This document shows, one piece after another, positions 1 through 64,000 of a stretch of 64,000 nucleotides of DNA. The notes beneath the pieces are model-generated. The model saw only the letters and a program-made list of their open reading frames with translations. It was not told where the DNA came from and did no database searches. Both the position numbers and the translations under genes were made by a program. The stretch lies in contig CAIUVD010000091.1 of the NCBI GenBank assembly GCA_903902515.1, positions 8,199 through 72,198 of the forward strand, written 5' to 3'. Numbering within the stretch: the stretch's first letter is position 1; each line of letters opens with the position of its first letter. The DNA is from an uncultured Planctomycetota bacterium (lineage in GTDB: Bacteria > Planctomycetota > UBA11346).

Positions 1-694
1 TGCGGTCGCCTACCTGGTCGGGATCGGTGAATCCGAACAAGGGATTGTAGGTGTGGGATCCTGCGGGATTGGCGAAATCCACGCAATAGAAAGGGACTCC
101 CTCTAGCTTGGCGGCACGCTCCATCCGCTGAAGCAAGGTGGGATCGCCCTTGGGATCAATAATGATGACCGGGGCCTTCACCTTGTGGACAGCCTGCAAT
201 GCCAGCAGTTCTGCGATGCGCGTCTTCCCCCGCTTTGTCATCCCGTAGATGAGCATGTGAACATTCAGATCTGATTCATCGATGCAGACGGGCCCAATCT
301 CCCTCCACTGCACACCCTGGATGCGGTTGTCGCCCTTCGTCCGTGGATCCTGATCGACGGCATCACCATCCATGCCTCCGAGTTCGGCCAGATCCACGGC
401 ATGCCGTCGCTGCCAGGCCGCACCTTCTCCCAGGTAGAGCTGCCCGGCAGGGGCTGCGGCCAACAGTTGTGGGACGGTCATCCGTGACCAGCGGCACCGG
501 CCTAGCTCTTGCCAATGGCGATGGTCCCGCCGGACCTGACGCCAACAGCAGACTGCCACACCGGCAGAGACCATGCCCACCACCACCTGTCCGATCGGGA
601 AAGCCTGCGTGACCAAGAGCGAGCACGGCGCCACCACTGCACCGACCGTGGAGATAACCGCTGGAGCGAAAAATGTTGGGATCTGCTTAGACAT
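1..694 (-). CDS. Type IV coupling protein-like ATPase (TraD/TraG/VirD4 family), N-terminal part; gene runs off the window start
   Basis: Hand-translated minus frame (not in ORF track because truncated): MSKQIPTFFAPAVISTVGAVVAPCSLLVTQAF...two N-terminal hydrophobic helices, Walker-A-like LIYGMTKRGKT, then APVIIIDPKGD ~25 aa later (matches the recalled V-DP-GD signature of TraD/VirD4 coupling proteins). ATG at 692-694, 3 nt after the upstream 4-TM ORF stop. Confidence 0.55.
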   Translation of the reverse strand, partial: MSKQIPTFFAPAVISTVGAVVAPCSLLVTQAFPIGQVVVGMVSAGVAVCCWRQVRRDHRHWQELGRCRWSRMTVPQLLAAAPAGQLYLGEGAAWQRRHAVDLAELGGMDGDAVDQDPRTKGDNRIQGVQWREIGPVCIDESDLNVHMLIYGMTKRGKTRIAELLALQAVHKVKAPVIIIDPKGDPTLLQRMERAAKLEGVPFYCVDFANPAGSHTYNPLFGFTDPDQVGDR

Positions 695-697
695 GGG

Positions 698-1345
698 TCA
701 CATCCTCGCCGCGGTCGCGGCACGCAGGGGATACAGCAGGGCTACGACCAGCAGGACAGCAGGTAGGAGCCACGGGGACAAGGGCGCGGCCACCGGAGCC
801 GAAATCAGCACTCCCATGAGGCACATGGTCATGCCTGCCATCCAGGCCCAGGTCACCCGCTGGGCATCGGTCGCCGGCTCACCACGTCGGAACAGGAGCC
901 AGGATTGGCGGCGACCGAGCAGCCACGCGACCAGCAGCTGCGGACTCGACGCCAGCAAAACGGCCAGGAAAACGTTCCCCCTGAGTCCAACGAGCACCAA
1001 CCAGGGCCTCACCGACCTTATTATCCTGTCATGAAGGGTCTCGCATGAGACCGTCAGGGCTACGAACAGATCGTGGGATTTTTCCTTGGCCTTATCCGGC
1101 AATGGCGTGGATTCTCGCCGCCTGGCCCAAGCTTGCGCAAAGGCTTGCTGACCCGGGCAGGCCATCGCAAAGGCCACCTCCGCCGAAATGGACCGTTCCA
1201 CTGCGTCATCTGGTAGCCCACATAGCCTCCGACCCTCGGGCAGCGCCATCACGATCCCGGCCATGAGGCCGACCAGGAGGAAAGACAGCGAATAGAGGCA
1301 TAGCCTCAACAGATACACGGCTTCGGTCATGGCTAGCGATCCCAA
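698..1345 (-). CDS. Hypothetical polytopic membrane protein (about 4 TM) between relaxase and T4CP genes
   Basis: 215-aa ORF with several long hydrophobic stretches. Tightly packed: overlaps relaxase stop and ends 3 nt before the T4CP start. Start may be the internal Met (MTEAVYLL, about 1330). Confidence 0.4.
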   Translation of the reverse strand: MGSLAMTEAVYLLRLCLYSLSFLLVGLMAGIVMALPEGRRLCGLPDDAVERSISAEVAFAMACPGQQAFAQAWARRRESTPLPDKAKEKSHDLFVALTVSCETLHDRIIRSVRPWLVLVGLRGNVFLAVLLASSPQLLVAWLLGRRQSWLLFRRGEPATDAQRVTWAWMAGMTMCLMGVLISAPVAAPLSPWLLPAVLLVVALLYPLRAATAARM

Positions 1346-2226
1346 TGCGGGTGATGGTTTCGGTGGCGCTCGTTTTGAGGTACTTCCAGCCGTCCGAGGT
1401 CATCATGGCCCTTGAACCCAAGGCGATCAGCACGCCAGCGCTCACCGTTGGACTTGCCGATATAATACCGAGGCCTTCCGCAGTTAGAGTGCTCGCGATA
1501 CAGGCAGAGCCCTGATTCAGCGAGGGCACTGGCATAGCCCTCGACGGACAGCTGGGTCGGAGGAAGTCCATCGAGGATAACCCGAGCATCCCGAGCGACT
1601 GTGTCTTTAACGGTCACCCGATCCCGTTGATGAGCCACATACCCCGTCCGGTCGGTAGGCCGAATACGAGGGCGAGATGGCTGGTGTTCACGATCTGGCA
1701 ATGACGCCAAGCCGAACCTACGTTCGAGATCTCGATCGATGCCGGGGGCGGCACGATGGCTGTGCTTGGCATGGTAGACATAGCCATCTCTGTTAACCCG
1801 AATGGCCACCAGGTGGTCGTGTGGATTGGCCTTCCCGTCTGCCGCCCGATGAGCGACCACCACAAAATCCCATTGGTCGACATCTGGCTTGGGGAAGGGA
1901 TCCAAGCCTCGCTTAACTCGTTGTTTGTTGAGCTTGGCCCAGTCGTCCTCCAGGTGGCTGCGCATGACCTCGCGGGCGACCTCGCCGCGGCGCTCTGCCG
2001 TCAGGCCCGCGTCCATGTCAGCCTGCTGGTAACTGATCGACCAATGCAGCACTGGATGGGAGAGGTGGGCAGCTGCGGCACGACTGGCAGCGAACTCCCG
2101 AGCCAATTCCCGGGCACTCCTCCCGCTCATCGTGCCGCCCACAATTTCCGGGGCCTGATCCTTCCTAAAACAGTAGTCCAGGAGCTGCCTAACACTCTTC
2201 CCGCCTCGATGCTGCTTGGTGATCAT
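1333..2226 (-). CDS. Relaxase / mobilization nuclease (MobA/VirD2-type, Relaxase family)
   Basis: N-term MITKQHRGGKSVRQLLDYCFRK is a typical relaxase start. NPHDHLVAIRVNRDG fits the relaxase HxDxxxHxH-type metal-binding motif. Start chosen at MITKQ (2226), overlapping the mobC stop; the longer ORF in the track (to 2238) is probably an over-extension. Confidence 0.7.
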   Translation of the reverse strand: MITKQHRGGKSVRQLLDYCFRKDQAPEIVGGTMSGRSARELAREFAASRAAAAHLSHPVLHWSISYQQADMDAGLTAERRGEVAREVMRSHLEDDWAKLNKQRVKRGLDPFPKPDVDQWDFVVVAHRAADGKANPHDHLVAIRVNRDGYVYHAKHSHRAAPGIDRDLERRFGLASLPDREHQPSRPRIRPTDRTGYVAHQRDRVTVKDTVARDARVILDGLPPTQLSVEGYASALAESGLCLYREHSNCGRPRYYIGKSNGERWRADRLGFKGHDDLGRLEVPQNERHRNHHPHWDR

Positions 2227-2669
2227 CAGACATCCCAAGATCCCGGTTTTTCTGAAGGATGGGGCTTGGGTTGCAAGACCGCCTCGACCTGCGCAGGGAT
2301 GCCGGCGAATCGGTCCGTGAAGGGTTGGCCAGGATCCTGGCCGACCAGTCTTCGGCGCAGTTGGATCACAGCCCGGGAGGCCTCGCGCACGGTCTCCCAG
2401 TCGGCTTCGTGACCCTGTCCCCCGTTGATGCGCTTGAGGGCCTGATTGAGGTTCGCCCCGATCCCCCTGAGCTGGGCGTTCGTGTCCTGGTCAATCCGGG
2501 CCGGGGGCGGGCTGACCTGGACCTCGAACACAACATCGCGAATCCAGGCACCGAGCGTGGCGTAGCCCGCTATAGCAGCCTTGGTATTAAGGTCGGCCAG
2601 CTCAGCGTCATTGACACCGAAGCCGGCGGTTTTCTTGCGGGGATTTCGGTCACGAACGATACGGGGCAT
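2226..2669 (-). CDS. mobC: MobC-family relaxosome accessory protein
   Basis: 147 aa, LRGIGANLNQALKRIN is the conserved MobC motif; lies immediately upstream of the relaxase gene on the same strand. Confidence 0.7.
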   Translation of the reverse strand: MPRIVRDRNPRKKTAGFGVNDAELADLNTKAAIAGYATLGAWIRDVVFEVQVSPPPARIDQDTNAQLRGIGANLNQALKRINGGQGHEADWETVREASRAVIQLRRRLVGQDPGQPFTDRFAGIPAQVEAVLQPKPHPSEKPGSWDV

Positions 2670-2840
2670 CTGTCAAAGGCCTGCAATGAACCAGCGCTGG
2701 TACTGCCACCGCTGGTTGGGGGTGATCGAGCCGGGGAATTTGCTCAACCAGGGGGATGCAAGGGGCGGCGAAGCCCCCTTGCCAAGCGCACCGACAAGCA
2801 GAGCCGTTAGGCTTAAGCTTGAGCGGTGCACAGCTTGCTC

Positions 2841-2997
2841 GCCTTCACGACGACGCCTGACCACTCGACCGGTCTGGACGCGCGGTGGCGTAGCGACGGC
2901 AGCCCACGACAGGCGCCTTTGGCGCATGCCGTGGGCTGCCGAGCGGAGACACCGCTGCGGACAGGACGGGAGAGTGGTCAGGCGTCGTCGTGAAGGC
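2841..2997. repeat. Large nested palindrome: perfect 26-bp arms (2841-2866 / 2972-2997) enclosing a perfect 12-bp inverted repeat (2897-2908 / 2930-2941) on the same centre (~2919). Candidate oriT or cruciform
   Basis: GCCTTCACGACGACGCCTGACCACTC and its exact reverse complement GAGTGGTCAGGCGTCGTCGTGAAGGC; inner CGGCAGCCCACG / CGTGGGCTGCCG around GGCGCCTTTGGCGC; directly upstream of mobC. Confidence 0.4.
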
Positions 2998-3037
2998 AGC
3001 CTACCCGTTGCCGTTGCCTGGAGCTTGAGCCGAACGC

Positions 3038-3385
3038 TCATGGCGCTTGATCATCGAGCTGAGGTGCGCGTTGCGGTGACGGCAACTGCGGCCCATCGTC
3101 CAATCCGGTGATGACAACAGGCTCGTCATCACCGGATTTTGCTGGACGAATTCTCGTGGATATCCACCGAGCAACGTAAGCCAGGGACTCAGCCTGCGAA
3201 ACGGCCTCAGCGAGGATCTCATCGTGCTGCTGCCGTCGCCGCTGTCCCAATGACTGCTGCGCACTGGCGAGATCTTTGGCCAGACCTGCAGACAGGGTGT
3301 TGATCAGGCCGAGCGCTACGCCGATGGTTGCGCGAGTGCCAGGGATGTCAGGAGCCAGAACGGCGCGAAGGATGGACGGTCGCAT
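3038..3385 (-). CDS. Hypothetical protein downstream of the integrase (possible recombination directionality or regulatory factor)
   Basis: 115-aa ORF, island-like codon usage (lower GC3 than chromosomal genes), no recognisable motif. Confidence 0.3.
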   Translation of the reverse strand: MRPSILRAVLAPDIPGTRATIGVALGLINTLSAGLAKDLASAQQSLGQRRRQQHDEILAEAVSQAESLAYVARWISTRIRPAKSGDDEPVVITGLDDGPQLPSPQRAPQLDDQAP

Positions 3386-3466
3386 AATGGCTGCCTAGCC
3401 TATGACCGGCTCAGACTCTCGCTGATCATTTTAGACTTCCCGTGACTTCCCCAGACTTCTTAAGGA

Positions 3467-4645
3467 TTAAGCCGTCGCCACTACCTCCTGGATTGGCTGC
3501 CGCTGAGCTGCACTTGCCGGCGCTAATTGACGCAAAATGAATGCCCCCCGCGGCCACTCTGAGACCGCGTGACGAAAGATCATTTGCTGACGAGAGTAAC
3601 CTTGGGTCGTCAACAACGACTCATGTCCGGCCCACGCAGCGACCTGGATAGCGTTGACGTCGGCGGCAAGCAGCATGGAAATCCAGGTGTGCCTTGTGCT
3701 ATGAGGAGTTCGGCCTTGAGGATCTACTCCACAGCGCTTCAGATACGACTTAAAGCGGAGTCCATGGCGCTTCCCGTCACAGTCACGGTCGTCGGGATCC
3801 GCCGCAATAAAGCCCGACAGCTTTGCGCGAGCACGGAGGATCTCAGCCAACTCCTCCTGTAGGGGAAGGAACCGCTCTTTGCCTCGTTTCAGTTTATAGA
3901 CCCCTGGTTGATGGCAGACCTCAATAACCTTGGCCTCCCAACGGATATCAGACCAGCGCAGGTGCATCGCCTCACCAATCCGACATCCCGTGTATGCGAG
4001 CAAGGCAAAACGCAGGAAATAGGGATCGGACTCTCGATCGCGTGCCAGAAGAGCCCGCAACTCGTCCACATTGAAGACGGCTTTATTCTTCTGAATCACC
4101 GTTGTCCGCTTGATGCCCGCGATCGGATTGAAGGTCAGACGCCTTGTGTTGATAGCATGGCGGACCACCGAACGAATCTCCTGGAGCCAACGATTGCGCG
4201 TGTGAGCCGTTACGGTCAGCACATCGATCCGGTCTTCGGCAAAAGTCTTGCCCGAATCAAGGAACCGGCGGACCAGGGACGGGAAGATCGGAGACTTCAT
4301 GTCCCTAGCCCCAAGGTCTGCAAGGGCCTGGATCAGGCGCTCGTGCTCGCGGACGTAGGGCTCTGAGCGTTGTGCCGACCTCAAATTTTCGACCAGTTCC
4401 ATTCCGACCGTGCGCCAGTCGGCATCTGTGGCCGAATCCAACCCAGTCGTGAAACGGGCACTGGTCATCTGGCCCCAGCGGCGGGCATCGGCTATCTGCC
4501 CATCTGCAAAGGAACGGCTCACCCGCCGATTGGTCGTGGGATCCCGAACCTGGACTTCATAGCGAGCCCCTTCCCGAATTCCGCGTTTTTTCCAGATGTC
4601 CCGGATAATGACGCCTCGGATTCCTGAGTTGGCGAGCTTGGGCAT
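3467..4645 (-). CDS. int: Tyrosine site-specific integrase (phage integrase family)
   Basis: LLAYTGCRIGE (catalytic Arg box I) and HSTRHTW (box II His-x-x-Arg) plus the C-terminal Tyr region. True start taken as MPKLANSG (4645). The longer ORF in the track runs through the att repeat (DLGLEPRT reads a tRNA T-arm) and is an artefact. Confidence 0.85.
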   Translation of the reverse strand: MPKLANSGIRGVIIRDIWKKRGIREGARYEVQVRDPTTNRRVSRSFADGQIADARRWGQMTSARFTTGLDSATDADWRTVGMELVENLRSAQRSEPYVREHERLIQALADLGARDMKSPIFPSLVRRFLDSGKTFAEDRIDVLTVTAHTRNRWLQEIRSVVRHAINTRRLTFNPIAGIKRTTVIQKNKAVFNVDELRALLARDRESDPYFLRFALLAYTGCRIGEAMHLRWSDIRWEAKVIEVCHQPGVYKLKRGKERFLPLQEELAEILRARAKLSGFIAADPDDRDCDGKRHGLRFKSYLKRCGVDPQGRTPHSTRHTWISMLLAADVNAIQVAAWAGHESLLTTQGYSRQQMIFRHAVSEWPRGAFILRQLAPASAAQRQPIQEVVATA

Positions 4646-4847
4646 GGGATCGTCCTTAAGGGTAGGGCCGTGGATAGGCCGTGGATAGCTCAGTGTCCCA
4701 CCATAGACCACCATCCCGAGGAATTTCTGAGGTCCGCTCGGGATCGCAGCCAGTGGGGGCCGTCGGCCATTATAGCCGACTGAACAATGACTTAACGTCA
4801 TTTTATCGATCCTCAGCGATCCCCTGCAATCCCCCGTGTCGTGAATT

Positions 4848-4890
4848 CTTAATCCCTGGGTCCTAGGTTCGAGTCCTAGATCGCGCACCA
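4848..4890 (+). repeat. att-like repeat copy 1: tRNA 3'-end-like fragment (T-stem CTAGG/CCTAG, T-loop TTCGAGT, 7-nt acceptor 3' strand, discriminator A, CCA). No 5' half present
   Basis: CTTAATCCCTGGGTCCTAGGTTCGAGTCCTAGATCGcgcacca. No complementary acceptor 5' strand (GCGCGAT) within 90 nt upstream, so not a complete tRNA. 34/36 identical to 15164-15199. Confidence 0.6.
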
Positions 4891-4896
4891 TGATAA

Positions 4897-4935
4897 GCCC
4901 CTGCAATCTAAGTGGTTGCAGGGGCTTTGTGTTTT
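4897..4935 (+). terminator. Rho-independent terminator (10-bp perfect stem, 9-nt loop, T-rich tail) immediately after the tRNA-like att copy
   Basis: GCCCCTGCAA tctaagtgg TTGCAGGGGC TTTGTGTTTT. Confidence 0.6.
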
Positions 4936-5144
4936 GGGGGTTTGATGGTGTTTTTCACTGGGCTAGCCCCGGGGATCATTCCTTAAAATGACGAAAGCCA
5001 CCCATACAGGTGGCCACGCATCCCCGATGCCGCGAGGAGCCAGAGGCGTTTTTTAGGGGAAATCTAGACCATACTGGACCAAAGCTGCTGAATAACACAG
5101 CGACGAAACCGACAAAGATAATCTATATAGCTTAGGCATTCAGA

Positions 5145-5855
5145 TTATACTTCACCAAGCGCGTTCAGCCGCTTCTTACGATCTTCCCAATCCGGCATTA
5201 ATCGCTGCAATAATCGCCAAAATTTTGGTGAATGGTTGTGTTCTGCGAGATGGCAGAGCTCATGCATCACCACGTAGTCGATGCACTCGCGGGAGGCCTT
5301 GAGGAGCTCCAGATTGAGAATGATCCGACCAGCCGGGGTGCAACTCCCCCAGCGGTGGGTCATGCGACGGACGAGCAGGGTGGGGAGAGGGATGCCTTCC
5401 ACTGCTGCCAGTCGATGGCAAGCCTTCAAGCGCTCTGCGAACACCTCTCCAGCTCGATCTGCATACCACGTCCGCACCAGGTGGCCGAGAACGGCCGGAG
5501 ACGGGTGATCGGGCGTCGTGACGTCCAAATACCCGCGCCGCAGAACAACTCCCGCGATCGGCCCGGGAATGGCCCGCAGGCGGTATTGCCGCCCCAGGTA
5601 ACGGTGCGTTTCGCCCGGGACATACTCCCGGGGAGACTGAAGGGGGTGGAAACACTCAAATTCACGCCACGCCTGCCGGATCCACGCACCCCGCTTGCAG
5701 ACTTTGGCCCGGATGCGCTCCAACGGTGTTCCGATGGGCGCGGTCACCTCGACGGCCAGGTCGGGCCGGACCGTGATGGCGAGGGTCTTGGCCGGTCCAA
5801 ACCGGTAATGGTAGGGGATCTCGGTAGAGCCCCAGACCACGCGATCGGCCAGCAT
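5145..5855 (-). CDS. M48-family / DUF45 (YgjP-like) zinc metallopeptidase of the kind commonly linked to type I R-M loci
   Basis: HELCHLAEHNH (HExxH) near the C-terminus. N-term IPYHYRFGPAKTLAITVRPDLAVEVTAP resembles YgjP/DUF45. Start at MLADRV (5855) overlaps the hsdR stop (5857). Confidence 0.7.
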   Translation of the reverse strand: MLADRVVWGSTEIPYHYRFGPAKTLAITVRPDLAVEVTAPIGTPLERIRAKVCKRGAWIRQAWREFECFHPLQSPREYVPGETHRYLGRQYRLRAIPGPIAGVVLRRGYLDVTTPDHPSPAVLGHLVRTWYADRAGEVFAERLKACHRLAAVEGIPLPTLLVRRMTHRWGSCTPAGRIILNLELLKASRECIDYVVMHELCHLAEHNHSPKFWRLLQRLMPDWEDRKKRLNALGEV

Positions 5856-5856
5856 C

Positions 5857-8800
5857 TCAGCCTCCCGCCTGCTTCTTGAGGGTGGACACCACCTGCGCCA
5901 AGAGCTGGTCGATCTCGGCCGTCGTCCAACCGATCCCATGTGCTGAGCGCAGGTCAAACAGGGCATCATCGACCGCATTCTCGACGTCCTTGATCAGGTC
6001 TGGACTGTGGACCCAGTCGACGATGCGAACCTTGGGTTGCACCCGCTCCTCGATCTCCAAGGCGAGCGTTGATGCGAGTTGGCGAAGGTCGACCCCGCTC
6101 CCCACCTCTTGGGCGCGGCTCTTGGTAACCTCAACCTGCTCCAGAGCGGTCCCCATCAGGCCGAAGAACGCTCGTGCAGCCCGGTGGCGTTCACCTTCCA
6201 ACTCAATCGGTAGCTCGTCCGCGTGCCCTTGGCGCACCTGGGCGAGGTAGACCTCAACCTTCTTCAGGTATTCCAGTTCACTGATGCGTTCATGGCGGTA
6301 ATCGTCAATGGTTTGTTGCACCAACTTAGCAAAACGACCGTAAAATTCTTCGTCCTCCCCCATCTTCTCGCGGCAGGTTTTGGCCAGTCGGCTGGCGATG
6401 GTGTCAGCCTTCGACGCCGCGCTCTCGTGGGTCGCCACTTCTTGGTCCATTGCCTTCACGTCGAAGAGGCTGAATTCCGGGGTGATGATCTTCACCTCTG
6501 GAGCCTGAATGTGGTCGTCCAACAGCTTGCGGATTTGTTTTTCGTATTGGCTGTAGTCCACCCGGTCGCCGTACCTGCTCTGGACCGAGGTTCGCAGGCC
6601 GATGAAGCGCTTGAAATCCCGTTTAAAAACCTCCAGCCGTTCGCGCGGCACCAGGGCGTAGACCTGCTCGGATGCCAGGGCCGTGGCTAGGGTCTTTTGG
6701 AAGGTCCGCAGGGTCGCGTAGAAGGACTCTCGGCGATCCTCAGGTGCAAGGTGCCGCTCCATTGCTTCATTGTCGAGCTGGTTGCAGACCTCTTTGAAGA
6801 TCGCCCAGACATCGCTGTGGTGCTGTGGCAGGTCGGCGATCACCGAGCTGACGTCAGTCACCGCCCCGCCCAGGTCGACGTCGTTCTGATCGAAGCCCGC
6901 CAGGGCATCGTATGTCTTCATCGAGGCGTTGAGCTCACCAAGCACCCCACGGTAGTCCACGATCAGGCCATGATCCTTGCCCGGGAACAGCCGGTTCACG
7001 CGTGCGATCGCCTGGAGGATGTTGTGCTCCTTGAGCGGCTTATCGATGTACAGCACGGCATTACGCGGCTCATCGAACCCGGTCAGCAACTTGTCGACCA
7101 CGATCAAGATCTCGACGTCGCTGTCTTCCTGCCCGAAGGCGGCCTTGAGCTGGCGGTTGTAGACATCCTCCGTCTTGAACCGCTTCATCATCTCGGCCCA
7201 GAACTGGCCAACCAGGGATTCATCCTCTTCGACCGCCTCGTCCTCGCCCCGAACATCCGGGGCAGACATGATCACTTCCGCCTGCACGAGGCCGAATTCC
7301 TGCATGAATTTCCGGTAGCGGATGGCGCTGGTGCGGTTGCGTGCGGCGACCTGGCCCTTGAGCCCGCGCCCCTGGAAGTTGGCTTTGAAGTGGGTGCTGA
7401 TGTCGAAGGCGATCAGCTTGATGCGTTGTTCGGCTTCACTCAGCACCTCGCGCCGCGACATCGTGCGCTTGAGGTCTGCCCGCTGCTTCTCGCTCAGGCT
7501 CGTGGTCAATCGCTCGAACCACTGATCCAGGGCCCGCTCGTTCTGCTCCAGCAAGGCCATCCGTCCCTCGTACACGAGGGGTGCCACGGCCTCGTCATCG
7601 ACGGCCTGACGCATGGTGTAGCTGTGGATGAAGCCGCCAAATTTCTGTGCGGTCTGCTTTTCCTTCTTCAGGAGAGGGGTGCCGGTGAAGGCGATGTAGC
7701 ACGCATTGGGGAACACCCGTCGCATCTTGGCGGCAAAGCCCCCATAGTTCGACCGGTGGCCTTCATCGATCATCACGAAGATGTTCGGGCTCTCATCCCG
7801 GGCCTGATTCTTGTCCATGACCGCCGCGAACTTGTTAATGATCGCGGTGATGACGCTGGCCTTGCCCTCGGTGATGAGCTTGGCCAGGTGCTCGCCCGTC
7901 CGTGCCCGTTCCGTGGTTTTGCCGCAGGCCTCAAAGGTTCGCGACAACTGAATGTCGAGGTCGTCGCGGTCGGTAACCAGCACCACACGTGGGTCGGTGA
8001 TGCCAGGGTGCAGGGCGATCGCCTTGGCCAGCATGACCATGGTTAGCGATTTTCCGGACCCCGTCGTGTGCCAGACGACCCCGCCCTCGCGTGCGCCCTC
8101 GTGGAGCGTGGTCACGCGGGCGACCGTCGCCGCCACGGCGAACCACTGCTGGTACCGGGCGACCTTGCGCACCCCAGCATCGAACACCACGGCGTCGCGG
8201 ATGAACGTCACCAAGCGATCTTGGCGCAGCATGGCCCAGAGCGTGCGGTCCTGCTCGGTTGGCAGGCGATCACCGGCCTTGGCCCGTTCCTGCCACCAGA
8301 GCCGCGCCTCACGGTAGGCGTCCACTCGCTTGGAATCGGGAGGCGCGAAGAGCTTGGCCTCGACGTCATCGGGCAGCCGCTGGTTGGCAGAGGCATGGAC
8401 CGCCTGCTCGTGCCGTCCCTCTTCCTTCCAGACGCTCCAGAATTTCAGCGGCGTCCCCACCGTGCCATAGCGGCAGGAATTCACGCTCGTCCCCAGCACC
8501 AGTTGCGCGAATTGGAAGAGGTGGGGGATGTGATCGTCCTTCTGATAGGTCACGACCTGCTTGATGGCCTTCTCGATGGCCTTGTCCCCAACGTCGCCGT
8601 CCTGGTCGCGACGTTTACATTCGATGACCACCACGGGGATGCCGTTGATGAACAGCACCAGATCAGGTCGGCAGGTCTCGTGGGAGCGCGACCGCTCGAC
8701 GGCGAACTCATCGCTGACGTGGTAGACGTTGCGCTCCGGCCGCAGCCAATCGATGAAGTGCACCTGCCGACCCTTGCGGTCGCCCTCCACTTCAACGTCG

Positions 8801-9117
8801 ACGCTCGTCCCCAGGGTGAGCAGGTGGTACACCGCCTCGTTGGTCCGCACCAAGCCGTCATACGGCACCTCGGTCAGTCGACGGATGGCCTCCCCCAGGT
8901 TCACATCCGAGAACGGCAGCGACTGCCCACGAGCCTCCACCCGGTTGTGCTCTGCCAGCCAGGGCTTCAGCACCCCGGTCAACACTACCTGGTCTTGCCG
9001 GCCTCCACGCAGGGCCAAGGCCTCTTCCCGGCTGAGGTACTGCCAGCCCAAGGCGCAGAGCACCTGCACCGCAGGGATCTGGCTGTCGAGATCTTCGAGG
9101 TAGGGCGAGAGCGCCAT
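5857..9117 (-). CDS. hsdR: Type I restriction enzyme R subunit
   Basis: 1086 aa, SF2 helicase motifs TTGSGKSLTMV (Walker A) and FVMIDEGHRS (DEAH-like); size and architecture typical of HsdR. Confidence 0.9.
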   Translation of the reverse strand: MALSPYLEDLDSQIPAVQVLCALGWQYLSREEALALRGGRQDQVVLTGVLKPWLAEHNRVEARGQSLPFSDVNLGEAIRRLTEVPYDGLVRTNEAVYHLLTLGTSVDVEVEGDRKGRQVHFIDWLRPERNVYHVSDEFAVERSRSHETCRPDLVLFINGIPVVVIECKRRDQDGDVGDKAIEKAIKQVVTYQKDDHIPHLFQFAQLVLGTSVNSCRYGTVGTPLKFWSVWKEEGRHEQAVHASANQRLPDDVEAKLFAPPDSKRVDAYREARLWWQERAKAGDRLPTEQDRTLWAMLRQDRLVTFIRDAVVFDAGVRKVARYQQWFAVAATVARVTTLHEGAREGGVVWHTTGSGKSLTMVMLAKAIALHPGITDPRVVLVTDRDDLDIQLSRTFEACGKTTERARTGEHLAKLITEGKASVITAIINKFAAVMDKNQARDESPNIFVMIDEGHRSNYGGFAAKMRRVFPNACYIAFTGTPLLKKEKQTAQKFGGFIHSYTMRQAVDDEAVAPLVYEGRMALLEQNERALDQWFERLTTSLSEKQRADLKRTMSRREVLSEAEQRIKLIAFDISTHFKANFQGRGLKGQVAARNRTSAIRYRKFMQEFGLVQAEVIMSAPDVRGEDEAVEEDESLVGQFWAEMMKRFKTEDVYNRQLKAAFGQEDSDVEILIVVDKLLTGFDEPRNAVLYIDKPLKEHNILQAIARVNRLFPGKDHGLIVDYRGVLGELNASMKTYDALAGFDQNDVDLGGAVTDVSSVIADLPQHHSDVWAIFKEVCNQLDNEAMERHLAPEDRRESFYATLRTFQKTLATALASEQVYALVPRERLEVFKRDFKRFIGLRTSVQSRYGDRVDYSQYEKQIRKLLDDHIQAPEVKIITPEFSLFDVKAMDQEVATHESAASKADTIASRLAKTCREKMGEDEEFYGRFAKLVQQTIDDYRHERISELEYLKKVEVYLAQVRQGHADELPIELEGERHRAARAFFGLMGTALEQVEVTKSRAQEVGSGVDLRQLASTLALEIEERVQPKVRIVDWVHSPDLIKDVENAVDDALFDLRSAHGIGWTTAEIDQLLAQVVSTLKKQAGG

Positions 9118-9118
9118 G

Positions 9119-10045
9119 TCAGGTCGTCCAGAAGGAGTGCGTACGCCAGTTGGCAGGCAGGCCCATGGCCACCTGCCAGCGCGGGTGGCTGTCCATCTCG
9201 GTCAAAAGCGCCTGTACGCGACCCGACCAATGGCTTCCTGCCTGGTGATGCCGCAGCAGGTAGCGCAGGATCAGCAACACGCCGTACACGTGATGTCGAT
9301 CCGGGAGGGCCGGTGGAATCCAGCACCGCTCTTCGGTCGTCGGGCTGCGGGGGTTGCGCGGTTCGGGCATGGTGGGCTTGATCGCCAAATCCCGATTCCA
9401 CAGCCGCCCATGGTGGGCACAGAGGTTGCGCACGTATGACAGGGTATGCAGCCAGTCACCAAAGACACGGTGGTGCACGCGATACGATCCGGCAACTGCT
9501 CGCTTATCGTCATGGTGCAGGCCACGAAACAGCACCGACAGCGACCCGAGCGACATGACCTCAGACGCCACCCACAGGGGGAGCGACGGGAAGCCGTCGT
9601 AGGTGTTTTCGTAATGGAGGATGAAGGTCTCCTCCGAACGCTCAGCCTCCCGGTGCAGCTTGTCGATCCACTCAGGGTGACGGAACTGCGGGTGGAAGTT
9701 CACGGAGGCTTCGTGCCCGTAGGGGCCGTAGGCGTGCACCAAATGGTAGGTCACCGTGGTGCGCACGGCAATCTCGACCCGTTCGATTGCATCCATGACC
9801 AGCAGGCGGAGACGGCGGTCAAACTCATAGAGCCGCTCCGCCTCTGCCAGGCTTGCGGTGTCTTCGAAGCGATCGCCAGGAACCAGCTTAAACAGCAGCC
9901 AGTAGGCACTGAGGCGGTAATAGCTCACGCGGCTGAGCAATGCCTCGGCCCCTCGCCGGTTGCCCACGTTCAGCCCACGGGCCTCCAGCAGGTCCACCTG
10001 CTGGGCGAAGGTCAGGGCGGTTTTGTTGTAGGGCTTGGTGCTCAT
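9119..10045 (-). CDS. Abi-like protein (Abi_2 / AbiD-AbiF family abortive-infection protein)
   Basis: 308 aa, N-terminal LSRVSYYRLSAYW motif characteristic of the Abi_2 family; ends 2 nt before hsdR start. Confidence 0.7.
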   Translation of the reverse strand: MSTKPYNKTALTFAQQVDLLEARGLNVGNRRGAEALLSRVSYYRLSAYWLLFKLVPGDRFEDTASLAEAERLYEFDRRLRLLVMDAIERVEIAVRTTVTYHLVHAYGPYGHEASVNFHPQFRHPEWIDKLHREAERSEETFILHYENTYDGFPSLPLWVASEVMSLGSLSVLFRGLHHDDKRAVAGSYRVHHRVFGDWLHTLSYVRNLCAHHGRLWNRDLAIKPTMPEPRNPRSPTTEERCWIPPALPDRHHVYGVLLILRYLLRHHQAGSHWSGRVQALLTEMDSHPRWQVAMGLPANWRTHSFWTT

Positions 10046-10068
10046 GCCAGGTTTCCCGGCGTGCGCGT

Positions 10069-10126
10069 AAAAACAAAAAAGCCGCCAAGGTTACGCATGC
10101 CCCTTGCGGGGTATAGGCGTGGCGGC
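10069..10126 (-). terminator. Candidate rho-independent terminator between hsdS and abi (minus strand): GC stem GCCGCCA/TGGCGGC with inner CCCC-gcaa-GGGG hairpin, then U-run
   Basis: Plus-strand AAAAACAAAAAA (10069-10080) is the minus-strand T-tract directly 3' of the stem 10081-10087/10120-10126. Confidence 0.45.
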
Positions 10127-10328
10127 TGTGTTGGAGGTACGATGCCAGATGCGTGGCTGTCGCGCAACATGGCAAAAAACAACACGCTCTCCCGTATCCG
10201 TGTCTCGATCTGCGACACAAGGAGCTCATCTATGAAGACAGTAATCATGACAGCCCCTGCCTTGGCCAGCCCCCAGGGGCGTGGATCGTAGAAGTTGCCA
10301 AGACAGGCGGACATGGCCATGGGTGCTC

Positions 10329-11597
10329 CTAGGCCGCCTGGACCTTCACGCGGCGTTTGCCGGTGAGGAGCTGTTGCATGAGGCCCTTTTTCTGGGTGCG
10401 AAAAGCGGAGAGCAATCGTTCGAGCAACTCGATTTCCCGATCGACGATGTCAAATAGATCGGCGATGCGCCGTTGTTCGTCTAACTCCGGCAGGGGGATA
10501 GGCAACTGTGCCAGGTCATCAAAATAGATGCGGATGCGCACGCCGCCGGCGCCTGCGGTGTCCATGAATGAAGACCATGCATCCGAACGCCGAAATGCGT
10601 TGAAATAGCGATGGTCGATTGCCTCATCACGGCAGCGGAACACCACATAATCCGGTGAAACGAGCGCATCTTCCTGCCCCAGCCATTGGCAGATAGAGCC
10701 AATGTTGATACGCATTGGATTATAGGCGAACCAGTGATTTTTGACGATCAGGTAGCGGGATAAATCGTCGGCCATGACATGCTCCTTCATGGGGATCATG
10801 CCTTCTGCTTTGTTCACAGCCCTGACGGATTCCGAACCAAGGCGCCCATTATTTCGGACGGAGCTGGCCTCGGCGACGTCGCCGATAGTGCGCTTCCGCC
10901 ACGGCTTGGTAAACCCAGGAAACCTCCGCTTCCCCGTCAGCAACTGCTGCATGAGGCCTTGGCGACGTTTACGCGAGGCCTTCAGGAGATTTTCCAGGTA
11001 AAGCGAGGCAGTCTCCCAGTGCTCAAGAATTCGCGAGATTTCTTGTTGCTCGGAAAAAGAAGGAATTGGGATCCTGAGCGCTAGGAGGTCATCCTGCGTA
11101 ATATTTTTCATAGAATCGCTCGTCCCGGTTGCCTGGGATGAGAGCCGGTGACGAAGTGTCGGCAATTGCAGTAGGTGGGAAAGCCACTTGGTGGAATACT
11201 TGACCCCAGAGCGAGGCTTTAACTGCCAAAGTTTATCGGGAAGATATGTCTTTGGACAGTCCTCTCGCACTAACGCACTAGCGCCGACGAGATCAGGGGT
11301 ATTACAACGGCTGACGATAAGGTGACCCTTGAGCACAGGCTCGCTTACTCGTGCAACATCCTCGGGGATAACGACCTTGGCGGCATTTTTTTTGAACACG
11401 CCGTAAGACACTGCGCTGATCTTCAGGACGGTTATTTCACCTGTGCTTGCTGGCCGATCTTCACCATTAACGCTCACTCCAGAGTCTAGAGAGCCAACAA
11501 GATCAGAAACCTTGCCAGCTTTCCAGTCTGTAGGAACGAGTCCAAGATGCGGCACTTCCTTGAAAGCTGCTGTCACAGCCCCAACTCCTTGAGGCAC
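10329..11597 (-). CDS. hsdS: Type I R-M specificity subunit, two target-recognition domains
   Basis: 422 aa with the conserved inter-TRD repeats RQGLMQQLLTGKRR and KKGLMQQLLTGKRR. Confidence 0.85.
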   Translation of the reverse strand: MPQGVGAVTAAFKEVPHLGLVPTDWKAGKVSDLVGSLDSGVSVNGEDRPASTGEITVLKISAVSYGVFKKNAAKVVIPEDVARVSEPVLKGHLIVSRCNTPDLVGASALVREDCPKTYLPDKLWQLKPRSGVKYSTKWLSHLLQLPTLRHRLSSQATGTSDSMKNITQDDLLALRIPIPSFSEQQEISRILEHWETASLYLENLLKASRKRRQGLMQQLLTGKRRFPGFTKPWRKRTIGDVAEASSVRNNGRLGSESVRAVNKAEGMIPMKEHVMADDLSRYLIVKNHWFAYNPMRINIGSICQWLGQEDALVSPDYVVFRCRDEAIDHRYFNAFRRSDAWSSFMDTAGAGGVRIRIYFDDLAQLPIPLPELDEQRRIADLFDIVDREIELLERLLSAFRTQKKGLMQQLLTGKRRVKVQAA

Positions 11598-13072
11598 CCA
11601 GCCATCTCCGCCCGGACCTTAACCAATTCCGCCTCTAAATCAGCGATTTCCTTACCTACCTTGGCCAAATCCACCTCTTCCTCAGCCTCGAATGTGTCCA
11701 CATACCGGGGAATATTGAGGTTGTAATCGTTCTCGGCGATCTCTTCCAGCGTCGCCTTGTAGGCGTACTTCTCGACCGTCTTGCGGATGCGGTAGGTCTC
11801 AACGACCTTCTGGACCTCGACGTTGACCCGCAGGTAATTCTGGTTTTTCCCATCCTGGAACTCGCGGGAGGCGTCGATGAACAGCACATCCTTCCGGCTG
11901 CCACGATCACGGCGGAAGATCAGGATGGCCGCTGGGATTCCGGTACCGAAGAACAGGTTCGGAGGCAGGCCGATCACCGCATCCAGGAGGTTCTCCTCGA
12001 TCAGCTTTTGCCGAATCGCGCCTTCGGCCCCGCCGCGGAACAGCACGCCATGGGGCACGACCACACCAACCCGTCCGGTGTCCTTCACCGTGGTCTCGAT
12101 CATATGGCTAATGAAGGCGTAGTCGCCCTTGCTCTTGGGGGGCACGCCCCGGTGCCAGCGGTTGAATCGCTTGGCCTCATCGTCCGCCTTGTCCGCCCCC
12201 CACTTGTCGAGGCTGAACGGCGGATTGGCCACCACGACGTCGAAGCGCATGAGTTGGTCGTTGGCCAAGAGCTGGGGCTCCAGCAGGGTGTCCCCGGCCT
12301 CGATGCGGGCATTCGCCACATCGTGCAAGAACATGTTCATCATGCACAACGCCCAGGTCGTGCGGTTGTTCTCCTGACCCCAGATCGAGATGTTGTCGGA
12401 ATTAGCCTCGCGGGCGCAGCGCAGCAGCAGCGAGCCCGAGCCGCACGCCGGGTCGCAGATGCGCTCGCCAGCCTTGGGTGCCAGCAGCTTGGCCAGGAGG
12501 ATCGAGACCTCCTTCGGGGTGTAGAATTCCCCGGCCTTTTTACCGGCGTCGTCGGCGAACTTGCCGATGAGGAATTCGTAGGAGTCGCCGATGACGTCGT
12601 TGCCCGCCAGTCGCGAGGGACGCAGGTCGAGCTTGTTGAAGTCCTCCAGGAGGTTTTTTAGCACCTTGTTGCGATTCTTGGTCGATCCCAGGCGGGATTC
12701 GCTGTTGAAGTCAACGTTGCGGAAGACGTCCTTGAGTTTGACTTTGTTGGCCAGTTCGATGGCTTCTAAGGCCTTGTTGATCGTCTCGCCAACGCTGGCC
12801 CCTTCGCGCAGGGCATAGACCTCGGCAAAGCTGGATTTCTCGGGCAGAACGAAGCGCTCACGGTCCATCTTGCGACGGATGCGCTCCTCATCGCCCTTGA
12901 ACTCCTTGGCGAGCTCGTCGCGGCGCTCGCGCCACACGTCACTAATATACTTCACGAACAGCATCGTGAGCACGTAGTCCTTGTAGTCGGCCGCATCGAT
13001 CTGGCCGCGAAAGGAGTCGCAGGCCTGCCAGAGGATACGATTGACGTCGTCTTGGGTGGTGGTGTCGGTCAT
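11573..13072 (-). CDS. hsdM: Type I R-M N6-adenine DNA methyltransferase subunit
   Basis: DPACGSGSLL (SAM motif I) and VVANPPF (motif IV NPPF). Confidence 0.9.
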   Translation of the reverse strand: MTDTTTQDDVNRILWQACDSFRGQIDAADYKDYVLTMLFVKYISDVWRERRDELAKEFKGDEERIRRKMDRERFVLPEKSSFAEVYALREGASVGETINKALEAIELANKVKLKDVFRNVDFNSESRLGSTKNRNKVLKNLLEDFNKLDLRPSRLAGNDVIGDSYEFLIGKFADDAGKKAGEFYTPKEVSILLAKLLAPKAGERICDPACGSGSLLLRCAREANSDNISIWGQENNRTTWALCMMNMFLHDVANARIEAGDTLLEPQLLANDQLMRFDVVVANPPFSLDKWGADKADDEAKRFNRWHRGVPPKSKGDYAFISHMIETTVKDTGRVGVVVPHGVLFRGGAEGAIRQKLIEENLLDAVIGLPPNLFFGTGIPAAILIFRRDRGSRKDVLFIDASREFQDGKNQNYLRVNVEVQKVVETYRIRKTVEKYAYKATLEEIAENDYNLNIPRYVDTFEAEEEVDLAKVGKEIADLEAELVKVRAEMAGCLKELGL

Positions 13073-13084
13073 GTTCGGCTCGAT

Positions 13085-13680
13085 TTATCGTGAAGTGTTA
13101 GTGAGGAAGGAGAGGCCAATGCTGCGGTTGCGCAGGGCAACGGCCTGGGTCATGCGCCCCAAGATCTCTTGCTCCTTTTGCTGGAGCTCGCTGAGATGGG
13201 CGATGTACCCCTGCTGGTGCATCGGTGGCAAGGGAATGCAGATGGCCTCGAATAGGGCCCGTTGAACTATGGGAGTACCGGCTCCCGTGCGAGCCTGGCT
13301 GATGGCGGCTTGCGTCGGCGCCTGGTTCAGAAACCAGGCCAGGTATTCCGGATCAACAAGGCCCGGCCGAGGCCTGAGCACGAAGAAAGCCGCCGTAGGC
13401 ACCGCGTTAATGGCACATTGGTCAATTCTGGCCGCGCGGTTTTTTTCTCCGCGTGACATGAAGAGGACATCACCCCCCATCACGCAGTACCCCTCGGCCC
13501 GTTCAGGAAGGTCCATCCGCGTGTCATGGTCTTCCCCGATGGAAACGGGTCGACCTGACTCGTGGACGTGGCGTGGTTGAATGACCAGAAATCGGCCGTT
13601 GTCCTGGTGCTGGACCGCCCCTGGGTTGGAAAACCCAGGGGTGATTTCAGCCGCCTCATCGAGACGGGCATGGTTCATGT
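13085..13680 (-). CDS. Solitary half HsdS (single target-recognition domain plus conserved C-terminal helical region)
   Basis: About 199 aa from MNHARLDEAAEITPGF. TRD-like GDVLFMSRGEKNRAARIDQ...AVPTAAFFVLRP, then IPLPPMHQQGYIAHLSELQQKEQEIL typical of HsdS conserved regions. 13 nt upstream of hsdM. Confidence 0.6.
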
Positions 13681-14075
13681 GATGTCTTTCACCCATACTT
13701 TCAGGGGATTGTAGGGGGTTCCGATGGGCCAGTTCACCAGGTACCGACGACTGGTCGCCGGAGACTCGCCAATCCAAACGATGGCCGCTTCCGGCTGAAA
13801 AGGAGGCGGGTGGTTCTCCCACGCGAGGCGTGCAGTGATCTTGGCTCCCTCTTCGCTGTTCGGGGAGGTAAAGACCCCGTCGGCCCAGGCAAAATCCAGG
13901 TCACGGTACCGGACGAGCTGAACGCCGGGAACGCCCATAGCCGCCACGATGTATTGATCGACTGCCGTGGCGGACTTTACCCAAATCACTCGCCCTGCCC
14001 GCCAGCCGCGCTGGCGGGCAGGGTGCCACTCGGTGTTGTTCGCATGCGTCGCATAGAGCTCTTGGAAGGTCATCA
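13675..14075 (-). CDS. Hypothetical Trp-rich protein, no recognisable domain
   Basis: About 136 aa from MMTFQELYATHANNTEWHPARQRGW; stop overlaps the half-hsdS start; begins about 8 nt after the GIY-YIG gene stop. Confidence 0.4.
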
Positions 14076-14083
14076 TGGCAGCC

Positions 14084-14412
14084 TCACCCGTGCGCCGTCT
14101 GGTTAATCGGCGGGGCGAGGGTGCCCACCAGGTCTGCCTCGACCTGCCTCCGGCGGTCTTCGTGGGGAATTCCGATAGCCGCGATGTGGGTCGCACGCTG
14201 ACGCCGGAACGCCATGGCATGGTGGTGATTGTCAAAACGGGAGCTGAGGTCGCCCGTCTGGCCAATGTAGAGCACCGTCCAGCGTGCTCCTTCATCGCGC
14301 ATGATCGCATAGACGCCGCCGACGGCAGGGAGAGGGGTTCCGAAAGGGAACACCGTGAGGTGATAAGAGGTGCCCGACCGAGCGGTCAGGGTCACTGTGG
14401 GATGCATAGCCA
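14084..14412 (-). CDS. Small GIY-YIG nuclease-domain protein (YhbQ/UPF0213-like size)
   Basis: About 109 aa from MAMHPTVTL. GGVYAIMRDEGARWTVLYIGQTGDLSSRFDNHHH matches the GIY-x10-YIG-x-T-x-L-x2-R-x3-H pattern; GGAGAG RBS-like 8 nt upstream. Confidence 0.5.
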
Positions 14413-14530
14413 TGAAAGGCTCTCCTGGGAAAGGAGCCTGACTGGACCTCAGAGCCAAATCCGCTACAGTGGTGTTGCAAGACGTCACCTGCGGCTTGGT
14501 CGTCGGCGAGCCCGACTCCAGGTTTTAAGG

Positions 14531-14574
14531 AACCGAAAAACCCAGCCCCTGCCAGGGGGTTGGGTTTTTCGGTT
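14531..14574. repeat. Near-perfect 19-bp stem hairpin (AACCGAAAAACCCAGCCCC tgcca GGGGGTTGGGTTTTTCGGTT) at the edge of an AT-rich tract
   Basis: Arms differ at one position; T-rich tails on both sides suggest a bidirectional terminator. Confidence 0.4.
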
Positions 14575-15163
14575 TATGGCCGACAGAGAGAACGCCTCGC
14601 TGTCGCCATAATGAGTAGTGTAAGCACTCCTAATTTTTTTCAAGTTTTTTTCCGGTGTCTCCATTACTTGATATTGTCGTCGGCAGTCGCGAGGGGCCTA
14701 GGTGACAGATCTGTGCATTTTGTATATACAATTTACACATGATGTATACCTGAGGTCCGCAGCGCCACTGATGGCGTTTGTTATTATGTAAGTAATATCA
14801 TTGGGCCTCATGCATTACTCGCTGTAGTAAACCATTTAAGGCTGGGCGCAGCCGAAAGGGGAACTGGGGCTGGCCCTCTGTATCCCCTTGCTGACTCACA
14901 AGCGCCCGAGGTGTCCGCTCAGCCGTCTCCGAGGGCTGCGGGAGGGCGGCTAGGTCCGACCTTCAGCAGCCTCATTTGTCCAAGGTCCGAATTCCTAATG
15001 ATCCGTGATTTCTAGGCAGGTCAGCTCCGCCGGCCCAGCGAGAAGGCTCACCAAGCAAGTGCCTGTCGGCAATCCCTGCACCCCCCAGCTCGAGAACGTA
15101 TCTTTTTCCCGTTCGCTTTGGGTGCTGGAGTGGCTGGTGCTGTGCCCACTAATCAATTTGTCC

Positions 15164-15199
15164 CTTAATCCCTGAGCCCTAGGTTCGAGTCCTAGATCG
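15164..15199 (+). repeat. att-like repeat copy 2 (34/36 identical to 4848-4883), followed by divergent 3' sequence ATCTCCA
   Basis: CTTAATCCCTGAGCCCTAGGTTCGAGTCCTAGATCG; no complete tRNA can be folded around it. Confidence 0.6.
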
Positions 15200-15431
15200 A
15201 TCTCCATTATAAACATCTGAAAATCAATGTTTTGCAGTGGATTTTTGCCTCTGGGCTCTCGACCCTTGCTGGCCAAATTAAGATGCCTGTTGGGCGGCAG
15301 AACAACTCCAAACCTGACAGCCCCCTTAGCAGAGATGGCCTTACGGCCATCCCTGCTGGGGGCATTGTCCTCGTCCGATGGACCTCACCACCGCAAGGCC
15401 GGTGGAGCCCTCGGCAGAAGAAGACCAGGCT

Positions 15432-17708
15432 CTATTGGGCGACCGTGCCCTTCAAAACCTGCAGATCCTGATCCCGACTGCTGGTGCCGACCAGTATTTC
15501 AATGGCACCCGGGGGCAGGCGCCACGCCCCGTCGGCGTCGCAGATGGCCAGGCGAGACCGGGGAATCGGGATGGTGATGCTTTGACGCTGGCCGGGCTCC
15601 ACCGTGACCCTGGCCCAGGCTGCCAGCCACCGGTTGGGGCGGCTGACCGGGCCGACGGGCAGACGGGCGTAGACCTGAACCACGGTGGAAGAGGTGCGAA
15701 TGCCGGGGTTTTCGACGGTCAGCGTCACGGCCTGATCCGTGTCGGCGGGCAGGTTCTGATGCTGCAGGGTGGGCTGTACCAGGCGCAGCCGTTCATACCC
15801 GAGGCCCTCACCGAAGGCGAAGAGTGGGCGATCGTACCCCAAGGTGGCGTCATCGACATAGACCTTGCCATGGGAGGCCGGGTGGAAGTCGTAGGCGACG
15901 GGTAATTGACCGACATGACGGGGGAAGCTGATGGGGAGACGGCCCAGGGGCTCGGCATCGCCACACAGGACGGCGGCCACCGCATCACCCGTGGCCTGGC
16001 CTGGACGGAAGGCGACCAGTAGGGCCTCAGCACCATCGGTGATTTCGGGAATCGCCAGGGGTTTGCTGCAGAGGAGGATGACCACCAGCGGCGTGCCGGT
16101 AGCCCGGACTGCCTCGTACAGGCGCTGCTGGTTTTCCGGCAGGCGCAGGTGGGCCGTGGAGCAGAATTCGCCATCCCAATCGGGCGGATCGCCAACCACC
16201 AACACCACCAGGTCGGCGGCTTCGGCCGCACGAACGGCGGCCGCAAGGCGCTCCGGGTGCGCCTCTCCGGCGGGGTCATCCGTGACCTGGGCCCGGCGTT
16301 CGGGGACGTGGTGATGGGCAGGGACCATGGGGACACCGCCACACCCACGGGCGTACGTGATCACCGCGCCTTCTGCCGCCAGCCGACGTTCCAAGCCATC
16401 CCGGATGGTGCTGCTATTGGCCCGGGGATGGGCCCGGTTGCGGTGCAGGTCTTGGTTGGCCTTGTAGCCGAGGTTCCAGTCGCCCGCCTGAACGACAGGA
16501 TCATCCGCATAGGGTCCGATGAGGGCGATGCGGCGCCGGGCCCGGGGCTCGAGGGGCAACAGCTGATCCCGATTGCGCAACAGAGTCAGGGCACCGAGGG
16601 CCGTGCGATGGGCGAGGTCACGATGGGCCGGCGCCTGGAGGACGTCCTCGGGCTTTCCCACCACCAAGGGCCGCTCGAACAGACCCAGACGGAATTTCAC
16701 CGCCAAAACCCGAGCAGCGGCCCGTTCAAGATCACCACGGGTCAAGGTCCCCGCCGCAAGTTGGCGCAGGATCGCCGCGGGAGCCTCGGGTTCGGCCATG
16801 AACAAATCGGTGCCGCCTTTCAGGCAACGCACCACCGCCCGATCCAGGTCCTCGGCCGACTTCACCTGCTGCACCATCCGCGTGGCACATTCCCAATCCG
16901 TGACCACCAACCCTTCGAAGCGCAGCTCGCCCTTGAGAATCTCGGTCAGCCAGCGGTGATTTTCGCTCATGGCCACGCCATCCACGGTCTGGTAGGCGCA
17001 CATGATGGTCTGGGCACCCGCATCGACCGCGACCTGAAACGGCCTTAGGTACCGAGCGCGAATGGTCCGCTCGGACAGTTCGCATTCACTGGCGTCCCGG
17101 CCTCCGACGGTGTCGCCATAGGCGATAAAATGCTTGGGGCAGGCCGCCACGCTGGTGGGCGCATCGAGACGATCCCCCTGATACCCGGCGATCATGGCCG
17201 CCCCCATCTCGGCAATCAGCAACTGGTCTTCGCCGAAGGTTTCGCCGGTGCGGCCCCACCGCAGGTCCCGGGGCCGGCACAAGGTGGGGCTGAAGGTCCA
17301 ATGCAGCCCGGTGCTGACCATTTCGATGGCGGTCGCCCGGCCGACGGCCTTCACCGCCTCCGTATCCCAACCCGCCGCCAAGCCGAGCTGAGTTGGGTAC
17401 ACCGTGGCGCCGGCCCACAGGGTGTGGCCGTGGATGGCGTCGATGCCGGCCAGCAGGGGAATGCCCAGGCGGGTCTTGGCGGCGGTCGCCTGCAGTGCCG
17501 CGAGCTCCTCACCGCCGACAAAGAGCACCGATCCAACACCCTTGGCCGCCCATTCCTGATGGACCGGCAATGCTGGTCGCCCCGCCGCAACCTGGACCAC
17601 CTGCCAAGCCAGCTCCTCCAGGGTCGCGCGGGGGAGCAAATCCGCGACCCGGTCTTCAATGGACAAGCTGGGATTGCGGAAGGGAGCGTCGTGGAACAGA
17701 TCGGTCAT
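15432..17708 (-). CDS. bglX: Glycoside hydrolase family 3 beta-glucosidase (BglX-like)
   Basis: 758 aa, GH3 N-terminal motifs (KHFIAYGD, GLVVTDW) and C-terminal domain; chromosomal GC. Confidence 0.85.
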   Translation of the reverse strand: MTDLFHDAPFRNPSLSIEDRVADLLPRATLEELAWQVVQVAAGRPALPVHQEWAAKGVGSVLFVGGEELAALQATAAKTRLGIPLLAGIDAIHGHTLWAGATVYPTQLGLAAGWDTEAVKAVGRATAIEMVSTGLHWTFSPTLCRPRDLRWGRTGETFGEDQLLIAEMGAAMIAGYQGDRLDAPTSVAACPKHFIAYGDTVGGRDASECELSERTIRARYLRPFQVAVDAGAQTIMCAYQTVDGVAMSENHRWLTEILKGELRFEGLVVTDWECATRMVQQVKSAEDLDRAVVRCLKGGTDLFMAEPEAPAAILRQLAAGTLTRGDLERAAARVLAVKFRLGLFERPLVVGKPEDVLQAPAHRDLAHRTALGALTLLRNRDQLLPLEPRARRRIALIGPYADDPVVQAGDWNLGYKANQDLHRNRAHPRANSSTIRDGLERRLAAEGAVITYARGCGGVPMVPAHHHVPERRAQVTDDPAGEAHPERLAAAVRAAEAADLVVLVVGDPPDWDGEFCSTAHLRLPENQQRLYEAVRATGTPLVVILLCSKPLAIPEITDGAEALLVAFRPGQATGDAVAAVLCGDAEPLGRLPISFPRHVGQLPVAYDFHPASHGKVYVDDATLGYDRPLFAFGEGLGYERLRLVQPTLQHQNLPADTDQAVTLTVENPGIRTSSTVVQVYARLPVGPVSRPNRWLAAWARVTVEPGQRQSITIPIPRSRLAICDADGAWRLPPGAIEILVGTSSRDQDLQVLKGTVAQ

Positions 17709-18153
17709 GATGATCTCGGGAAATTCTTGGTTTCACAGGGCGACGGAAGCAGGACGCGGCGATGGAAGAGTACCACACCGCAGGGGCTGATGGGCACGTA
17801 CATCAGCCGCGACGGAGAAAAATGGCCTCCGAGGGAAAGCCGTTGGTGTGCCTAGGCTCGCCCTCAAGGAACGACGGCGGGAATGTAAACCCAACGAAAC
17901 CCCTCGGCCATAGCATCGCTGGTGCCTGGCCTATCAGGAGTGGATCCCCGGGATCTGAGCTGGCACATCCGACGATGGGGCGCGCCATGTGCCCCGGCGC
18001 GCCCAGTTCAACGGAATGACTGCTGCTGGGGCCCTTCTCGACCTTGTGGCGAGGAAACACGGAGGGCTTCCATCGTCGATAAGCGCCTCGAAATCGTCCC
18101 CAACATCCCTCCACCGCGAAGGGGGATCCGGAAGAAAACCGTTCCTCGTGGAA

Positions 18154-18176
18154 TGGTATCAGATGTTCTGATACCA
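18154..18176. promoter_or_regulatory. Perfect 10-bp inverted repeat TGGTATCAGA tgt TCTGATACCA overlapping the start codon of the nucleotidyltransferase remnant (candidate operator)
   Basis: Exact reverse-complement arms with 3-nt spacer; ATG at 18176. Confidence 0.35.
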
Positions 18177-18450
18177 TGCCTCCCCGTGAAACCATCGAAG
18201 CCTTCGACCGTTTCCTGGTGAAAGAGGCGACCCGAAGCGATCTCATGGTCATCGGCGGTACGGCATTGGCGCTTCTGGGGATCATCCAGCGCTCCACGAG
18301 GGATTGGGATGTCCTGAACCCCCAGTTGATGCCATATTGAGCGCCTGCGCTCAGGAGTTTGCCCGTCAACGCTCAGCACAGGGCTCCCCGTTGGCAGGAG
18401 ATTGGCTGAATCACGGACCGGCATCCCTGGTCAAAGTCCTCCCCACGGGA
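18176..18450 (+). pseudogene. Frameshifted minimal nucleotidyltransferase (MNT / Pol-beta fold, antitoxin-like) remnant
   Basis: 54-aa ORF MPPRETIEAFDRFLVKEATRSDLMVIGGTALALLGIIQRSTRDWDVLNPQLMPY carries the hG[GS]-x(9-13)-DhDh nucleotidyltransferase signature (IGGTA...DWDVL). Reading frame shifts at about 18340 into ACAQEFARQRSAQGSPLAGDWLNHGPASLVKVLPTG; no HEPN partner detectable. Confidence 0.35.
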
Positions 18451-18700
18451 TGACGTCAGCGGGTGGTTCCGCTGTTTCAGGGCCAAGCCCTCACTTTGGG
18501 GACCTTGGGAAGAAGCGATTTGTTGGCGGGAGCCCGGCAACGCTCAGCTCATGCAGAGCGTCGGCGACCCGTTGGGGAGAAACCCGTGGGCACTTGTTGG
18601 GCGGGCGGGGGACTTTATTGGGGTCACTGGGTCGTTTTGACCCAGTAGCTCCTGGGCAAAAGTTGCCCGATTGTTGGCTCGCGCCGACAATCGAAAACGA

Positions 18701-18737
18701 AAAACCCACGGTTTTCACCGTGGGTTCGTCGTTTTTC
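18701..18737 (-). terminator. Rho-independent terminator of tRNA-Gly (minus strand): CCCACGG tgaaaa CCGTGGG + TTTTT
   Basis: Read on the minus strand directly 3' of the tRNA. Confidence 0.55.
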
Positions 18738-18738
18738 T

Positions 18739-18815
18739 TGGAGCGGGCGAAGAGACTCGAACTCTCGACCTACTGCATGGCAAGCAGTCGCTCTAGCCAA
18801 CTGAGCTACGCCCGC
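18739..18815 (-). tRNA. tRNA-Gly (anticodon GCC)
   Basis: Minus-strand read GCGGGCG-TA-GCTC-AGTTGGCTA-GAGC-G-ACTGC-TTGCCAT-GCAGT-AGGTC-GAGAG-TTCGAGT-CTCTT-CGCCCGC-T-CCA folds into a canonical cloverleaf; anticodon loop TTGCCAT. Confidence 0.9.
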
Positions 18816-18870
18816 GCTCTCTGATGGGGGAGGAGTATGAGAATGACATCGAGTTGTCCAGGGGGGACTT

Positions 18871-19635
18871 TCAGGCCGTATGGTTCACGGGGCCGCAGCC
18901 GGCGGGGTCGCCGAGGGGCGGGGCCGTGAGGATCGCGTGGGCGATATAGGCCTTGGCGTGGCGGGCGGCTTCGGGCAGGGGATGGCCCAGGGCCAGGTGG
19001 GCGGTGACGGCGGCGGCATAGGTGCAGCCGGTGCCGTGGAGGTTCCGGGTGCGGTGGCGGATGCCGGGGAGCAGGATCTCCTCGGTGGCCGTCACCAGGA
19101 GATCATCCGCGCCGTCGCCAATGCCCTTGAGGAGGACCGCCCGGGCACCGAGGTCGAGGAGGGCCCGGGCGGCGTCGGCGCCCTCCACCGGGCGACCGGC
19201 GAGGGCGGCGGCCTCGTGACGGTTGGGGGTGATGACCGTGGCCCGGGGCAGCAGGTGCTTCACCAGGGCGTGGGCGGCTTCGGGGGCGGCCAGGGGATGG
19301 CCGTGCTTGCTAATCAGCACCGGGTCGAGGACCAGGGGAATGTCCGGGGTGCGGTGCAGGCGGGCGGCCACGGCTTCGATCAGGGTCACGGAGCCGAGGG
19401 CGCCGGTTTTGATGGCGTGGGCGCCGATGTCGTCCAGGCAGGCGTCGAGTTGGGCCAGGACCAGTTCCCGGGGCAGGAGTTCGACGGCGGTCACACCCCG
19501 GGTGTTCTGGGCGGTGATCAGGGTGACGACGCTCTGGCCATAGACGCCGAAACGCTGGAACGTTTTGAGGTCGGCCTGGATACCGGCGCCCCCCGAAGGG
19601 TCGGAGCCGGCAATGGTCAGGGCGGTTCGGGTCAT
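18871..19635 (-). CDS. thiD: Hydroxymethylpyrimidine/phosphomethylpyrimidine kinase
   Basis: [26 protein letters not shown] and [17 protein letters not shown] are the conserved ThiD/PdxK-family motifs. Confidence 0.8.
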
Positions 19636-21401
19636 GCTTTCAATTCCTCCCCGGGATTGATGTGGCGGTCGGCCTCCACGGCATGCTGACGATCATGAAG
19701 ACGGCGGTAGAGACCACCGGTGGCCATCAGGGTGTGATGGGGGCCGCGCTCGACGATCCGGCCCTGGTCGAGGACCAGGATTTCGTCGGCGTGACGGATG
19801 GTGGAGAGGCGGTGGGCGATGACGAAGGTCGTGCGGCCGGCGCGCAGGCGGGCCAGGGCACCCTGGATCTCGGCCTCGCTTTCGCTGTCGAGGGCGCTGG
19901 TGGCCTCGTCGAGGACCAGGATGCGCGGGTCCGCCAGGAGAGCCCGGGCGATGGCGAGGCGCTGGCGCTGGCCGCCGGACAGCTTCACGCCCCGTTCGCC
20001 GACCAACGTGTCGAGGCCCTGGGGCAGGGCGGCCACGAAGCCGTCGGCGCTGGCGGCCTTGAGGGCCTCCAAAACCTGGGCATCCGTGGCTGAGGGGCGG
20101 CTGAAACGGAGATTGTCGGCGACGCTGGCATCGAGCAGCCAGTTGTCCTGGAGGACCACCCCCAACTGACGACGGTAGGAGGTGAGGTCGAGGGTCGCCA
20201 GATCCTGGCCATCGACGCGAATCACGCCGCCGGTCGGCTGGGCCAGGGCCAAAACCAGGGATACCAGGGTGGTCTTGCCGGAGCCGCTGGGACCGACCAG
20301 GGCGATGGTGCGTCCGGGCTCGACCTCCAGGGAAATGTCGTGGAGGACCGGGCGTCCGGTTTCGTAGGCGAAGCCGACGTTCGTGAAGGCCACCCGGCCC
20401 TCAAGGGGCGGACAGGGCGTGCCGTCGGGACGCTCCACCGGACTGGCAAGCAGTTCACGGATCCGGTCGAGGCCGGCGAAGGCTTCGGTAATCTGGGTGC
20501 CGATGGCCGCCAACTGGCCGATGGGGGCCGCCAGCAACATGGTGAAGGCGATGTATTGGACCAATTCCCGGGTGCTCATCCGTCCGGCCACCAGGTCGTG
20601 CCCGCCCTGGACGACCACCAGGGCCGCCACCAGGGCCAGAATCACCAGGGTCACGGCCCCGGACCAACTGAAGCCGGTCAGGGTCCGCTTCACGAGGTCA
20701 AACAGACGATCCGTGTCCTTGGCGAAGGAGACCTTCAAACGCTCCTCAGCGGTGAAAATCTTGACCGTTCGCATGCCCGCCAGGACCTGGCCCAGGCTGC
20801 CGCTGATCTCGCCCTGGAGTTTGGAGCGCTGGCGAAACAGGGGCCGCATGGAACTGAAGGTCTTGGCCAGGATGGCCCCGAAAATCACCAGGATGACGAT
20901 AATGCCGAGGGTCAGGCGCCAGTTGAGCCAACTCAGGATGCCCAAGACCACGACGGAGGTGATGATGCCGCCGACCAGATGGACGATGCCCGTGCCCACC
21001 AGATTGCGGATGCCTTCGGCATCGGTCATGACCCGCGACACCAGGGTGCCGCTCTGGCTGCTGTCGAAACGGGTGATGGGCAGACGCAGCACATGGTCGT
21101 GGACCCGCTGGCGCAGGCCGGTGATGGCCCGCTGACCCGCGACCCCCAGGAGTTGCGACAGGCCGTAGCCAGACACCGCCTGGACCAACCCGGCGGCGAG
21201 GATGCCCAGGGCCAGGGGCCAGATGAGGTCCGTGCGGTGCTTGCCGGCGATGTCGTCCACCAGCACGCCGAGGGCGGCCGGGAGGGCCAGGCTGCTGGCC
21301 CGGTTGACGACCAGGATGGCTAAGCCGGTGGATAGACGGGCGCGGTGTTCGCGAATCAGGGCGGCGGCTTCGCGCCAGGCCCGGCGGGTATCGATGGCCA
21401 T
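19632..21401 (-). CDS. ABC transporter, fused permease/ATPase (MsbA-like exporter)
   Basis: Six-TM N-terminal half then Walker [10 protein letters not shown], signature [14 protein letters not shown], Walker [13 protein letters not shown]; start taken at MAIDTRRAW. Confidence 0.8.
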
Positions 21402-21405
21402 GACG

Positions 21406-21816
21406 TCACACCCGGAGGGTGTCCTCCTGCCAGTCGGTGATGGCCTGCTTGAGGGCGTTGACGCTGGTGAAGCCGCCACTGCGGGCCTTGGCCGCCAGGG
21501 CCGGCAGTTCGCCATCTCCGGCAAAGCGCAGGGCGATGATCATCGGCAGGGGCAGGCCGGTGAGGTCAACGCCCAGGCGTTCGCAGCGCAGGCGCATCTC
21601 CAGGCGGATCACCCGGTCCTGGACGATCTGGGCGTGGCGACGGGCGGCAAAATGGGTCAGGACCAGGGCCAAGCCAAGACCGAAGGCCACGGCTGCGGGG
21701 AAGGTCGGACCGTTAACGACCGTATAGCCCGCCCACCCCAGGTTGAGGACGATCAGCAGAAAACTGATGATGTAGGCGGGGCTCGGCTTGGCGCGATGGG
21801 AGGCATAGGTCTGCAT
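21406..21816 (-). CDS. Hypothetical small membrane protein (2 TM + cytoplasmic tail)
   Basis: Start at MQTYASHRAK; hydrophobic IISFLLIVLNLGWAGYTVV and AAVAFGLGLALVLTHF. Confidence 0.4.
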   Translation of the reverse strand: MQTYASHRAKPSPAYIISFLLIVLNLGWAGYTVVNGPTFPAAVAFGLGLALVLTHFAARRHAQIVQDRVIRLEMRLRCERLGVDLTGLPLPMIIALRFAGDGELPALAAKARSGGFTSVNALKQAITDWQEDTLRV

Positions 21817-21866
21817 GGCGCAACACCGTGGACACGGGGACCCCAGGCCAAGGGGAGGGATCGCCC

Positions 21867-22478
21867 TCAGCCGCCGACCAAACGGAGAAAGCGGGCGAAC
21901 TTGGTCAGGGACTGGGGATGCCAGGCGATCTTCCAATCGGCCAGTTGGGCCCGCCAGAAGGCTGCTGTGCCCGGGGCATCCGTGGTTTCGATCTCCAGCT
22001 CATGGTCGAAGCGGGCGCCGAAGGTCGTGCAGTCGAGGCACAGCAACTCCGCAATCCCGGCCCGCTGATGATGGTACTCCAGACGGTGGTTGCTGAATCC
22101 GCCCAGGGCCTCCACCGGCTGATCACCCAGGACGGTCAGGATCGGCTCCGGCAGGGGCAGGGCGCGCAGCCAGGCCGCATCCGGAGTCGCATCCCACAGG
22201 GCACCATCAACCCAGTCCTCCCACTCGTGGTGATGGGATAGGCCGGCGGCGGTCTCTTGGGCCCTGCGCTTGCAGGTCATGAGCACGCGGCCGTTCTCAT
22301 GCCGCAGCCGCAGGTTCATACGGGCCTGGCGCAGGCGGCGGTCCGGGGTGTCGAAAAAGCAGTTGGCCTGGTCCAGGTGCTTGGGCGCCCCGAGAAGATT
22401 CCCCAGGTGTTTGGCCAGGGCGGCGTGGCCCGCGGCATCCACCGCCCACTTCAATTCGATCTCGTCGTGGACGTGCAT
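21867..22478 (-). CDS. CYTH-domain protein (triphosphate tunnel metalloenzyme / class IV adenylate cyclase-like)
   Basis: Starts MHVHDEIELKW (ExExK motif); about 200 aa. Confidence 0.6.
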   Translation of the reverse strand: MHVHDEIELKWAVDAAGHAALAKHLGNLLGAPKHLDQANCFFDTPDRRLRQARMNLRLRHENGRVLMTCKRRAQETAAGLSHHHEWEDWVDGALWDATPDAAWLRALPLPEPILTVLGDQPVEALGGFSNHRLEYHHQRAGIAELLCLDCTTFGARFDHELEIETTDAPGTAAFWRAQLADWKIAWHPQSLTKFARFLRLVGG

Positions 22479-22521
22479 GGGGCGGACATAGTCTTCCACG
22501 CCTCCACAAGGAAAGCCCCCG

Positions 22522-23481
22522 ATGAGCGCACCGTTCGACTTCCTCGACCCCCTGGTGAAACTGGAGGACAAGATTGCCGAACTGGAACAGCTCAGCCAGG
22601 CCACGGGCGTCACGGTGCTCAGCGAGGCTGAGAGCCTGCGCGAGAAGCTGGCCGTCGAGAGCCGCAAACTGTTTAGCACCCTGACCCCCTGGCAGCGGGT
22701 GCAGCTGTCTCGCCACCCCCTGCGCCCCCAGTCGTCGGACTACATCGACCACATGCTGGAGGACTACGTGCCCCTGGCCGGCGACCGCCGTTTTGCCGAT
22801 GACGAGGCCATTCTGACCGGTATCGGCCGCCTGGGCGACCAGCCGGTGATGCTGGTGGGCCAGCAGAAGGGCAAGGACGTCCATGAACGTCGTCGCTGTA
22901 ATTTCGGCATGCCCCACCCCGAGGGCTACCGCAAGGCCATGGCCAAGATGCGCTTGGCCGAAAAATTCAAAATTCCGGTGATCTGCCTGATCAACACCCC
23001 CGGCGCCGTCCCCGGCGTTGAGGCCGAGGAACGGGGCCAGTCCATCGCCATCGCTGAAAATATCCGCGACATGGCCCTGCTGCGCACGCCGGTCATCTGC
23101 GTGGTGATCGGCGAGGGTGGTTCGGGTGGCGCCCTCGGTATCGGCGTCGGTGACCGCATCCTGATGTTTGAAAACTCCTACTTCTCGGTCATCAGCCCCG
23201 AGGGCTGCGCCGCGATTTTGTGGAAGGACGGGGCCAAAAAGGACCTGGCCGCCGAGCGCCTCAAGCTCACGGGCCCCGAACTCAAGAAGTTCGGCATCGT
23301 TGATGAGATCATCGAGGAGCCCGCCGGTGGCGCCCACCGCCAGCCGGTAGCCACGGCCCACGGGCTGAAGGAGGTCCTCCTCCGGCACCTCCGCGAACTG
23401 CAATCCCTGACCGTCGATGAACTGCTGGAGCGCCGCTACCAGAAGTACCGCGTCATCGGCGAAGTCCGCGAATCCGCCTGA
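22522..23481 (+). CDS. accA: Acetyl-CoA carboxylase carboxyltransferase subunit alpha
   Basis: Full-length AccA; motifs [26 protein letters not shown] and [13 protein letters not shown]. Confidence 0.9.
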
Positions 23482-23488
23482 GTCCCCC

Positions 23489-23767
23489 ATGGCCGCCGAA
23501 GCCTCCTGGACCTTCCTGACCAACCACGCCCACGTGCTGATCTGCCTGTCGCGGGATCCCGCCCAGCGAATGCGGGACGTGGCGCAGCAGGTCGGGATCA
23601 CCGAGCGGGCGGTACAGCGGATCGTCGCCGACCTGGAGGAAGGCGGCTACCTGACGGTGGTCAAAGAGGGCCGCTGCAATCGCTATGAAGTGCAGGATGC
23701 CCATTACCTGCGGCATCCCGTGGAATCCCATCGCACGGTGCGGGATCTGCTGTTGTTGGCCCGCTGA
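23489..23767 (+). CDS. Small winged-helix (MarR/ArsR-like) transcriptional regulator
   Basis: About 92 aa; HTH-like [26 protein letters not shown]. Confidence 0.45.
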
Positions 23768-23825
23768 TCAATACACGATTTTTGTGTCGTGAATAAACAT
23801 TGACGATTTTCCATGCGTCACTAGC

Positions 23826-24746
23826 GTGCCGCCCATGGATCACCTTGACGCCCTCGAACAGCAGTCCGTCTACCTCCTGCGGGAGGCCTACCGTCACTTC
23901 GACCGCATGTGCATGCTGTGGTCCATCGGTAAGGACTCGACCGTCATGCTGTGGCTGGCCCGCAAGGCGTTCTTTGGCCACGTTCCCTTTCCCCTGGTTC
24001 ATATCGACACTGGCTTTGAAATTCCCGAGGTCATCGAGTACCGGGATCGTCTCGCCTGCGAGATGAAATTGACGATGATTTACGGGATGAACGAGGCGGC
24101 CTTCCAGGCCCGCAACACCTTCCCCCATGCCCGGGACGACCACCCGGAAGGGGATCCGCGCCGCTTAACGCGCAAACAGTGCTGCGCCCTCCTGCGGACC
24201 GGGGGCCTCAAGCAAACCCTCGATGGGTCCGGCCCCCGCTACAAGCTCGACACGGCCACCGGCCGCTGGCACCCTTGGACCGACAAGGATCCCTGGACCG
24301 GGGTGATCGTCGGTGCCCGGGCCGATGAGGAAGGCAGCCGCTCGAAGGAGCGCTACTTCAGCCCCCGGGACAAGCACAACAACTGGGATGTGGGCGACCA
24401 GCCCCCGGAATTTTGGAACCAGTTCAAGACCGACTACGCCCCCGGCACCCACGTCCGCATCCACCCCCTCCTGGATTGGACGGAACTAAACATCTGGGAG
24501 TATATCGAGCGGGAGTCGATCCCCGTGGTGCCCCTCTATTTCGATCGGGGCACGGGCCAGCGGTATCGCAGCCTGGGCTGCGTGCCCTGCCAGGATTCCA
24601 TCGCCAGCACGGCCCGCAACGTGCCCGAAATCATCGCTGAACTGACTGGTGGGAAACTGCGCAACATTGCCGAACGTTCTGGGCGACTGCAGGATCATGA
24701 AGGTCGCGGGGGTCTCGAGGAGCTGCGACGCGACGGGTACATGTAA
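23826..24746 (+). CDS. cysD: Sulfate adenylyltransferase subunit 2 (PAPS reductase family)
   Basis: 306 aa; [19 protein letters not shown]-loop motif; typical CysD length. Confidence 0.85.
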
Positions 24747-24783
24747 AGCCCGCCGATCGCTGCCCTTCCACCCCGGATAATTC

Positions 24784-25743
24784 ATGGATCTCCTGCTGCA
24801 AAATCTCACCAGTCCCATGATCCTGGCCTTTGGCCTGGGGGTCCTGGCCCGGCTGGTCAAAAGCGACCTCTCGTTCCCCGATGGCATCAGTTCGATGCTC
24901 TCGATCTTCCTCCTGTTCTCGATTGGCCTGAAGGGTGGCGCGGCGCTCCAGGGCGCGTCCTTTGGCGATATCATCCTCCCGGCTCTGGCGACGGTGGCCC
25001 TGGGGGCCGCGATCCCCCTGTGGTGCTACCCGGCCCTGCGGCGTTGGGCGGGATTCAACTCGGTGGATGCGGCCGCCATCGCCGCCCACTACGGCAGCAC
25101 CTCCGCCGTCACCTTTCTCGCCGGCCTGACCTTCCTAGAAGCGGCCAAGACCCCCGCCGAGGGCTTCATGCCAGGCCTGGTGGCCCTGATGGAAGTCCCC
25201 GGAATCGTCGTTGCCCTGCTGCTGGCCAAGCCGGTCGGTGGGACGCGGCCAGCCCTGGGCCCGGCGGTGGCGCACCTGCTCGCCTCCAAGTCGATGTTGC
25301 TCCTGCTGGGCGGCATGGCCATCGGTGCTCTGGCGGATCCCCAGGGCATGAAAAGCATCTCCGCCTTCTTCGTTGATCCCTTCCGGGGCGTTCTGTGCCT
25401 GTTCCTGCTGGAACTCGGGATGGTCGCTGCATCCCGGGTTGGGGAACTCAAGGGTCGGCTCATGGCCCTGGTCATCTTCGGCATCGTCGCGCCGCTGGTG
25501 CATGGGGTGTTGGGCGTGCTCCTCGGTCATGCCGTGGGGCTGTCAATTGGCGGTGCGACCATCCTCGGCGTGCTGGCGGCCAGCGCGTCCTACATCGCCG
25601 CCCCGGCCACGGTGCGGATCAGCCTGCCCCAGGCCAATCCGACCCCGGCCATCGCCGCCGCCCTGGGCATTACCTTCCCCCTCAACCTGACCCTGGGCCT
25701 GCCGTTTTACCACGCGGTGGCGACCCGGCTGGCCGGCGGCTGA
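24784..25743 (+). CDS. SbtA-like / DUF897 family permease (putative Na+-dependent bicarbonate transporter family)
   Basis: 319 aa, about 10 TM, internal two-fold repeat typical of the family. Confidence 0.5.
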   Translation: MDLLLQNLTSPMILAFGLGVLARLVKSDLSFPDGISSMLSIFLLFSIGLKGGAALQGASFGDIILPALATVALGAAIPLWCYPALRRWAGFNSVDAAAIAAHYGSTSAVTFLAGLTFLEAAKTPAEGFMPGLVALMEVPGIVVALLLAKPVGGTRPALGPAVAHLLASKSMLLLLGGMAIGALADPQGMKSISAFFVDPFRGVLCLFLLELGMVAASRVGELKGRLMALVIFGIVAPLVHGVLGVLLGHAVGLSIGGATILGVLAASASYIAAPATVRISLPQANPTPAIAAALGITFPLNLTLGLPFYHAVATRLAGG

Positions 25744-26025
25744 TCAGTTGCGGACGCGGCTCCAGCCCAATTCCTGGGCTTCGGCGATCGCCCGGTCCAG
25801 ATCGCCTTCCTTGGCGTAGATCTGGAGGGTCGCGGTACCGTCGAGGGCGTGGCGAATGATTACCTGATCGACGCCGCCGACGGCCTCAAGCATCTTCTTG
25901 TCGTTGAGGATCTGGGTTTCGGCGATGGGCCCGTGACTGAAGGTCGCGGTGGCGCGGGTGGCGCAGCCGGCGATGAGGGGGAGGAGAGCCAGAAGGAGAA
26001 GCGGGAGACGGCGCATGCCCAGCAT
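25744..26025 (-). CDS. Small lipoprotein (signal peptide with lipobox LIAGC)
   Basis: 93 aa, [21 protein letters not shown]. Confidence 0.4.
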
Positions 26026-26104
26026 GCTAAGGAAGTCCGAGGTGAGTCCATGTGGCGGATCCGCCCCCTTGAGCGGGATTCTCCTTCACGACACTCCCCG
26101 CCCC

Positions 26105-27361
26105 ATGGCTCACACCACCCCCCGCCCCCTGTCCGTCACCGACCCTGAACTGGCCGCGATCGTCCAGGCGGAAGCCGAACGGCAGCAGCACACCATCGAA
26201 CTGATCGCCTCGGAAAACATCGTGTCGACGGCGGTGATGGAGACCCAGGGCAGCCTGCTGACCAACAAGTACGCCGAAGGCTACCCCGGGAAGCGCTACT
26301 ACGGCGGCTGCGAGGAGGTCGACAAGGCCGAACTGCTGGCCATCCAGCGGGCCCAGGCCCTCTTCAAGACCGACTACGCGGTCAACGTCCAGCCCCACTC
26401 GGGCAGCCAGGCCAACATGGCCGTCTACATGGCCGCCGGCCTGCAGAAGGGCGACAAGGTTCTGGGCATGTCCCTCGACCACGGCGGCCATCTGACCCAC
26501 GGCTACAAACTCAATTTCAGCGGCCTGGACTACACCATCCAGTCCTATGGGGTGACCCAGGGCGCCCAGGTCATCGACTACGACGAGGTCGAGCGCATCG
26601 CCACCGAGTTCCAGCCGAAGATGATCATCGCCGGGGCCTCGAACTACTCGCGGACCATCGATTTTGCCCGTTTCGCGGCCATCGCCAAGAAAGTCAACGC
26701 GGTGTTCTTCGTCGACATGGCCCACATTGCTGGCCTGGTCGCCGCCGGGCTGCATCCCAGCCCCTTCGGCCACGCCGACTTCGTGACCACGACGACCCAC
26801 AAGACCCTGCGCGGCCCCCGCGGCGGCATGATCTTCGCCCGCAACCCGGACCACATCAAAAAGATGAACAGCCGGGTTTTCCCGGGCATCCAGGGCGGGC
26901 CCCTGATGCACGTCATCGCCGCCAAGGCCGTGGCCTTCGGTGAGGCCCTCAAGCCGGAATTCGTGGAGTACATGACCCGCGTGAAGGCCAGCGCCCACGC
27001 CATGGCCGAGGAATTCAAGACGCTCGGCTGGTCGGTGGTCTCCAACGGCACCGACAACCACCTGTTCAGCCTCAACGTCATGTCCTATGGCGTGACCGGC
27101 AAGCAGGCCGAGGACCTCCTCCACGAGGTCGGCATCACCGTCAACAAGAACCTCATCCCCTTCGACCAGCAGCCCGCCCAGCAGGGCAGCGGCATCCGCA
27201 TCGGTCTGCCAGCCATCTGCTCCCGCGGCTTTGGCGTAGCCGAGGCCGTGAGCGTCGCCCGCCTGATCGACCGGACCCTGAAGCAGAAGGACGATGCCGC
27301 CGCCAAGGCCCAGGTCCGGGCCGAGGCCCGCGCCCTGTGCGACCGTTTCCCGATCTACTGA
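26105..27361 (+). CDS. glyA: Serine hydroxymethyltransferase
   Basis: SHMT motifs ([32 protein letters not shown] with PLP-Lys); start at MAHTTPRPL. Confidence 0.9.
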
Positions 27362-27371
27362 GAGACTCCCC

Positions 27372-28073
27372 ATGAAGCCCCTGATTACCGCGTCCGCCCT
27401 CATCCTCGGCTCGGTGGCAGGGGCGGTGGAATTGATGCCGATCAACGACCTGCGGGTCGGCGTTGCCCTCGGCCTGGCCCCAACGGTCACCGAAGAAGTC
27501 CGCACCGATACCACGGACGCCGACTTTGATTGGTCCGGGAATCAGGGCCTGACGGTGCGCTACCAAGTGGATTACTTCAACGGCCTGTCTCGGCGGGGCG
27601 TGGCCCGGCCAGGCTTCATCTGGGGCCTGGGGGCCCTTTACAGCGACACGGATATCCGACCCTCCAGTTACGACCAGAGCGGTGGAGCCTCGATTCCGAA
27701 TCAACGCAAGCGCCTAGGGCTTCAGTATCGCCAGTATGGAGCGTCCCTCTATGCCGGCTATGCCACCATGCCGCACATCACCGAGTACGGCGAATGGACC
27801 CTGGAATTCCTGCCGGTGGTCCGGGGCGGCTACGCCTGGTCGGAAACCGTCGATGGCGCGAACGACCGCACGGAAGCCGGCGGCGGCACCTTCTGGGAAG
27901 GCGGAGCCCAGGTCGGCTGGACCCTCCAAGACAAGGGTTGGCTGCTGAATGTCTTTGCGGGGTACACCTACGGCACCGCCGTGGTGCCGATCGCCATCAC
28001 CGGCGGCGACAGCACCCTGACCATCACCCGTTCATCGCCAGAAATCGGGCTGACGGTGGGCGGCCGCTTCTGA
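27372..28073 (+). CDS. Putative outer-membrane beta-barrel protein with signal peptide
   Basis: MKPLITASALILGSVAGA signal peptide; alternating amphipathic strands; C-terminal aromatic F. Confidence 0.4.
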   Translation: MKPLITASALILGSVAGAVELMPINDLRVGVALGLAPTVTEEVRTDTTDADFDWSGNQGLTVRYQVDYFNGLSRRGVARPGFIWGLGALYSDTDIRPSSYDQSGGASIPNQRKRLGLQYRQYGASLYAGYATMPHITEYGEWTLEFLPVVRGGYAWSETVDGANDRTEAGGGTFWEGGAQVGWTLQDKGWLLNVFAGYTYGTAVVPIAITGGDSTLTITRSSPEIGLTVGGRF

Positions 28074-28174
28074 CGACGCGGCCGACCCCGTGCCGTAACC
28101 CACCACCCGAAGAAACAGCAAAAGCCCGTGTCCAAAGGACACGGGCTTTTGCGTAGGCGTCAGCAGTTGACGGA

Positions 28175-28381
28175 TCAGGCGCGGGCGCGGATCGCTTCGG
28201 CGCGCTCGGCTTCGCGGCGCTTCACGATGCGCTTGCCTTCGCGACGCTTGGTCTCGCTGGGCTTCTCGTAAAAGAGGTTCTTCTTGATGTCCTTGACCAG
28301 ACCTTCCTTCTCACAGCGCTTCTTGAAGCGGCGGATGGTCTTCTCGAGGGGTTCACCGTTACGGGCTTCGACGCGAATCAT
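28175..28381 (-). CDS. rpsU: 30S ribosomal protein S21
   Basis: 68 aa MIRVEARNGEPLEKTIRRFKKRCEKEGL. Confidence 0.85.
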   Translation of the reverse strand: MIRVEARNGEPLEKTIRRFKKRCEKEGLVKDIKKNLFYEKPSETKRREGKRIVKRREAERAEAIRARA

Positions 28382-28613
28382 GCGGCATCCTTATGAAGGG
28401 GGAGTGATGCTAAGAACCTTTTCTGGTTGGCAAGACGAATCCTGAACCGGCAGAGGTGGGGAAGAAACCTAACCAAGGGATGGACGGGTATCGGTAGGTG
28501 GCAGCAAGGATGACGAAACGGAGCAATAGCAGCGCTATTGCGAGTGGAGTCAGACGCCGCTGACGCCTATCGAGACCCGTTCAGACCGCCGGGCGAGGTT
28601 TTTTCACCACCTC

Positions 28614-29135
28614 TTAGGTCGTCTCCAGGCCCCGGGCCATCAGGATCTTGCCAGAGCGGACCTGCTCGACGATGGCGAAGGGCTTCAGCAGGGCCATGAA
28701 GGCGTCGAGCTTGTCGCTCTCGCCCTCGACCCGCAGGATCAGGCTGCTGGCCGCGTAATCGACGACCTTGGCCCGGTAATGCTCGGCGATTTGGAGGATC
28801 TCGGTGCGCTCCTTGAGGTTGACCTTGAGCTTCACCAGGGCCAATTCGCTTTCGATGACCGCCTGGCCCGTGTGGTCGATGGCGTGGACGACATCAATCA
28901 GTTTCTCCAACTGCTTGACGATCTGCTCCAGATTCTCGGGATCGCCCGAGCAGGTGATGGTCATGCGACTGAATTCGCCGGGCTGGGCATCGTATTCCGG
29001 AACCGACAGGGCCGGGCTGACGACCAGGGACTCGATGTTGTAGCCGCGACGGCTAAAAATCAGGGTCACGCGGGTCAAGACGCCGGGTTTGTTGCGGACG
29101 AGCAGAGAGAGGGTGTGCAAGGTGGGGGCAGTCAT
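28614..29135 (-). CDS. ilvH: Acetolactate synthase small (regulatory) subunit
   Basis: ACT domain HTLSLLVRNKPGVLTRVTLIFSRRGYNIESL; directly downstream of ilvB. Confidence 0.85.
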   Translation of the reverse strand: MTAPTLHTLSLLVRNKPGVLTRVTLIFSRRGYNIESLVVSPALSVPEYDAQPGEFSRMTITCSGDPENLEQIVKQLEKLIDVVHAIDHTGQAVIESELALVKLKVNLKERTEILQIAEHYRAKVVDYAASSLILRVEGESDKLDAFMALLKPFAIVEQVRSGKILMARGLETT

Positions 29136-29176
29136 GGGATTCTCGCGCAGAAGGACGGTGATGGGAGGCCAACGGA

Positions 29177-30886
29177 TCAGGTCGATCCGGTCGGCTTCTC
29201 CATCTTCACCTTGGGCTTTTCGACGATCATGCCGGTCAGGGCAGCGCCGGCCGGGATCATCGGGAAGACGTTGTCTTCCTTGACGACCTCGGCCTCGATG
29301 AGGCACGGTCCGGACTGGGCATTGGCCCACTTGATCGCCTTGTCGACATCACCCGAGCGCTTGATGCGCTTGGCCTTGACGCCGTAGGCCTCCGCAAGCT
29401 TCACGAAATCCGGATTCCCTTCGAGATCCGCGCCGGACAGACGGTTGTCGAAGAACAACTCCTGCCACTGGCGGATCATGCCCAGGTAACGGTTGTTGAT
29501 GATCAGGATCTTGACCGGGACCTTCTGCAGCAAAGCCGTGGACAGCTCGCAGAGGGTCATCTGGAAGCCGCCATCACCGACCACACACCACGCGGGCTTA
29601 CCCGTGGCCATAGCCGCACCGATGGCCGCCGGAAAGCCGAAGCCCATGGTGCCCGCACCGCCCGAGGACAGCCAATAACGGTTCTTGGTCGTCAGGCAGA
29701 ACTGGGCCGCCCACATCTGGTGCTGGCCGACGTCGGTGCTGATGATGGCGTCCCGGCCGCCCAACTTATCGAGGCGGTCAAGAACGTGCTGGGCCCGCAG
29801 GCCACCCTTCTTCGGGTACTTGAGGGGGTACTGCTTGCGCCAGCCCTGGATGTCCCGCAGCCAGTCGGCGGTGTCGGCCTTCTTCACCAGGGGCAGCAGG
29901 TCCTCGATGACCAACTTGGCGTCACCGGCGATGCTGACGTGGGGCTTGATGATCTTGCCGAACTCGGCGACGTCGATGTCGACGTGGATCTTGATCGCGT
30001 CCTTGCAGAACTCCGAAAGTTTGCCGGTAATGCGGTCGTCCCACCGGGCACCGATGGCCATGATCAGGTCGCAGCCCGACACCGTCTTGTTGGCGTAGGC
30101 CGTGCCGTGCATGCCCAGCATGCCCTGGTGGAGGGGATGGTCCTCGGCGACCGCGCCCTTGCCGAGCAGGGTGTTGACGATGGGCGCCTGCAGTTTCTCG
30201 GCCAACTGGAGGATCGCCTTGCCAGCGCCAGAAATGACGGCCCCGTGGCCGACGTAGAGAACCGGCTTCTTGGCCTTCATCAGGTAGGCTGCTGCCTGGG
30301 CAATCAGGGCCTGGTCGCCACGGCCCGGAATCCTGTAGCCCGGCAGGTTGACGGAGTCGACGAAGGGCGCCGAGCACGGGCCCTGGGTGATGTCCTTGGG
30401 CAGGTCGATCAGGACCGGACCCGGACGGCCGGTGGTCGCGATGTACCAGGCCTCTTTCATAACCCGGGGAATGTCGGCGGCGTTCTTGACCAGATAGCTG
30501 TGCTTGACGACCGGATAGGTAATGCCGGTGGTGTCCGCCTCCTGGAAGGCGTCCTTGCCAAGCATCGGACTGATGGTCTGGCCCGTCAGGACGATCATCG
30601 GGACCGAATCCATGAGGGCCGTCAGCAGACCGGTGACGCAATTGGTGGCCCCCGGCCCGGAGGTGACGAGGACCACGCCCGGCCGGCCCGAAGCCCGAGC
30701 ATAGCCATCGGCCATGTGGGTGGCCCCCTGTTCGTGGCGGGTCATGACCAATTTGATCTTGGAATCGATCAGCGCATCAAAGATCGGCATGGCTGCGCCG
30801 CCGGAGTAGCCGTAAATGACGTCCACACCCTCGCGTTCGAGGCAACGGATGACGACTTCACCGCCAGTTGGGATCTTTTGGCTCAT
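29177..30886 (-). CDS. ilvB: Acetolactate synthase large (catalytic) subunit
   Basis: ThDP-enzyme motifs (GDGGFQM, full three-domain length); start at [11 protein letters not shown]. Confidence 0.9.
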
Positions 30887-31014
30887 GATACGGCTCCTGG
30901 GCACCTCCATCATCGGCGGTGCGGGGCATGACCGTAGCGAATTTTCGGTCCCGTCAACCATTCTCAACCGACAGAGCCCGCCATTATCAATAAATTACCC
31001 CATAAATCGAATGG

Positions 31015-31449
31015 TCATGGCCGATCGACTGTCGAATCCGGGGCTTTTTGGTCCGAAGTTGAGCCTTCGTGAGCGGTCGGGGTCACAAAACCCTTCGCCT
31101 CGTTGTACTTTCGGCTCGACCCTCGGAACTCCTCGACGGGATACTTGAGCCGGGCCTTGGCCAGCTTCCGGGCAAAGGCCGCCGTCAGATCGACGCCACT
31201 GCGATCCGCCAGGCGAATCAGGAGGGTGAAGACATCGGCAATCTCGTCATCCCAGGCCTGCTTCTTCTCCGGGGCGATGAGATTCGCGCCGTCCCCATCC
31301 CAACGGACCAAATCCGCGACCTCCCCCAGCTCGGACATCACGGCTAACAGCAGATTGCGGGGGCTATGAAAGCGCTGCCACTCCCGCTCATCGGCAAAGG
31401 CCTGCACTTCCGCCCGGATGTCTTCCAGGTCGCGGGGGGTAAAGGCCAT
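31015..31449 (-). CDS. MazG-like nucleotide pyrophosphohydrolase
   Basis: EVQAFADEREWQRFHSPRNLLLAVMSELGEVADLV...EIADVFTLLIRLA all-alpha NTP-PPase signature. Confidence 0.6.
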   Translation of the reverse strand: MAFTPRDLEDIRAEVQAFADEREWQRFHSPRNLLLAVMSELGEVADLVRWDGDGANLIAPEKKQAWDDEIADVFTLLIRLADRSGVDLTAAFARKLAKARLKYPVEEFRGSSRKYNEAKGFVTPTAHEGSTSDQKAPDSTVDRP

Positions 31450-31470
31450 GTTCGCCTCCTCACACGGGGA

Positions 31471-31935
31471 TTATGCCAGCAGCGACAACTCGCCCGCATC
31501 AAACGAGCGCTCGCAGTAGGTGCAGCGGACCGTCAACGGGTTGGCCACCACCACCCCAAAGCGGGTCGGCCACCGTTCGTGGTTGGTCACGCAATTGGGA
31601 TTGGCGCAGCGGGCGATGTCATCGAACCACGGCGGCACCTCCACCTGCTGCTTCGAAATCACCTGATAATTGCGGATGATGCAAATGGTGGCGCTGGGGG
31701 CGATCAGGGCCAGGGCGCTGGCATCCCGACCGACGATTTCCCGACCACTAATCTTAACCACGCCTTTGCGACCAACTCGGGAGGAGCGCAGATTGATGCC
31801 GATGAACACCTGATCATCCCCCTGGGCCAGAAGGTTGGCCACCTTCAGGGTCATGTCGGCGGGAATGTGGTCGATCACCGTGCCATTGGCGATGGCTTCG
31901 ACCTGACGGACATGGGCGGGATCGACGATCGACAT
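31471..31935 (-). CDS. pyrI: Aspartate carbamoyltransferase regulatory subunit
   Basis: 154 aa, Zn-finger cysteines CANPNC...CTYC at the C-terminus. Confidence 0.85.
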   Translation of the reverse strand: MSIVDPAHVRQVEAIANGTVIDHIPADMTLKVANLLAQGDDQVFIGINLRSSRVGRKGVVKISGREIVGRDASALALIAPSATICIIRNYQVISKQQVEVPPWFDDIARCANPNCVTNHERWPTRFGVVVANPLTVRCTYCERSFDAGELSLLA

Positions 31936-32978
31936 CAGCAGGCTCCCGTGACCAAGGCGACCAGGGCTTGGCGAACCGGAATGCCGTTCCCCGCCTGCTG
32001 GAAGTAGTGGGCATGCACCGTGGCATCCACGTCCTGGGCGATTTCATTCACCCGGGGCAGGGGGTGCAGAATGCGCAGGGCCGGCTTTGCGGATTTGAGC
32101 ATCGCCGCCGTGATCCGGTAACTGGCCTTAATGTGGTCAAACTCGAGGGGATCCGGGAAGCGCTCTTCCTGGAGCCGCGTCATGTAGAGGACATCCGCCT
32201 CTTCCACCGCCTCCTGCAGGCTGGCGCAGGGCGTCACGGTGACGCCGAAGGCCTTGGCCTCGGCCAAGTGGTGCTCGGGCATCTCCAGCCCCCGGGGGGC
32301 GACGGTCAGCACCCGCACCGTCGGGAAGTGGTGGAGGGCCGTCAATAAACTGTGGACGGTTCGGCCGTACTTCAGATCCCCAGCAAAGGCCAGGGTCAGG
32401 GGCGCACCTTCCAACAGGGCGGGAAACAGCCCGGCGATGGTGAACAGGTCAAGGAACGTTTGGCTGGGGTGCTGATTCGCGCCGTCGCCGCCATTAATGA
32501 CCGGCCGCCGCGAAACTTCACTCGCCAGACGAGCGGAACCATCCCGGGGATGGCGCATCACGATCACATCGGCGTACTGCTCGACCATGCGGATGGTATC
32601 GGCCAGGCTTTCGCCCTTCTTGGTCGAGGAACTGGCCGCGTCACTGAAGCCGATCACCCCGCCGCCACAGGTCTGCATGGCGGCTTCGAAGGACAGACGA
32701 GTGCGGGTGCTGGGCTCGAAAAACAGCGTCGCCATCAGGCGGCCCTGCAACAGATCCCGACGGGGCCGGGCCGCGAGGTCGCGGGCCGTGGCCAGAATGT
32801 GGAGGATCTCGTCGCGGCTGAAGTCGGCGATCGAGAGGACATGGCGGCCGGCGAGGGAAGGCACGGAAAGCAGTGTGGGGCAGGAGGCGGCTTGTCGAGA
32901 TGCGGGACCGCCAAAAGGGACCCCGATGCGGATTTTGACCCGTGGGTGATGCACCCCCCCAATTTCGGACCGTAACAC
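31935..32978 (-). CDS. pyrB: Aspartate carbamoyltransferase catalytic subunit (true start probably a non-ATG codon downstream of the annotated Met)
   Basis: STRTR and HPLP motifs; conserved N-terminus begins about LLSVPSLAGRHVLSIADFSRDEIL, 40 aa inside the ORF. Confidence 0.8.
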   Translation of the reverse strand: MLRSEIGGVHHPRVKIRIGVPFGGPASRQAASCPTLLSVPSLAGRHVLSIADFSRDEILHILATARDLAARPRRDLLQGRLMATLFFEPSTRTRLSFEAAMQTCGGGVIGFSDAASSSTKKGESLADTIRMVEQYADVIVMRHPRDGSARLASEVSRRPVINGGDGANQHPSQTFLDLFTIAGLFPALLEGAPLTLAFAGDLKYGRTVHSLLTALHHFPTVRVLTVAPRGLEMPEHHLAEAKAFGVTVTPCASLQEAVEEADVLYMTRLQEERFPDPLEFDHIKASYRITAAMLKSAKPALRILHPLPRVNEIAQDVDATVHAHYFQQAGNGIPVRQALVALVTGAC

Positions 32979-33113
32979 GGATAGGACATTGCGGCTGGAG
33001 GGTCTTCCTGGTATACTGATTCGTGAGGCAGCCCTGAATGCCTCTGGAACATCCTTGCCCGCTCATTCAGGGCTCTGGCGGGCATCCGACACCCTCGATC
33101 CCGAGGTCTTCCC

Positions 33114-33416
33114 ATGGTCGATATCCACATCTCCGGCGTCCACTACCAGGTCAGTGACAAGGTGAAATCCTATGTCACGGACAAGATGACTTCACTCTCG
33201 AAGTTCCACGCCGGGTTGAATAAAGTGCATGTCACGATCCACCCCCAAGAAAAACACGGCTATCGTGTTGATGTGGACATGCACCTGCCCCACGGCAAGG
33301 ATGTCATTGCTCATGACAGTGAAGACACGGTGTACTCGGCGATCGATGTCGTCCACGACAAGGCCGCAGCCCAGCTGCGGAAGATCCACGAGAAGGAGGC
33401 CCACCATAAGCGCTAG
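33114..33416 (+). CDS. hpf: Ribosome hibernation promoting factor (RaiA/HPF, short form)
   Basis: 100 aa MVDIHISGVHYQVSDKVKSYVTDKM... Confidence 0.8.
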   Translation: MVDIHISGVHYQVSDKVKSYVTDKMTSLSKFHAGLNKVHVTIHPQEKHGYRVDVDMHLPHGKDVIAHDSEDTVYSAIDVVHDKAAAQLRKIHEKEAHHKR

Positions 33417-33647
33417 CACATCCTGGCAGGTCCCCGGAGCCGTTGGGCTGGTTTGATAGGCCGGTACTGACGTGATGGAGTGGAAAGGTTGATGAGCAGT
33501 GCGTTGTGATGCATGACCCGTGTATGAAGCATTGTTGAATTGTTGTTCGTGATGACGAAGTGACGCACGTTGCTGACCCGTCGCAGACCCGTTCGCAAGG
33601 TTCTTTGTCCCGTTGAGTTGCATCGCCCCTGCTCCGCCGACCTGCGC

Positions 33648-33678
33648 GGCCCCCGGTATCCCCGGGGGCCGTTTTTTT
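33648..33678 (+). terminator. Strong rho-independent terminator GGCCCCCGG tatc CCCGGGGGCC GTTTTTTT
   Basis: Perfect 9-10 bp GC stem plus 7-T tract, about 230 nt downstream of the hpf stop. Confidence 0.75.
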
Positions 33679-33718
33679 GGCCTCGTTGTATTCCCGGGGC
33701 GATTCAGACCCTCCCACC

Positions 33719-34363
33719 ATGATCGCCCCCGCCGCCCTGCTCCTGGACCTTGATGGCACCCTGGTGGACAGCGAACCCCGCCACGTCCGGGCCCACCTCC
33801 GCTTCCTGGCCGGGGTCGGCCTGGCAGTGACCGAAGCCGACTGCCTGGCCAACATCGGCAAGGGGGACCGCAGTTTTTACCGCCTCCTGCGGGAACGGGC
33901 TGGCCGCACCGATGGCGACCCCGACGTGTGGGTCGAGGGCAAGACCGATGTGCTGATCGACCTGTACCGGACCGAAGGTCTGCCCCTGCAGCCCGGCGTC
34001 ACGGCCCTTTTGGAGCGCGCCTGGCGGGCCGGCATCCCCTGCCAGATCGTGACTTCCGCCGAGCGCCGCCTGGCGGTCGCCGCCCTGAAGGCCACCGGCT
34101 TGAGCCAGCGGCTCCCAGCCCGGGTCTGTTTCGAAGACGTGACCCGGCCCAAACCCAACCCAGACCCCTACCTGCTGGCCGCCCGTCGCCTGGGCCTGCC
34201 CCCCGCCCGCTGCTGGGTGATCGAGGACAGCGTCACCGGCGCTACCGCCGGGATGGCGGCGGGTTGCACCACCTGGGCGGTGGCCGGGCTGGTGCCCGCG
34301 GATCGTCTGGCGGCCACCGGCGCCCGGGTGGTGACCTCCATCGACCAGGTGACCTGGGCATGA
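33719..34363 (+). CDS. HAD-superfamily hydrolase (beta-phosphoglucomutase-like)
   Basis: LLLDLDGTLVDS motif I (DxDGT). Confidence 0.7.
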   Translation: MIAPAALLLDLDGTLVDSEPRHVRAHLRFLAGVGLAVTEADCLANIGKGDRSFYRLLRERAGRTDGDPDVWVEGKTDVLIDLYRTEGLPLQPGVTALLERAWRAGIPCQIVTSAERRLAVAALKATGLSQRLPARVCFEDVTRPKPNPDPYLLAARRLGLPPARCWVIEDSVTGATAGMAAGCTTWAVAGLVPADRLAATGARVVTSIDQVTWA

Positions 34364-35070
34364 CCCCGTGGTGGAAAGCCGCCTTCGGCGAGGACTACCT
34401 GGCGGTCTACGCCCACCGGGATGACGCCCAGGGCGCGGCCGAGATCGCTGGGATTCTCCCGCACCTGCGGGGTCCGGTCCTGGATGCGGGCTGCGGCGGT
34501 GGGCGGCACCTGGCGGCGTTGCGGGCCGCCGGACTGACGGCCGTGGGCTTTGACCTGAGCCAGCCCCTGCTGACCGCCGCCCGCGAACGCCCGGCCGTGC
34601 GCGGCCGGATCACCCGGGGCGACCTTCGGGCCATCCCCCTGGCGGACGGAGCCTTTGCCAGCGTCCTGGTGTTGTTCACGGCGTTTGGCTACTTCGACGA
34701 TGAGGCCAACGCGGCCACCCTGCAGGGCCTGGAGCGGCACCTCACCTCCGACGGCTTGCTGATCCTGGATCTGCCGGATGCGGCCTGGGTCCGGGCGACC
34801 CTGGTGCCCCATTCCGAGCGGACCACCGCCACCGGCATCCGGATCACCGAAGACCGCTCCCTGACCCCGACCCGGGTCGAGAAACAGGTGACGTTGGTCC
34901 ATCCCGATGGACGGCAGCGAACCTATCGCGAGTCCGTACGGCTCTATGACGATGCTGATTTGCCCCGACTAGCGACCCCGGTGGGCCTGCGGGTGGCGGA
35001 TTGCTGGCCATCCCTGCGGGGGCCCGATCAGGACGACCATCGTCGGGTCTGGTTCCTGCGCCGCCCCTGA
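34360..35070 (+). CDS. Class I SAM-dependent methyltransferase
   Basis: VLDAGCGGGRH (motif I) and ASVLVLFTAFGY (post-II region). Confidence 0.65.
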   Translation: MTPWWKAAFGEDYLAVYAHRDDAQGAAEIAGILPHLRGPVLDAGCGGGRHLAALRAAGLTAVGFDLSQPLLTAARERPAVRGRITRGDLRAIPLADGAFASVLVLFTAFGYFDDEANAATLQGLERHLTSDGLLILDLPDAAWVRATLVPHSERTTATGIRITEDRSLTPTRVEKQVTLVHPDGRQRTYRESVRLYDDADLPRLATPVGLRVADCWPSLRGPDQDDHRRVWFLRRP

Positions 35071-35078
35071 CCGCCGAC

Positions 35079-35129
35079 GCCCTGCCAAGCGCAGGAGCAG
35101 CCCAGATTCGCCCCTGCGCTTGGCAGGGC
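35079..35129 (+). repeat. Perfect 17-bp inverted repeat GCCCTGCCAAGCGCAGG / CCTGCGCTTGGCAGGGC (hairpin without U-tract) after the methyltransferase gene
   Basis: Exact reverse-complement arms, 17-nt loop. Confidence 0.5.
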
Positions 35130-35296
35130 AATGTCTGGTAAATCAGCTGATTTATTGCTAATTATCCCGTATTTCTTTGTCGAAATTCCCATGGCATGCC
35201 CATAGCTCCGGCACTGGCGTGGCCGGCACTTCCCCCTCGGGGGGGCCAAGGCCCATTCCGTCGCCGTGACGCTTCAGCCCCTGTGAAAGGGCCCCT

Positions 35297-35797
35297 ATGG
35301 ACATTCGTTATCTCTACCTCCCCCTCGCCGTCGCCCTGGCGGCCAACATCGGCTGCACCTCGACGACACCTCCGGCGACTCCCGCCACTCCGGTGTCGTC
35401 ATCCCCGGTGTCGACGCCGGGGACCACCACCCAGCACATCGAGGACATCAAGCAGGACGCCAAGGCCCTCCACCAAGACCTCGACGAGTACACGTTCACC
35501 CAAAAGACCGAATACACGGCCCGCATGAAAACCCAGCTCGATGAGGTTCAGGCCGAACTGGACCAGATGAACGCCAAGATCGAAGCCGCCAACGAGGCGA
35601 CCCGGTCCGAATACCGGCCCAAGGTCCAGGCCCTCCGTGACCAGCTGGCGAAACTCCACCTCCAGCTCGACAAGGCCCGGGAATCCGACGCCTCGACCTG
35701 GAATGACGTCAAGAAGGGCATGCGCAGTGGGTATCAGGACCTCAAGGAAGGCGTGAAAACCTCCCGCCAGTGGCTCAGCGATAAAATCGCCCCGTGA
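35297..35797 (+). CDS. Lipoprotein with Pro/Thr/Ser linker and coiled-coil region
   Basis: Lipobox NIGC; TTPPATPATPVSSSPVSTPGTTT linker; heptad-rich remainder. Confidence 0.5.
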   Translation: MDIRYLYLPLAVALAANIGCTSTTPPATPATPVSSSPVSTPGTTTQHIEDIKQDAKALHQDLDEYTFTQKTEYTARMKTQLDEVQAELDQMNAKIEAANEATRSEYRPKVQALRDQLAKLHLQLDKARESDASTWNDVKKGMRSGYQDLKEGVKTSRQWLSDKIAP

Positions 35798-36288
35798 ACC
35801 GACGACCCACCACCAACCCCATGGCTGAGGATTTCATGAAACTTGCCCCTTCCAGCACCGCCACCACCAAGGTGATGCCCGTCACCTCCAACGGTGCCTC
35901 CACCACCCAGGTGTCACCGATCTCGCCGACGGCGACCGCCACGCAGACCCTGCAGACCCAGCCAACGCCGGAAAACCACCGCCACCTGATCCCGATCCCC
36001 TTTGAGTTTCGGTATTCGACGGCGACCACCGTTGCCATTGCCGGGGACTTCAACGGGTGGAACCCCACGGCCTCAATGATGCACCAAACCGGCGGTGGAC
36101 GCTGGTCGACCAGCATCCCCCTGCCCCATGGGCGCCACGAATACCGGATGGTGGTCGATGGCGTGTGGATGCCGGACCCCCTGGCCATGGCCGCCGTCGC
36201 CAATCCCTATGGCGGCAGCAATTCCGTGGTCCTGGTGCCACCGCTAGACCACACCAACGCCACCACTCCCACCACCCGCACCGCCTGA
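35794..36288 (+). CDS. CBM48 / glycogen-binding (AMPK-beta-like, isoamylase N-terminal) domain protein
   Basis: PFEFRYSTATTVAIAGDFNGWNP...GRHEYRMVVDGVWMPDP is the CBM48/E-set signature. Confidence 0.5.
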   Translation: MNRRPTTNPMAEDFMKLAPSSTATTKVMPVTSNGASTTQVSPISPTATATQTLQTQPTPENHRHLIPIPFEFRYSTATTVAIAGDFNGWNPTASMMHQTGGGRWSTSIPLPHGRHEYRMVVDGVWMPDPLAMAAVANPYGGSNSVVLVPPLDHTNATTPTTRTA

Positions 36289-36302
36289 ACGGACCACCCA
36301 CC

Positions 36303-36740
36303 ATGACGACCCCCACCCGCCTCCATCTCCTGTCGACCGTCGGCTGCGCCCTGGGCCTGCTGGCGGCCACCCTGGCCCCCGGCTGGAGCGAGGATGCCCA
36401 AGCAAAACCCGTGGACATTCCGGCCCCCTGCAAAGACATGATGTCGAAACGCCAGGCCATGCAGGAAGACGCCAAGAAACAGGACACCATCCTGAGTGAC
36501 CATCTGGCCAAGCACCGGGCCTTGGCGCCGGAACTGAAACCCGCGCATCTGGATGAAATGGTCCTCTTGATGGCCGAACAGCGGATCGCCCGCCACGGTA
36601 TGCAAGAAATCCTGCACACCGGGATGATGGCCCATATGGCCAGCCATCGGGGCATGGGGGCCAACTGCCCGATGATGGATCCGCCGATGGCGCCCGGCCA
36701 CCGGGATGATGTCGGAAGACAGGGCGCCCAAAAGCCATGA
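36303..36740 (+). CDS. Secreted protein with Met/His-rich C-terminus (possible periplasmic Cu/metal-binding protein)
   Basis: Signal peptide MTTPTRLHLLSTVGCALGLLAA; C-terminal HTGMMAHMASHRGMGANCPMMDPPMAPGH. Confidence 0.4.
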   Translation: MTTPTRLHLLSTVGCALGLLAATLAPGWSEDAQAKPVDIPAPCKDMMSKRQAMQEDAKKQDTILSDHLAKHRALAPELKPAHLDEMVLLMAEQRIARHGMQEILHTGMMAHMASHRGMGANCPMMDPPMAPGHRDDVGRQGAQKP

Positions 36741-37423
36741 TCGTCGGGCCGTCGCCAGCCCGTGCACTGGTCGTGGTGCTGGTGGCGGTCAGCGGGGCCC
36801 TGCCGGCAGCGGACATGGCCTTCACGGATCTGCGGCTGAGCGTCGGATTCCTCTCTCCGCGCACCGAGGGCTCCTCCTCGACCACCGTCGAGGGGCCCGG
36901 CCTGTCAGGCGCCTTCCCGGCCATCGACGACGATGAGAACGCCACCGCCACCCAGCGCGGTCAGTTGCAGGTGGTGTTCGGCCGCCTGGGGCTCGGTGGC
37001 GGCTTGGTGACCGGCGTCGGGGTGGCGGTTAACCGCGCGACGTGGCATGATGGCCTGCGAAAAATCCAGGTCACGGCCCCGGTCATGAATGTTCTGGCGG
37101 GTTACGGCTACGCTTTCAACACGCGCTGGCACGCCGAACTGACCCCCATGGTCGGTTTTGGTCGGGCATCGTACACCATCACCCAGGACGATGGCCGTCG
37201 GTCCTCCGCGACCTGGGAGCCCTATGTCGAGTTCGGCGGTCGGCTGGCGACCTTCGTCCAGGTCAACAAGACGACCATGCTCGGCCTAGAAATTCCCTAC
37301 CTGATCTCCAGATTTCGTTCGGAATTTGAGACGATGACCACCGATGGCCGGACGGTGACCGTCCGGGAAACCCATCGCCAGCAGGGCCTGGGGCTGCTGG
37401 TATCTGTGGGCGTCCGCTGGTGA
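36737..37423 (+). CDS. Putative outer-membrane beta-barrel protein (loosely similar to the 27372-28073 protein)
   Basis: Signal peptide, alternating beta-strand pattern, terminal W. Confidence 0.4.
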   Translation: MIVGPSPARALVVVLVAVSGALPAADMAFTDLRLSVGFLSPRTEGSSSTTVEGPGLSGAFPAIDDDENATATQRGQLQVVFGRLGLGGGLVTGVGVAVNRATWHDGLRKIQVTAPVMNVLAGYGYAFNTRWHAELTPMVGFGRASYTITQDDGRRSSATWEPYVEFGGRLATFVQVNKTTMLGLEIPYLISRFRSEFETMTTDGRTVTVRETHRQQGLGLLVSVGVRW

Positions 37424-37438
37424 CCGCCCGCCGCTGGG

Positions 37439-38833
37439 CTAAAGCCCCAGGCGGCGGCGTTTGCGCCACAGGGTCGAAGATTCGATGCCGAGGACGGCGG
37501 CCGCTTCCTCGAAGGTCCCGGTCATGGCCAAGACCTGACGGATGTGCTCGTCCTCGACATCGGACAGGGAATGGTCGCCGCCGACCCGGGCATGTACGAC
37601 GGCATCCCCATGGACGCGCAAACTGAAAGCCTCAGGACCGACCACATGGGTCGGACAGAGGACCGTGATCCGCTCGATTTCGTTGCGGAGTTCCCGAACA
37701 TTTCCTGGCCAACCGTGGCCTAACATTTTTTGACAGGCGGCCGGCGAGAACTCCATGGTCGGCCGATGGGCCGCCTTGCAGAACGTCTCCATGAAGGTGT
37801 TGGCGAGATCGAGCAAATCATTGCTCCGGTCCCGCAACGTCGGCAAGGTGATTTCGATGACATTGAGCCGATACAGCAGGTCCTCGCGGAACTTCCCCTC
37901 GCGGACCAGGGCCTCCAGGTCCCGGTTGGTGGCGGCGATGATCCGTACATCCGCCAGCCGAGTCCGGGGATCACCGACCCGTTCATAGGTCTTCTCTTGG
38001 AGAAAACGCAGCAACTTGGCCTGGATGGCGGGCGACAAGTCGCCCAATTCATCGAGGAACAACGAGCCACCATCCGCGACCTCGACCTTGCCCTGTTGAT
38101 CACGCACCGCCCCGGTGAAAGAGCCTTTGACGTGACCGAACAATTCGCTGACCAGCAGTTCCTCGGTGAGCGTTGGGCAGTTGACGGTGACGAAGGGTTC
38201 CTTGGCCCGGGAACCCAATCGGTGCAGGGCCTGGGCCAGGGCCCCCTTGCCGGTTCCGCTTTCGCCTCGCAGCAGCACGGGGATATCGAACAGAGCAGCC
38301 CGGCGGATGATGTTCAGGGCCAGCAGCATGGCGGGCGAGCGGGTGGCAAAAACACCGCCCTCTTCCTGAGGCTCCGCCGCCACCGTGGGGGCCGTCACCC
38401 GGGGCAGCTCACGGATGCGGCGGACCTCGTGGAGGTGTTCCACCAGGGTCTGCACGTGATGCTCCAGGATCGGCTGCTGGATGAACGTGCAGGCCTCGAT
38501 GGTCGCCGGCCGCCGCGCGGGCTCGTTCTTCCCGGCCGGAGTCACTAGGATAATGCTGACCGCACGGTTGGCGGTCACCAGCCGGGGGATCAGGTCCGAA
38601 TCCCCATGGGTGTGGTCGAGAAACGCCAGGTCAAAGCCCTCGGGCGGCGTCTCCTTCGGATCGTGGCTGGAGGACGCCTCCGTCACCTGGCAGCCGTGGC
38701 GCCGCAGGTAGCCGCACAGGCTGGCGCGTTGCTCGGGGCAGCGTTTGACCACCAGGGCCTGGAAAAGCCGACGCGGCGGAACCTTGGGGGCAACCGTGCT
38801 CTGCGAGGTTGAGGAAGCGGAAGATGGGCTCAT
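37439..38833 (-). CDS. Sigma-54-dependent Fis-family response regulator (NtrC-like): receiver + AAA+ sigma54-activator + HTH
   Basis: GESGTGKGALAQALH Walker A, GSFTGAV (GAFTGA sigma54-contact motif), C-terminal HTH AAAVLGIESSTLWRK. Confidence 0.85.
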   Translation of the reverse strand: MSPSSASSTSQSTVAPKVPPRRLFQALVVKRCPEQRASLCGYLRRHGCQVTEASSSHDPKETPPEGFDLAFLDHTHGDSDLIPRLVTANRAVSIILVTPAGKNEPARRPATIEACTFIQQPILEHHVQTLVEHLHEVRRIRELPRVTAPTVAAEPQEEGGVFATRSPAMLLALNIIRRAALFDIPVLLRGESGTGKGALAQALHRLGSRAKEPFVTVNCPTLTEELLVSELFGHVKGSFTGAVRDQQGKVEVADGGSLFLDELGDLSPAIQAKLLRFLQEKTYERVGDPRTRLADVRIIAATNRDLEALVREGKFREDLLYRLNVIEITLPTLRDRSNDLLDLANTFMETFCKAAHRPTMEFSPAACQKMLGHGWPGNVRELRNEIERITVLCPTHVVGPEAFSLRVHGDAVVHARVGGDHSLSDVEDEHIRQVLAMTGTFEEAAAVLGIESSTLWRKRRRLGL

Positions 38834-38934
38834 ACAATAGTCATAGGCATCCTGATTCCATGCTCATGCGCTTCGCAGCCCTGAGCCCCTAGCGCCCCTG
38901 CAGCATGCAGGGTGAAGGACCTGACCGTCGGCGC

Positions 38935-38951
38935 CTGTGGCACTCACTTAC
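38935..38951 (+). promoter_or_regulatory. Candidate sigma54 (-24/-12) promoter TGGCAC-tcac-TTACC, divergent from the activator gene and upstream of the DUF883 gene
   Basis: Matches TGGCAC-N4/5-TTGCW with one mismatch in the -12 element. Confidence 0.3.
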
Positions 38952-39067
38952 CAACGTAAGCTGTGGGATTTCAGAAGCCAACAGCGATTTGACATTTCTC
39001 GGCACGGAATCCGCGATGGTAACTCGCCGGGGCATCACCCGGATCACCGAAGACCAAGGACCATCCC

Positions 39068-39298
39068 ATGCACGAAAACTTCCTGAAATCCGATCCGACC
39101 GCCGAAGACACGGGGATCAAATCCTGCTGCGCGAGCATTCCCGCCGCCGTCCAGGACGCCAAGGAACGAATCACCGATGCGGGCCGCCAGGCCCTGGTGA
39201 CCGTCCGTAAATACCCGGTGGAAAGCGTCGCCCTCGCCATCGGCGTCGGAGCCCTGGTGTGGTGGATGGTCAGTCGCCTCCAGAAAGACGAGAAGTGA
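39068..39298 (+). CDS. DUF883 (ElaB/YqjD-like) C-tail-anchored stress protein
   Basis: 76 aa, C-terminal TM VALAIGVGALVWWMVSRL preceded by RKYPVES. Confidence 0.55.
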   Translation: MHENFLKSDPTAEDTGIKSCCASIPAAVQDAKERITDAGRQALVTVRKYPVESVALAIGVGALVWWMVSRLQKDEK

Positions 39299-39312
39299 CC
39301 CACGATCCTACG

Positions 39313-39783
39313 ATGCGGCCCGCCCCCGGGGGCCCCATCGAGGATCGGCGCCAACGCGCCATCGCCCACCTCAACCGGTTCCTGGCGGATGAGCAGGCGG
39401 CGGTCGAAAGTTATGCCCGGACCCACCCGTGCGCAGGCCATGATGCCTCACCCGACTGGACCATCTGCCTGATGTCCCACCGTCGGCAGGCGACCCTCAT
39501 CGCCCAACGCATCAAGCACCTCGGCGGTCATCCGACCACCGCGTGTGAACCGTGGCCCGCCATCACCCAGAGCCTTGATCAGCCCTCGGGATCCATTGCC
39601 ACCCGCAAGGCACTCCGGGCCGGCGAGGACCGGAGTTTGGCGGGATACCTGAGTCGGATGCCCGACCTGGATGACGACTCTCGCCTGCTGGTTGAGCAGG
39701 AGCTGCGGCCAGCCCAGTTTCGGACCCACGAGGCCGCACGACGGATCTGCGCCGCGGAATGGACGCAAAAGCATTCCCCATGA
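39313..39783 (+). CDS. Ferritin-like four-helix-bundle protein (DUF2383/PA2169-like)
   Basis: AIAHLNRFLADEQAAVESYAR helix; about 156 aa. Confidence 0.45.
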   Translation: MRPAPGGPIEDRRQRAIAHLNRFLADEQAAVESYARTHPCAGHDASPDWTICLMSHRRQATLIAQRIKHLGGHPTTACEPWPAITQSLDQPSGSIATRKALRAGEDRSLAGYLSRMPDLDDDSRLLVEQELRPAQFRTHEAARRICAAEWTQKHSP

Positions 39784-39938
39784 TCAAAAATAAGGCTCTT
39801 CTGGTGCTGCTGGCCGTGGCCGGAGTCGTTGCCATCGGGTTCTTGATCTGGGTGACCCTGCGCAACGGCAGCCCACCGCCAGGCATCGACGATCCCCGGA
39901 AGGAACTCAACGAATTCCTTCCGCCCCGCGTCCCCTGA
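39780..39938 (+). CDS. Small single-TM protein
   Basis: 52 aa [27 protein letters not shown]. Confidence 0.3.
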
Positions 39939-39967
39939 CGCCCCCTCATTTCCAACGGGACACTCCC

Positions 39968-40141
39968 ATGCTCTTCTGGTCCGCCGCCTTCCTCATCATT
40001 GCCGTGATCGCCGGCATCTTCGGCTTCGGAGGAATCGCCGAAGGCGCCACCTCGATCGCCAAGGTCCTGTTCTTCCTGTTCCTGGTGCTGTTCGTGCTTT
40101 CGGCCCTGACCGGCCTCCTCCGTCGCCGGAGGGACACCTGA
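39968..40141 (+). CDS. DUF1328 small membrane protein
   Basis: [47 protein letters not shown] is the DUF1328 signature. Confidence 0.55.
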
Positions 40142-40142
40142 C

Positions 40143-40394
40143 ATGGAAACTCCCACGACGCCCCAGGGCCCGCCAACGCATACCGAACCGGGCCTGATCG
40201 CCCTGGCCATCGCCGGCCTGGGTGCCTTCGCCGCCAAGGCCATCACGGAAGGCCTCGGCCGCTTGTTCACCGACAAAGAGGCGGTTGGCAAGGACCGCCA
40301 CCAGGGCCCCCTGTTCCTGACCCTGCTCATGGCCCTATTCGCCCTGGTGGTCGTCATGCTGGTCACCGCTCGCAAGCCCGAGCCCCCGACCTGA
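40143..40394 (+). CDS. Small two-TM membrane protein
   Basis: 83 aa, ATG 2 nt after the DUF1328 stop. Confidence 0.35.
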   Translation: METPTTPQGPPTHTEPGLIALAIAGLGAFAAKAITEGLGRLFTDKEAVGKDRHQGPLFLTLLMALFALVVVMLVTARKPEPPT

Positions 40395-40484
40395 ACACCC
40401 CCGTCCATCGTCCGCGTGTGGAACGACCTTCGCTAGACTGGGGTCGAATCCGGTCATCCTGACCCTTCCCCCGGACGAAACGGC

Positions 40485-41591
40485 ATGGCCAAACGCGACT
40501 ATTACGAAGTACTTGGGCTCCAAAAGGACGCGAGTGCCGACGACATCAAAAAGGCCTACCGCAAGTTGGCCATGAAATACCACCCGGATCGTAATCCGGG
40601 GGACAAGGCCGCGGAAACCAGCTTCAAGGAAGCCGCCGAGGCCTACGAGGTGCTGTCTGACGACCAGAAGAAGGGCCGTTACGACCAGATGGGCCACGCC
40701 GGTGTTGACGGCATGGGCCATGCCGGTCACGGCTTCAACTCCATGGAGGACATCTTCGCCCAGTTCGGCGACGTGTTCGGCGGGGGCGCTTTTGACCAGA
40801 TGTTCGGCGGTGGTCGCAGCAACCCTAACCAAGGCTCCAGTCTGAAGTTAGGCCTGCGCATCTCGTTCCGAGATGCGGTTCGCGGCTGCACCCGGACCAT
40901 CGACCTGCGACGCAACGAAACCTGCAAAACCTGCAATGGCTCCGGTGCCAAAGCCGGCACCAAGCCCGTCACCTGCAGGATGTGTGGCGGTCATGGCGCC
41001 GTCCGCCAGGGACAGGGCTTTTTCGTCGTCCAGACCACCTGCCCGACCTGCCACGGCAGCGGCCAGACCATCAAGGATCCGTGCAAGGCCTGCGACGGTG
41101 AAGGCGCGATCCCCGAAAAGGTCACGATCAAAGTCCGTATTCCCGCCGGCATCGAAGACGGTTCCCGCCTGCGGGTCACCGGCGAAGGCGAACCCGGCCG
41201 CCAGGGCGGCCCCCGGGGCGACCTCTACGTCCACGTCCAGGTCGAGGCCGATGCGTTCTTTGAGCGCCACGACCACCACCTGGTGTGCAAGATCCCCGTG
41301 ACCTACGCCCAGGCGGCCCTGGGCGCCGAATTGGAAATCCCGACCCTCGACGGCACCGCCAAGCTCAAGATCCCCGGCGGCACCCAGCCCGGCGAGATCC
41401 TGCGCATGCGCGGCCTGGGAATCGAGGACAACGGCCGCAAGGGCGACCAGCTGGTGGTGGTCAACCTGACCGTGCCCAAGAAGGTCACCTCCCGCCAGGA
41501 ACACCTGCTCAAGGAACTCGGCTCCATCGAAGACGAAGCCGGCGAACAGCAGGGTTTCTTTGATAAAATCAAAAAGATGTTTGCTGGATGA
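40485..41591 (+). CDS. dnaJ: Chaperone DnaJ
   Basis: J-domain KYHPDRN (HPD), four CxxCxGxG zinc-finger repeats. Confidence 0.9.
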   Translation: MAKRDYYEVLGLQKDASADDIKKAYRKLAMKYHPDRNPGDKAAETSFKEAAEAYEVLSDDQKKGRYDQMGHAGVDGMGHAGHGFNSMEDIFAQFGDVFGGGAFDQMFGGGRSNPNQGSSLKLGLRISFRDAVRGCTRTIDLRRNETCKTCNGSGAKAGTKPVTCRMCGGHGAVRQGQGFFVVQTTCPTCHGSGQTIKDPCKACDGEGAIPEKVTIKVRIPAGIEDGSRLRVTGEGEPGRQGGPRGDLYVHVQVEADAFFERHDHHLVCKIPVTYAQAALGAELEIPTLDGTAKLKIPGGTQPGEILRMRGLGIEDNGRKGDQLVVVNLTVPKKVTSRQEHLLKELGSIEDEAGEQQGFFDKIKKMFAG

Positions 41592-41633
41592 CGCCCGAGG
41601 CCCGTAGTCACCCTCCCCTTAATCCCTTGAGCC

Positions 41634-42146
41634 ATGTCCATGTCTGATCAAGCCGCCCCCGAATCCGCCCCCGAGTTCATCACCATTCCCGCCGCCGAGT
41701 TCGAGACCGCCAAGCGCGAAGCCGCCGAGTGGAAGGACCGCTGCCTACGCAACCAGGCGGAGTTCGAAAACGTCCGCAAGCGCCTGCGCAAGGAGGCCGA
41801 TGAGGCCGCCACCCGGGCCACCGCCCGGGCCGTGAAGCCGTTTTTGAATGAAATCGACAACCTGGCCCGGGCGGTCGAGGTCGCCACGCCGGAAGCCTTT
41901 GCCGACTTCGCCCAGGGCGTGACCCTGATCCGCGAAAACCTCAACGGCGCCCTGCGGGGCTTGGGGATCGAACCCGTCACCTGCGAGGGCGCCTTCGACC
42001 CCGCCATTCACGAAGTCATCGCCGAAACCGAGCACGCCGAGGTCCCTAAGGGCCACATCCTGACGGTCCACCGCAGCGGCTACCGCCTCAAGGACCAGCT
42101 GGTCCGCACCGCCCAAGTGGTGGTGGCCAAACCGCCCGCCGCCTGA
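41634..42146 (+). CDS. grpE: Nucleotide exchange factor GrpE
   Basis: 170 aa, GrpE C-terminal motifs (HEVIAET, TVHRSGYRLKDQLVRTAQV). Confidence 0.85.
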   Translation: MSMSDQAAPESAPEFITIPAAEFETAKREAAEWKDRCLRNQAEFENVRKRLRKEADEAATRATARAVKPFLNEIDNLARAVEVATPEAFADFAQGVTLIRENLNGALRGLGIEPVTCEGAFDPAIHEVIAETEHAEVPKGHILTVHRSGYRLKDQLVRTAQVVVAKPPAA

Positions 42147-42314
42147 TCTTGGGCTGGCAGGTGGCCTCAGTCACCTGCCGCCCCCCCTGGGACCGCGCGC
42201 CGCTGGCGCGCTCGAAATGCTGAATCTCCGCAAGCGGGCCAGCGGCCCGCGGTCCCAGGGACGATGCTGAATGCTCGGTAACCCCCAACGGCGGCCCGGT
42301 GGGTCGCGCCTCCC

Positions 42315-43340
42315 ATGCCCGCCGCCGCCGATCCCGTCCTGTCCTACTTCGCCCCCTGGCCCGCCGACCGGACCCAGCCGGAAGTGCGTCTTGAGCGTTT
42401 TCCCAAAGGCGTTTACGACGTCCTCAAGGGACAAATCGGCCCCCTGGCGAACCTGCGGTCCTCGACCGGCTGCGGCATCTGGTTCGCCACCGACAGCCCG
42501 TGGGTCGACCTCCACGTCGAGCGCCTCCGGCACCACCAACTGATCCCCATCGGCATGGCCCTGGAGGTCGAACACCACGACGGCTGGCGGACCACCGACA
42601 GCGCCGACCTGCGAGAGCGCGAAGGCACCTGCGTGATCCGCTTGGCCACCGGCCTGGCTCCGGGCCAGGTCCGAACCTGCGCCTGGTGGCTGCCGGTGAT
42701 TTCGACCTGCGCCATCGCCGGCCTCCACGTTGCCCCGGGCTCGACCCTCGCCCCGGCGACTCCGCCGGAACCCCGCTGGCTGGCCCTCGGCGACAGCCTG
42801 ACCCAGGGCTTCAGCGTCCAGTCGCCGACCGCGACCTGGGTCCACCGCCTGTCCCGCCGCTGGGACCTGCCGGCCTGGAACCTCGGCATTGGCGGGGCGT
42901 TGATCGAACCCCTGGCCTTCGATTGGGCCCTCGACCGCAAGCCCTGGGACCTGGTGACCATCGCCCTCGGCAGCAACCATGGCTGGCGGGAATCGACGGT
43001 CCTGACCGCCGCCGACCAGGCCGCCGCCCTGGCGGAACACGCCCTGGCCGGCGGCCACGGCAAGGTGGTGTGGATTCTGCCACCGTGGAAGCCGATGGAG
43101 GACGGTAAGGGCCCTCCGGAATTCATGGGCATCCCCCTCGACCAGGCCACGGGCGCCCGCATCGCCCGGGTCCGGGACGCCCTGCGGGACCGCCTGGCCC
43201 AGTTCGCGCCGCATCTGGACGTGGTGGAAGACCTCCTACCCCACGACCACCGCTACTACCCCGATGGCCTCCACCCCTTCGCCCTCGGTTTCGCCAAGTA
43301 CGCCGAGGCCTTGGCCGGACGGATCCGGCCCTACGGGTAG
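42315..43340 (+). CDS. SGNH/GDSL-family hydrolase
   Basis: LALGDSLTQG (block I GDS) and DGLHP (block V). Confidence 0.6.
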   Translation: MPAAADPVLSYFAPWPADRTQPEVRLERFPKGVYDVLKGQIGPLANLRSSTGCGIWFATDSPWVDLHVERLRHHQLIPIGMALEVEHHDGWRTTDSADLREREGTCVIRLATGLAPGQVRTCAWWLPVISTCAIAGLHVAPGSTLAPATPPEPRWLALGDSLTQGFSVQSPTATWVHRLSRRWDLPAWNLGIGGALIEPLAFDWALDRKPWDLVTIALGSNHGWRESTVLTAADQAAALAEHALAGGHGKVVWILPPWKPMEDGKGPPEFMGIPLDQATGARIARVRDALRDRLAQFAPHLDVVEDLLPHDHRYYPDGLHPFALGFAKYAEALAGRIRPYG

Positions 43341-43379
43341 GACTTGATGACTTCCCCCTCCCCAGCGTAGTCTGCCCCC

Positions 43380-46300
43380 ATGCCCGCTGACGACGCCGAC
43401 AACCCGGATGACCGCCTGCTCCACGAGGCGGAGGAACTGATGCGCCAGCGTCGGTTCGCCGATGCGGCGTCGCGCTACGACGATCTGCAGCAGCGGCAGC
43501 CGACCGACCTGTGGATCCGCCTGGGCCGGGTCAGCGCCCTGGAGTGCGCCGGGCAGGTCGAGGACGCCGTCGGTCTGCTGGAAGAAACCGCCGCCACCCA
43601 CCGCCGGTCCTCCAGTTACCAGCGGTTCCGGCACCTGTTTTTTGTTCGCCGGGAGGACTTCGCGGCGGCCAATGCCAGCCAGCGGGCCCTGCGCAACGAA
43701 ACCATCGACGACGGTCCCGACGACCAGTTGGCGGATCTCTACTTTAACCAGGGCCGTTACCGCGAGGCCCGGGCCGAACTGGAACGCCTCCTGGAAAGCC
43801 CGGCGGTCAACGAAGGCGATAGCGAATTCCGCACCAGCCTGATCGCCCGCCTGGGGGCCTGCCTGCGCCAGACCGGCGATGCTGAGGGTGCCCGCGCGCG
43901 CCTCGGCGAGGCCCTGACCGACGACCCCGCCAACGCCTGGGTATTGTCGGAACTGGCGGAGGCCGAACGGGCCCTCGGCAATCACGACACCGCCCGCCGC
44001 CGTTACCTGGAGGCCCTGGAGGCCAGCCCCGACGACCATTGGACCCGGGGCCACCTGGCCCAATTGGAGTTCGAGGACGGCGACATCGAGGCCTCCATTA
44101 CCCAGTACCGCACGATCCTGGAATCGGTCCCCGACGCCCTGTGGGCCCGGGTCGAACTGGCCCAGGTGCTGTCCGAGAAGGATCCCGCCGAGGCCCGGGC
44201 CCTGTGCCACGGGGTCATCAACGAGGACAAGAGCAACCCCTGGGCCCACGCCCAGTTGGGCAATCTGGCCCGGCGGGCTGGCGACCTCGACGAGGCCCGG
44301 GGCCACTACCAGCGGGCCCTCCAGGGGAATCCCGACGCCGTGTGGGTGCTCCACGAATTGGCCGACACCCTGCGCCACCTGGGCCGCCGGGACGAGGGGT
44401 GGCAGCACCTCCACAAGGCCCTGGAGGTCGATCCGTATCACCCGATCACCTACGGCTACCTGGCCGACTTCCTGCGCCACGACAACCGGTCCGAGGAAGC
44501 CCTGGCCCACCTCGCCAAGGCCATTGAACTCGACGGCAATTACCTGTGGGCGTGGCGCGAAACCGCCGAATTGAAGGCCCTGGCTGGAGACCATCCCGCG
44601 GCCGAGGAAGCCTGGCGCAAGGCCGAGGCCCTGGACCCCGACGCCGCCATCAATGACGGCCTCAAGGCCTTCCTCCTGCGCTGCCAAAACCGCCGCGAAG
44701 CCGCCCTGCCGTGGCTGGAGCGGGCCGTGGACCGCCAGCCCGAATACTTGTGGGCGTGGCGCGAGCGGTGCGAACTGCTGCTGGCCGCCGGCCGCAATGC
44801 CGAGGCCGAAACGGTGGCCGCCGCCGGGGTCGCCGCCCTGCCCAAGGCCGCCCCCCTGCACCTCCTGCTGGCCGAGGCCCAACGCCGCCTGGGTCGCCGG
44901 GATGACGCCCTTGAGAGCACTCGCCGGGCCATCGACCTCGACGGCCTGCAACCCCAATCCTGGGCCATCCAGGCCGAACTGCTGCTGGAACGGGGCGCGC
45001 TGGCCGACGCCCTGGCCAGCGCGCGGCGGGCCGTGGCCCTGGCCCCGGCAGCGCCCGAGTTCCGGGCCCTCTTGGCCCAGATGCTGGTCACCGCCAACCT
45101 GTTGGACGAAGCCCAACCGATGGCCAACGCCCTGCTGGTGGAGGCCCCCGGCATGGCCCCGGCATGGGAACTGGCAGCGGTGATTGCCGAGCGGCGCGGA
45201 GATCCCGCCGCCGCCCGGGCGATCCTCGACCGGGCCCTCGACGGCCCGTGCGCCGAGGAGCCCCGTCTGCGGGTCCGCCGGGCCCGCCTGGGGGCCGCCA
45301 ACCACGAGGCCGGGGCCGCCGACGACCTCGCCCAGTTGGTGACCGCCGAGGGCGCCCCCCTCAAGGACCTGGCCAGCCTCCTGGCCCAATCCGACCAGGC
45401 CGTGCCCGCCCGTCGGGCGGCCTACCTGGCCCTGGAACGGGCGGGCGAGGACCGGGATTCCCAAGTCCGGGCGTGGCTGCAACTCGCGGAAACGGAACTG
45501 GCCCTGGGCCAGGGCCCAGCCGCCGATGTCGCCCTGGCAGAGGTCCTGGAACGGGATCCCCACCACCTGCAAGGCCGCCTCCTGGGGGCGGTGATCGCCG
45601 ACCGCGCGGGGGACCACCGCGCGGCCATCAGCCACCTTACCCACCTGGATCACCACCTGACGGCCAACGGCCCCCACGCCGTCCATCCGGCCCCGCCCCT
45701 GCTCCGCCAGTTAGCCCTGATGTACGAGCGTAGCGGCGAAATCGCCCTGGCCGAAACGGTGTGGAAGCGGGCCATCGCGGCGGCCGGCGAGGACGACGAC
45801 CTGGCCACGGAACAGGCCTGTTTTTTCACCCGCCACGGCGATCTGTCCCAGGTTCCGGCGGTCATCGCCGCCACTGAATCCCGCCTGACCCCAGGCACCC
45901 CCCTCCACCGCCGCCTGCTGCGGGAAGCCGCCCTTGCGGCCGCCAACCGTCATACCCCGGCCCACGGCGCTGCCCTGCTGGAGGCCCGCCTCGACGCCCT
46001 CGGCCCCGACGAGCGCCTGCTGCTGGCCCGCCTGCACCTGGCGGCCGAGCATCCTGCGGAAGCCCTGATCGCCCTCCAGGAGGCCGGCGACGGTCGCGAG
46101 GCCACCCTGGTGGCCGTGCGGGCCCTGATGGCCGCCGGCCGGGCCGCCGATGGCCAGGCCAAGGCCGACCGCCTGCGGGCCGAACGCCCCGACGACGAGG
46201 AAGCCACCACCCTGGCCGCCGAATGCCGGGCCGCCCAGGGCGCCTTCGCCGATGCCCTCGACCTGCTCGACGCCCTACCCCGCACCCCCGGATCCGAGCG

Positions 46301-46757
46301 GGCCCTGCTCCATGCCGTCCTGGCCCTGGAGGAACGCAGCGAGGCCTGGGCCCTGGCCATCCTGTCGCGCCTGGAACCCGACCACGGCATCCCCCTGGTG
46401 CGGGTCTTCGCCGCCGCCTGGCCGGGGGCTTGGACCTCGCCGGACCCGGCCCGTCCGGCCACTGCCGACGATGTCCTCGCCCTGCCACCCTTCCCCCGCC
46501 TGGCCCGCCGCCTGGGGGCAGCCCTGGTGGCCGCAGACCGGGATGACCTGGCCGGCGCTTACCTGACGGCGGTGGTCGATTTCCGTCGCCGCCACCTGGG
46601 GGCCGTGGCCCGCCACACGGACCGCGACCTGACCGCCCAAGCCTGCGCCGCCCTGACCCGGGCCGGCCGTGGCCCGGACGCCCTGGCCCTGGCCGGGCGC
46701 GGCTGGTCCCTTCGGGGCCTGCTGGCCTGGGCCACTGCTCGACGGCGCCGTTCCTGA
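43380..46757 (+). CDS. Giant tetratricopeptide-repeat (TPR) protein, 1125 aa
   Basis: Dozens of 34-aa W-LG-Y...A...A...P repeats. Confidence 0.7.
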   Translation: MPADDADNPDDRLLHEAEELMRQRRFADAASRYDDLQQRQPTDLWIRLGRVSALECAGQVEDAVGLLEETAATHRRSSSYQRFRHLFFVRREDFAAANASQRALRNETIDDGPDDQLADLYFNQGRYREARAELERLLESPAVNEGDSEFRTSLIARLGACLRQTGDAEGARARLGEALTDDPANAWVLSELAEAERALGNHDTARRRYLEALEASPDDHWTRGHLAQLEFEDGDIEASITQYRTILESVPDALWARVELAQVLSEKDPAEARALCHGVINEDKSNPWAHAQLGNLARRAGDLDEARGHYQRALQGNPDAVWVLHELADTLRHLGRRDEGWQHLHKALEVDPYHPITYGYLADFLRHDNRSEEALAHLAKAIELDGNYLWAWRETAELKALAGDHPAAEEAWRKAEALDPDAAINDGLKAFLLRCQNRREAALPWLERAVDRQPEYLWAWRERCELLLAAGRNAEAETVAAAGVAALPKAAPLHLLLAEAQRRLGRRDDALESTRRAIDLDGLQPQSWAIQAELLLERGALADALASARRAVALAPAAPEFRALLAQMLVTANLLDEAQPMANALLVEAPGMAPAWELAAVIAERRGDPAAARAILDRALDGPCAEEPRLRVRRARLGAANHEAGAADDLAQLVTAEGAPLKDLASLLAQSDQAVPARRAAYLALERAGEDRDSQVRAWLQLAETELALGQGPAADVALAEVLERDPHHLQGRLLGAVIADRAGDHRAAISHLTHLDHHLTANGPHAVHPAPPLLRQLALMYERSGEIALAETVWKRAIAAAGEDDDLATEQACFFTRHGDLSQVPAVIAATESRLTPGTPLHRRLLREAALAAANRHTPAHGAALLEARLDALGPDERLLLARLHLAAEHPAEALIALQEAGDGREATLVAVRALMAAGRAADGQAKADRLRAERPDDEEATTLAAECRAAQGAFADALDLLDALPRTPGSERALLHAVLALEERSEAWALAILSRLEPDHGIPLVRVFAAAWPGAWTSPDPARPATADDVLALPPFPRLARRLGAALVAADRDDLAGAYLTAVVDFRRRHLGAVARHTDRDLTAQACAALTRAGRGPDALALAGRGWSLRGLLAWATARRRRS

Positions 46758-46765
46758 CCACGGCT

Positions 46766-47938
46766 TTGCGACGGGCGGCCAGCCATAGGGTGCCAACCAT
46801 GGTTGTTCCCCTGCTGTTGACCGCCCTCCTGTCCGCCGCCGATGCGCCGCCAGCCGATGCTGTGGCCCTGGTCGGGGGGGAGCCCATTACCCTTCGCCAG
46901 GTCGAGGACTCCCTGCTCGCCAAGGAGGGCAAGGAAGCCGTCCAGACGTGGGTCGATCAGCACTTGGAACGCATCGATTGGGACCGCCTGGGGGATGAGG
47001 ACCCGGTGCTGACCATCGGCTTCAACAAGATCACCCGCAAGGAATTGGCCACCGCCCTGGCGGCCAAGGGAGCCGGAAAGGTCCGGGACGATCTGATCAA
47101 CATCGCCATCGTCGACCAGGCCCTGAAGAAAGCCGGCGTGGTCGTGCTGCCCGCCCAGGTCCGCGCCACCTGGGAACGGATGGCCCGCAAATTCCAGGAG
47201 GACATGGCGAAGAAGGGCAACACCCAGGTCGATCTGGCCAGCTGGATCAAAACCAAGGAAGGCCTGACCATCGAGCAATTCCAGGCCCAGCCAGGATTCC
47301 GCATGCTCGCCGGCCTCCAGGCCCTGATTCATCTGCGGGCGGCCACCGAATTCAGCGACGAGGTGTTACGGGCGGCCTTCGCCGGACGGCCGGAACGTTA
47401 CCGCGAAGCCGAGGCCGTCGAACTTTCGGCCATCACCATTCCCTTCCGGGGCACCCCCGGCAAAGACGGGCAGACCATCGTCGACCGGGCCGAGCGGGAA
47501 CGCCTCAGCCAGGTCATGGACAGCCTCCACCGCCAGATCAGCAGCGGCCAAGTCAGTTTTGAAAAAACCTTTGAAGTCTTCGGCAAGGGCTGGGATGCCG
47601 GTGCCGGGCCCGGTGGCCGCCTGGGCTGGATCCCCCGGGATGGCCGCCGCCTGGACGGCTCGCCGGTGGCCGAGGAAGTCGTGCGTGCAGCCTGGACTGC
47701 CGACCGCTTCCCGACCCTCTTGCCGCCCCTGATGGATGGCAAGGGCATCACCCTGGCGGTGGTCCATGGCCACCGGCCCCAGCGCGACCCGGATTTCATC
47801 GACGCCAAGGAACGGGTCCGGGCCGACCTCATCGACGAGACCCTGGAACGCCGGACCGACGCCCTGCTCAAGGAACTCAAGGACACCACCCCGGTCGAGT
47901 ACCTCAGCCTGCCCGGGGCCAAGGACGGTCGGCGATGA
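46766..47938 (+). CDS. SurA/PrsA-like periplasmic peptidyl-prolyl isomerase (parvulin domain)
   Basis: Signal peptide; SurA-like N-domain; parvulin-like SFEKTFEVFGKGWDAGAGPGGRLGWIPRDG. Confidence 0.55.
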   Translation: MRRAASHRVPTMVVPLLLTALLSAADAPPADAVALVGGEPITLRQVEDSLLAKEGKEAVQTWVDQHLERIDWDRLGDEDPVLTIGFNKITRKELATALAAKGAGKVRDDLINIAIVDQALKKAGVVVLPAQVRATWERMARKFQEDMAKKGNTQVDLASWIKTKEGLTIEQFQAQPGFRMLAGLQALIHLRAATEFSDEVLRAAFAGRPERYREAEAVELSAITIPFRGTPGKDGQTIVDRAERERLSQVMDSLHRQISSGQVSFEKTFEVFGKGWDAGAGPGGRLGWIPRDGRRLDGSPVAEEVVRAAWTADRFPTLLPPLMDGKGITLAVVHGHRPQRDPDFIDAKERVRADLIDETLERRTDALLKELKDTTPVEYLSLPGAKDGRR

Positions 47939-48450
47939 TGCCCGGCCGCATCACCCTCATCGGCTACCGCGCGGTCGGCAAATCGACCATCGGCCGCCTC
48001 CTCGCCCGGGACTTGGAATTGGCCTTTGAGGATGCGGACCACGTCCTCGAACAGCACCTCGGCAAACCGATCCCGGAGATCTTCGCCCAGCATGGCGAAC
48101 GAACTTTCCGCGACCTGGAAACCACCACCCTCATGAACCTCCTGGCCGGCACCCGACCCCTGGTCCTGGCAACCGGCGGCGGGGCGGTGCTGCGAGAGGT
48201 CAATCGCGCCCTCCTCCGCCGCAGCGGCGGCACCATCATCTATCTGCACGCCCCGGTGGAGGTCCTCCAGGAACGCCTGCGGAGAAACGCCGGCAGCCGG
48301 CCCAGCCTGACGGGGGCCAACGTCGCCGATGAGGTGCCCGGCATCCTCGCCCTGCGGGATCCCCTCTACCGCGAGGTTGCCACCCACCTGGTAGACGTCA
48401 CCGGTGACCAGGCCTCGACCCTGGCGGCGGTCAAAGCGGTCTTGGGATGA
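47935..48450 (+). CDS. aroK: Shikimate kinase
   Basis: ITLIGYRAVGKSTIGRLLA Walker A, 171 aa. Confidence 0.8.
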   Translation: MMPGRITLIGYRAVGKSTIGRLLARDLELAFEDADHVLEQHLGKPIPEIFAQHGERTFRDLETTTLMNLLAGTRPLVLATGGGAVLREVNRALLRRSGGTIIYLHAPVEVLQERLRRNAGSRPSLTGANVADEVPGILALRDPLYREVATHLVDVTGDQASTLAAVKAVLG

Positions 48451-48475
48451 TCGTCCGCGAGGAGCCGGGGCACCG

Positions 48476-49309
48476 TCAACGATGCCGGCTTCGTTCGGCC
48501 TGTCGGCTCCGGTAGGCGGCCACCAGGTCTCGGGCAGGTTTGGCGACATCCTCGAAAAAGGCGCGCAGGGCATCTCGTTCGGGGATACCAGGAACCAGGG
48601 GCTCGCCGGGGGTAGGTGCTCCCCGGGCGATGGACCAATCACCCATGCGGGTGATGTACTCGCGCCGCCGCTCCAGGGGAACCAGGATGGGGGGCTCTCC
48701 CCCCTCGATAACCGGCAGATTGGCCAGGAGCCTGGTCAGGCGGCCATTCCCATCCGCGTAGGGGTGGATCGCCGCGAAGCCCAGGTGGAGATCCGTGTAG
48801 GCGTCCAAGGGATCCCGGTGCTGCTGCCGCAGGGCGTTGAGCTCGGTCAGCCAAGCGGTCATGAGGTGCGGCACGTGGTCAGGCTGGGCGTAGTCATGCC
48901 ATTGCTGGCGGTTGGACGACAGGAGCGCCGTGGTCCCGTTGGGTTCCACCTTCCAGCGACCGAGGGGCGCGAAGGCATCGAACACCCGCTCCGACTGGAT
49001 GCTCAGGTGCAGGGCGTGGAGATCCTCGACGGTCACCGGGCGCCGTTGGTCGATGATGGCATACACGAGGTCGATGGCCCTCGCGTGCCCCATCACCTCC
49101 TGGTGATCCTTGAGGGATTTCCCGCTCACCGTCAGGCCCTCTTGAAGCACGAAGGCCGTATCGCCCAGGGTCAGGGTGTTGCCTTCGATGGCCGTGGAGT
49201 GATGGGTCCACAGGGCCCGCATCTCAGCCGCCAAGCCCTGGCGGAGATCACGGTCCAAGCCGGCAAGGAACGCGATACCAAGGGGCGGTTGGTGGGGGAG
49301 GTCGGTCAT
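48476..49309 (-). CDS. Fic-family protein (AMPylator) with N-terminal inhibitory motif
   Basis: HPYADGNGRLTRLL (HxFx(D/E)GNGRxxR core) and N-terminal STAIEGN ((S/T)xxxE(G/N) inhibitory helix). Confidence 0.8.
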   Translation of the reverse strand: MTDLPHQPPLGIAFLAGLDRDLRQGLAAEMRALWTHHSTAIEGNTLTLGDTAFVLQEGLTVSGKSLKDHQEVMGHARAIDLVYAIIDQRRPVTVEDLHALHLSIQSERVFDAFAPLGRWKVEPNGTTALLSSNRQQWHDYAQPDHVPHLMTAWLTELNALRQQHRDPLDAYTDLHLGFAAIHPYADGNGRLTRLLANLPVIEGGEPPILVPLERRREYITRMGDWSIARGAPTPGEPLVPGIPERDALRAFFEDVAKPARDLVAAYRSRQAERSRHR

Positions 49310-49448
49310 GGGCTTTCGTTCATTTGCCCCTCGTGAAGGCACACGTCATCAGATCCGCGCAGCCAAAGATACGGCTGGGAACTGGCGATCTACGGTGAGG
49401 CGAGCACCGCCAACATCAGGCACGCCACGGGAAAAATGCCAGAACTCC

Positions 49449-51050
49449 TCAGCCCCTGAGCAGCCCCACCAAACCCGTGCGGCGGGCGGCGGTAGCGGCG
49501 ACGCAGGTGGTCAGCACCGCGTCGGTGGCGCTCAGTAGTACCTGACGTTTGGCCCGGGTCAGGGCGGTGTAGAGCAGTTCCCGCACTAACAGGCCACCCT
49601 CGGTTTCCGGCAGCAGGATGCCGACGGTGGCGAATTCGCTGCCCTGGGATTTGTGGACGGTCATGGCCCAGGCCGGTTCCCAGGGCGGGAGGCGCCTCAG
49701 GGCGACGGCCCGCGGGGTGCCGTCGTCGCCGGGGAACCACGCCTGGCGGTGGCCGTCGACCGTGCCGATGATGCCGACATCGCCGTTGGCCAGGCCGGTG
49801 CCCGCGTCATTGGCGGTGATCAGGATCGGCGTGCCGGGATCGCCGGGCTCCAGCCCCAGGCGAGTGGCCAGGGTCCGGTTGAGGCCGATCACGCCCTGGC
49901 GGCCGTTGCGGATCGGCGTCAGCAGGCGGAATTCCGTGAGGGCGGTGAGGGCGGCGGCGGGGGTTGCGGCCTGTACTAAGCGGCGGCCGTGAGCCTCGGC
50001 CTCGGCCAGGAGGTCGGTGACGCTCACCCGGCGGACCTCGGCTTCGGCTGACGTCGGGACCATGCCGCCTTTGACTGCCCGGGCCCACCGGCCGATGCCC
50101 CGATCATCGTGGAACCGGCGGCTGGTGCGCAGGGTCACCACCCGGTCTGCCAGGGCCGGGACCGTTCCCTGCGGAGGGGCGATCAAGCCGAGGGCACGGC
50201 AGGCAGCGGCGAAGGCCGGGCTGACGGTGTCATCGTACTCCTCGCCACGGGCGGCGGCGGCCAGGTCCCCCAGGGCGTAGCCAGCCTCGACGCTCGCCAA
50301 CTGGTGGCGATCCCCCAGCAGCACCACCCGGGCCGTGGGCGGTAAGGCCTCGAAGGCGGCGGCCAGCATGTCCACGTCAATCATCGACACTTCGTCGAGA
50401 ATCAGCAGGTCACAGGCCAGGGGATTCCCGGCGTGGTGGCGCAGGCCACTGCCATCGGGACGTACGCCCAGGTGGCGGTGGAGGGTGGCGGTGCGCCGGG
50501 CCAGGCGGGCCGCCAGATCAGGCGGCAGGCGGCTGGTGGCCAGGCTTTCCCGCAGGCGGGCGGCGGCCTTGCCGGTGGGCGTGGCGAGGAGCACCGCCAA
50601 ATCCGGCTGGCGAGCCAGGAGGGCCTCGACGACCGTCGCCGCCACGGTCGTCTTGCCGGTGCCGGGGCCGCCGGTGATGACCGTTAGGGGATGACGCAGG
50701 GCGGCGACCACGGCCACCGCCTGGTGGTCGAGGGCCGAGGCGGCCCCCGGGAAACGGGCCCGGACCAGGGCGCCGTCGTCATCCGTCAGATCCGTCGGCG
50801 GGCGGGCCACCAGGGCGGTGATCCGACGGGCCAGGCGGGCCTCGGCCCGGGCGTGGCGGCCGAGGGCGATCCCCGCCCCGTCCGCCGCCAGGACGGTACC
50901 GATGGCCCCGGCGAAACGGTTCGGGGCAAGGTCCGCCCGGCAATGACCGGCGGCCACCGCTTCGAGCAAGGCGGCGACGGCGGCGGTATCCGTGACGCCG
51001 TGACGACGGCGCAGGTGGTCGGCGACCAGGGTTGTCAGGGCATCAGCCAT
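49449..51050 (-). CDS. recD: Exodeoxyribonuclease V alpha subunit (RecD)
   Basis: GGPGTGKTTV Walker A, LILDEVSMID Walker B. Confidence 0.85.
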   Translation of the reverse strand: MADALTTLVADHLRRRHGVTDTAAVAALLEAVAAGHCRADLAPNRFAGAIGTVLAADGAGIALGRHARAEARLARRITALVARPPTDLTDDDGALVRARFPGAASALDHQAVAVVAALRHPLTVITGGPGTGKTTVAATVVEALLARQPDLAVLLATPTGKAAARLRESLATSRLPPDLAARLARRTATLHRHLGVRPDGSGLRHHAGNPLACDLLILDEVSMIDVDMLAAAFEALPPTARVVLLGDRHQLASVEAGYALGDLAAAARGEEYDDTVSPAFAAACRALGLIAPPQGTVPALADRVVTLRTSRRFHDDRGIGRWARAVKGGMVPTSAEAEVRRVSVTDLLAEAEAHGRRLVQAATPAAALTALTEFRLLTPIRNGRQGVIGLNRTLATRLGLEPGDPGTPILITANDAGTGLANGDVGIIGTVDGHRQAWFPGDDGTPRAVALRRLPPWEPAWAMTVHKSQGSEFATVGILLPETEGGLLVRELLYTALTRAKRQVLLSATDAVLTTCVAATAARRTGLVGLLRG

Positions 51051-54000
51051 GGGGATTCCCCAGCAGATCGTCGAGGGCGATGGTCAGGGCGGGATCTGCC
51101 GGGGCGGTCAGCCAGCCGTCGCTGCTGCCGGGGCGCAGGCCCCGGAGGAACGCATAGGCCCAGCCGCCGAGGTGGCGGGCGGGGTCGTAGTCCGCCAGAC
51201 GTTGGCGCAGCAAGCGGTGAAGGGCCACGAGGTAGAGGTGGGCCTGGAGGGTGTAGTGGTGCTCCTCCATCAGGACCTCCAGGGGCCGATCGAGGCGGTT
51301 GGATTTCCAGTCGATGACCCACCAGCGGTCCTGGTGGTCGGCCAGCACCAGGTCGATGGCCCCGACGCAGAAGCCCGCCAGGGAGCCGTGGGGCAGGCGG
51401 GCCAGGCGCCGAGCATAGGTCGCGTGCCCGTGGGCGGCGAAGACCGAGGCCAGCGCCGGGCCGCTCAGGGCCCGGCTGGCGAGGACAAAGCGCAGTTCCG
51501 CCCGGCGGGGCCGCGGGGCGAGGTCGACCACCGGGCCGAGGCCGGGGATGACGCTGGCCGCGAGGTCGGTTTGCAAGGCGATGACCGCTGGGGCCAGGAC
51601 CGGGTCGATGGCGTGGCTGGCCAGGGTTTTGGCCAGCACGGCCTCGGGTTGGGGCGTCGCGAGGTTCCACCGTTCGAGGCACGCATGGAGAGCCGTGCCC
51701 GCCGTGGTGCCCCGGGGAAACTCCGCCAGGATTGGCGTTTCGTGAATGGTCGGTTCGGGCGGTTCGGCGTCGTCGTCCTCGGCCCGGGCGTCGGCGTCGT
51801 GGTCCCGGGTTAGACGGCTGAAACTGGTCTGGTCCTGGGCGGGGGGGACGGCGACCGCCAACGTTTTTGGGGCCTCGGGAGCCGCGACCGCCGGGGCTTC
51901 GTAGACGACTTCATCGGCCTCGGGAAGGCGGTCCTCCGCCAAGCCCGATCGCAGGCGAGGCTCGGCCATCCACGCACCCCACACCGCTTGGTCGTCCGGG
52001 CGCAGCAGCCAGCCGAGGGCGCTGTCGGGCTTGCTGAGTTTGAACTTGGCGGCCAGGGCCAGGCACAGGTGCTCGGCCCGGGTCAGGGCGACGTAGACGA
52101 GGCGGGTCTGTTCGGCAATGGCCGCCCGACGGCCTTCGGCCCGGGCCAGGTCGTCGGGCTCCAGGTCGAGGATCGCCCCATCGGCGTGGCGCTGCAGGCA
52201 CCAGGGCTGGTCGTCTTTCTTGGGCGGCTCCGAGAGGTACGGGCAGATCACGACCTTCCACTGCAGGCCCTTGGAACCGTGGACGGTCATGATCTGGAGC
52301 GCCTTGGCGTCGCCCTCCAGGCGCCGCTGGCGTTCGTCGTGGCCCTCCTCGTCGGCGGCCCCGCCGGCCAGCCAGCGGACCACCGCCGCCGAATCGGCGC
52401 CGTCCTCGAAGCGGGCCTGGGCGAGTTCCCCGAGGTGGCGGAAATCCGTCAGGCGGCGGGCGGCATCCGGGCGAGCACGCAGGCGCTCGGCCCGCACCAC
52501 CAGGCGGTCGAGGACCGGGAAGGGACCCCGGCGCACCAGCAGGCGGCCAAGGTCCGTCAGGTCCGTGATCACCGCATCCCAGGCGGCGGGATCATCTTCC
52601 AAGGCCCGAATCTCGGCCGCCGTGGCCCCCCACAGGCGGGTCGCCAGGGCCGCGCGGACGCCCTCAACGCGGCGCGGGGCGAGGGTCGCGGCCAAGGCCA
52701 GGGCCAAGTCCTCGGCCTCGTCGCCGGTCAGCACATCGCCGCTGCGGGCGATCACCGCCGGCAGGCCCCGGGCGATGCACGCCTCGTGGATCAACTGGGC
52801 CTGGGAATTGGTGGCCACCAGCACGGCGATGTCGCCGGGGGCCAGGGGTCGCTCGACGCCGTCCTCGATCAATCGCGGGGCGTCATGCTGCAACAGGTGG
52901 ACCAGGCGGGTGGCAACCCGGTCGGGATACCCGCCCTTGGCGAGATCGGGTTCGGTCCACCAGCCGAGGCGTGGGCCGTGCCAGCCGATCAGGGCCGACC
53001 CCTGGGCGCCGGCGGCCACCGGGTGGAAGTCGGGTTCGTCGGTGACGAACACCGGCGACGGCGCGGCGGCGAACAGGGCGTTGACCTCCGCCAGCAGGGG
53101 CGCCTCGCTGCGGTAGTTGGTACCGAGGGTGAACCGCTGGGCCGGGGGCACGGCGTGGGCGGCAGCGGTGTAGGTGGCGCTGTCGCCGCCCCGGAAGCCG
53201 TAGATCGCCTGCTTGGGATCGCCAACCAGGATCAGGCGGTGGTCGGGGCTGGTGCCGAAGGCGGTGTGGAAGATCCGCCACTGCACCGGGTCCGTGTCTT
53301 GGAACTCGTCGATCAGCACCACCCGGGCCCGGGCGCGCAGGCGCACCGCCAGGGGCGCGTCGGCATCGGGCAGGGCTTCGCCGAGTTGGCGCAGGAGGTC
53401 ATCGGTGGATCGCGACAAAGCCGCCGCCTTGGCCTCGGCCAGGGCCTTCGGGAGAGCGGCCAGAAGATCCGTCTGCCAAGCCCGGCGCAGGCCGGCGAAG
53501 GCCTCCAGGGCTTGCTGGGCAGCGGCCACCAGGGGCAGGGCCAGGACGACGGCTCGGGCCGCTTTTTCGGGATTCGACTTCTTGCCCAGCACGCCATCCA
53601 GGCCCGCCAGATCGGCCAACAGGGCAATCAACGGCCCGGTGATGTGGTGGGGATCCAGGACGCCGAGGGCGGTGGCCCGGCCCTCGGGAGTCGTCAGCCA
53701 AGCCGCCGCCTTCTTGGTCCACACACAGGGGGCGGTGGCGGCCAGGAAGGCCTCCACATCCCAGGCGGCCACGACCCGGGCGAGGGCCGCCGCCGCGGCG
53801 GCCTCGGCCTCGGGCAAGCCCAGGCCGCCCCGCAGGACGGTGCCGGGGAAGCGATCGAAGGCCTGCCACAGGGCGCGATCGTCCTCCAGGGTCCAGCCCC
53901 CGGCGGCGGCCACGGGGGCCAGCCACGGCGACTCGGCCAGCACCGTGCGCCAACGGTCCCGCAGGGCGGCGTCGATCAGATCGACGGTGTCGGTGATCAG

Positions 54001-54408
54001 GGTGGTGGCGAAGGGCTGGCGGCTTTCAAAGGCCGCATCTTCCAGGGTCCGCTTGGCGAAGGCGTGGATGGTGGTGACGCCCAGGAGATCAGCCTCGCGC
54101 AGGGCCTGGGCCAGGCGTTCCCGAGCCTGGTCGGGCGTCAGCCCAGCGGCGGCCATGAGCGCCGCCCAGGGCTGGGCCTCGGGCTGGTCATGGGCCTCAC
54201 GGATGGCCCCCCGGATCCGTTCCGCCAGTTCGGCGGTGGCCGCCCGGGTGAAGGTCACGACCAACAGGTCGCCCATCGCCACGTCACCCGCCAGCAACAG
54301 GCGCACTGCCAGGCGGCTGATGGTGTAGGTCTTGCCGGTACCGGCGCTGGCTTCGAGCAGCGTCAGACCCGACGGCAGGGGCGAGGCAACAAGGTCAAAG
54401 GGCCTCAT
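51043..54408 (-). CDS. recB: Exodeoxyribonuclease V beta subunit (RecB; UvrD-like helicase + C-terminal PD-(D/E)xK nuclease)
   Basis: LEASAGTGKTYTI, about 1120 aa; start at MRPFDLVASPL. Confidence 0.85.
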   Translation of the reverse strand: MRPFDLVASPLPSGLTLLEASAGTGKTYTISRLAVRLLLAGDVAMGDLLVVTFTRAATAELAERIRGAIREAHDQPEAQPWAALMAAAGLTPDQARERLAQALREADLLGVTTIHAFAKRTLEDAAFESRQPFATTLITDTVDLIDAALRDRWRTVLAESPWLAPVAAAGGWTLEDDRALWQAFDRFPGTVLRGGLGLPEAEAAAAAALARVVAAWDVEAFLAATAPCVWTKKAAAWLTTPEGRATALGVLDPHHITGPLIALLADLAGLDGVLGKKSNPEKAARAVVLALPLVAAAQQALEAFAGLRRAWQTDLLAALPKALAEAKAAALSRSTDDLLRQLGEALPDADAPLAVRLRARARVVLIDEFQDTDPVQWRIFHTAFGTSPDHRLILVGDPKQAIYGFRGGDSATYTAAAHAVPPAQRFTLGTNYRSEAPLLAEVNALFAAAPSPVFVTDEPDFHPVAAGAQGSALIGWHGPRLGWWTEPDLAKGGYPDRVATRLVHLLQHDAPRLIEDGVERPLAPGDIAVLVATNSQAQLIHEACIARGLPAVIARSGDVLTGDEAEDLALALAATLAPRRVEGVRAALATRLWGATAAEIRALEDDPAAWDAVITDLTDLGRLLVRRGPFPVLDRLVVRAERLRARPDAARRLTDFRHLGELAQARFEDGADSAAVVRWLAGGAADEEGHDERQRRLEGDAKALQIMTVHGSKGLQWKVVICPYLSEPPKKDDQPWCLQRHADGAILDLEPDDLARAEGRRAAIAEQTRLVYVALTRAEHLCLALAAKFKLSKPDSALGWLLRPDDQAVWGAWMAEPRLRSGLAEDRLPEADEVVYEAPAVAAPEAPKTLAVAVPPAQDQTSFSRLTRDHDADARAEDDDAEPPEPTIHETPILAEFPRGTTAGTALHACLERWNLATPQPEAVLAKTLASHAIDPVLAPAVIALQTDLAASVIPGLGPVVDLAPRPRRAELRFVLASRALSGPALASVFAAHGHATYARRLARLPHGSLAGFCVGAIDLVLADHQDRWWVIDWKSNRLDRPLEVLMEEHHYTLQAHLYLVALHRLLRQRLADYDPARHLGGWAYAFLRGLRPGSSDGWLTAPADPALTIALDDLLGNPHG

Positions 54409-57400
54409 GGCGTATCGGCCCCAAGGTACGGGGCCCACACCAGAATGGCGAGGTCGAGGGCGTCCGCCGTGATCGTCGGGAGATCCCGCCAGGCGAGGCG
54501 TTGCCAGCGATCCCGGGCGTCGTCTTCGACCAGTTCTGCCGAGGCCACCACCTCGTCCTCATCGGCTTTTTCCAAGGCTTTGACCAGGGCCCGGCTGGTG
54601 GCGGGCCAGAAGGGCAGGGGCTGGCGGCGGGCCTGGTGGGCCGCGGCGATCAGGGGCGCAAGATGGAACCACGGATCCGCCAGGGGCGGCAGCTCTCGCT
54701 GGGCGTCGCGCCATTGGCAGCGGGTAGTCCCCGGGCCATCGCCGTGGGCCTGGCACCAGGCATTCCACGCTAAGTGGGTCAGCCACGCCCGCAGGTCGTC
54801 CTTAGGCTTCACCTTGGCGAAGCGGGCGACGAGTTGCCCCCGGGCTTCCGGGGCCGGGAAAGCCACCGCCAGACGCTCGCCGCCGGGGCCGATCAGTACG
54901 CCCCGGCGTGGGGCACCGCTGGGCAGGGGCCCGCAACGGTGGGCGAAGGCGGTGACCTCCTGTTCCAGGCTGGCCCAGGTGGCGGTGCCCAGGCCACCGG
55001 GGGGCAGGCGCCCATCGGCCCGCAGGCGGTGGGCGTCCAGGCCGCCGCCGGAGCGGATCTCCGTCAGGGCCTCGCCCCCGAGGATGACCGTGGTGAAGGG
55101 CGTCAGGGCCAGGGCGTCATCGTCCTCGGCAGAATCCGCGTCCTCGGCATCGGGCAGGCGGATACCGAGGGCCGTCAGCCAGGCCTTGGCCGGATTGACC
55201 AGGGTCGCGATCAGGGCCTCCAGGGTCAGGTCCTCGGCCGGGGGCGGCACCGTCAGGGGACTGGCGAATGGCGCGGGAGTCTGGGGCGGGGCCACCAGGC
55301 CCGGGGGCTGGACCGGGTGGGTCGTGAGCAGGGCCTCGGCCTGGTGGACGGTGCGGGCCAGGACCGCCCGCAGGGCATCGACGCATACCGAGGCCGGGCG
55401 GTCCTCGCCGCTGCGGGGATCCTTGCCGGTCCAAATCACCGCCAGGCGGTCGCGGGCGGCCAGTACCGCATCGAGGAATAACTGGCGGTCGTCATCCCGG
55501 GGGGCGCGGTCGGCGGGTTCCGGATGCGTAGCGATCAGGTCGAAGGCCACCGGCCGGTCCCGGCGGGGGAAGTTGGCATCGTCGAGGCCCACCAGCACGA
55601 CCACTCGGCGCGGCAGCGCAGCCAGAGGCTTCAGTCCGCCGACGGCGATCCGGGTGCCGCGCCAGGGCTGGCCGCGTCCGGCCTCGTCGAGGTCCGCCGC
55701 CAGGGCATCGGCCAGGGCCGCCAGGGGCCATGGACGATCGTCCGGGGCCAGGGCCAGGCGAGTCAGGGCCTCGGCGGTGGGCGCGCGGTTGAGGCTGCGG
55801 TGACTGAACAGGCGGTCGAGGAGGGTCGTGAGGCGGGCCGCCCAGACCTGGCGGGGGGCCTCGTCGGCGGCTTGCTCGGCGCCGTCCAACAGGCGGTGGA
55901 TCCAGGCCAGCACCTCGGCCACGGCGGGCACCCCGGCGCAACCATCGGCGGGCCACAGCAGACCGTCACGCCCCTCCACCGGGGCGGTGTCGCCCGTCAG
56001 CCACCCGGCGATCAGGCGATCCAGGCCATGGCGCCAGGTGCCCTCGGCATGGGGCGGCAGACCGCAACGAGCGCGGTGGGCGGCGTCCAGGCCGAAGCGG
56101 ATGCCCGCCCGGTGGATCAGGTCCGTGACCCGTTCGATGGTCGTGGCATCGGCCCCGGTGGCAGTGAGCACCGCTTCGTGGGCCAGGAGAGCCAGGACCT
56201 CGGAGCGGGGCAGGCGACCCCCGATCACCGACACCACCGCCAGGAAGGCCTGGGCCACGGGATCGGTGGCGGCCAGGGGCCGGTCCACCAGGGCCACCGG
56301 CAAGCCCGGGGTGCCGCCGGGCACGGGGCGGGCGAACACCGTGTCGATCAGGGGGGCATAGGTCGGCAGGTCCGGGGTCAGGATGCTGACGTCCTCGGGC
56401 CGGAGGGTGGGGAAGTCGGCAAACGCCTGCAGGATCACGTCGCGGGCGATTTCGACCTCCCGCAGGGCGCTGGCCGCCCGGTGGAGGGTCAGGGAGCGGT
56501 CCGCATCATCCCGGGGCCGCGGGTCTTCGGGCATCTCCAGGTTGGCAATGTCGTGGTGCAGGGCGGTGAGGACCGAGGTCGGTTCCTCCAGGGGCACGAT
56601 CGTGAGGGGCGCCCAGGCCTGGCCGTCGGCATCGACCTCCTGCAGGAGCTTGAACCACGCCCGCCCCTGAACGCCCAGATCCGCCAACAGGGGATGGCCG
56701 TCCTGGGCATCGTCACCCCGCCGCAGGTGGTCCCAGGCGTGGGGCGTGGGTTGGGTCACCCACAGGGTCACGTCGGTGTGGTCGCCCAGGGCCTTTAACA
56801 GGTGGGTGAGGGGCCGGGACAAGCCCGTGACGCCGATGGCATCCAGGCGCGGCGGGAGGTCCCGGGGCGGGGTGCCGGCGGTCAGGGCCGCCATCAGGGC
56901 CTCCAGACGCTGGCCCGCATGGGGCATCGGCTCCTCGGCCCGCAGGGCTCGCCATAGGGCCGCCTGCCACGGCTCATGGGGATCGTCGAGCAGGAGTTCC
57001 TGCCGCTCCCAGGCCGCCAGCAGGTGGGGCCGGGACATCTGGTAGGTGTCCATGGCGTCCGCCAGGCGGTCGAGGAATTGCAGGCGGGCCCGGGCGCCCC
57101 CAGCCGCCAGCCAGGCGGTGGGCGTGGCAAAACGCGGATCCGCCCCATGGACCGACAACAGCCGGTCGAGGCGCCAGCGCAGGACCTCCCGGGCCCAGGG
57201 ATCCTCGTCCTGGGCCAAGGCCCCGCCCAGGCGCATCAACAGGCGCCGGGGCGTCAGCCAGTCGATGCCCGCACTGATGCCCGTGACCTGGGCCCGGCGG
57301 GCCTCCAGCCAGCCGGCCAAGGACCGCGACTGGATCAGCACCGGCTCATCGGCCAACGGATCCGCCTGGGGACCCCGCAGACGGATCCACAGGTCGGCCA

Positions 57401-57437
57401 GGACATCCAGGCGATGATGAACGCGGATCGCAAACAC
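54405..57437 (-). CDS. recC: Exodeoxyribonuclease V gamma subunit (RecC)
   Basis: N-term MFAIRVHHRLDVLADLW...VLIQSRSLAGWL parallels E. coli RecC MLRVYHSNRLDVL...ILVQS; 1010 aa. Confidence 0.8.
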   Translation of the reverse strand: MFAIRVHHRLDVLADLWIRLRGPQADPLADEPVLIQSRSLAGWLEARRAQVTGISAGIDWLTPRRLLMRLGGALAQDEDPWAREVLRWRLDRLLSVHGADPRFATPTAWLAAGGARARLQFLDRLADAMDTYQMSRPHLLAAWERQELLLDDPHEPWQAALWRALRAEEPMPHAGQRLEALMAALTAGTPPRDLPPRLDAIGVTGLSRPLTHLLKALGDHTDVTLWVTQPTPHAWDHLRRGDDAQDGHPLLADLGVQGRAWFKLLQEVDADGQAWAPLTIVPLEEPTSVLTALHHDIANLEMPEDPRPRDDADRSLTLHRAASALREVEIARDVILQAFADFPTLRPEDVSILTPDLPTYAPLIDTVFARPVPGGTPGLPVALVDRPLAATDPVAQAFLAVVSVIGGRLPRSEVLALLAHEAVLTATGADATTIERVTDLIHRAGIRFGLDAAHRARCGLPPHAEGTWRHGLDRLIAGWLTGDTAPVEGRDGLLWPADGCAGVPAVAEVLAWIHRLLDGAEQAADEAPRQVWAARLTTLLDRLFSHRSLNRAPTAEALTRLALAPDDRPWPLAALADALAADLDEAGRGQPWRGTRIAVGGLKPLAALPRRVVVLVGLDDANFPRRDRPVAFDLIATHPEPADRAPRDDDRQLFLDAVLAARDRLAVIWTGKDPRSGEDRPASVCVDALRAVLARTVHQAEALLTTHPVQPPGLVAPPQTPAPFASPLTVPPPAEDLTLEALIATLVNPAKAWLTALGIRLPDAEDADSAEDDDALALTPFTTVILGGEALTEIRSGGGLDAHRLRADGRLPPGGLGTATWASLEQEVTAFAHRCGPLPSGAPRRGVLIGPGGERLAVAFPAPEARGQLVARFAKVKPKDDLRAWLTHLAWNAWCQAHGDGPGTTRCQWRDAQRELPPLADPWFHLAPLIAAAHQARRQPLPFWPATSRALVKALEKADEDEVVASAELVEDDARDRWQRLAWRDLPTITADALDLAILVWAPYLGADTP

Positions 57438-57490
57438 GGTGGGGGCATCCTGGCCCTCGCATGGGCCGTCAATCGCAGGACCATCCCGCT

Positions 57491-58204
57491 ATGCGTCCCC
57501 GGATTCTCGTCACCTGCTCCCTCAACGACCACGAAGCCGCGACCCGAACCCTGGTCGCCTACTGCGATCCCGTCGTGGCGGCCGGCGGGCTGCCCCTGAT
57601 CGCCCCGGCCTTCACCGACGCGACGGTGGTCGAGGAGGCCCTCGACAACGTTCAGGGGGTGCTGCTGATCGGCGGGCCCGATTACCACCCCGAAGAATAC
57701 GGCGGGCGGCCCCAACCCGCGTCGGACCTGATGGATCGGCGGCGGCACGATGCCGACCTGCTGCTGGCCCGGGCGGTACTGCGCCGGGGGCTACCGGTGC
57801 TGGGGATTTGCGGAGGCTTGCAACTGCTCGTGATCGCCGGCGGCGGGGCCCTGGTCCAAGACCTGCCCACGGACTGGCCAGGAACCCTCGGCCACAGCCG
57901 CGAGGAAGGGGACGGCTTCACCCATGACCTGACGGTGGTGCCCGGCACCCTCCTGGCGACCCTGGCGGGAGGGCCCATCGCCGTCAATTCCTACCACCAC
58001 CAGGCGGCTCGGCCGGATCGCCTGGGGGGATTTACGATCAGTGCCCGCAGTGCCGATGGGGTCATCGAGGCGGTGGAGCGGACCGATCATCCCTGCTGCC
58101 TGGGGGTGCAGTGGCATCCCGAGCGGATGGCGGATTCCGCCAGTAGTCAGGCCCTGTTCCGCCATCTGGTGCACACCGCCCGGTCCCACCCCTCCGGCCG
58201 TTAG
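57491..58204 (+). CDS. Class I glutamine amidotransferase (gamma-glutamyl-GABA hydrolase / peptidase C26 family)
   Basis: GICGGLQLL nucleophile-Cys motif, catalytic His region YHHQA. Confidence 0.7.
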   Translation: MRPRILVTCSLNDHEAATRTLVAYCDPVVAAGGLPLIAPAFTDATVVEEALDNVQGVLLIGGPDYHPEEYGGRPQPASDLMDRRRHDADLLLARAVLRRGLPVLGICGGLQLLVIAGGGALVQDLPTDWPGTLGHSREEGDGFTHDLTVVPGTLLATLAGGPIAVNSYHHQAARPDRLGGFTISARSADGVIEAVERTDHPCCLGVQWHPERMADSASSQALFRHLVHTARSHPSGR

Positions 58205-58342
58205 GCCCGCCACGGATCATCGGCCAGGCCTGGAGGTGCGCCAGGGTCGCCCAAGCGACCAAAAGCCCCTGAACTGCGGGTCCTGCATGGGCAGGTCGTC
58301 GCTGAGAACGTCGGTGGCGAGGACGGCGATGCTGACGTGGGA

Positions 58343-60103
58343 TTATTGGTGTTTTTGCACCTGGGCGTACCGGTAATACACCTCCAAACACAGGGTGTTG
58401 TACGCGGTGGAGAGCGTTCGTCCCGTGTTGGATCCGTGGAAGGCCGTTCCTTGCCAATCCCAGGAGCCGTTCAGGCAGTCTTGCGAGGTACGTTGGCTGT
58501 TGACCAGCATATCCCGGACGGAGGCGTTCCACGTCTTCCAGCGTTCCCCGCCAACCTGAAAGATGGCGAGCGTGTTGTAGTACATATAGTACGTATTGCA
58601 GGGGTATTTGGTCGGCATCTGGTGGGCCATCACCGTATTGGCCAGGGATTCGATCATCGGATCGCCGGCCGTACGGCCAAGGAACACGCCACAGACCAAG
58701 CCGACACATTCCAGGGATTGGGATCCACCATAAGCCGTCGCCACTTTGGCCGCCATACCGTGCCCCCCCTCCAGTGGGAGTTCCTTGCCGGTTTTCGGGT
58801 CCTTCTGGGCCACCGGAGCGGGCCCGCCCGAAACGGAGACCTGGGTGTCACCGGTTGTCCACAGGTAGGGGAAGCGGGATTTATCCCGAGCCGTCATGGA
58901 GGCCGCATCCTTGAAAGCGACCCCGTTTTTGACCAGTTCGGCCGTGTTGGCAGCCCTCCAGGCCTTATCAAGCCAGGTTTTCGCGCCGTTCATGCCCTTG
59001 CCAACCTGCAAGCCACCCGCCATCGCGCTCTTGAGGGCCATGATATTCCAACCGGTGACGGAGGAGTCGTTCTGCTTGGACGGGCCTTGATAGTACCAGC
59101 CCAGGCCACCTTTCGTGACGTCTTGGTTTTGTTGGGCGAGAATGACGTCGATGGACTTTTGGGCCGGTCCCCGCAATTCCGGGTCACCGGTCATGGCAAA
59201 GGCTTCCGCCAAGGCCATGGCCGCGATGGCGCGGTCGTAATTACGCTTCCCAAGCGTGCCGCCGCCCTTGGTCTGTTGGTCGACCAGCCATTTCAGTCCG
59301 CGTTTAACCGTGGATTTATGGGTACTAGGGGTTCGGTGGTCATAGCCGGCACCCAGGAAGCAGAGCAACGCGTAGCTGGTGACCGCGATGTTATACTCCT
59401 CCTCGGATGTGTCCGGGGCATTTCCCGGCTCGCACTTGGTGCCTTCCGAGCAGTTTTGGTAGTACCTCTCGGCATCCCAATGGCCATCGGGGCTCTGGTG
59501 ACGCTTGAACCAGACCAAGCTGGCGTTGACGGCATTTTCTCCGCCCCGGCTGCCACTGCCACGATTGATGGCCAATTTTTTGCCGTTGGTCGAGAGTCGG
59601 GGCCCAAACATGCCACCCCCGCCGCTGCCGCCCCCGATGGCCGTGAAAGCCCCGGATCCGCCAATTTCATGGACCGAAATGGCATCGTCGCGGCCCCTGA
59701 CCGACGACACGACGGGCGCCGAAATCATGGGGTCGACCACGGAAGCATCCGGCAGGATACTCGGAGCCACCGGATCCGGATCCGGATCCGTGGGCGTCGT
59801 GGGGTCCACCACGAATGTCGCGTCGGGGGATCGCTGGGCCTGGGGTTTTTTCTGCTCCGGTTTGGAGGGCTCCAAAAGGCGCACTCGCACCGGGGGCGTT
59901 TCGATATCCTTTGGTGGAGTGGCAAAAACTGCGGCCGCTGCGAGGGCAATGACGCCAACATGAATAGAAGCGCTGATACCCCATCCGCCAAAGGCCCCGA
60001 CCAGGGTTGAACCAGCAGATTTCAGCTGGGAGGATGGCTCGCGTTGGTTGATCTCCTGGTCGAGCTCACGGTATTCGTCCAAGGGGGGGCGAGGCTGATG
60101 CAT
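58343..60103 (-). CDS. Membrane-anchored prenyltransferase/squalene-oxidase-repeat (alpha-alpha toroid) protein
   Basis: N-terminal TM (IHVGVIALAAAAVFA), PTDPDPDPV linker, then repeated QW-like motifs (GHWDAERYY, GLKWLVDQQTKGGG, GGLGWYYQG, VTGWNIMALKSA). True start MHQPRPPL, not the 820-aa ORF in the track. Confidence 0.55.
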   Translation of the reverse strand: MHQPRPPLDEYRELDQEINQREPSSQLKSAGSTLVGAFGGWGISASIHVGVIALAAAAVFATPPKDIETPPVRVRLLEPSKPEQKKPQAQRSPDATFVVDPTTPTDPDPDPVAPSILPDASVVDPMISAPVVSSVRGRDDAISVHEIGGSGAFTAIGGGSGGGGMFGPRLSTNGKKLAINRGSGSRGGENAVNASLVWFKRHQSPDGHWDAERYYQNCSEGTKCEPGNAPDTSEEEYNIAVTSYALLCFLGAGYDHRTPSTHKSTVKRGLKWLVDQQTKGGGTLGKRNYDRAIAAMALAEAFAMTGDPELRGPAQKSIDVILAQQNQDVTKGGLGWYYQGPSKQNDSSVTGWNIMALKSAMAGGLQVGKGMNGAKTWLDKAWRAANTAELVKNGVAFKDAASMTARDKSRFPYLWTTGDTQVSVSGGPAPVAQKDPKTGKELPLEGGHGMAAKVATAYGGSQSLECVGLVCGVFLGRTAGDPMIESLANTVMAHQMPTKYPCNTYYMYYNTLAIFQVGGERWKTWNASVRDMLVNSQRTSQDCLNGSWDWQGTAFHGSNTGRTLSTAYNTLCLEVYYRYAQVQKHQ

Positions 60104-60443
60104 AGGGATCCTGGCGGGCAAAGGAACGCGATGGCTACGGTCTACCTGATGGAAACGGCAAACGGGCTTCCCCAGCAAAAGTTCAGGAGCAAGGGAGCCA
60201 GGTGTGTGGATTTCGGGACCCTCACCATCACGGCCCCGGGCGACCGGGTGGCGGCCACGGCGGCCGTGCCCGGATCCCCCTGGGCACCGCTCATGCTGCC
60301 GGGGAGCACCCTGCCCCCACCCCATGAAGGGTCGATACGAAGCCACCTCCGGAGTTCCGAGGGGCACCCGCCACGGATAAGGCCCTCGACATGTCACCAT
60401 CCGATGCCTTTCCATGCTCCAAGCCCCTCGTACCTTTCCTCCC

Positions 60444-61931
60444 ATGCGTTCGTTCTCCTTGCTGGTGTTGATGGTCGCAGGAGCCATGGCGGCGGATCCC
60501 ACGGATCCCGCGGGGGCTGAACGCCTGATCCAAATCAATGATGCCCATTGGGTAGAACGAGAGGCCTCGCGGTTCGCCGCCGCCCTCGGCCAGGACCCGG
60601 TTCCCGTGCGTCGTCGGATTGCCGAACGCCTGTATCGTTCCCGGGATCTGAACGGCATCGACACCCTGCGTCCGGCCCTCCTGTGGTGGCGGACGGACAG
60701 CGGCCCCCTGACGGCCCTAATTCCCCTGAAGGACCGCCGCATCTTCTGTGATGGATTCGGCGTCGACCAACCGCCGATGGTCCGCGTCGGGGAACGGGAA
60801 GGCACCGTCGTCTACACCCAGAATCTTCCGAGTGGCCTGCGGGAATACCGGCTGCTCGCCGTCGAGGATGTGGCGGTCATCGCCCGCTCCGTGGATGAGG
60901 TTCACCGCCTGGTGCCCCGAATCCCGAATCTTCTGGTCACGGACCCGGCCCTCCCTGCCCTACGGATGGTGGTACGCGGACCGGCCCTGCGCGAGGCCCT
61001 CACCATTCCACCGTGGCTGCCCCTGCCCCGCCTCCCGGCGTCGGCCCTGGATCCCCGCCCGGCCCTGAAGGCCCTGGGAGACTGGGTCGCCCAGGAGTCC
61101 CTGTACCTGTCGGTGGATGTGCGGGCGGTTAACACCACCCACGCCCGTCTGACCCTGCAACTGAAGGCCAAGCCCGACAGCGAATTGGCCAGTTGGATCA
61201 CCAGCCAGCAACATCAGGCCACCCGCATCGCCGGCCTGGTGGAAAAGCCGACCACCGCCCTGGTCGCCACCGCCCGGATCAACTGGAACGGTCGGTTAGA
61301 CAGCCTCTCGGACCACCTCGGGGCCAGCCAGCGGGCCACCGTCCCGGGCGTCTGGAGCCCGGCGGTCGAGGAATCCTGGCGTCAGGTCTGGCGTCTTGCG
61401 GATCGCATCGGGGAAATGGCCATGGCCATCGACGAGACCCCCGACGGTGGCTACGTCACCACCAGCATCTGTGAACAGCCCCGGGCCACGGAGCAGGTCA
61501 CCCATCTGAATGCCCTGGCCACCGGAGCCACCGGCGACGCCGGCCGCAGTGGCGAGATCAGCGGCACCCCCGTGATGGTCCGCATGGTCAACGGCCGCAC
61601 CGAAGCCACCGCCGCCGGAGCCCGGCACATCATCGCCGTAACGGCCGCCGGCAGTGCTGCGGCCACGGCCGCTGATAACGCCGTCCAGCTCGCCATCAGC
61701 GCCGCCCAGGTGGTCCCGCCCCGGGGTACCCCGGGGATCCTGGTCATCCGGGCCGATATCGGTCGGCTGGTCCGGCTGCTGCCTGGGGCCAATCGCGAAA
61801 ACGAGATCCCCCCCGCCCCGATGGTCGGCTTGTTGACCGTCCGCCCGGGCAATGTCCTCCAATTTGAGGTCACGGTGCCCCTGGAGCCTGCCGCCTTAGC
61901 CCTGTCGCGCCTGCCCCACGGCTGGTGGTGA
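60444..61931 (+). CDS. Secreted hypothetical protein
   Basis: Signal peptide MRSFSLLVLMVAGAMA; no recognisable domain. Confidence 0.4.
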   Translation: MRSFSLLVLMVAGAMAADPTDPAGAERLIQINDAHWVEREASRFAAALGQDPVPVRRRIAERLYRSRDLNGIDTLRPALLWWRTDSGPLTALIPLKDRRIFCDGFGVDQPPMVRVGEREGTVVYTQNLPSGLREYRLLAVEDVAVIARSVDEVHRLVPRIPNLLVTDPALPALRMVVRGPALREALTIPPWLPLPRLPASALDPRPALKALGDWVAQESLYLSVDVRAVNTTHARLTLQLKAKPDSELASWITSQQHQATRIAGLVEKPTTALVATARINWNGRLDSLSDHLGASQRATVPGVWSPAVEESWRQVWRLADRIGEMAMAIDETPDGGYVTTSICEQPRATEQVTHLNALATGATGDAGRSGEISGTPVMVRMVNGRTEATAAGARHIIAVTAAGSAAATAADNAVQLAISAAQVVPPRGTPGILVIRADIGRLVRLLPGANRENEIPPAPMVGLLTVRPGNVLQFEVTVPLEPAALALSRLPHGWW

Positions 61932-62006
61932 AGGACCGGGTTGGCGTGGCGGGGTTTTTGAGTAAACTCTTTCCCTGCATCGAAACCCCCGACCCACGGA
62001 CTCGCC

Positions 62007-63233
62007 ATGCCCACGACCAAAGTCGCCCTCCTCACCGCCGGCGGCCTCGCGCCTTGCCTTTCTTCCGCCGTCGGCGGCCTGATTGAGCGCTACAGCGAGA
62101 TCACCCCGAACACGGAGATCATCGGCTATCTGGGTGGCTATAAGGGTCTGCTCCTTGGCCAATCGGTGGTCGCCACCCCCGAGGTCCGGGCCCAGGCTGG
62201 CATCCTCCACCAGCACGGTGGCAGCCCAATCGGCAACAGCCGCGTCAAGCTGACGAATGTCGCCGACTGCGTGAAGCGCGGCTTGGTGAAAGAGGGCGAG
62301 CACCCCCTCCACGTCGCCGCCGAGCAGCTGAAAAAGGACGGCATCACCATCCTGCACACCATCGGTGGCGACGACACCAACACCACCGCCGCCGACCTGG
62401 CCGCCTACCTGGCCAAGAACGGCTACAACCTGACGGTCGTCGGCCTGCCCAAGACCATCGATAATGACGTGATTCCCATCCGTCAGAGCCTGGGCGCCTG
62501 GACCGCCGCCGAAGAAGGCGCCAAGTACTTCGAAAACATCGTCAACGAACAGAGCGCCAATCCCCGGGCCCTGATCGTCCACGAGGTCATGGGCCGCAAC
62601 TGCGGCTGGCTGACGGCCTACACCGCCAAGGTCTACCGCGACCGCCTGGCCCACACCCCCTTCCTGCCGGCCTTCAACCTCGACCGCCACCACAAAGACG
62701 TGGACGCCGTCTACGTGCCCGAGATGGCCATCGACCTCCAGGCCGAGGCCGCCCGCCTGAAGAAGGCCCTCGATCGCAAGGACTGCGTCAACATCTTCGT
62801 TAGTGAAGGTGCCTGCGTGCCCCAGATCGTCGCCGAACTGGAAAGCCGTGGCGAGATCGTGCCCAAGGACGCCTTCGGCCATTATAAATTGGACGCCGTC
62901 AACGTCGGCCAGTGGTTCAGCAAGCAGTTCGCCAAGCTGATCGGGGCCGAGAAGACCCTGGTCCAGAAGAGCGGCTACTTCGCCCGCGCCGCCGCCGCCA
63001 ACGCCGCCGATCAGCGCCTCATCAAGAGCATGGTCGACCTGGCCGTGGAATGCGCCCTGCGCGGTGAATCCGGCGTCATCGGCCACGACGAGGAGCGCGG
63101 CAACATCCTCCGCGCCATCGAGTTCCCCCGCATCAAGGGCGGCAAGAACTTCGACACCTCCGCCGACTGGTTCGATGAGATGCTCAAGGGCATCGGCCAG
63201 CCCCGGGGCCAGACCGTCGCCGTCGCCCACTAA
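62007..63233 (+). CDS. 6-phosphofructokinase, probably pyrophosphate-dependent (Pfp-type)
   Basis: GGDDTNTTAADLA and LPKTIDND substrate-binding motifs; 408 aa. Confidence 0.75.
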   Translation: MPTTKVALLTAGGLAPCLSSAVGGLIERYSEITPNTEIIGYLGGYKGLLLGQSVVATPEVRAQAGILHQHGGSPIGNSRVKLTNVADCVKRGLVKEGEHPLHVAAEQLKKDGITILHTIGGDDTNTTAADLAAYLAKNGYNLTVVGLPKTIDNDVIPIRQSLGAWTAAEEGAKYFENIVNEQSANPRALIVHEVMGRNCGWLTAYTAKVYRDRLAHTPFLPAFNLDRHHKDVDAVYVPEMAIDLQAEAARLKKALDRKDCVNIFVSEGACVPQIVAELESRGEIVPKDAFGHYKLDAVNVGQWFSKQFAKLIGAEKTLVQKSGYFARAAAANAADQRLIKSMVDLAVECALRGESGVIGHDEERGNILRAIEFPRIKGGKNFDTSADWFDEMLKGIGQPRGQTVAVAH

Positions 63234-63404
63234 TCGGTTACGAGCTCCTGCCACACCAGCACCTCCCGGGATTCCCGGGAGGTGCTGGTGTTTTCGGACC
63301 CCGCAGGCCGAAATCCGGTTACCGGGAGGCCGATTTTGGTCCTCAGTTATTGACAGGGCAGGACTTCCACGCTTAGTGCCGCGCTTCCGCGAGGAGCGCC
63401 GCCC

Positions 63405-64000
63405 GTGCTGTTCAATTCCCTGACCTTTGTGGTGTTCTTTTTGGCGGTCTTCGCCGCCTACCGGCTTCTGCCGGGCTGGGGGACCAAAAAGACCCTGCTC
63501 CTGGCGGCGGGGTTCCTGTTCTATGGGGCCTGGCATCCCCCCTTCGCCCTCCTGCTGGCCCTGTCCATCGTCGTCGACTGGTGGGTGGCCGGGCGCATGA
63601 GTGCCGAGGAGCGGCCGGGGGCCCGGCGGGCGTGGCTAGCCGTCAGCCTGACGGTCAACCTCGGGATGCTCAGCCTCTTCAAGTACGGTGACTTCCTCCT
63701 CGATAACACCCGGGTCCTGTTCGCCGCCTGCGGCATTGCCTACCAGCCGCCTCACCTGGGCCTCCTCCTGCCCATCGGCATCTCGTTTTACACCTTCGAA
63801 GCCCTGTCCTACACCATCGACGTCTACCGCCGCGAGATCAAGCCGACTCGCTCCCTGCGGGACTTCGCGATGTTCGTGTCCTTCTTCCCGCACCTCGTCG
63901 CCGGCCCCATCGTCCGCGCCCGGGACTTCCTCCACCAGTTGGAGGCCCCGGCGGCCCCCTCGGCCCAGCGCACGGCCTGGGGTCTGTTCCTCATGACCCT
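63405..64000 (+). CDS. MBOAT-family membrane-bound O-acyltransferase (AlgI/DltB-like), N-terminal part, GTG start, runs off window
   Basis: Hand-translated frame (no ATG, so absent from track): MLFNSLTFVVFFLAVF...GISFYTFEALSYTIDVYRR...FPHLVAGPIVRA. Confidence 0.7.
   Translation, partial: MLFNSLTFVVFFLAVFAAYRLLPGWGTKKTLLLAAGFLFYGAWHPPFALLLALSIVVDWWVAGRMSAEERPGARRAWLAVSLTVNLGMLSLFKYGDFLLDNTRVLFAACGIAYQPPHLGLLLPIGISFYTFEALSYTIDVYRREIKPTRSLRDFAMFVSFFPHLVAGPIVRARDFLHQLEAPAAPSAQRTAWGLFLMT

What the first reader, a model, noticed from the sequence alone, without database searches (positions are those of the whole stretch)
10329..13680. Two S subunits for one HsdM: possible dual specificity (half-S homodimer plus full S)
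A full two-TRD hsdS lies downstream and a solitary one-TRD hsdS upstream of the single hsdM. Half-S subunits can dimerise into a functional S that reads a symmetric target. The locus could therefore methylate and restrict two site classes. There is no invertase or recombinase and no inverted hsdS repeats, so this is not a shufflon.
Basis: inference. Interest (0 to 1): 0.5.

Follow-up and report, generated by a model that had tools for sequence, protein, structure and literature searches.

The report
Conserved short S protein, likely operon controller
The extra one-domain "specificity" gene in front of this restriction-modification operon is intact and belongs to a large conserved family, and comparative evidence suggests it reads a palindromic operator in the operon's own promoter rather than adding a second restriction specificity.

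Summary
On the minus strand lie a one-TRD S-like gene (13678..13085, 197 aa), hsdM (13072..11573) and a two-TRD hsdS (11576..10329). They sit in the operon GIY-YIG(109 aa)-ORF133-S_short-hsdM-hsdS_long-ORF92-AbiD-hsdR-YgjP.

The short S is not a remnant. At least 381 50%-identity clusters of about 200-aa relatives exist, and none of the best 150 is two-TRD length. It sits directly upstream of hsdM in several phyla and on many plasmids.

Its TRD is inherited with HsdM (Spearman 0.76). The long-S TRDs are shuffled (14-34% identity between near-identical systems). That is not the behaviour of a variable specificity module.

In most lineages examined, the promoter in front of the operon carries two copies of a bipartite palindrome. 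The half-site follows the S_short clade: GAGTA-N7-TACTC here, CTGTA-N7/8-TACAG, CATCA-N7-TGATG, and TGTAG-N10-CTACA in staphylococci.

My best reading (about 0.5) is that an S_short homodimer reads this operator and controls the operon, possibly together with HsdM.

So does a methylase-assembly role, as proposed for the staphylococcal hsdRSMS system (about 0.15).

All functional claims are inferred from sequence.

The parts
13085..13678 (-). S_short: one-TRD S-like protein of 197 aa (TRD residues 1-152, C-terminal helix 153-196)
   Evidence: ORF and ATGA overlap with the upstream ORF. PADLOC Specificity_I E=6.5e-19. 76 homologues, nearly all about 200 aa. 381 clusters at E<=1e-30, with the top 150 all 126-298 aa. 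AF2 pLDDT 95. Foldseek best match Esub1, then S subunits.
11573..13072 (-). hsdM, type I m6A methyltransferase subunit, 499 aa
   Evidence: Pfam N6_Mtase 3e-105 and HsdM_N 2e-29. TIGR00497. PDB relatives 7vru, 3lkd, and EcoR124 M 7bst at 1.9e-72. 45% identical to HsdM of the S. xylosus hsdRSMS system.
10329..11576 (-). hsdS_long: canonical two-TRD specificity subunit, 415 aa (TRD1-CR1-TRD2-CR2)
   Evidence: Two Methylase_S stretches. Full-length PADLOC Specificity_I 7e-71. Internal CR1/CR2 repeat. TRDs shuffled between related loci.
14084..14413 (-). 109-aa stand-alone GIY-YIG nuclease-domain protein, first gene of the operon in this clade
   Evidence: Weak Pfam GIY-YIG hit in all 15 aligned members, best 5.5e-5. 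Invariant Y35, Y49, G51, R59, H63, H64, E92, N104. AF2 pLDDT 84. Foldseek top 9 matches are the UvrC GIY-YIG domain. Syntenic in most related loci.
13675..14076 (-). ORF133, unknown function, translationally coupled to S_short; seen only in the window's closest lineage
   Evidence: No Pfam, NCBIfam or PADLOC hit. Absent from distant loci. A 134- or 154-aa gene sits at the same position in L049 and L048; their homology to ORF133 was not tested.
14613..14629 (-). Box 2: bipartite palindrome GAGTG-CTTACAC-TACTC, with a -10-like TACACT inside the spacer; candidate S_short operator
   Evidence: The only match with at most 1 mismatch to GAGTA-N7-TACTC in the 64-kb window. At the homologous position in related loci.
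14653..14669 (-). Box 1, degenerate in this window: AAGTA-ATGGAGA-CACCG, upstream of a -35-like TTGAAA (14638-14643)
   Evidence: Alignment of upstream regions and sequence. A good palindrome in L014, L018, L020 and L024.
14531..14574 (-). Conserved hairpin plus T-run (intrinsic-terminator-like) between the promoter and the GIY-YIG gene
   Evidence: Inverted repeat I6. Terminator scan. Conserved in 16 loci, with both-side changes in 7 of 9 pairs.
9119..10045 (-). AbiD / Abi_2 abortive-infection gene inserted between hsdS_long and hsdR
   Evidence: Pfam Abi_2 5e-53. PADLOC AbiD 9e-72. This slot varies between loci.
5857..9117 (-). hsdR, 1086 aa
   Evidence: HSDR_N, SWI2_SNF2, ResIII and T1R_D3-like domains. 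TIGR00348 3e-134.
5145..5855 (-). YgjP-like (M48/SprT-like) metallopeptidase, last gene of the operon
   Evidence: Pfam YgjP-like 4e-58. Syntenic after hsdR in related loci.
4848..4931 (+). tRNA 3'-half-like direct repeat, left copy; the right copy is at 15164-15247. Together they bracket the whole operon.
   Evidence: 84-nt direct repeat, 76% identical. No tRNA called at either copy. Integrase 3467-4906 abuts the left copy.

Best explanation
The upstream one-TRD gene encodes 'S_short'. This is a conserved, dedicated subunit of a widespread type I operon layout: S_short-hsdM-hsdS_long-[variable insert]-hsdR-YgjP.

S_short most likely dimerises through its 44-residue C-terminal helix. The resulting two-fold symmetric reader recognises a bipartite palindrome.

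That target is not a strain-variable restriction site. It is a lineage-conserved operator in the operon's own promoter: here GAGT(A/G)-N7-(T/C)ACTC, with box 2 at 14613-14629 and a -10-like hexamer inside its spacer.

S_short would therefore act as the operon's controller. It would work like the C proteins of type II systems, or like RptR of other type I islands. It might act alone, or by guiding HsdM to methylate the operator.

The strain's restriction and modification specificity is set by the two-TRD hsdS_long.

**Shown:** gene integrity, fold, family size, synteny, the conservation pattern, and the existence, position and clade-dependence of the boxes.

**Inferred:** dimerisation, binding of S_short to the boxes, and the regulatory outcome.
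For: 1. **Dedicated family.** All 76 homologues are 125-271 aa. A profile search gives 381 clusters at E<=1e-30, and the best 150 are all 126-298 aa.
2. **Conserved position.** The gene lies directly upstream of hsdM, often overlapping it. This holds in Gammaproteobacteria, Gallionella, Zetaproteobacteria, Gemmatimonadota, Anaerolineales and Nitrospirota MAGs, and on plasmids of cultured bacteria.
3. **Conservation pattern.**
   - S_short TRD identity tracks HsdM identity (Spearman 0.76). Pairs with HsdM 86-93% identical have S_short TRDs 76-93% identical.
   - hsdS_long TRDs stay at 14-34% in those pairs, with sporadic swaps at 59-81%.
   - In S_short the TRD is more conserved than the helix (48% against 31%). 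In S_long it is the reverse.
4. **Fold.** The predicted fold best matches Esub1, a crystallographic homodimer of a natural half-S whose authors call its build typical of a repressor (PMC11754733).
5. **Promoter boxes.** Two copies of a bipartite palindrome sit in the promoter, one upstream of the -35 and one over or after the -10.
   - Found in 12 of 14 promoters of loci without the GIY-YIG gene, against 4.4% of 5368 background windows.
   - Absent from the rest of those loci, with one exception.
6. **Half-site follows the S_short clade.**
   - GAGTA-N7 in this clade.
   - CTGTA-N7/8 in alphaproteobacterial plasmids.
   - CATCA, CATGA or CACCA-N7 in Proteus, Sphaerotilus, Methylobacter, Gluconobacter and Komagataeibacter.
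   - TGTAG-N10 in S. xylosus.
7. **Only candidate reader.** Of the genes common to these operons (S_short, hsdM, hsdS_long, hsdR), S_short is the only conserved sequence reader; hsdS_long is too variable.
8. **Site geometry.** 3-5 bp half-sites with a 7-8 bp spacer match what S-subunit TRDs read (PMC12707154). Engineered half-S dimers do read palindromes (PMC6158711).
9. **Precedent.** A first-gene autorepressor exists in the same operon layout, rptR-hsdM-hsdS-[insert]-hsdR-M48 (PMC12255303).
Against: - No binding or expression data exist.
- In this window only box 2 is good (1 mismatch). Box 1 is degenerate, the -35/-10 spacing is poor, and the promoter scan found nothing.
- The link between box type and S_short clade is confounded by descent, because promoter and gene are inherited together.
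- In this clade a conserved terminator-like hairpin lies between the promoter and the first gene. The promoter might therefore mainly drive a short RNA.
- Two plasmid loci (L036, L043) lack a clear box pair.
- In S. xylosus, removing hsdS_short from a construct under a foreign promoter weakened or abolished motif methylation (PMC10030836). That points to a role beyond transcription, unless it reflects lost translational coupling; no protein levels were measured.
- The S_short helix aligns end to end with both CRs of hsdS_long at 22-26% identity. HsdM binding is therefore not excluded.
Confidence: 0.5

Rival explanations
1. Dual specificity. Two S_short molecules replace S_long in an M2S-type complex. 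The locus then methylates and, with HsdR, restricts a second, palindromic site class in addition to the asymmetric S_long site.
For: - S_short has TRD plus one CR-like helix, and the helix aligns end to end with CR1 and CR2 of S_long.
- Truncated or engineered half-S proteins form active palindrome-reading type I enzymes (PMC6158711; the EcoR124I, EcoDXXI and NgoAV cases cited in PMC10030836).
- S_short is co-transcribed with hsdM and often translationally coupled to it.
- The promoter boxes could simply be instances of such a site.
- A site specified at 10 bp would escape SMRT motif calling, so the staphylococcal methylome does not exclude this.
Against: - The S_short TRD is conserved and co-inherited, not shuffled. 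This TRD type is not found in a two-TRD S among the sequences examined.
- The candidate sites are concentrated as a pair in the promoter and absent from the rest of most loci.
- Only one bipartite asymmetric motif was seen when the staphylococcal hsdS_short-M-S_long genes were expressed in E. coli (PMC10030836).
- Esub1 showed no convincing HsdM binding (PMC11754733).
- The S_short helix lacks the GLMQQLLTGKRR motif shared by both CRs of S_long.
Confidence: 0.2
2. Assembly or fidelity cofactor. S_short has no DNA target of its own. It stabilises or proof-reads the M2-S_long methylase, as proposed for staphylococcal hsdS_short.
For: - In S. xylosus, only constructs with hsdS_short gave complete methylation of the expected motif. 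hsdM-hsdS_long alone gave degenerate, low-fraction motifs or none (PMC10030836).
- The layout is the same here: short conserved S, then hsdM, then an overlapping long S.
- The two HsdM proteins are 45% identical.
Against: - S_short here and the staphylococcal protein share only generic TRD similarity: hhalign 93% probability over 97 columns at 19% identity.
- The most conserved parts of S_short are TRD loops rich in Arg, Asn, Thr and Gln (MSRGxRN, RTGAGTPIVQR). That conservation would be unexplained without a ligand.
- This reading does not explain the clade-specific promoter palindromes, which are also present in front of the staphylococcal gene.
- The staphylococcal effect could come from lost translational coupling, since the hsdS_short stop abuts the hsdM ATG.
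Confidence: 0.15
3. Inactive remnant of a former hsdS, with no function.
For: Pfam Methylase_S scores below its cut-off.
Against: - Open, full-length and identical on 11 contigs.
- A large family of the same length with strongly conserved motifs.
- Fixed position across phyla.
- Very confident model.
Confidence: 0.02

Closest known systems
Staphylococcal hsdRSMS type I variant (hsdS_short-hsdM-hsdS_long; Schiffer et al. 2023, PMC10030836)
   Same: - A short S-like gene of about 190-200 aa with one TRD lies directly upstream of hsdM, and a long two-TRD hsdS overlaps the hsdM end.
- The short S is conserved throughout, while the long S has variable TRDs.
- The short S is never found as part of a long S.
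- The system is carried on mobile elements.
- HsdM is 45% identical.
- Two copies of a bipartite palindrome lie in front of the short S.
   Different: - Gene order is R-S-M-S there. Here it is (GIY-YIG-ORF133-)S-M-S-Abi-R-YgjP.
- The two short S proteins share only generic TRD similarity.
- Box spacing is N10 there and N7 here.
- There is no GIY-YIG gene, no leader hairpin and no YgjP gene there.
- A regulatory role was not considered in that paper.
Esub1 (SpyM3_0890) of Streptococcus pyogenes, a natural half-S homodimer (PDB 8VSQ/8VSR; PMC11754733)
   Same: Best structural match to the S_short model. It has one TRD-like head plus one dimerisation helix. Its authors suggested it is a repressor-like DNA binder rather than an S subunit.
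   Different: Esub1 is an orphan, encoded away from hsd genes, and carries an insertion helix bound by phage paratox. Sequence identity is about 20%. S_short here is the gene immediately before hsdM.
RptR, first-gene repressor of type I RM defence islands (PMC12255303), and C proteins of type II systems
   Same: A small protein encoded as the first gene of an hsdM-hsdS-[insert]-hsdR-M48 operon. It is a homodimer with repeated palindromic sites overlapping the -10. This is the same logic as proposed here.
   Different: RptR is a 9-kDa all-helical protein that binds 6-bp TAGCTA repeats. C proteins are helix-turn-helix proteins. S_short has an S-subunit TRD fold, and its sites are 17-18-bp bipartite palindromes.
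Truncated or engineered half-HsdS enzymes (EcoR124I, EcoDXXI, NgoAV and CC398-1 derivatives; PMC6158711 and references in PMC10030836)
   Same: TRD plus one conserved helix. Dimerisation gives a symmetric S and a palindromic bipartite target.
   Different: Those are halves of a normal long S. They share its TRD and CR and replace it. Here the short S coexists with a complete long S, has its own TRD type not found in any long S examined, and lacks the long S's CR motif.

Membership tests
Canonical type I R-M system (HsdR, HsdM, HsdS) | HsdM with an N-terminal HsdM domain and an N6-adenine methyltransferase domain | tested here: met
   Pfam HsdM_N 2e-29 and N6_Mtase 3e-105; TIGR00497 1e-93.
Canonical type I R-M system (HsdR, HsdM, HsdS) | HsdS with two TRDs separated by two conserved helical regions | tested here: met
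   Two Methylase_S stretches, a full-length PADLOC profile match, and the CR1/CR2 repeat.
Canonical type I R-M system (HsdR, HsdM, HsdS) | HsdR with a nuclease N-terminus and an SF2 motor | tested here: met
   HSDR_N, SWI2_SNF2, ResIII and T1R_D3-like domains; TIGR00348 3e-134.
Canonical type I R-M system (HsdR, HsdM, HsdS) | Bipartite asymmetric m6A methylation and ATP-dependent restriction | not testable with these tools
   Needs a methylome and restriction assays.
hsdS_short-containing type I variant (hsdRSMS-like) | A one-TRD S-like gene of about 190-200 aa immediately upstream of hsdM, with a long hsdS overlapping the hsdM 3' end | tested here: met
   13678..13085, then hsdM 12 nt later; hsdS_long overlaps hsdM by 4 nt.
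hsdS_short-containing type I variant (hsdRSMS-like) | Short S conserved along its whole length while the long-S TRDs vary | tested here: met
   Pairwise analysis of 16 loci.
hsdS_short-containing type I variant (hsdRSMS-like) | The short-S TRD never occurs inside a long S | tested here: met
   Homologue lengths 125-271 aa and 126-298 aa for the top 150 of 381 strong matches.
hsdS_short-containing type I variant (hsdRSMS-like) | Sequence homology of the short S to staphylococcal hsdS_short beyond the common TRD fold | tested here: inconclusive
   BLASTP 20% identity, E=0.02. hhalign 93% probability, but only over 97 generic TRD columns.
hsdS_short-containing type I variant (hsdRSMS-like) | Gene order hsdR-hsdS_short-hsdM-hsdS_long | tested here: not met
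   Here hsdR lies downstream, after hsdS_long and AbiD. The S-M-S core is shared.
hsdS_short-containing type I variant (hsdRSMS-like) | Short S required for correct methylation | not testable with these tools
   Known only from experiment in S. xylosus (PMC10030836).
Phase-variable hsdS shufflon | Inverted repeats shared by alternative hsdS genes or fragments, in opposed orientation | tested here: not met
   No such repeats, and both S genes are on the same strand.
Phase-variable hsdS shufflon | A dedicated recombinase acting on hsdS | tested here: not met
   The only recombinase is a tyrosine integrase at 3467-4906. It lies at the island border next to a tRNA-fragment repeat and mobilisation genes.
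Half-S specificity subunit forming a second M2S2-type enzyme | TRD plus one CR-like helix able to dimerise | tested here: met
   AF2 model. Structural match to the Esub1 dimer subunit. Dimerisation itself was not tested.
Half-S specificity subunit forming a second M2S2-type enzyme | CR matching the CRs of the cognate long S, giving the same HsdM interface | tested here: inconclusive
   Gapless end-to-end alignment at 22-26% identity, but the shared GLMQQLLTGKRR motif is absent.
Half-S specificity subunit forming a second M2S2-type enzyme | S_short-dependent palindromic m6A motif in the genome | not testable with these tools
   Needs SMRT or nanopore data from the host.
R-M controller proteins (C proteins, RptR): works-like comparison | First gene of the operon, with repeated palindromic operators overlapping the core promoter | tested here: met
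   In this window one good box overlaps a -10-like hexamer.
R-M controller proteins (C proteins, RptR): works-like comparison | Helix-turn-helix (C protein) or RptR helical fold | tested here: not met
   The fold is an S-subunit TRD plus coiled-coil helix. It is not a member of those families.

The most novel reading that the evidence does not exclude
S_short is an HsdS-derived transcription factor and epigenetic sensor. As a homodimer it binds the paired palindromic boxes of its own promoter. Together with HsdM it methylates them, so the methylation state of the operator reports whether the host genome is already protected, and this times the expression of the restriction operon after transfer on its mobile element. 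The co-inherited GIY-YIG mini-nuclease and the leader terminator would add further layers in this clade. This would be the first S-subunit-fold regulator of a restriction system, and a general control mechanism for a large, unrecognised class of type I systems.
Probability: 0.2. Interest if true: 0.8.

Novelty: new variant of a known kind. Interest (0 to 1): 0.6.

Why it matters
Type I systems are usually described as R, M and one S, with control mainly after translation. Transcriptional control by a first-gene repressor was shown only in 2025 (RptR).

This locus belongs to a large and widely spread group with a fourth, conserved S-like subunit. At least 381 protein clusters exist, across several phyla and on many plasmids. 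The role of that subunit is unknown, and it has been noticed experimentally only in staphylococci.

If the short S reads the paired palindromes in its own promoter, three things follow:
- The DNA-reading module of type I enzymes has been recruited as a regulator.
- It would explain why this gene is conserved while the true specificity gene is shuffled.
- It gives a directly testable model, with defined 17-bp sites, for how such operons establish themselves in new hosts.

It also matters for annotation. Two 'restriction endonuclease subunit S' genes around one hsdM should not be read as two specificities.

Tried and rejected
- **Remnant or frameshift.** Rejected: intact, conserved and confidently folded.
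- **Shufflon.** Rejected: no inverted repeats and same-strand genes. The integrase belongs to the island border.
- **Direct orthology with staphylococcal hsdS_short.** Could not be shown; only generic TRD similarity was found.
- **Known RNA family for the conserved upstream region.** None: Rfam gave only sub-threshold noise.
- **Sigma-70 promoter scan in the window.** No hit. The promoter assignment rests on alignment with relatives that have TTGACA-17-TATAAT-like elements.
- **Window-only statistics for the box.** Not significant at 2 or fewer mismatches: 4 found against 5.3 expected. The support comes from position and cross-locus conservation.
- **LexA box as an explanation for CTGTA-N7-TACAG.** Considered and set aside from general knowledge. 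The spacing is CTGT-N9-ACAG rather than N8, and the hosts are Alphaproteobacteria, whose LexA box differs.
- **Another linked regulator as the box reader.** Fic/HTH genes or other HTH genes lie upstream in some loci. They are absent in others and in the window.
- **Complex modelling.** S_short-HsdM or S_short2 models were not possible, because only single-chain prediction was available.
- **Host organism.** Could not be named from the cluster look-up.

Full report
**What is there**

The finding's coordinates cover three co-oriented minus-strand genes.
- A short S-like ORF. Its real start is ATG 13678, overlapping the stop of the preceding ORF as ATGA; its stop is at 13085; it is 197 aa.
- hsdM (13072..11573, 499 aa).
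- A two-TRD hsdS (11576..10329, 415 aa, overlapping the hsdM stop).

The assignments of hsdM, hsdS and hsdR are unambiguous.

The short ORF scores below the Pfam Methylase_S cut-off, 18.3 against 22 bits. It matches a 208-position PADLOC Specificity_I profile at E=6.5e-19. It models at pLDDT 95 as one TRD plus a single 44-residue helix. Its best structural match is Esub1, a natural half-S homodimer, followed by true S subunits.

The full operon, as also called on an identical metagenome contig, runs in this order:
- a 109-aa GIY-YIG protein (14413..14084)
- ORF133 (14076..13675)
- S_short
- hsdM
- hsdS_long
- ORF92
- AbiD/Abi_2 (10045..9119)
- hsdR (9117..5857)
- a YgjP-like metallopeptidase (5855..5145)

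There are no hsdS inverted repeats. A tyrosine integrase does lie at 3467-4906. It sits at the border of the element, next to one copy of an 84-nt tRNA-3'-half direct repeat. The other copy is at 15164-15247, so the two copies bracket the whole operon. 'No recombinase' needs correcting, and 'not a shufflon' stands.

**The short S is a family, not an accident**

A database search found 76 relatives, nearly all 195-233 aa. A profile search over 1.84 billion cluster representatives found 381 at E<=1e-30. The best 150 are all 126-298 aa, so none is two-TRD length.

Related loci come from Gammaproteobacteria, Gallionella, Zetaproteobacteria, Gemmatimonadota, Anaerolineales and Nitrospirota MAGs. 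They keep the order GIY-YIG, S_short, hsdM, [gap], hsdS_long, [variable insert], hsdR, YgjP.

More distant relatives, about 30% identical, sit on 68 plasmids of cultured bacteria, including Proteus, Providencia, Methylobacter, Gluconobacter 621H, Acetobacter, Novosphingobium and Mesorhizobium. They show the same S_short-M-S_long-(insert)-R-SprT/YgjP order but no GIY-YIG gene.

**It does not behave like a specificity module**

I compared 16 loci pairwise.
- S_short TRD identity tracks HsdM identity (Spearman 0.76). Pairs with HsdM 86-93% identical have S_short TRDs 76-93% identical.
- In the same pairs the TRDs of hsdS_long are 14-34% identical, with sporadic values of 59-81%. This is the classic signature of TRD shuffling (Spearman 0.00 and 0.38).
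- In S_short the TRD (mean 48%) is more conserved than the helix (31%). In hsdS_long the conserved regions (36-39%) exceed the TRDs (20-22%).

This is the pattern reported for hsdS_short of the staphylococcal hsdRSMS system (PMC10030836). There, only one asymmetric bipartite motif was seen when hsdS_short, hsdM and hsdS_long were expressed together, and methylation became partial or absent without hsdS_short.

The window's HsdM is 45% identical to that system's HsdM. The two short S proteins share only generic TRD similarity. I therefore treat the staphylococcal system as the closest known analogue, not as a proven orthologue.

**A candidate target: paired palindromes in the operon's own promoter**

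I aligned the 330 nt upstream of the first gene in 15 loci. The alignment shows a conserved non-coding block containing, in order:
- box 1, about GAGTA-N7-TACTC
- TTGACA
- box 2, whose 7-nt spacer holds the -10
- a hairpin with a T-run
- a leader
- the ribosome-binding site

Locus L014 has lost the GIY-YIG gene. It keeps box 1, TTGACA and a perfect GAGTACTAGTGTTACTC. The window's close relative L050 has no GIY-YIG gene and no leader. Its layout is simply box 1, TTGATA, box 2 (GAGTGATACAAACGCTC), then the S_short ATG.

In the more distant plasmid clades the architecture is the same but the half-site differs:
- CATCA-N7-TGATG, twice, in Proteus and Sphaerotilus
- GCATY...RATGC, twice, in Methylobacter
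- CTGTA-N7 or N8-TACAG, twice, in seven alphaproteobacterial plasmids
- CACCA-N7-TGGTG in Komagataeibacter
- TGTAG-N10-CTACA, twice, in front of the S. xylosus hsdS_short

A blind test for two same-half-site palindromes 30-100 nt apart was positive in 12 of 14 of these promoters, against 4.4% of 5368 background windows. With one exception, the clade-specific palindrome occurs nowhere else in those loci. The half-site class follows the S_short clade.

Of the genes shared by these operons, only S_short is both a sequence reader and conserved on the same scale as the boxes. hsdS_long is far too variable.

The geometry, 3-5 bp half-sites with a 7-8 bp spacer, is what S-subunit TRDs read (PMC12707154). 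Half-S dimers are known to read palindromes (PMC6158711). A first-gene autorepressor has just been shown for the same operon layout (RptR, PMC12255303).

**Caveats for this window**

- Only box 2 (14613-14629, GAGTGCTTACACTACTC) is good. It is the single match with 1 mismatch or fewer in 64 kb.
- Box 1 (14653-14669) is degenerate.
- The -35/-10 spacing is poor, and the consensus scan finds no promoter.
- The link between box type and clade is confounded by common descent.
- The conserved terminator-like hairpin (14531-14574; both-side changes in 7 of 9 pairs) lies between the promoter and the first gene. It is unexplained and could be an attenuator or the end of a small RNA.

**Most likely mechanism and rivals**

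*Best reading (about 0.5).* S_short dimerises through its helix and reads the operator, controlling the operon. hsdS_long sets the restriction specificity. Whether HsdM joins S_short at the operator, and so methylates it, is open.

The staphylococcal methylome does not exclude this, because a 10-bp-specified site is too rare for motif calling. The conserved, never-shuffled TRD and the promoter-restricted sites argue against a defensive specificity.

*Rival 2 (about 0.15).* S_short is an assembly or fidelity cofactor of the methylase, as proposed for staphylococci. This leaves the conserved DNA-loop-like motifs and the boxes unexplained. The staphylococcal phenotype could instead reflect lost translational coupling, because the hsdS_short stop abuts the hsdM ATG.

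*Rival 3 (about 0.02).* The ORF is a remnant. The data contradict this.

**Accessory parts**

The 109-aa first gene is a minimal GIY-YIG nuclease domain.
- Its catalytic set is invariant: Y35, Y49, R59, H63/H64, E92, N104.
- All 15 aligned members give weak Pfam GIY-YIG hits.
- Its model has pLDDT 84.
- Its nine best structural matches are all the UvrC GIY-YIG domain.

It co-diverges with HsdM (Spearman 0.71). It is absent from the plasmid clades, so S_short does not depend on it. Its role is unknown.

**Novelty and verdict**

The layout 'short conserved S - M - long S' has been described once, in staphylococci. Here it appears in an unrelated lineage with a different gene order, an added GIY-YIG gene and a leader hairpin. 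It is part of a much larger unannotated group.

The paired, clade-specific promoter palindromes, and the inference that an S-fold protein is the operon's controller, were not found in the literature searched.

I rate this as a new variant of a known kind, interest about 0.6. All functional steps are inferred and are directly testable.

Noticed in passing
window 4848-4931 and 15164-15247 (+ strand); integrase 3467-4906 (-); NikA/MobC 2226-2669 (-); relaxase 1333-2238 (-): An 84-nt direct repeat (76% identical) looks like the 3' half of a tRNA, and its two copies bracket the whole hsd operon and its promoter. ARAGORN calls no tRNA at either copy. A tyrosine integrase abuts the left copy, followed by mobilisation genes. 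This suggests tandem integrative mobilisable elements, with the RM operon as a 10.3-kb att-flanked cargo.
   Followed up: partly
window 14531-14574 (- strand) and homologous positions in L007-L031, L048, L049: A conserved hairpin plus T-run lies between the conserved promoter and boxes and the first gene of the operon. 7 of its 9 pairs show both-side changes across 16 loci, and no Rfam family matches. It could be an attenuator or the terminator of a short leader RNA.
   Followed up: partly
window 14084-14413 (- strand): A stand-alone 109-aa GIY-YIG nuclease domain with an intact catalytic set is the first gene of the operon and is co-inherited with HsdM in this clade. L025 appears to carry a different GIY-YIG-like small ORF in the same place (read by eye from the upstream sequence). 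Function unknown.
   Followed up: partly
window 13675-14076 (- strand): ORF133 is translationally coupled to S_short (ATGA overlap). It has no family hit and was found by tblastn only in copies of the window's own locus. L048 and L049 carry a 154- or 134-aa gene at the same position, but homology was not tested.
   Followed up: no
window 9119-10045 (- strand) and the same slot in related loci: The slot between hsdS_long and hsdR is a hot spot for inserted defence genes. Here it holds AbiD. Elsewhere it holds a Ser/Thr kinase, a PDDEXK nuclease, a TIGR04141 protein or an AAA ATPase. This resembles the prrC and darTG insertions known in other type I operons.
   Followed up: no
L007, L008, L009 and L010 (upstream, divergent); L036 and L044 (upstream): A Fic-family gene, sometimes with an HTH domain, often lies just upstream of the S_short operon in Gemmatimonadota and on some plasmids. 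There is none in the window.
   Followed up: no
L008 (GCA_963851595.1) and L006, L028: Some relatives carry decayed versions of the operon, with fragmented hsdM or hsdR by tblastn, while S_short and the GIY-YIG gene are still called as open genes.
   Followed up: no
window 42000-58000: G+C rises to 70-73% in this stretch, against 55-66% around the hsd island (10001-12000 is 55%). This is consistent with the island being foreign to the host genome.
   Followed up: no

What the first reader, a model, noticed from the sequence alone, without database searches (positions are those of the whole stretch)
13085..14412. GIY-YIG nuclease, Trp-rich unknown and solitary half-HsdS packed directly upstream of hsdM: an uncharacterised module riding on a type I R-M operon
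Three small genes precede hsdM on the same strand with gaps or overlaps of 13 nt or less: a ~109-aa GIY-YIG-motif protein, a 136-aa unknown and a single-TRD HsdS. Standalone GIY-YIG proteins and half-S subunits are not canonical type I R-M components. Translational coupling implies a joint function. Possibilities: a specificity-guided nicking or abortive add-on to the R-M system, an anti-restriction-resistant backup, or a separate defense gene pair that recruits an S-like DNA-recognition subunit.
Basis: partly seen in the sequence, partly recalled or inferred. Interest (0 to 1): 0.7.

Follow-up and report, generated by a model that had tools for sequence, protein, structure and literature searches.

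The report
Ronin-like guard cassette on type I R-M
The three small genes are real and head a widespread cassette: a swappable toxic "effector" gene plus a dedicated half-size DNA-recognition subunit, in front of a restriction-modification operon. Its closest characterised relative is the E. coli Ronin system, which kills the cell when phages try to disable restriction.

Summary
All three lie on the minus strand, tightly coupled to hsdM-hsdS-(92-aa ORF, AbiD)-hsdR-ygjP.

The conserved unit is not the trio. It has four parts:
- a promoter carrying a palindrome, GAGTA-N7-TACTC;
- a structured leader of about 195 nt;
- an interchangeable first ORF;
- a non-shuffling half-S followed by hsdM.

I found this unit in 103 non-redundant loci across many phyla. 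In the first-ORF slot, GIY-YIG is commonest. A 116-aa CxxC protein, NYN, DUF2130 (PD-(D/E)XK) or ThsB-TIR replace it behind half-S proteins up to 94% identical, as exact ORF-sized swaps. The 133-aa gene is a lineage-specific extra under purifying selection; its fold is unknown.

The palindrome co-varies with the half-S clade. E. coli Ronin (ronA-hsdS-hsdM) also has a 200-aa half-S of this family, and AGTA/TACT palindromes in its essential upstream region.

Best reading: a Ronin-type guard. A half-S/HsdM complex keeps a toxic nuclease silent until anti-restriction proteins hit it. The mechanism is inferred, not shown.

The parts
14653..14669 (-). Possible distal operator-like site, AAGTAATGGAGACACCG, upstream of the -35. 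It is a weak, imperfect copy of the palindrome.
   Evidence: The block is conserved in window, L146 and L008. L008's equivalent scored as a 2-mismatch match. Two sites flanking the -35 are also seen in the Geobacter-type clade, in the GCATCAAT clade and in Ronin. Tentative.
14613..14629 (.). Proximal palindromic operator GAGTGCTTACACTACTC (family consensus GAGTA-N7-TACTC). It lies between the putative -35 (TTGAAA, 14643-14638) and overlaps the putative -10 (14619-14614).
   Evidence: It is the only GAGT-N9-ACTC site in the 64-kb window. At one mismatch or fewer, it is present in 40 of 90 non-redundant loci against 1 of 874 control windows, at -180 to -255 from the first ORF. Only the N7 spacing is enriched: 40 loci against 0-3 for other spacings. 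A different palindrome sits at the same position in the divergent half-S clade. The promoter hexamers are inferred from consensus only; the generic scan found none.
14414..14607 (-). Conserved, structured 5' leader of about 195 nt. It includes the hairpin AAAACCCAACCCC/GGGGCTGGGTTTT (14566-14536) and a small hairpin around the start codon.
   Evidence: It is more conserved at nucleotide level than the coding genes across window, L146, L008, L009 and L066. RNAalifold predicts 69 pairs, 15 of them with compensatory changes. The hairpin and a second helix are conserved across clades and effector types. There is no Rfam family. The transcription start is inferred.
14084..14413 (-). 109-aa stand-alone GIY-YIG nuclease (effector slot, 'GIY1' family).
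13675..14076 (-). 133-aa Trp-rich protein of unknown fold. It is a lineage-specific second gene in the effector slot.
13085..13678 (-). 197-aa single-TRD S-like subunit ('half-S'): one target-recognition domain plus one C-terminal dimerisation helix.
   Evidence: PADLOC Specificity_I, E 3e-19. The family profile hits solved HsdS structures at E 2e-21 and the half-S homodimer Esub1 at E 1e-13. The family has 174 clusters; the 120 listed are 129-252 aa with no fusions. The TRD is conserved rather than shuffled.
11573..13072 (-). hsdM (499 aa), presumably shared by the half-S and the full HsdS.
   Evidence: Pfam N6_Mtase E 3e-105 and HsdM_N E 2e-29. hsdM lies directly downstream of the half-S in at least 89 of 94 loci with enough sequence; most of the 5 exceptions are scoring artefacts.
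10329..11576 (-). Full-length two-TRD hsdS (415 aa). Its TRDs are shuffled between related loci.
10042..10320 (-). 92-aa ORF of unknown function between hsdS and the Abi gene.
   Evidence: Called as a gene in the identical contig L002. No Pfam hit.
9119..10045 (-). Abi_2 / AbiD-like abortive-infection gene inserted between hsdS and hsdR.
   Evidence: Pfam Abi_2 E 5e-53. PADLOC AbiD E 9e-72. The same insertion occurs in L014, L016, L018, L025 and L133.
5857..9117 (-). hsdR (1086 aa), with an intact PD...ExK nuclease motif.
   Evidence: The motif RPDLVLF...VIECK is read from the translation.
5145..5855 (-). YgjP-like (M48/SprT-like) metallopeptidase ending the operon.
   Evidence: Present in 15 of 18 loci with at least 7.5 kb downstream.

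Best explanation
The region is the head of a Ronin-type 'guard' cassette fused to a complete type I R-M operon.

Anatomy (shown):
- a promoter carrying a 17-bp palindrome;
- a structured leader of about 195 nt;
- an interchangeable first-ORF slot, here holding a 109-aa GIY-YIG nuclease plus a lineage-specific 133-aa protein;
- a dedicated, non-shuffling single-TRD S-like subunit;
- hsdM, followed by hsdS, an AbiD insert, hsdR and ygjP.

Mechanism (inferred):
- The half-S homodimerises through its C-terminal helix and, with two HsdM, forms a second M2(S1/2)2 complex.
- The fixed target of that complex is the palindrome in its own promoter.
- Bound there, and together with the leader, it keeps the toxic first ORF silent or latent while the ordinary HsdS/HsdM/HsdR enzyme restricts DNA.
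- When a phage or plasmid makes an anti-restriction DNA mimic (Ocr or ArdA type) that occupies the DNA-binding groove of HsdM/S complexes, the block is lifted.
- The effector, here a small non-specific GIY-YIG DNase, then damages DNA and aborts the infection.
- Because control acts on the slot rather than on the effector protein, unrelated effectors can be exchanged as ORF cassettes.
- The 133-aa protein is most likely a co-effector or an immunity/chaperone partner of the nuclease. This is a guess.
For: Conserved architecture:
- GIY-YIG followed by a ~200-aa half-S and then hsdM recurs in 27 of 50 genome loci from at least 6 phyla.
- There are 103 non-redundant half-S loci, and hsdM follows in at least 89 of 94 with enough sequence.
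- Intergenic gaps are -8 to 38 nt and -11 to 96 nt.

The half-S is not a normal specificity subunit:
- Median pairwise TRD identity is 44%, against 16% and 24% for the two TRDs of the co-resident full HsdS.
- When HsdM is at least 90% identical, the half-S TRD stays at least 73% identical while the HsdS TRDs are swapped.

The effector slot is swappable:
- Half-S proteins 94% and 89% identical sit behind GIY-YIG versus a 116-aa CxxC protein, and GIY-YIG versus NYN.
- The flanks are 90-94% identical, and only an ORF-sized segment differs.
- DUF2130 and ThsB-TIR also occupy the slot.

The operator:
- GAGTA-N7-TACTC at one mismatch or fewer occurs in 40 of 90 loci against 1 of 874 controls, with N7-specific spacing.
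- It is the only such site in the window.
- It sits between the -35 and -10.
- The divergent half-S clade (27-31% identity) carries GCATCAAT-N3-ATTGATGC at the same position. This is covariation between TRD and operator.

The leader is conserved, with compensatory pairs.

Link to Ronin:
- The Ronin locus is ronA(61 aa)-S(200 aa)-hsdM.
- Its S scores 91 bits full-length against the half-S HMM, versus 38 and 30 bits for the window's own HsdS halves. hhalign gives 99%.
- Its upstream region carries AGTAG-N7-CTACT and TAGTA-N6-TACTA.
- Silas et al. (bioRxiv 10.1101/2023.04.06.535777) showed that Ronin causes cell death in response to Ocr, ArdA and Aop1; that ronA is the effector; and that the upstream non-coding region is essential and cannot be replaced by a foreign promoter.

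The GIY-YIG protein is a credible active nuclease.
Against: - No experiment here shows that the half-S binds HsdM, the palindrome or the effector. The solved half-S Esub1 did not convincingly bind its host HsdM (PMC11754733).
- The right arm of the palindrome overlaps the -10 hexamer, so part of its conservation is promoter conservation. About half of the loci match only at 2 or more mismatches, or not at all.
- The effector is co-transcribed with the R-M genes, so simple repression would also starve the R-M system. An internal promoter or leader-level control has to be assumed.
- Silas et al. report that HsdMS co-expression suppresses ronA toxicity, and read this as protein sequestration.
- This locus has an intact hsdR, unlike most E. 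coli Ronin loci.
- More distant GIY1 homologues occur alone in unrelated contexts, so this nuclease does not strictly need a half-S.
- The ThsB-TIR case is a single locus.
Confidence: 0.5

Rival explanations
1. Same Ronin-type guard, but control is at the protein level ('uncaging', as Silas et al. proposed). The half-S/HsdM complex physically sequesters the GIY-YIG nuclease, and a DNA mimic that binds the complex releases it. The palindrome and leader serve only for ordinary autoregulation.
For: Silas et al.: ronA alone is lethal, HsdMS co-expression suppresses this, and the methyltransferase active site is not needed. GIY-YIG and half-S identities co-vary more with each other (rho 0.70) than with HsdM (0.20-0.28). 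The GIY1 family has a conserved N-terminal beta-hairpin extension that could serve as a docking element.
Against: Unrelated proteins (GIY-YIG, 116-aa CxxC, NYN) sit behind half-S proteins 89-94% identical, as clean ORF replacements. One scaffold would have to cage several unrelated folds. No shared peptide is evident among the effectors. No effector/half-S fusion appears among the 120 listed half-S clusters. The model also does not explain why Ronin's upstream region cannot be replaced by pBAD.
Confidence: 0.2
2. There is no guard function. The half-S is a regulator or an extra specificity for the R-M system itself. As (S1/2)2M2 it autoregulates the hsd operon, like a C-protein or an MTase-repressor, and/or adds a palindromic recognition site. 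The first ORF is an independent passenger defence gene that lands in a recombination hotspot at the operon's 5' end.
For: The operator position is typical of autorepression. Some loci have a half-S and operator but no first ORF (L073, L078, L096, L120, L122). The hsdS-hsdR junction of the same operons is also an insertion hotspot (AbiD, E2/ThiF/JAB, KAP NTPase). Truncated HsdS subunits are known to form active homodimers with palindromic specificity (Loenen et al., PMC3874165).
Against: An extra specificity would be expected to diversify, but the TRD is frozen. The only matching site in 64 kb is the promoter. All slot occupants that could be annotated are toxic-effector-type domains, and they are translationally coupled to the half-S. 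Ronin, which has the same core and no hsdR, is experimentally a cell-death system.
Confidence: 0.2
3. A 'type I 1/2' (AhdI-like) type II R-M system sharing HsdM. (Half-S)2M2 methylates a symmetric site and the GIY-YIG protein is the cognate restriction endonuclease.
Against: A 109-aa catalytic core has no recognition domain (Eco29kI has 213 residues). The 'REase' is replaced by unrelated proteins, including NYN and TIR, behind near-identical half-S proteins. That would be lethal for a true type II pair. Some loci lack the first ORF altogether.
Confidence: 0.05
4. Decaying or spurious ORFs: a truncated hsdS remnant plus chance ORFs in a GC-rich region.
For: In GC-rich DNA there are many overlapping ORFs. 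The 133-aa protein has almost no homologues.
Against: dN/dS is 0.13-0.38 for all three. Length is constant and motifs are conserved across phyla. Every family member inspected has a ribosome-binding site.
Confidence: 0.02

Closest known systems
Ronin (ronA-hsdS-hsdM) of E. coli ECOR55 (Silas et al., bioRxiv 10.1101/2023.04.06.535777)
   Same: The gene order matches: non-coding region, small toxic first ORF, 200-aa single-TRD S, hsdM (overlapping). The S belongs to the same half-S family (91 bits, full length). The upstream region carries AGTA/TACT palindromes and a long hairpin, and was shown to be essential. A YgjP/M48 remnant lies next to hsdM.
   Different: The effector here is a 109-aa GIY-YIG nuclease (plus a 133-aa protein), not the 61-aa membrane peptide RonA. 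The cassette here is fused to a complete hsdS-hsdR-ygjP operon, whereas most E. coli Ronin loci lack hsdR. HsdM is only 41% identical. The paper described the S as 'typical'. It did not report its half size, the operator, the leader RNA or alternative effectors.
PrrC / EcoPrrI (anticodon nuclease guarded by a type IC R-M enzyme)
   Same: A latent toxic nuclease is encoded inside a type I hsd operon and is activated when a phage inhibits the R-M enzyme (PMC12707154).
   Different: PrrC lies between hsdS and hsdR. It is a large ATPase-nuclease held by the full enzyme. No half-S or promoter palindrome is involved.
'Type I 1/2' methyltransferases (M.AhdI, M.BsaBI, M.PshAI) and truncated HsdS mutants (EcoR124I-delta, EcoDXXI-delta)
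   Same: A single-TRD S homodimer plus two M subunits recognises a symmetric bipartite sequence (PMC3874165).
   Different: Those serve a separate type II REase or are laboratory mutants, and their TRDs define a genome-wide specificity. Here the half-S coexists with a full HsdS, is evolutionarily frozen, and its apparent target sits in its own promoter.
Esub1 (SpyM3_0890) of Streptococcus pyogenes, PDB 8VSQ/8VSR
   Same: It is a solved half-S: one TRD-like head plus one helix, forming a homodimer. A phage protein (paratox) binds it. The profile E-value is 1e-13.
   Different: It is encoded away from hsd genes. Binding to HsdM was not demonstrated, and no linked effector is known.
MTase-repressors and C-protein control of R-M operons
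   Same: A palindromic operator overlapping the core promoter of the R-M operon, bound by a system-encoded dimer (PMC12707154).
   Different: Known cases use HTH domains or type II MTases. An S-subunit TRD used as the operator-recognition module has not been described in the papers I could search.

Membership tests
Ronin system | Small toxic first ORF immediately upstream of hsdS-hsdM, in one operon | tested here: met
   GIY-YIG (and the 133-aa gene), then half-S, then hsdM, with a 7-nt gap, a 4-nt overlap and a 12-nt gap. Ronin has the same order. Toxicity of GIY-YIG was not tested.
Ronin system | Effector homologous to RonA (61-aa peptide with a predicted transmembrane helix) | tested here: not met
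   The RonA sequence is a short hydrophobic peptide. The window protein is a soluble GIY-YIG fold. There is no sequence relationship.
Ronin system | S subunit of the Ronin type | tested here: met
   The Ronin S is 200 aa with a single TRD. It scores E 1e-29 and 91 bits over HMM positions 3-195 of the half-S family, versus 38 and 30 bits for ordinary TRDs. hhalign gives 99%.
Ronin system | Essential non-coding region upstream of the effector | tested here: inconclusive
   A conserved operator plus a ~195-nt leader is present, and Ronin's region has similar palindromes. Whether it is essential cannot be tested here.
Ronin system | hsdR absent from the locus (predominant E. coli configuration) | tested here: not met
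   An intact 1086-aa hsdR lies in the same operon. All 18 loci with enough sequence have hsdR.
Ronin system | Cell death triggered by Ocr, ArdA or Aop1 | not testable with these tools
   Requires expression and phage assays.
GIY-YIG nuclease superfamily | GIY...YIG motifs plus catalytic Arg, His/Tyr, Glu and Asn | tested here: met
   GVY35, YIG49-51, R59, H63/H64, E92 and N104 are invariant or nearly so in 14 homologues.
GIY-YIG nuclease superfamily | GIY-YIG alpha/beta fold | tested here: met
GIY-YIG nuclease superfamily | Pfam PF01541 gathering score | tested here: not met
   16.4 bits against a cut-off of 22.6. This is a divergent subfamily.
Type I HsdS (Methylase_S) | TRD followed by a conserved helical region | tested here: met
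   Profile against PDB: 1YF2 E 2e-21, 5YBB 3e-20, EcoKI S 8e-16. PADLOC Specificity_I E 3e-19.
Type I HsdS (Methylase_S) | Two TRDs in one chain, and TRDs that vary between related systems | tested here: not met
   There is one TRD in 197 aa. The 120 listed family members are 129-252 aa. The TRD is conserved (median 44%) where HsdS TRDs are shuffled.
Type I 1/2 (AhdI-like) R-M | Single-TRD S plus a separate gamma-class M | tested here: met
Type I 1/2 (AhdI-like) R-M | A cognate sequence-specific type II REase | tested here: not met
   The first ORF is replaced by unrelated proteins behind half-S proteins 89-94% identical. The 109-aa core has no recognition domain.
Complete type I R-M system | hsdM, two-TRD hsdS and hsdR in one locus | tested here: met
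Type III toxin-antitoxin (RNA repeats upstream of the toxin) | Tandem RNA repeats before the toxin gene | tested here: not met
   No tandem repeats in 14300-15450.

The most novel reading that the evidence does not exclude
An S-subunit TRD has been exapted as the DNA-reading head of a transcriptional sensor. A (half-S)2-HsdM2 'decoy methyltransferase' sits on a palindromic operator in its own promoter and, together with a previously undescribed structured leader RNA, gates a plug-in slot for toxic effectors: GIY-YIG, a 116-aa CxxC protein, NYN, PD-(D/E)XK, TIR and RonA. Anti-restriction DNA mimics pull the complex off the operator and so switch on suicide. This would make Ronin the E. coli tip of a large, phylum-spanning family. 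It would also explain why Ronin's upstream 235 bp are indispensable.
Probability: 0.3. Interest if true: 0.85.

Novelty: new variant of a known kind. Interest (0 to 1): 0.72.

Why it matters
Type I R-M systems are textbook examples of enzymes without transcriptional control. Their S subunits are textbook examples of freely shuffling specificity modules. Here a second, frozen half-S with a matching palindrome in its own promoter heads the operon and carries a swappable toxic gene.

If the guard reading is right, four things follow:
- The single preprint-level Ronin example becomes a broad, modular family found in Proteobacteria, Verrucomicrobiota, Gemmatimonadota, Desulfobacterota and others.
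- Ronin's unexplained non-coding requirement gets a concrete, testable explanation.
- Defence-finder tools gain a recognisable signature: half-S directly before hsdM, the palindrome, and the leader.
- A new way of sensing anti-restriction proteins is suggested.

It also flags a candidate new cis-regulatory RNA and several small effector families with no annotation.

Tried and rejected
- **116-aa slot protein.** I first read it as a second GIY-YIG family from its motifs. hhalign (probability 0.5%), PDB, Pfam and NCBIfam searches do not support that. I now call it only a CxxC protein.
- **Solo GIY1 homologues.** The neighbours of distant solo homologues showed no conserved partner.
- **Viral contigs.** The half-S is absent and GIY1 appears once, so this is not a phage element.
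- **Rfam.** Only sub-threshold noise on the leader.
- **RNAalifold.** On a 41-sequence MAFFT alignment of all leaders it gave no structure, because distant clades were misaligned. A column-pair scan found only the main hairpin. Narrower sets worked. I did not build a covariance model.
- **Type III TA idea.** No tandem repeats.
- **Host regulator binding the palindrome (LexA-like).** Rejected by argument only: the motif travels with the mobile cassette across phyla, and its 17-bp geometry differs from the E. coli SOS box.
- **Terminator reading of the hairpin.** The U-tract is not conserved in L009 or L066.
- **Metagenome scan.** The first attempt with the 30-sequence alignment failed for lack of a conserved stretch. 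It was repeated with 14 sequences.
Full report
**1. Observation**

On the minus strand, three small ORFs precede hsdM.
- A 109-aa protein at 14413..14084, with an AGGAGA ribosome-binding site.
- A 133-aa Trp-rich protein at 14076..13675.
- A 197-aa S-like protein at 13678..13085.

The spacing is a 7-nt gap, an ATGA overlap, and a 12-nt gap before hsdM at 13072.

Downstream lie hsdM, a two-TRD hsdS, a 92-aa ORF, an Abi_2/AbiD gene, hsdR and a YgjP-like metallopeptidase. An integrase follows.

**2. What the three proteins are**

*First protein.* It is a divergent GIY-YIG nuclease.
- Pfam gives only 16.4 bits.
- The GIY, YIG, Arg, His, Glu and Asn positions are conserved in 14 homologues.

*Third protein.* It is a single target-recognition domain plus one helix.
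- PADLOC Specificity_I gives E 3e-19.
- The family profile hits solved HsdS structures at 2e-21.
- It hits the crystallised half-S homodimer Esub1 at 1e-13.

*Middle protein.* It matches no library. It has one real homologue among 1.84 billion representatives. It could not be modelled usefully.

It is nevertheless a real gene. Homologues at 42%, 40% and 26% identity occupy the same position in L146, L011 and L008. dN/dS is 0.29 where dS is unsaturated. GIY-YIG and the half-S have dN/dS of 0.13-0.38.

**3. The conserved unit is not the trio**

- A scan of one genome per species with the GIY-YIG alignment gave 50 loci. In 27 of them, the closer homologues, GIY-YIG is followed at -8 to 38 nt by a ~200-aa half-S and then by hsdM. 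These come from Gamma-, Delta- and Zetaproteobacteria, Verrucomicrobiota, Gemmatimonadota and Geobacter relatives, including the cultured Pelotalea chapellei.
- A metagenome scan with the half-S alignment gave 80 more loci.
- Overall there are 103 non-redundant half-S loci. hsdM lies directly downstream in at least 89 of the 94 with enough sequence, and most of the five exceptions are scoring artefacts.
- All 18 loci with 7.5 kb downstream have a full hsdS and hsdR, and 15 have YgjP.
- The 133-aa gene occurs only in the window's own lineage.

**4. The half-S does not behave like a specificity subunit**

- The family comprises 174 clusters. The 120 listed are 129-252 aa, with no fusions.
- It aligns end to end across phyla.
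- Over 1081 locus pairs, its TRD has a median identity of 44%. The two TRDs of the co-resident full HsdS have medians of 16% and 24%.
- Where HsdM is at least 90% identical, the half-S TRD stays at least 73% identical while the HsdS TRDs are replaced.
- Its C-terminal helix lacks the LMQQLLTGKRR motif of the full HsdS (read).
- Synonymous divergence is two- to six-fold higher in the cassette than in hsdM for the same locus pairs, so the locus is mosaic.

**5. The gene in front of the half-S is an exchangeable slot**

The occupants found are:
- GIY-YIG, in roughly 70% of loci;
- a 116-aa CxxC protein;
- an NYN nuclease (Pfam 6e-15);
- DUF2130 (2.5e-54), which is classed as PD-(D/E)XK by Steczkiewicz et al. 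(PMC3424549);
- a ThsB-type TIR protein (7e-26) with a putative membrane protein;
- a 432-aa unknown;
- nothing at all.

These alternatives are scattered through the half-S tree. Half-S proteins 94% identical follow GIY-YIG in L014 and the CxxC protein in L082. Half-S proteins 89% identical follow GIY-YIG in L102 and NYN in L104.

Pairwise DNA comparison shows flanks that are 90-94% identical on both sides. Only an ORF-sized block is replaced: 332 nt against 359 nt. A nuclease that had to match the half-S specificity, or a toxin caged by one specific surface, would not be expected to swap this freely.

**6.

*The leader.* The ~230 nt before the GIY-YIG start are more conserved than the proteins across window, L146, L008, L009 and L066.

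*The palindrome.*
- Across the family, GAGTA-N7-TACTC (often CCGAGTA-N7-TACTCGG) sits just after a TTGACA-like -35, and its right arm overlaps the -10.
- It lies 180-255 nt before the first ORF, whatever that ORF is.
- At one mismatch or fewer, it is found in 40 of 90 non-redundant loci, against 1 of 874 control windows.
- In the same upstream regions, only the N7 spacing is enriched: 40 loci against 0-3 for N3-N11.
- The window's copy (14613-14629) is the only GAGT-N9-ACTC site in 64 kb.
- A Geobacter-type clade has GATGR-N7-TACTY twice, flanking the -35.

*Covariation.* The deeply divergent half-S subclade (27-31% identity; L010, L013, L026, L150, L154) carries a different palindrome, GCATCAAT-N3-ATTGATGC. 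It sits at exactly the same promoter position and has a second copy about 45 bp upstream. The operator therefore co-varies with the half-S TRD. The half-S is the only constant, dimeric, sequence-reading protein in the cassette, which makes it the best candidate for the operator-binding factor. This is an inference.

*Leader structure.* Between promoter and ORF lies a leader of about 195 nt.
- It contains an 8-bp hairpin with compensatory changes, a CTTAACC motif, and a second helix.
- It matches no Rfam family.

**7. Link to a characterised system**

Silas et al. (bioRxiv 10.1101/2023.04.06.535777) described Ronin in E. coli.
- A 61-aa toxic peptide gene, ronA, is tightly linked to hsdS and hsdM.
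- It is independent of methyltransferase catalysis.

I fetched a Ronin locus listed in their supplement.
- Its 'restriction endonuclease subunit S' is only 200 aa and overlaps hsdM by 8 nt.
- It scores 91 bits over the full length of my half-S HMM. The two halves of the window's own HsdS score 38 and 30 bits. hhalign gives 99%.
- Its HsdM is 41% identical to the window's.
- A YgjP/M48 remnant sits beside it.
- Its upstream region holds AGTAG-N7-CTACT and TAGTA-N6-TACTA palindromes and a long hairpin.

The window's cassette is therefore a Ronin-type module. It has a different effector and is still attached to a complete type I R-M operon.

**8. Mechanism**

*Shown:* the anatomy, the conservation, slot swapping, operator/TRD covariation, and homology to the Ronin half-S.

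*Taken from the literature:*
- single-TRD S proteins homodimerise and, with two M subunits, recognise symmetric bipartite sites (PMC3874165; PMC11754733);
- Ronin responds to anti-restriction proteins;
- PrrC is the classical guarded nuclease in a type I locus (PMC12707154).

*Inferred:*
- (half-S)2-HsdM2 occupies the promoter palindrome and, with the leader, keeps the first ORF off;
- DNA-mimic anti-restriction proteins titrate the complex;
- the GIY-YIG nuclease is then made or freed and aborts infection.

I put 0.5 on the Ronin-type guard reading as stated, 0.2 on the protein-sequestration variant, and 0.3 on the specific 'TRD as transcriptional sensor' version. The 133-aa protein is a lineage-specific co-effector or immunity partner; I cannot decide which.

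**9. Rivals**

- *Autoregulation only.* The half-S is a regulator or extra specificity, and passenger genes sit in a hotspot (0.2). This fits the loci without a first ORF. It does not fit the frozen TRD, the exclusively effector-like content of the slot, or Ronin's phenotype.
- *AhdI-like type II system.* GIY-YIG would be the REase (0.05). Slot swapping contradicts this.
- *Remnant ORFs.* Excluded by selection and conservation.

**10. Limits**

- Nothing here demonstrates binding, toxicity or a phage phenotype.
- The promoter and transcription start are consensus guesses, and the generic scan found no sigma-70 match in the window.
- About half of the loci match the palindrome only weakly.
- The leader structure rests on small alignments.
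- The TIR and 432-aa cases are single loci.
- The source organism is unknown.

Noticed in passing
window 9119-10320 (minus strand): An Abi_2/AbiD gene and a 92-aa ORF are inserted between hsdS and hsdR. The same junction holds AbiD in L014, L016, L018, L025 and L133. It holds a Prok-E2/ThiF/JAB set plus two unknowns in L065, a KAP NTPase in L154 and DUF3800 in L150. This is a second cargo hotspot inside the same operon.
   Followed up: partly
window 5145-5855 (minus strand): A YgjP-like (M48/SprT/WLM-like) metallopeptidase is translationally coupled to the end of hsdR. It is present in 15 of 18 related loci, and a pseudogene remnant sits beside E. coli Ronin. Small variable ORFs (160 aa in L008, 181 aa in L009) sit between hsdR and ygjP elsewhere. 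Its role in the system is unknown.
   Followed up: partly
window 3467-4906 (minus strand) and 18739-18815: A tyrosine integrase follows ygjP, and a tRNA-Gly(GCC) lies about 4 kb beyond the other end, separated from the cassette by a GH3 beta-glucosidase (15432-17708). Related loci carry integrases or a resolvase next to the cassette (L008, L009). The whole R-M block is probably a mobile island. I did not map att sites.
   Followed up: no
window cassette vs hsdM; L146, L008, L009: Synonymous divergence jumps at the half-S/hsdM boundary: for window vs L146, dS is 0.35 for hsdM, 1.22 for the half-S and 2.3 for the 133-aa gene. This indicates recombination that moves the cassette and the R-M backbone independently.
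   Followed up: partly
L034-L048, L050-L053, L055, L058-L061, L148: More distant homologues (30-40% identity) of the 109-aa GIY-YIG protein occur as solitary genes in unrelated contexts in Bacteroidota, Chloroflexota, Nitrospira and others, and once on a viral contig. They have no half-S or hsdM nearby. Their function is unknown.
   Followed up: partly
L083:2194-2544 and L067, L074, L082, L086: A 116-aa protein family with invariant PGNYGLGY, YVGRSDDDVN and a C-terminal CPVCG occupies the effector slot. It matches nothing in Pfam, NCBIfam or the PDB. Its resemblance to GIY-YIG is only by eye.
   Followed up: partly
L078:4736-6819 (opposite strand); also L120, L144, L145: In several loci, a 228-aa GIY-YIG+RAMA/DUF4357 protein and a Fic/DOC-HTH protein are encoded divergently, just upstream of the cassette promoter.
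   Followed up: no
window 42000-57000: G+C rises to 70-75% in this stretch, against 54-65% in the R-M island (5-15 kb). The window is compositionally heterogeneous.
   Followed up: no
PDB 8VSQ/8VSR (Esub1): The only solved natural half-S is bound by the phage protein paratox through a helix inserted in its TRD-like head (PMC11754733). This shows that phages do target half-S proteins directly.
   Followed up: partly
window 14536-14566: The leader hairpin, with flanking A- and U-tracts, looks like a bidirectional intrinsic terminator in the window, L146 and L008. It loses the U-tract in L009 and L066. It may act as an attenuator in some lineages only.
   Followed up: partly

Follow-up and report, generated by a model that had tools for sequence, protein, structure and literature searches.

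A predicted sigma-54 stress module around an NtrC-family activator with a degenerate receiver in a planctomycete

In enteric bacteria, NtrC acts at glnAp2 by DNA looping from two dyad sites, which are about three helical turns apart and lie roughly 100–140 nt upstream of a GG-N10-GC promoter. PspF is a sigma-54 activator that works free of phosphorylation; its gene is divergent from the operon pspABCDE, which encodes small stress proteins associated with the membrane, and its sites occupy the shared intergenic region. AlgB, too, has been reported to act without phosphorylation. To our knowledge, the organisation of the general stress response in Planctomycetota is poorly understood.

In the window described here (the whole 64-kb stretch of DNA that was analysed), the gene for an NtrC-family activator faces five small genes (g1–g5) and converges on a second group (u1–u4). 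From sequence comparison, we infer a stress module dependent on sigma-54 and an enhancer-binding protein, with a predicted start site, operon extent and stress role, in which the activator would be the palindrome-binding protein and probably switches on g1–g5 through the promoter cGGCACGgaatccGCg, and u1–u4 as well. The gene order, with the activator facing g1 (-DUF2383-small TM), is kept across activator orthologues of 60–97% identity, at loci L086 (96%), L089 (73%), L092/L093 (64%), L094/L095 (61%) and L096 (60%).

The activator and its receiver domain

A first-pass annotation had placed an NtrC-type activator at 37439–38833 on the minus strand, and Pfam bore this out. The 464-aa product matched Sigma54_activat across the full profile (1.3e-63), AAA_lid_14 (1.4e-17) and, at residues 423–461, HTH_8 (1.5e-6), the last being a C-terminal Fis-type HTH; with a degenerate receiver ahead of its AAA+ domain, it has the architecture of a sigma-54 enhancer-binding protein of the NtrC family. 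Both Walker A (GESGTGKG) and Walker B (DELG) were found in the AAA+ domain (PF00158). The sigma-54-contacting loop, GAFTGA in its usual form, reads GSFTGA here (residues 237–242; 38108–38125, minus strand) and was unchanged in 10/10 aligned orthologues; an A-to-S variant of this kind is known to be functional. The HTH region was nearly invariant through the clade in the orthologue alignment, which fits a binding site common to the clade. The activator reached the cut-off of none of the NCBIfam equivalogs, and many clade activators carry the automatic JGI label 'NtrC-family response regulator AlgB'. It is the sole sigma-54 enhancer-binding protein gene in the 64-kb window. No rpoN was found among the ORFs scanned at 25.9–33.4 kb of the window; the gene occurs in the phylum, as R. 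baltica RB6491 (PMC2754498).

Alignment with REC-bearing orthologues places a degenerate (pseudo-)receiver at about residues 20–140 (38414–38776, minus strand). Pfam REC had no match in the window activator, nor in P0003–P0006, which are 70–97% identical to it. Relative to the REC-bearing orthologues, the acidic pair DD is replaced by KR (VVKRC), the conserved Lys by Gln (FIQQP), and the receiver Asp is retained and followed by a 3-aa deletion (FLDHTHGD), so that the full set of phospho-accepting residues (acidic pair, Asp, Thr/Ser, Lys) is not present. A histidine kinase gene (HATPase_c) sits within the divergent operon of L092 and L094, and none was found near the activator in the window, L086 or L089 loci. 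Relatives combine a canonical receiver with an in-operon kinase, and the window lineage, judged by these alignments and gene maps, is one that has lost both the kinase and the receiver catalytic residues; activation in this lineage is therefore probably independent of phosphorylation. These two natural states, receiver with kinase and degenerate receiver without one, could show how an enhancer-binding protein escapes phospho-control.

The facing gene cluster and a second operon

Downstream of a 234-nt intergenic region, five small plus-strand ORFs face the activator, as the ORF map confirmed. The first, g1 (39068–39298), encodes a 76-aa tail-anchored protein, short and helical, with a single C-terminal TM anchor (residues 50–71) and a conserved tail (YP..S.A.A.G.G.L.WW..SR); its orthologues are the first gene of the divergent operon in L089, L092, L094 and L096. 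It had been called DUF883/ElaB-like, a reading for which the support is indirect: the L096 orthologue matched DUF883_C at 4.5e-5 (23.4 bits, under the curated cut-off of 27), and among 29 homologues PF19029 was present in one and JGI gives one the name ElaB/YqjD/DUF883. The g1 protein itself had no Pfam match, even at E≤10.

The proposal that g2 (39295–39783, starting at GTG 39295 or ATG 39313) is a ferritin-like four-helix bundle fared similarly. The protein itself gave no significant Pfam match (Ferritin 0.077), and its AF2 model was all-helical at low confidence (pLDDT 62). Its orthologues in L004, L092 and L096 match DUF2383 (PF09537), the DUF2383-matching L092 protein is 33% identical to it (E=1e-19), and the g2 family profile hit bacterioferritin at 7.7e-5. 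By transitive homology, these matches indirectly support a diverged, soluble helical protein of the DUF2383, ferritin-like type.

Three further assignments in the cluster were confirmed. The DUF1328 membrane protein g4 (39968–40141) exceeded its cut-offs in both Pfam (7.5e-15; 55.4 bits vs 27) and NCBIfam (PRK13682, NF010228; 1.3e-21; 76.3 vs 71). The 52-aa g3 (39780–39938) has a single TM-type hydrophobic segment at residues 1–30 and an orthologue in L089 that is 60% identical, and the 83-aa g5 (40143–40394) has two such segments (16–36 and 53–79), with an orthologue after DUF1328 in L089 and L092. Junctions of 2 nt or less, as first described, were found at g1/g2 (GTGA overlap), g2/g3 (ATGA overlap) and g4/g5 (1-nt gap), but g3/g4 are separated by 29 nt. 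In L089 and L092 the g4 module comes with a sigma-54-like promoter and a palindrome of its own.

A second putative target operon, u1–u4 (35297–37423, plus strand; 35192–37423 from promoter to end), converges on the activator. It encodes an sll1863-family stress lipoprotein (u1; NCBIfam sll1863_fam 5.2e-16, above cut-off), a CBM48 protein (AMPK1_CBM 2.4e-12), and secreted or membrane proteins of 145 and 228 aa. In Synechocystis, Sll1863 ranks among the general stress proteins most strongly induced by salt (PMC8670252). Orthologues of u1–u4 adjoin the activator in L089, L090 and L091. Ahead of u1 lies a sigma-54 promoter-like element, TGGCATGcccataGCt (35192–35207, plus strand), with GG-N10-GC, two mismatches to consensus and a predicted start at about 35218; its L089 orthologue is TGGCATGTGTGAGGCT. 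A palindromic pair spans 35081–35127, made up of CCTGCCAAGCGCAGG (35081–35095) and its reverse complement (35113–35127), 32 nt apart; their distances to the promoter GG are 105.5 and 73.5 nt. Each site is the reverse complement of the other, and the pair may instead be a terminator hairpin belonging to the upstream gene. The L089 sites before the u1 orthologue, TGCCAATGGCA and TGCGCTTTGCA (129.5 and 96.5 nt), form no hairpin with each other. Most likely the same activator would drive u1–u4 from TGGCATGcccataGCt too.

Promoter candidates and upstream palindromes

The first-pass annotation had named TGGCAC-N4-TTACC as a candidate -24/-12 promoter of the cluster, at 38935–38951, with transcription expected to start about 12 nt past 38951. 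The element actually lies at 38938–38952 (plus strand), and we judge it not to be a functional promoter; that it is the working one is extremely improbable. In its favour, the TGGCAC hexamer is perfect, correctly oriented, intergenic and kept in L086. At canonical spacing, however, the element reads TGGCAC-N5-TACC, so that CC rather than GC follows GG-N10, and in L086 GG-N10 is followed by CA, again not GC. Matches to TGGCAC-N5-TTGCW with at most two mismatches numbered 28 across the window, where 29.45 were expected; the element is thus real, but of a kind that chance alone produces this often. Against an overall identity of 96%, L086 carries four substitutions, all in a 7-nt stretch of the '-12' half (CACTTACCA in the window, CGCCTCCAA in L086); L089 has no counterpart, and the element holds no fixed position in L092, L094 or L096. 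The element is also just 35.5 nt away from the proximal palindrome described below, less than in any of the site-promoter pairs found (49.5–130.5 nt).

About 60 bases further downstream, cGGCACGgaatccGCg (39000–39015, plus strand) has GG at 39001–39002 and GC at 39013–39014, in the correct spacing (GG-N10-GC) and orientation, with the GC 54 nt before the g1 ATG. With C at -26 and CCGCG for TTGCW, it is four mismatches from the textbook consensus; orthologous versions are closer to consensus than the window's. It belongs to a 57-nt block that L086 carries unchanged, and its counterparts at the same position are CGGCACGGAAACTGCA (L089), TGGCACGAAGTCTGCA (L092) and TGGCACGGAATCTGCC (L094 and L096), giving the promoter the form (T/C)GGCACG-N4-nTGCn in these four further lineages. 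From this comparison cGGCACGgaatccGCg is likely the promoter of the cluster, with a predicted start near 39026 rather than just past 38951. With the coordinates corrected, 5'-RACE or mutagenesis would target the right bases (~39026).

The predicted 42-nt leader, from 39026 to g1, contains an AAGGA ribosome-binding site (39056–39060, plus strand). RNAalifold and the orthologous leaders predict a 5'-terminal stem-loop, CCGGGgcatcaCCCGG (39027–39042, plus strand); a hairpin lies here in every orthologous leader, differing in sequence each time, and three of the seven pairs found by RNAalifold show compensatory changes. This weakly suggests a conserved leader stem-loop.

Two putative upstream activator sites of the form TGC-N5-GCA precede cGGCACGgaatccGCg, 32 nt apart. 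The distal site, TGCGCTTCGCA (38867–38877, centred at about -154 relative to the predicted start), is separated from the promoter GG by 129.5 nt and differs at a single base from TGCGCTTGGCA, a site ahead of the second operon; its L089 counterpart, TGCGCAGCGCA, lies at 130.5 nt. The proximal site, CCCTGCAgcaTGCAGGG (38896–38912, core 38899–38909, centre about -122), is the only TGCA-N3-TGCA in the 64 kb and is identical in L086; 97.5 nt separate it from the promoter GG. In L089, L092, L094 and L096, TGCA-N3-(T/C)GCA occurs 95.5–98.5 nt upstream of the promoter, and this distance is constant though the sequence between has diverged. Thus -24/-12 elements and the proximal palindrome are found at matching positions in all five lineages.

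Among 23 loose promoter-like matches in the window, only two have TGC-N5-GCA 70–135 nt upstream; each of these carries a pair of sites with 32-nt spacing and falls in an intergenic region flanking the activator. Simulated sequences contained 0.003 double composites of this kind on average, with at least two in 0/300. When 640 palindrome types were enumerated without bias, TGC-N5-GCA ranked first (20/31 promoter-like matches vs 2.2 expected, p=4e-16). It accompanied 15/29 promoter-like matches in clade loci vs 7/77 in 80 other activator loci, and the composite of promoter and palindrome was about 25x denser in the clade loci, on which the patterns had themselves been defined, a circularity that the enumeration, simulation and control loci lessen but do not abolish. 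Chance is very unlikely to account for the composite signal.

A promoter of the sigma-70 or ECF type, with the neighbouring activator irrelevant, is quite unlikely to run the cluster. Its protein families belong elsewhere to RpoS, SigB or EcfG regulons, and a perfect -35 hexamer, TTGACA (38989–38994), lies within the conserved block, 6 nt upstream of cGGCACGgaatccGCg. Yet no acceptable -10 follows this hexamer at 16–18 nt, and it is not kept in L089 (TTGGAA), L092 or L096. A scan also returned one sigma-70-like site, TTGAGG-18-TACAAT (38809–38838, plus strand), but a single match equals the chance expectation of 1.1. Such a reading would moreover leave the conserved GGCACG-N6-GC and the fixed-distance palindromes in five lineages unexplained.

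Alternatively, the promoter at 39000 may depend on sigma-54 while another factor binds TGC-N5-GCA and the adjacent activator serves other genes. Several such activators are given per planctomycete genome where PMC2754498 cites Studholme and Dixon (2004), and a degenerate receiver might signal a decaying gene. However, the activator has an unbroken ORF and is 97% conserved in one relative, its HTH hardly varies, it adjoins composite promoters in every lineage examined, the window holds no second such activator, and the composite is concentrated in the loci of its clade. We regard this alternative as unlikely.

The reading we prefer is that the activator would bind the pair TGCGCTTCGCA and TGCAGCATGCA (38867–38877 and 38899–38909), whose 32-nt separation corresponds to three helical turns, oligomerise, and loop to sigma-54 RNA polymerase at cGGCACGgaatccGCg. 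ATP hydrolysis would then open the promoter, and the transcript, starting near 39026, would comprise the leader, the translationally coupled g1–g3 and probably g4–g5. Together, the gene order, the positioned element with its palindromes, and the statistics argue for the earlier suggestion that the activator drives the cluster via sigma-54, although the promoter then named was the wrong one. The description of this wiring as unusual is tempered by a 2025 in-silico survey, which bulk-predicted sigma-54 promoters ahead of Planctomycetia genes for chaperones, UspA and MscS; the families of this cluster are not named in its main text (PMC12316311).

Comparison with described systems

The locus resembles NtrC at glnAp2 in its NtrC-family activator, paired upstream sites and GG-N10-GC promoter, and the half-site TGCA(C) recalls the NtrC site TGCACC-N5-GGTGCA. 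It differs in its degenerate receiver, the lack of a nearby kinase, and small stress-type targets in place of nitrogen assimilation, and the activator scored 278 bits against the ntrC equivalog (cut-off 558.6). With PspF it shares a divergent activator, here probably independent of phosphorylation, as well as small membrane stress proteins and intergenic sites. A receiver-like domain, absent from PspF, is still present at the N-terminus of the activator; a search of the cluster revealed no negative regulator resembling PspA, its proteins belong to unrelated families, and the pspF equivalog gave 253 bits (cut-off 443.55). The domain order equals that of AlgB in the KinB-AlgB system of Pseudomonas aeruginosa, with the AlgB label coming from automatic JGI annotation only, whereas the targets here are unrelated to alginate. 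ZraSR-zraP likewise pairs a two-component sigma-54 activator with a divergent small stress-protein gene, and predicted planctomycete activators have been labelled ZraR-like (PMC12316311); here, however, the ZraR equivalog gave 257 bits (cut-off 760), and this lineage shows neither a ZraP-like gene nor a kinase.

In cargo, there is a likeness to RpoS, SigB and EcfG regulons: the window and its relatives' loci hold stress-type genes for ElaB/DUF883-like, DUF1328, BON/OsmY-like, DUF4142, GSP26-like Pyrid_ox_like, DUF2383 and sll1863-family proteins. Tentatively, sigma-54 and the 'AlgB-like' activator might serve the clade as a general-stress master switch in the role of RpoS, SigB or EcfG, through a shared TGC-N5-GCA enhancer and, in this lineage, a kinase-independent pseudo-receiver. 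If so, the window would contribute DUF883-like, DUF2383, DUF1328 and sll1863-family members to the regulon, and the relatives would add proteins of the DUF4142, GSP26-like and BON-domain types. This offers a concrete regulon, consisting of an activator clade, TGC-N5-GCA enhancer pairs about 32 nt apart, their promoters, and small uncharacterised 'general stress' targets. It would differ from the RpoS, SigB and EcfG regulons in its predicted -24/-12 promoters with enhancer sites, which here stand in place of alternative sigma-70-family promoters.

The divergent activator and its five small genes

Contigs identical to the window were found in ENA soil/peat-type metagenomes, and Planctomycetota MAGs were its nearest genome relatives; the only Rfam match in the window was one tRNA gene (18742-18815, minus). 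The activator ORF (37439-38833, minus; 464 aa) combines a complete sigma-54 interaction AAA+ domain (1.3e-63) with an AAA lid and a Fis-type HTH and reads GSFTGA at its sigma-54 contact loop. It is the sole sigma-54 activator of its kind within the 64 kb. Tested against NCBIfam activators it had no equivalog, and the 'AlgB' names on its homologues are automatic annotation. rpoN was found neither next to hpf nor among the ORFs at 25.9-33.4 kb. A ribosome hibernation factor gene (33114-33416; Ribosomal_S30AE, 4.8e-19) lies ~2 kb from the u operon (u1-u4, a second putative target), with no adjacent rpoN. rpoN is present in R. baltica (PMC2754498).

Both the NtrC-type activator and the five small genes described in the first-pass annotation are present, as judged from ORFs and from the Pfam domains on 37439-38833. 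Across a 234-nt intergenic region the activator faces g1 (39068-39298, plus, 76 aa), which overlaps g2 (39295-39783, plus, 162 aa) by GTGA, while g2 overlaps g3 (39780-39938, plus, 52 aa) by ATGA. The reported packing of 2 nt or less is borne out by these overlaps and by the 1-nt gap between g4 (39968-40141, plus, 57 aa) and g5 (40143-40394, plus, 83 aa), but not by the 29-nt gap between g3 and g4; dnaJ (40485) and grpE (41634) lie downstream. As annotated, g4 matches DUF1328, and the small TM proteins g3 and g5 have one and two hydrophobic segments, respectively. g1, one of a small family of 29 proteins, is anchored by a C-terminal TM segment, and the evidence that would place it in DUF883 is sub-threshold only.

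The annotation of g2 as a ferritin-like helical protein held in part: g2 itself had no significant Pfam match, but transitive homology supports a ferritin-like helical bundle, through a DUF2383-bearing orthologue (33% identity, E=1e-19) and a match of the g2 family profile to bacterioferritin (7.7e-5). A homologue search returned only 2 proteins, and the AF2 model, built from only 3 sequences, was helical at low confidence (pLDDT 62). In the g2 family alignment (A6; window 39313-39783), E27, H56, E105 and H139 are invariant, one per predicted helix, which suggests a metal site in g2's DUF2383 branch.

A candidate sigma-54 promoter with paired upstream sites

Canonical sigma-54 promoters are spaced GG-N10-GC. 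The TGGCAC-N4-TTACC element previously proposed as the -24/-12 promoter, placed at 38935-38951 and located by us at 38938-38952 (TGGCACTCACTTACC), has CC as its -12 dinucleotide under this spacing, and matches as good were as frequent as chance predicts (28 observed vs 29.45 expected in the window). L086, a relative 96% identical and unchanged in gene order, has four substitutions in seven positions of the '-12' half (CACTTACCA to CGCCTCCAA), the densest cluster of change in the intergenic region, and in L089 (activator 73% identical) nothing resembling it lies between palindrome and promoter. On these grounds of spacing, chance-level frequency and non-conservation, we rejected it as a promoter. 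A similar sequence in another L089 intergenic region (1971-1986, TGGCACGTAATTTACC), likewise without a -12 GC, is probably a coincidence.

We found a candidate promoter with correct GG-N10-GC spacing, cGGCACGgaatccGCg, at 39000-39015 (plus), sixty bases downstream of the rejected element. It lies within a 57-nt block identical in L086. Scanning genomes and metagenomes with the activator yielded mostly paralogues or distant activators lacking the cluster, L004 alone being useful; the informative orthologous loci came from exact-protein look-ups of activator homologues. In every lineage compared (L086, L089, L092/L093, L094/L095 and L096) a g1 orthologue faces the activator. The element before g1 reads CGGCACGGAATCCGCG in the window and L086 (activator 97% identical), CGGCACGGAAACTGCA in L089 (73%), TGGCACGAAGTCTGCA in L092/L093 (64%) and TGGCACGGAATCTGCC in both L094/L095 (61%) and L096 (60%). 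These elements share their position relative to the g1 start, and those of the relatives other than L086 are nearer the textbook consensus than the window's, whose -12 region (CCGCG) is weaker.

Each lineage also carries a TGCA-N3-(T/C)GCA palindrome whose centre lies 95.5-98.5 nt before the GG, with diverged sequence in between. In the window this proximal site is CCCTGCAgcaTGCAGGG (38896-38912), whose TGCA-N3-TGCA occurs nowhere else in the 64 kb, and a distal TGC-N5-GCA site (38867-77) lies 32 nt upstream of it; the pair recurs in L089, at 98.5 and 130.5 nt. From adjacency and the conserved HTH, we infer that the adjacent activator binds these palindromes. Around the promoter, a sigma-70 candidate at TTGACA 38989 was rejected (no -10, not conserved), inspection by eye gave no fit to an EcfG-type GGAAC-N16/17-CGTT promoter around 39006 or before dnaJ, and no convincing IHF consensus match was seen by eye between sites and promoter. 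A short hairpin opens each g1 leader directly after the predicted start (window 39027-39042; L089, L092, L094, L096), varying in sequence by lineage, with compensatory changes in 3/7 pairs. It may be a 5'-end stabiliser, in which case the predicted start site gains support.

The u operon, composite statistics and gene modules in relatives

The u operon (35297-37423), convergent with the activator and downstream of its 3' end, encodes an sll1863-family stress protein (u1; NCBIfam 5.2e-16, above cut-off), a CBM48 protein (u2) and two further secreted or membrane proteins (u3, u4). In Synechocystis, Sll1863 ranks among the top salt-induced general stress proteins (PMC8670252). Ahead of the operon stand promoter-like TGGCATGcccataGCt (35192-35207) and two sites spaced 32 nt, CCTGCCAAGCGCAGG (105.5 nt from the GG) and its reverse complement (73.5 nt); one u-operon site, TGCGCTTGGCA, matches the distal g1 site (TGCGCTTCGCA) at all but one base. 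L089 has TGGCATGTGTGAGGCT before its u1 orthologue, with sites at 96.5 and 129.5 nt, and because these are not mutual complements, a mere terminator hairpin is argued against. Between the u-operon sites and promoter, an unusually AT-rich stretch holds a perfect 14-nt palindrome (AAATCAGCTGATTT, 35140-35153), which may bind a bending protein or a second regulator.

Within the window, a loose promoter pattern had 23 matches and TGC-N5-GCA 19, yet only two promoters had a site 70-135 nt upstream, each with two sites. Markov simulations gave a mean of 0.003 double composites (promoter-like element plus upstream sites) per window, and two in 0/300; the motifs were defined on the same loci as those tested, and are supported by an independent enumeration and by control loci. 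When all 640 three-base palindromes (spacers 0-9 nt) were enumerated upstream of 31 promoter-like matches in six lineages, TGC-N5-GCA ranked first (20 vs 2.2 expected, p=4e-16), followed by the nested GCA-N3-TGC. The site accompanied 15/29 promoter-like matches in loci of the activator's orthologue group vs 7/77 in 80 other-activator loci.

Elsewhere in the window, the site at 35083 recurs as TGCCAAGCGCA at 2780, followed by neither a promoter-like element nor an obvious gene start; just downstream lies a perfect 24-nt inverted repeat (2843-2866 and 2972-2995, arms ~105 nt apart). An element with GG-N10-GC spacing (TGGAACGACCTTCGCT, 40419-40434) lies 51 nt upstream of the start of dnaJ. It has no TGC-N5-GCA site upstream, and its identity in L086 is uninformative. 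For Planctomycetia, a 2025 survey (PMC12316311) predicted sigma-54 promoters ahead of DnaJ and GrpE.

Among relatives, composites precede a DUF4142 gene and a DUF2383-phospholipase A1 operon in L004, a 204-aa/DUF1328/g5 unit and a Pyrid_ox_like (GSP26-type) gene in L092, and a DUF4142 gene in L094. DUF4142, DUF2383, DUF1328, GSP26-type and BON-domain-type families are general stress regulon members in other phyla. In L089 (2141-3107) the DUF1328 and g5 genes lie inverted and away from g1-g3; they follow a second g1 paralogue, which has a TGCAgagTGCA site and a TGGCACGacgagcGCa promoter of its own, an arrangement that shows modular shuffling of the putative regulon. The DUF1328/g5 pair is its own transcription unit in L089 and L092, consistent with the 29-nt gap before g4 in the window. 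Since no promoter-like element was found in or before that gap, g4-g5 would be co-transcribed with g1-g3. In L090 and L091 the gene directly upstream of the activator is a BON-domain gene rather than g1, with no promoter visible within these short contigs, and the short contig L043 (activator 57%) had no clear composite upstream.

Activator input, possible autoregulation and known systems

A canonical receiver is present in activator orthologues of 64% identity or less, and a histidine kinase gene (HATPase_c) lies within the divergent stress operon in L092 (5614-6675) and L094 (5714-6388). Near these two operons are also a CHASE-GAF kinase gene and two receiver genes, all absent from the window's cluster. 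No Pfam receiver match was found in the window's activator or its 70-97% relatives, nor was a kinase gene found in the window's cluster. Aligned to the canonical receivers, the domain has lost the acidic pair (DD to KR) and the conserved Lys (K to Q), and has a 3-aa deletion beside the retained Asp. We infer a pseudo-receiver protein free of phosphorylation control.

The distal site is only 34-44 nt from the activator start codon, and its occupation may also repress the promoter of the activator gene itself, as an analogy to NtrC and PspF suggests. In relatives with a canonical receiver, the other strand of the distal site is sigma-54-promoter-like and aimed into the activator gene (plus strand; L092 ~7904, L094, and L096 ~1575, TGGCACGCGATGTGCA in the last), which suggests positive autoregulation there; the window's distal site is not promoter-like on its other strand.

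Together, these comparisons support the first-pass proposal that the divergent activator would drive the cluster via sigma-54, although the promoter it named was wrong. In the searchable literature we found no account of DUF883-like, DUF2383 or DUF1328 genes under sigma-54 control; for Planctomycetia, a phylum-wide in-silico study (PMC12316311) predicts an enrichment of sigma-54 promoters ahead of chaperone, UspA and MscS genes. Mechanistically, the predicted system follows the standard scheme of an enhancer-dependent sigma-54 promoter with tandem sites, as with NtrC at glnAp2, and its layout is like those of PspF-psp and ZraR-zraP, systems whose activator is divergent from small envelope-stress genes.
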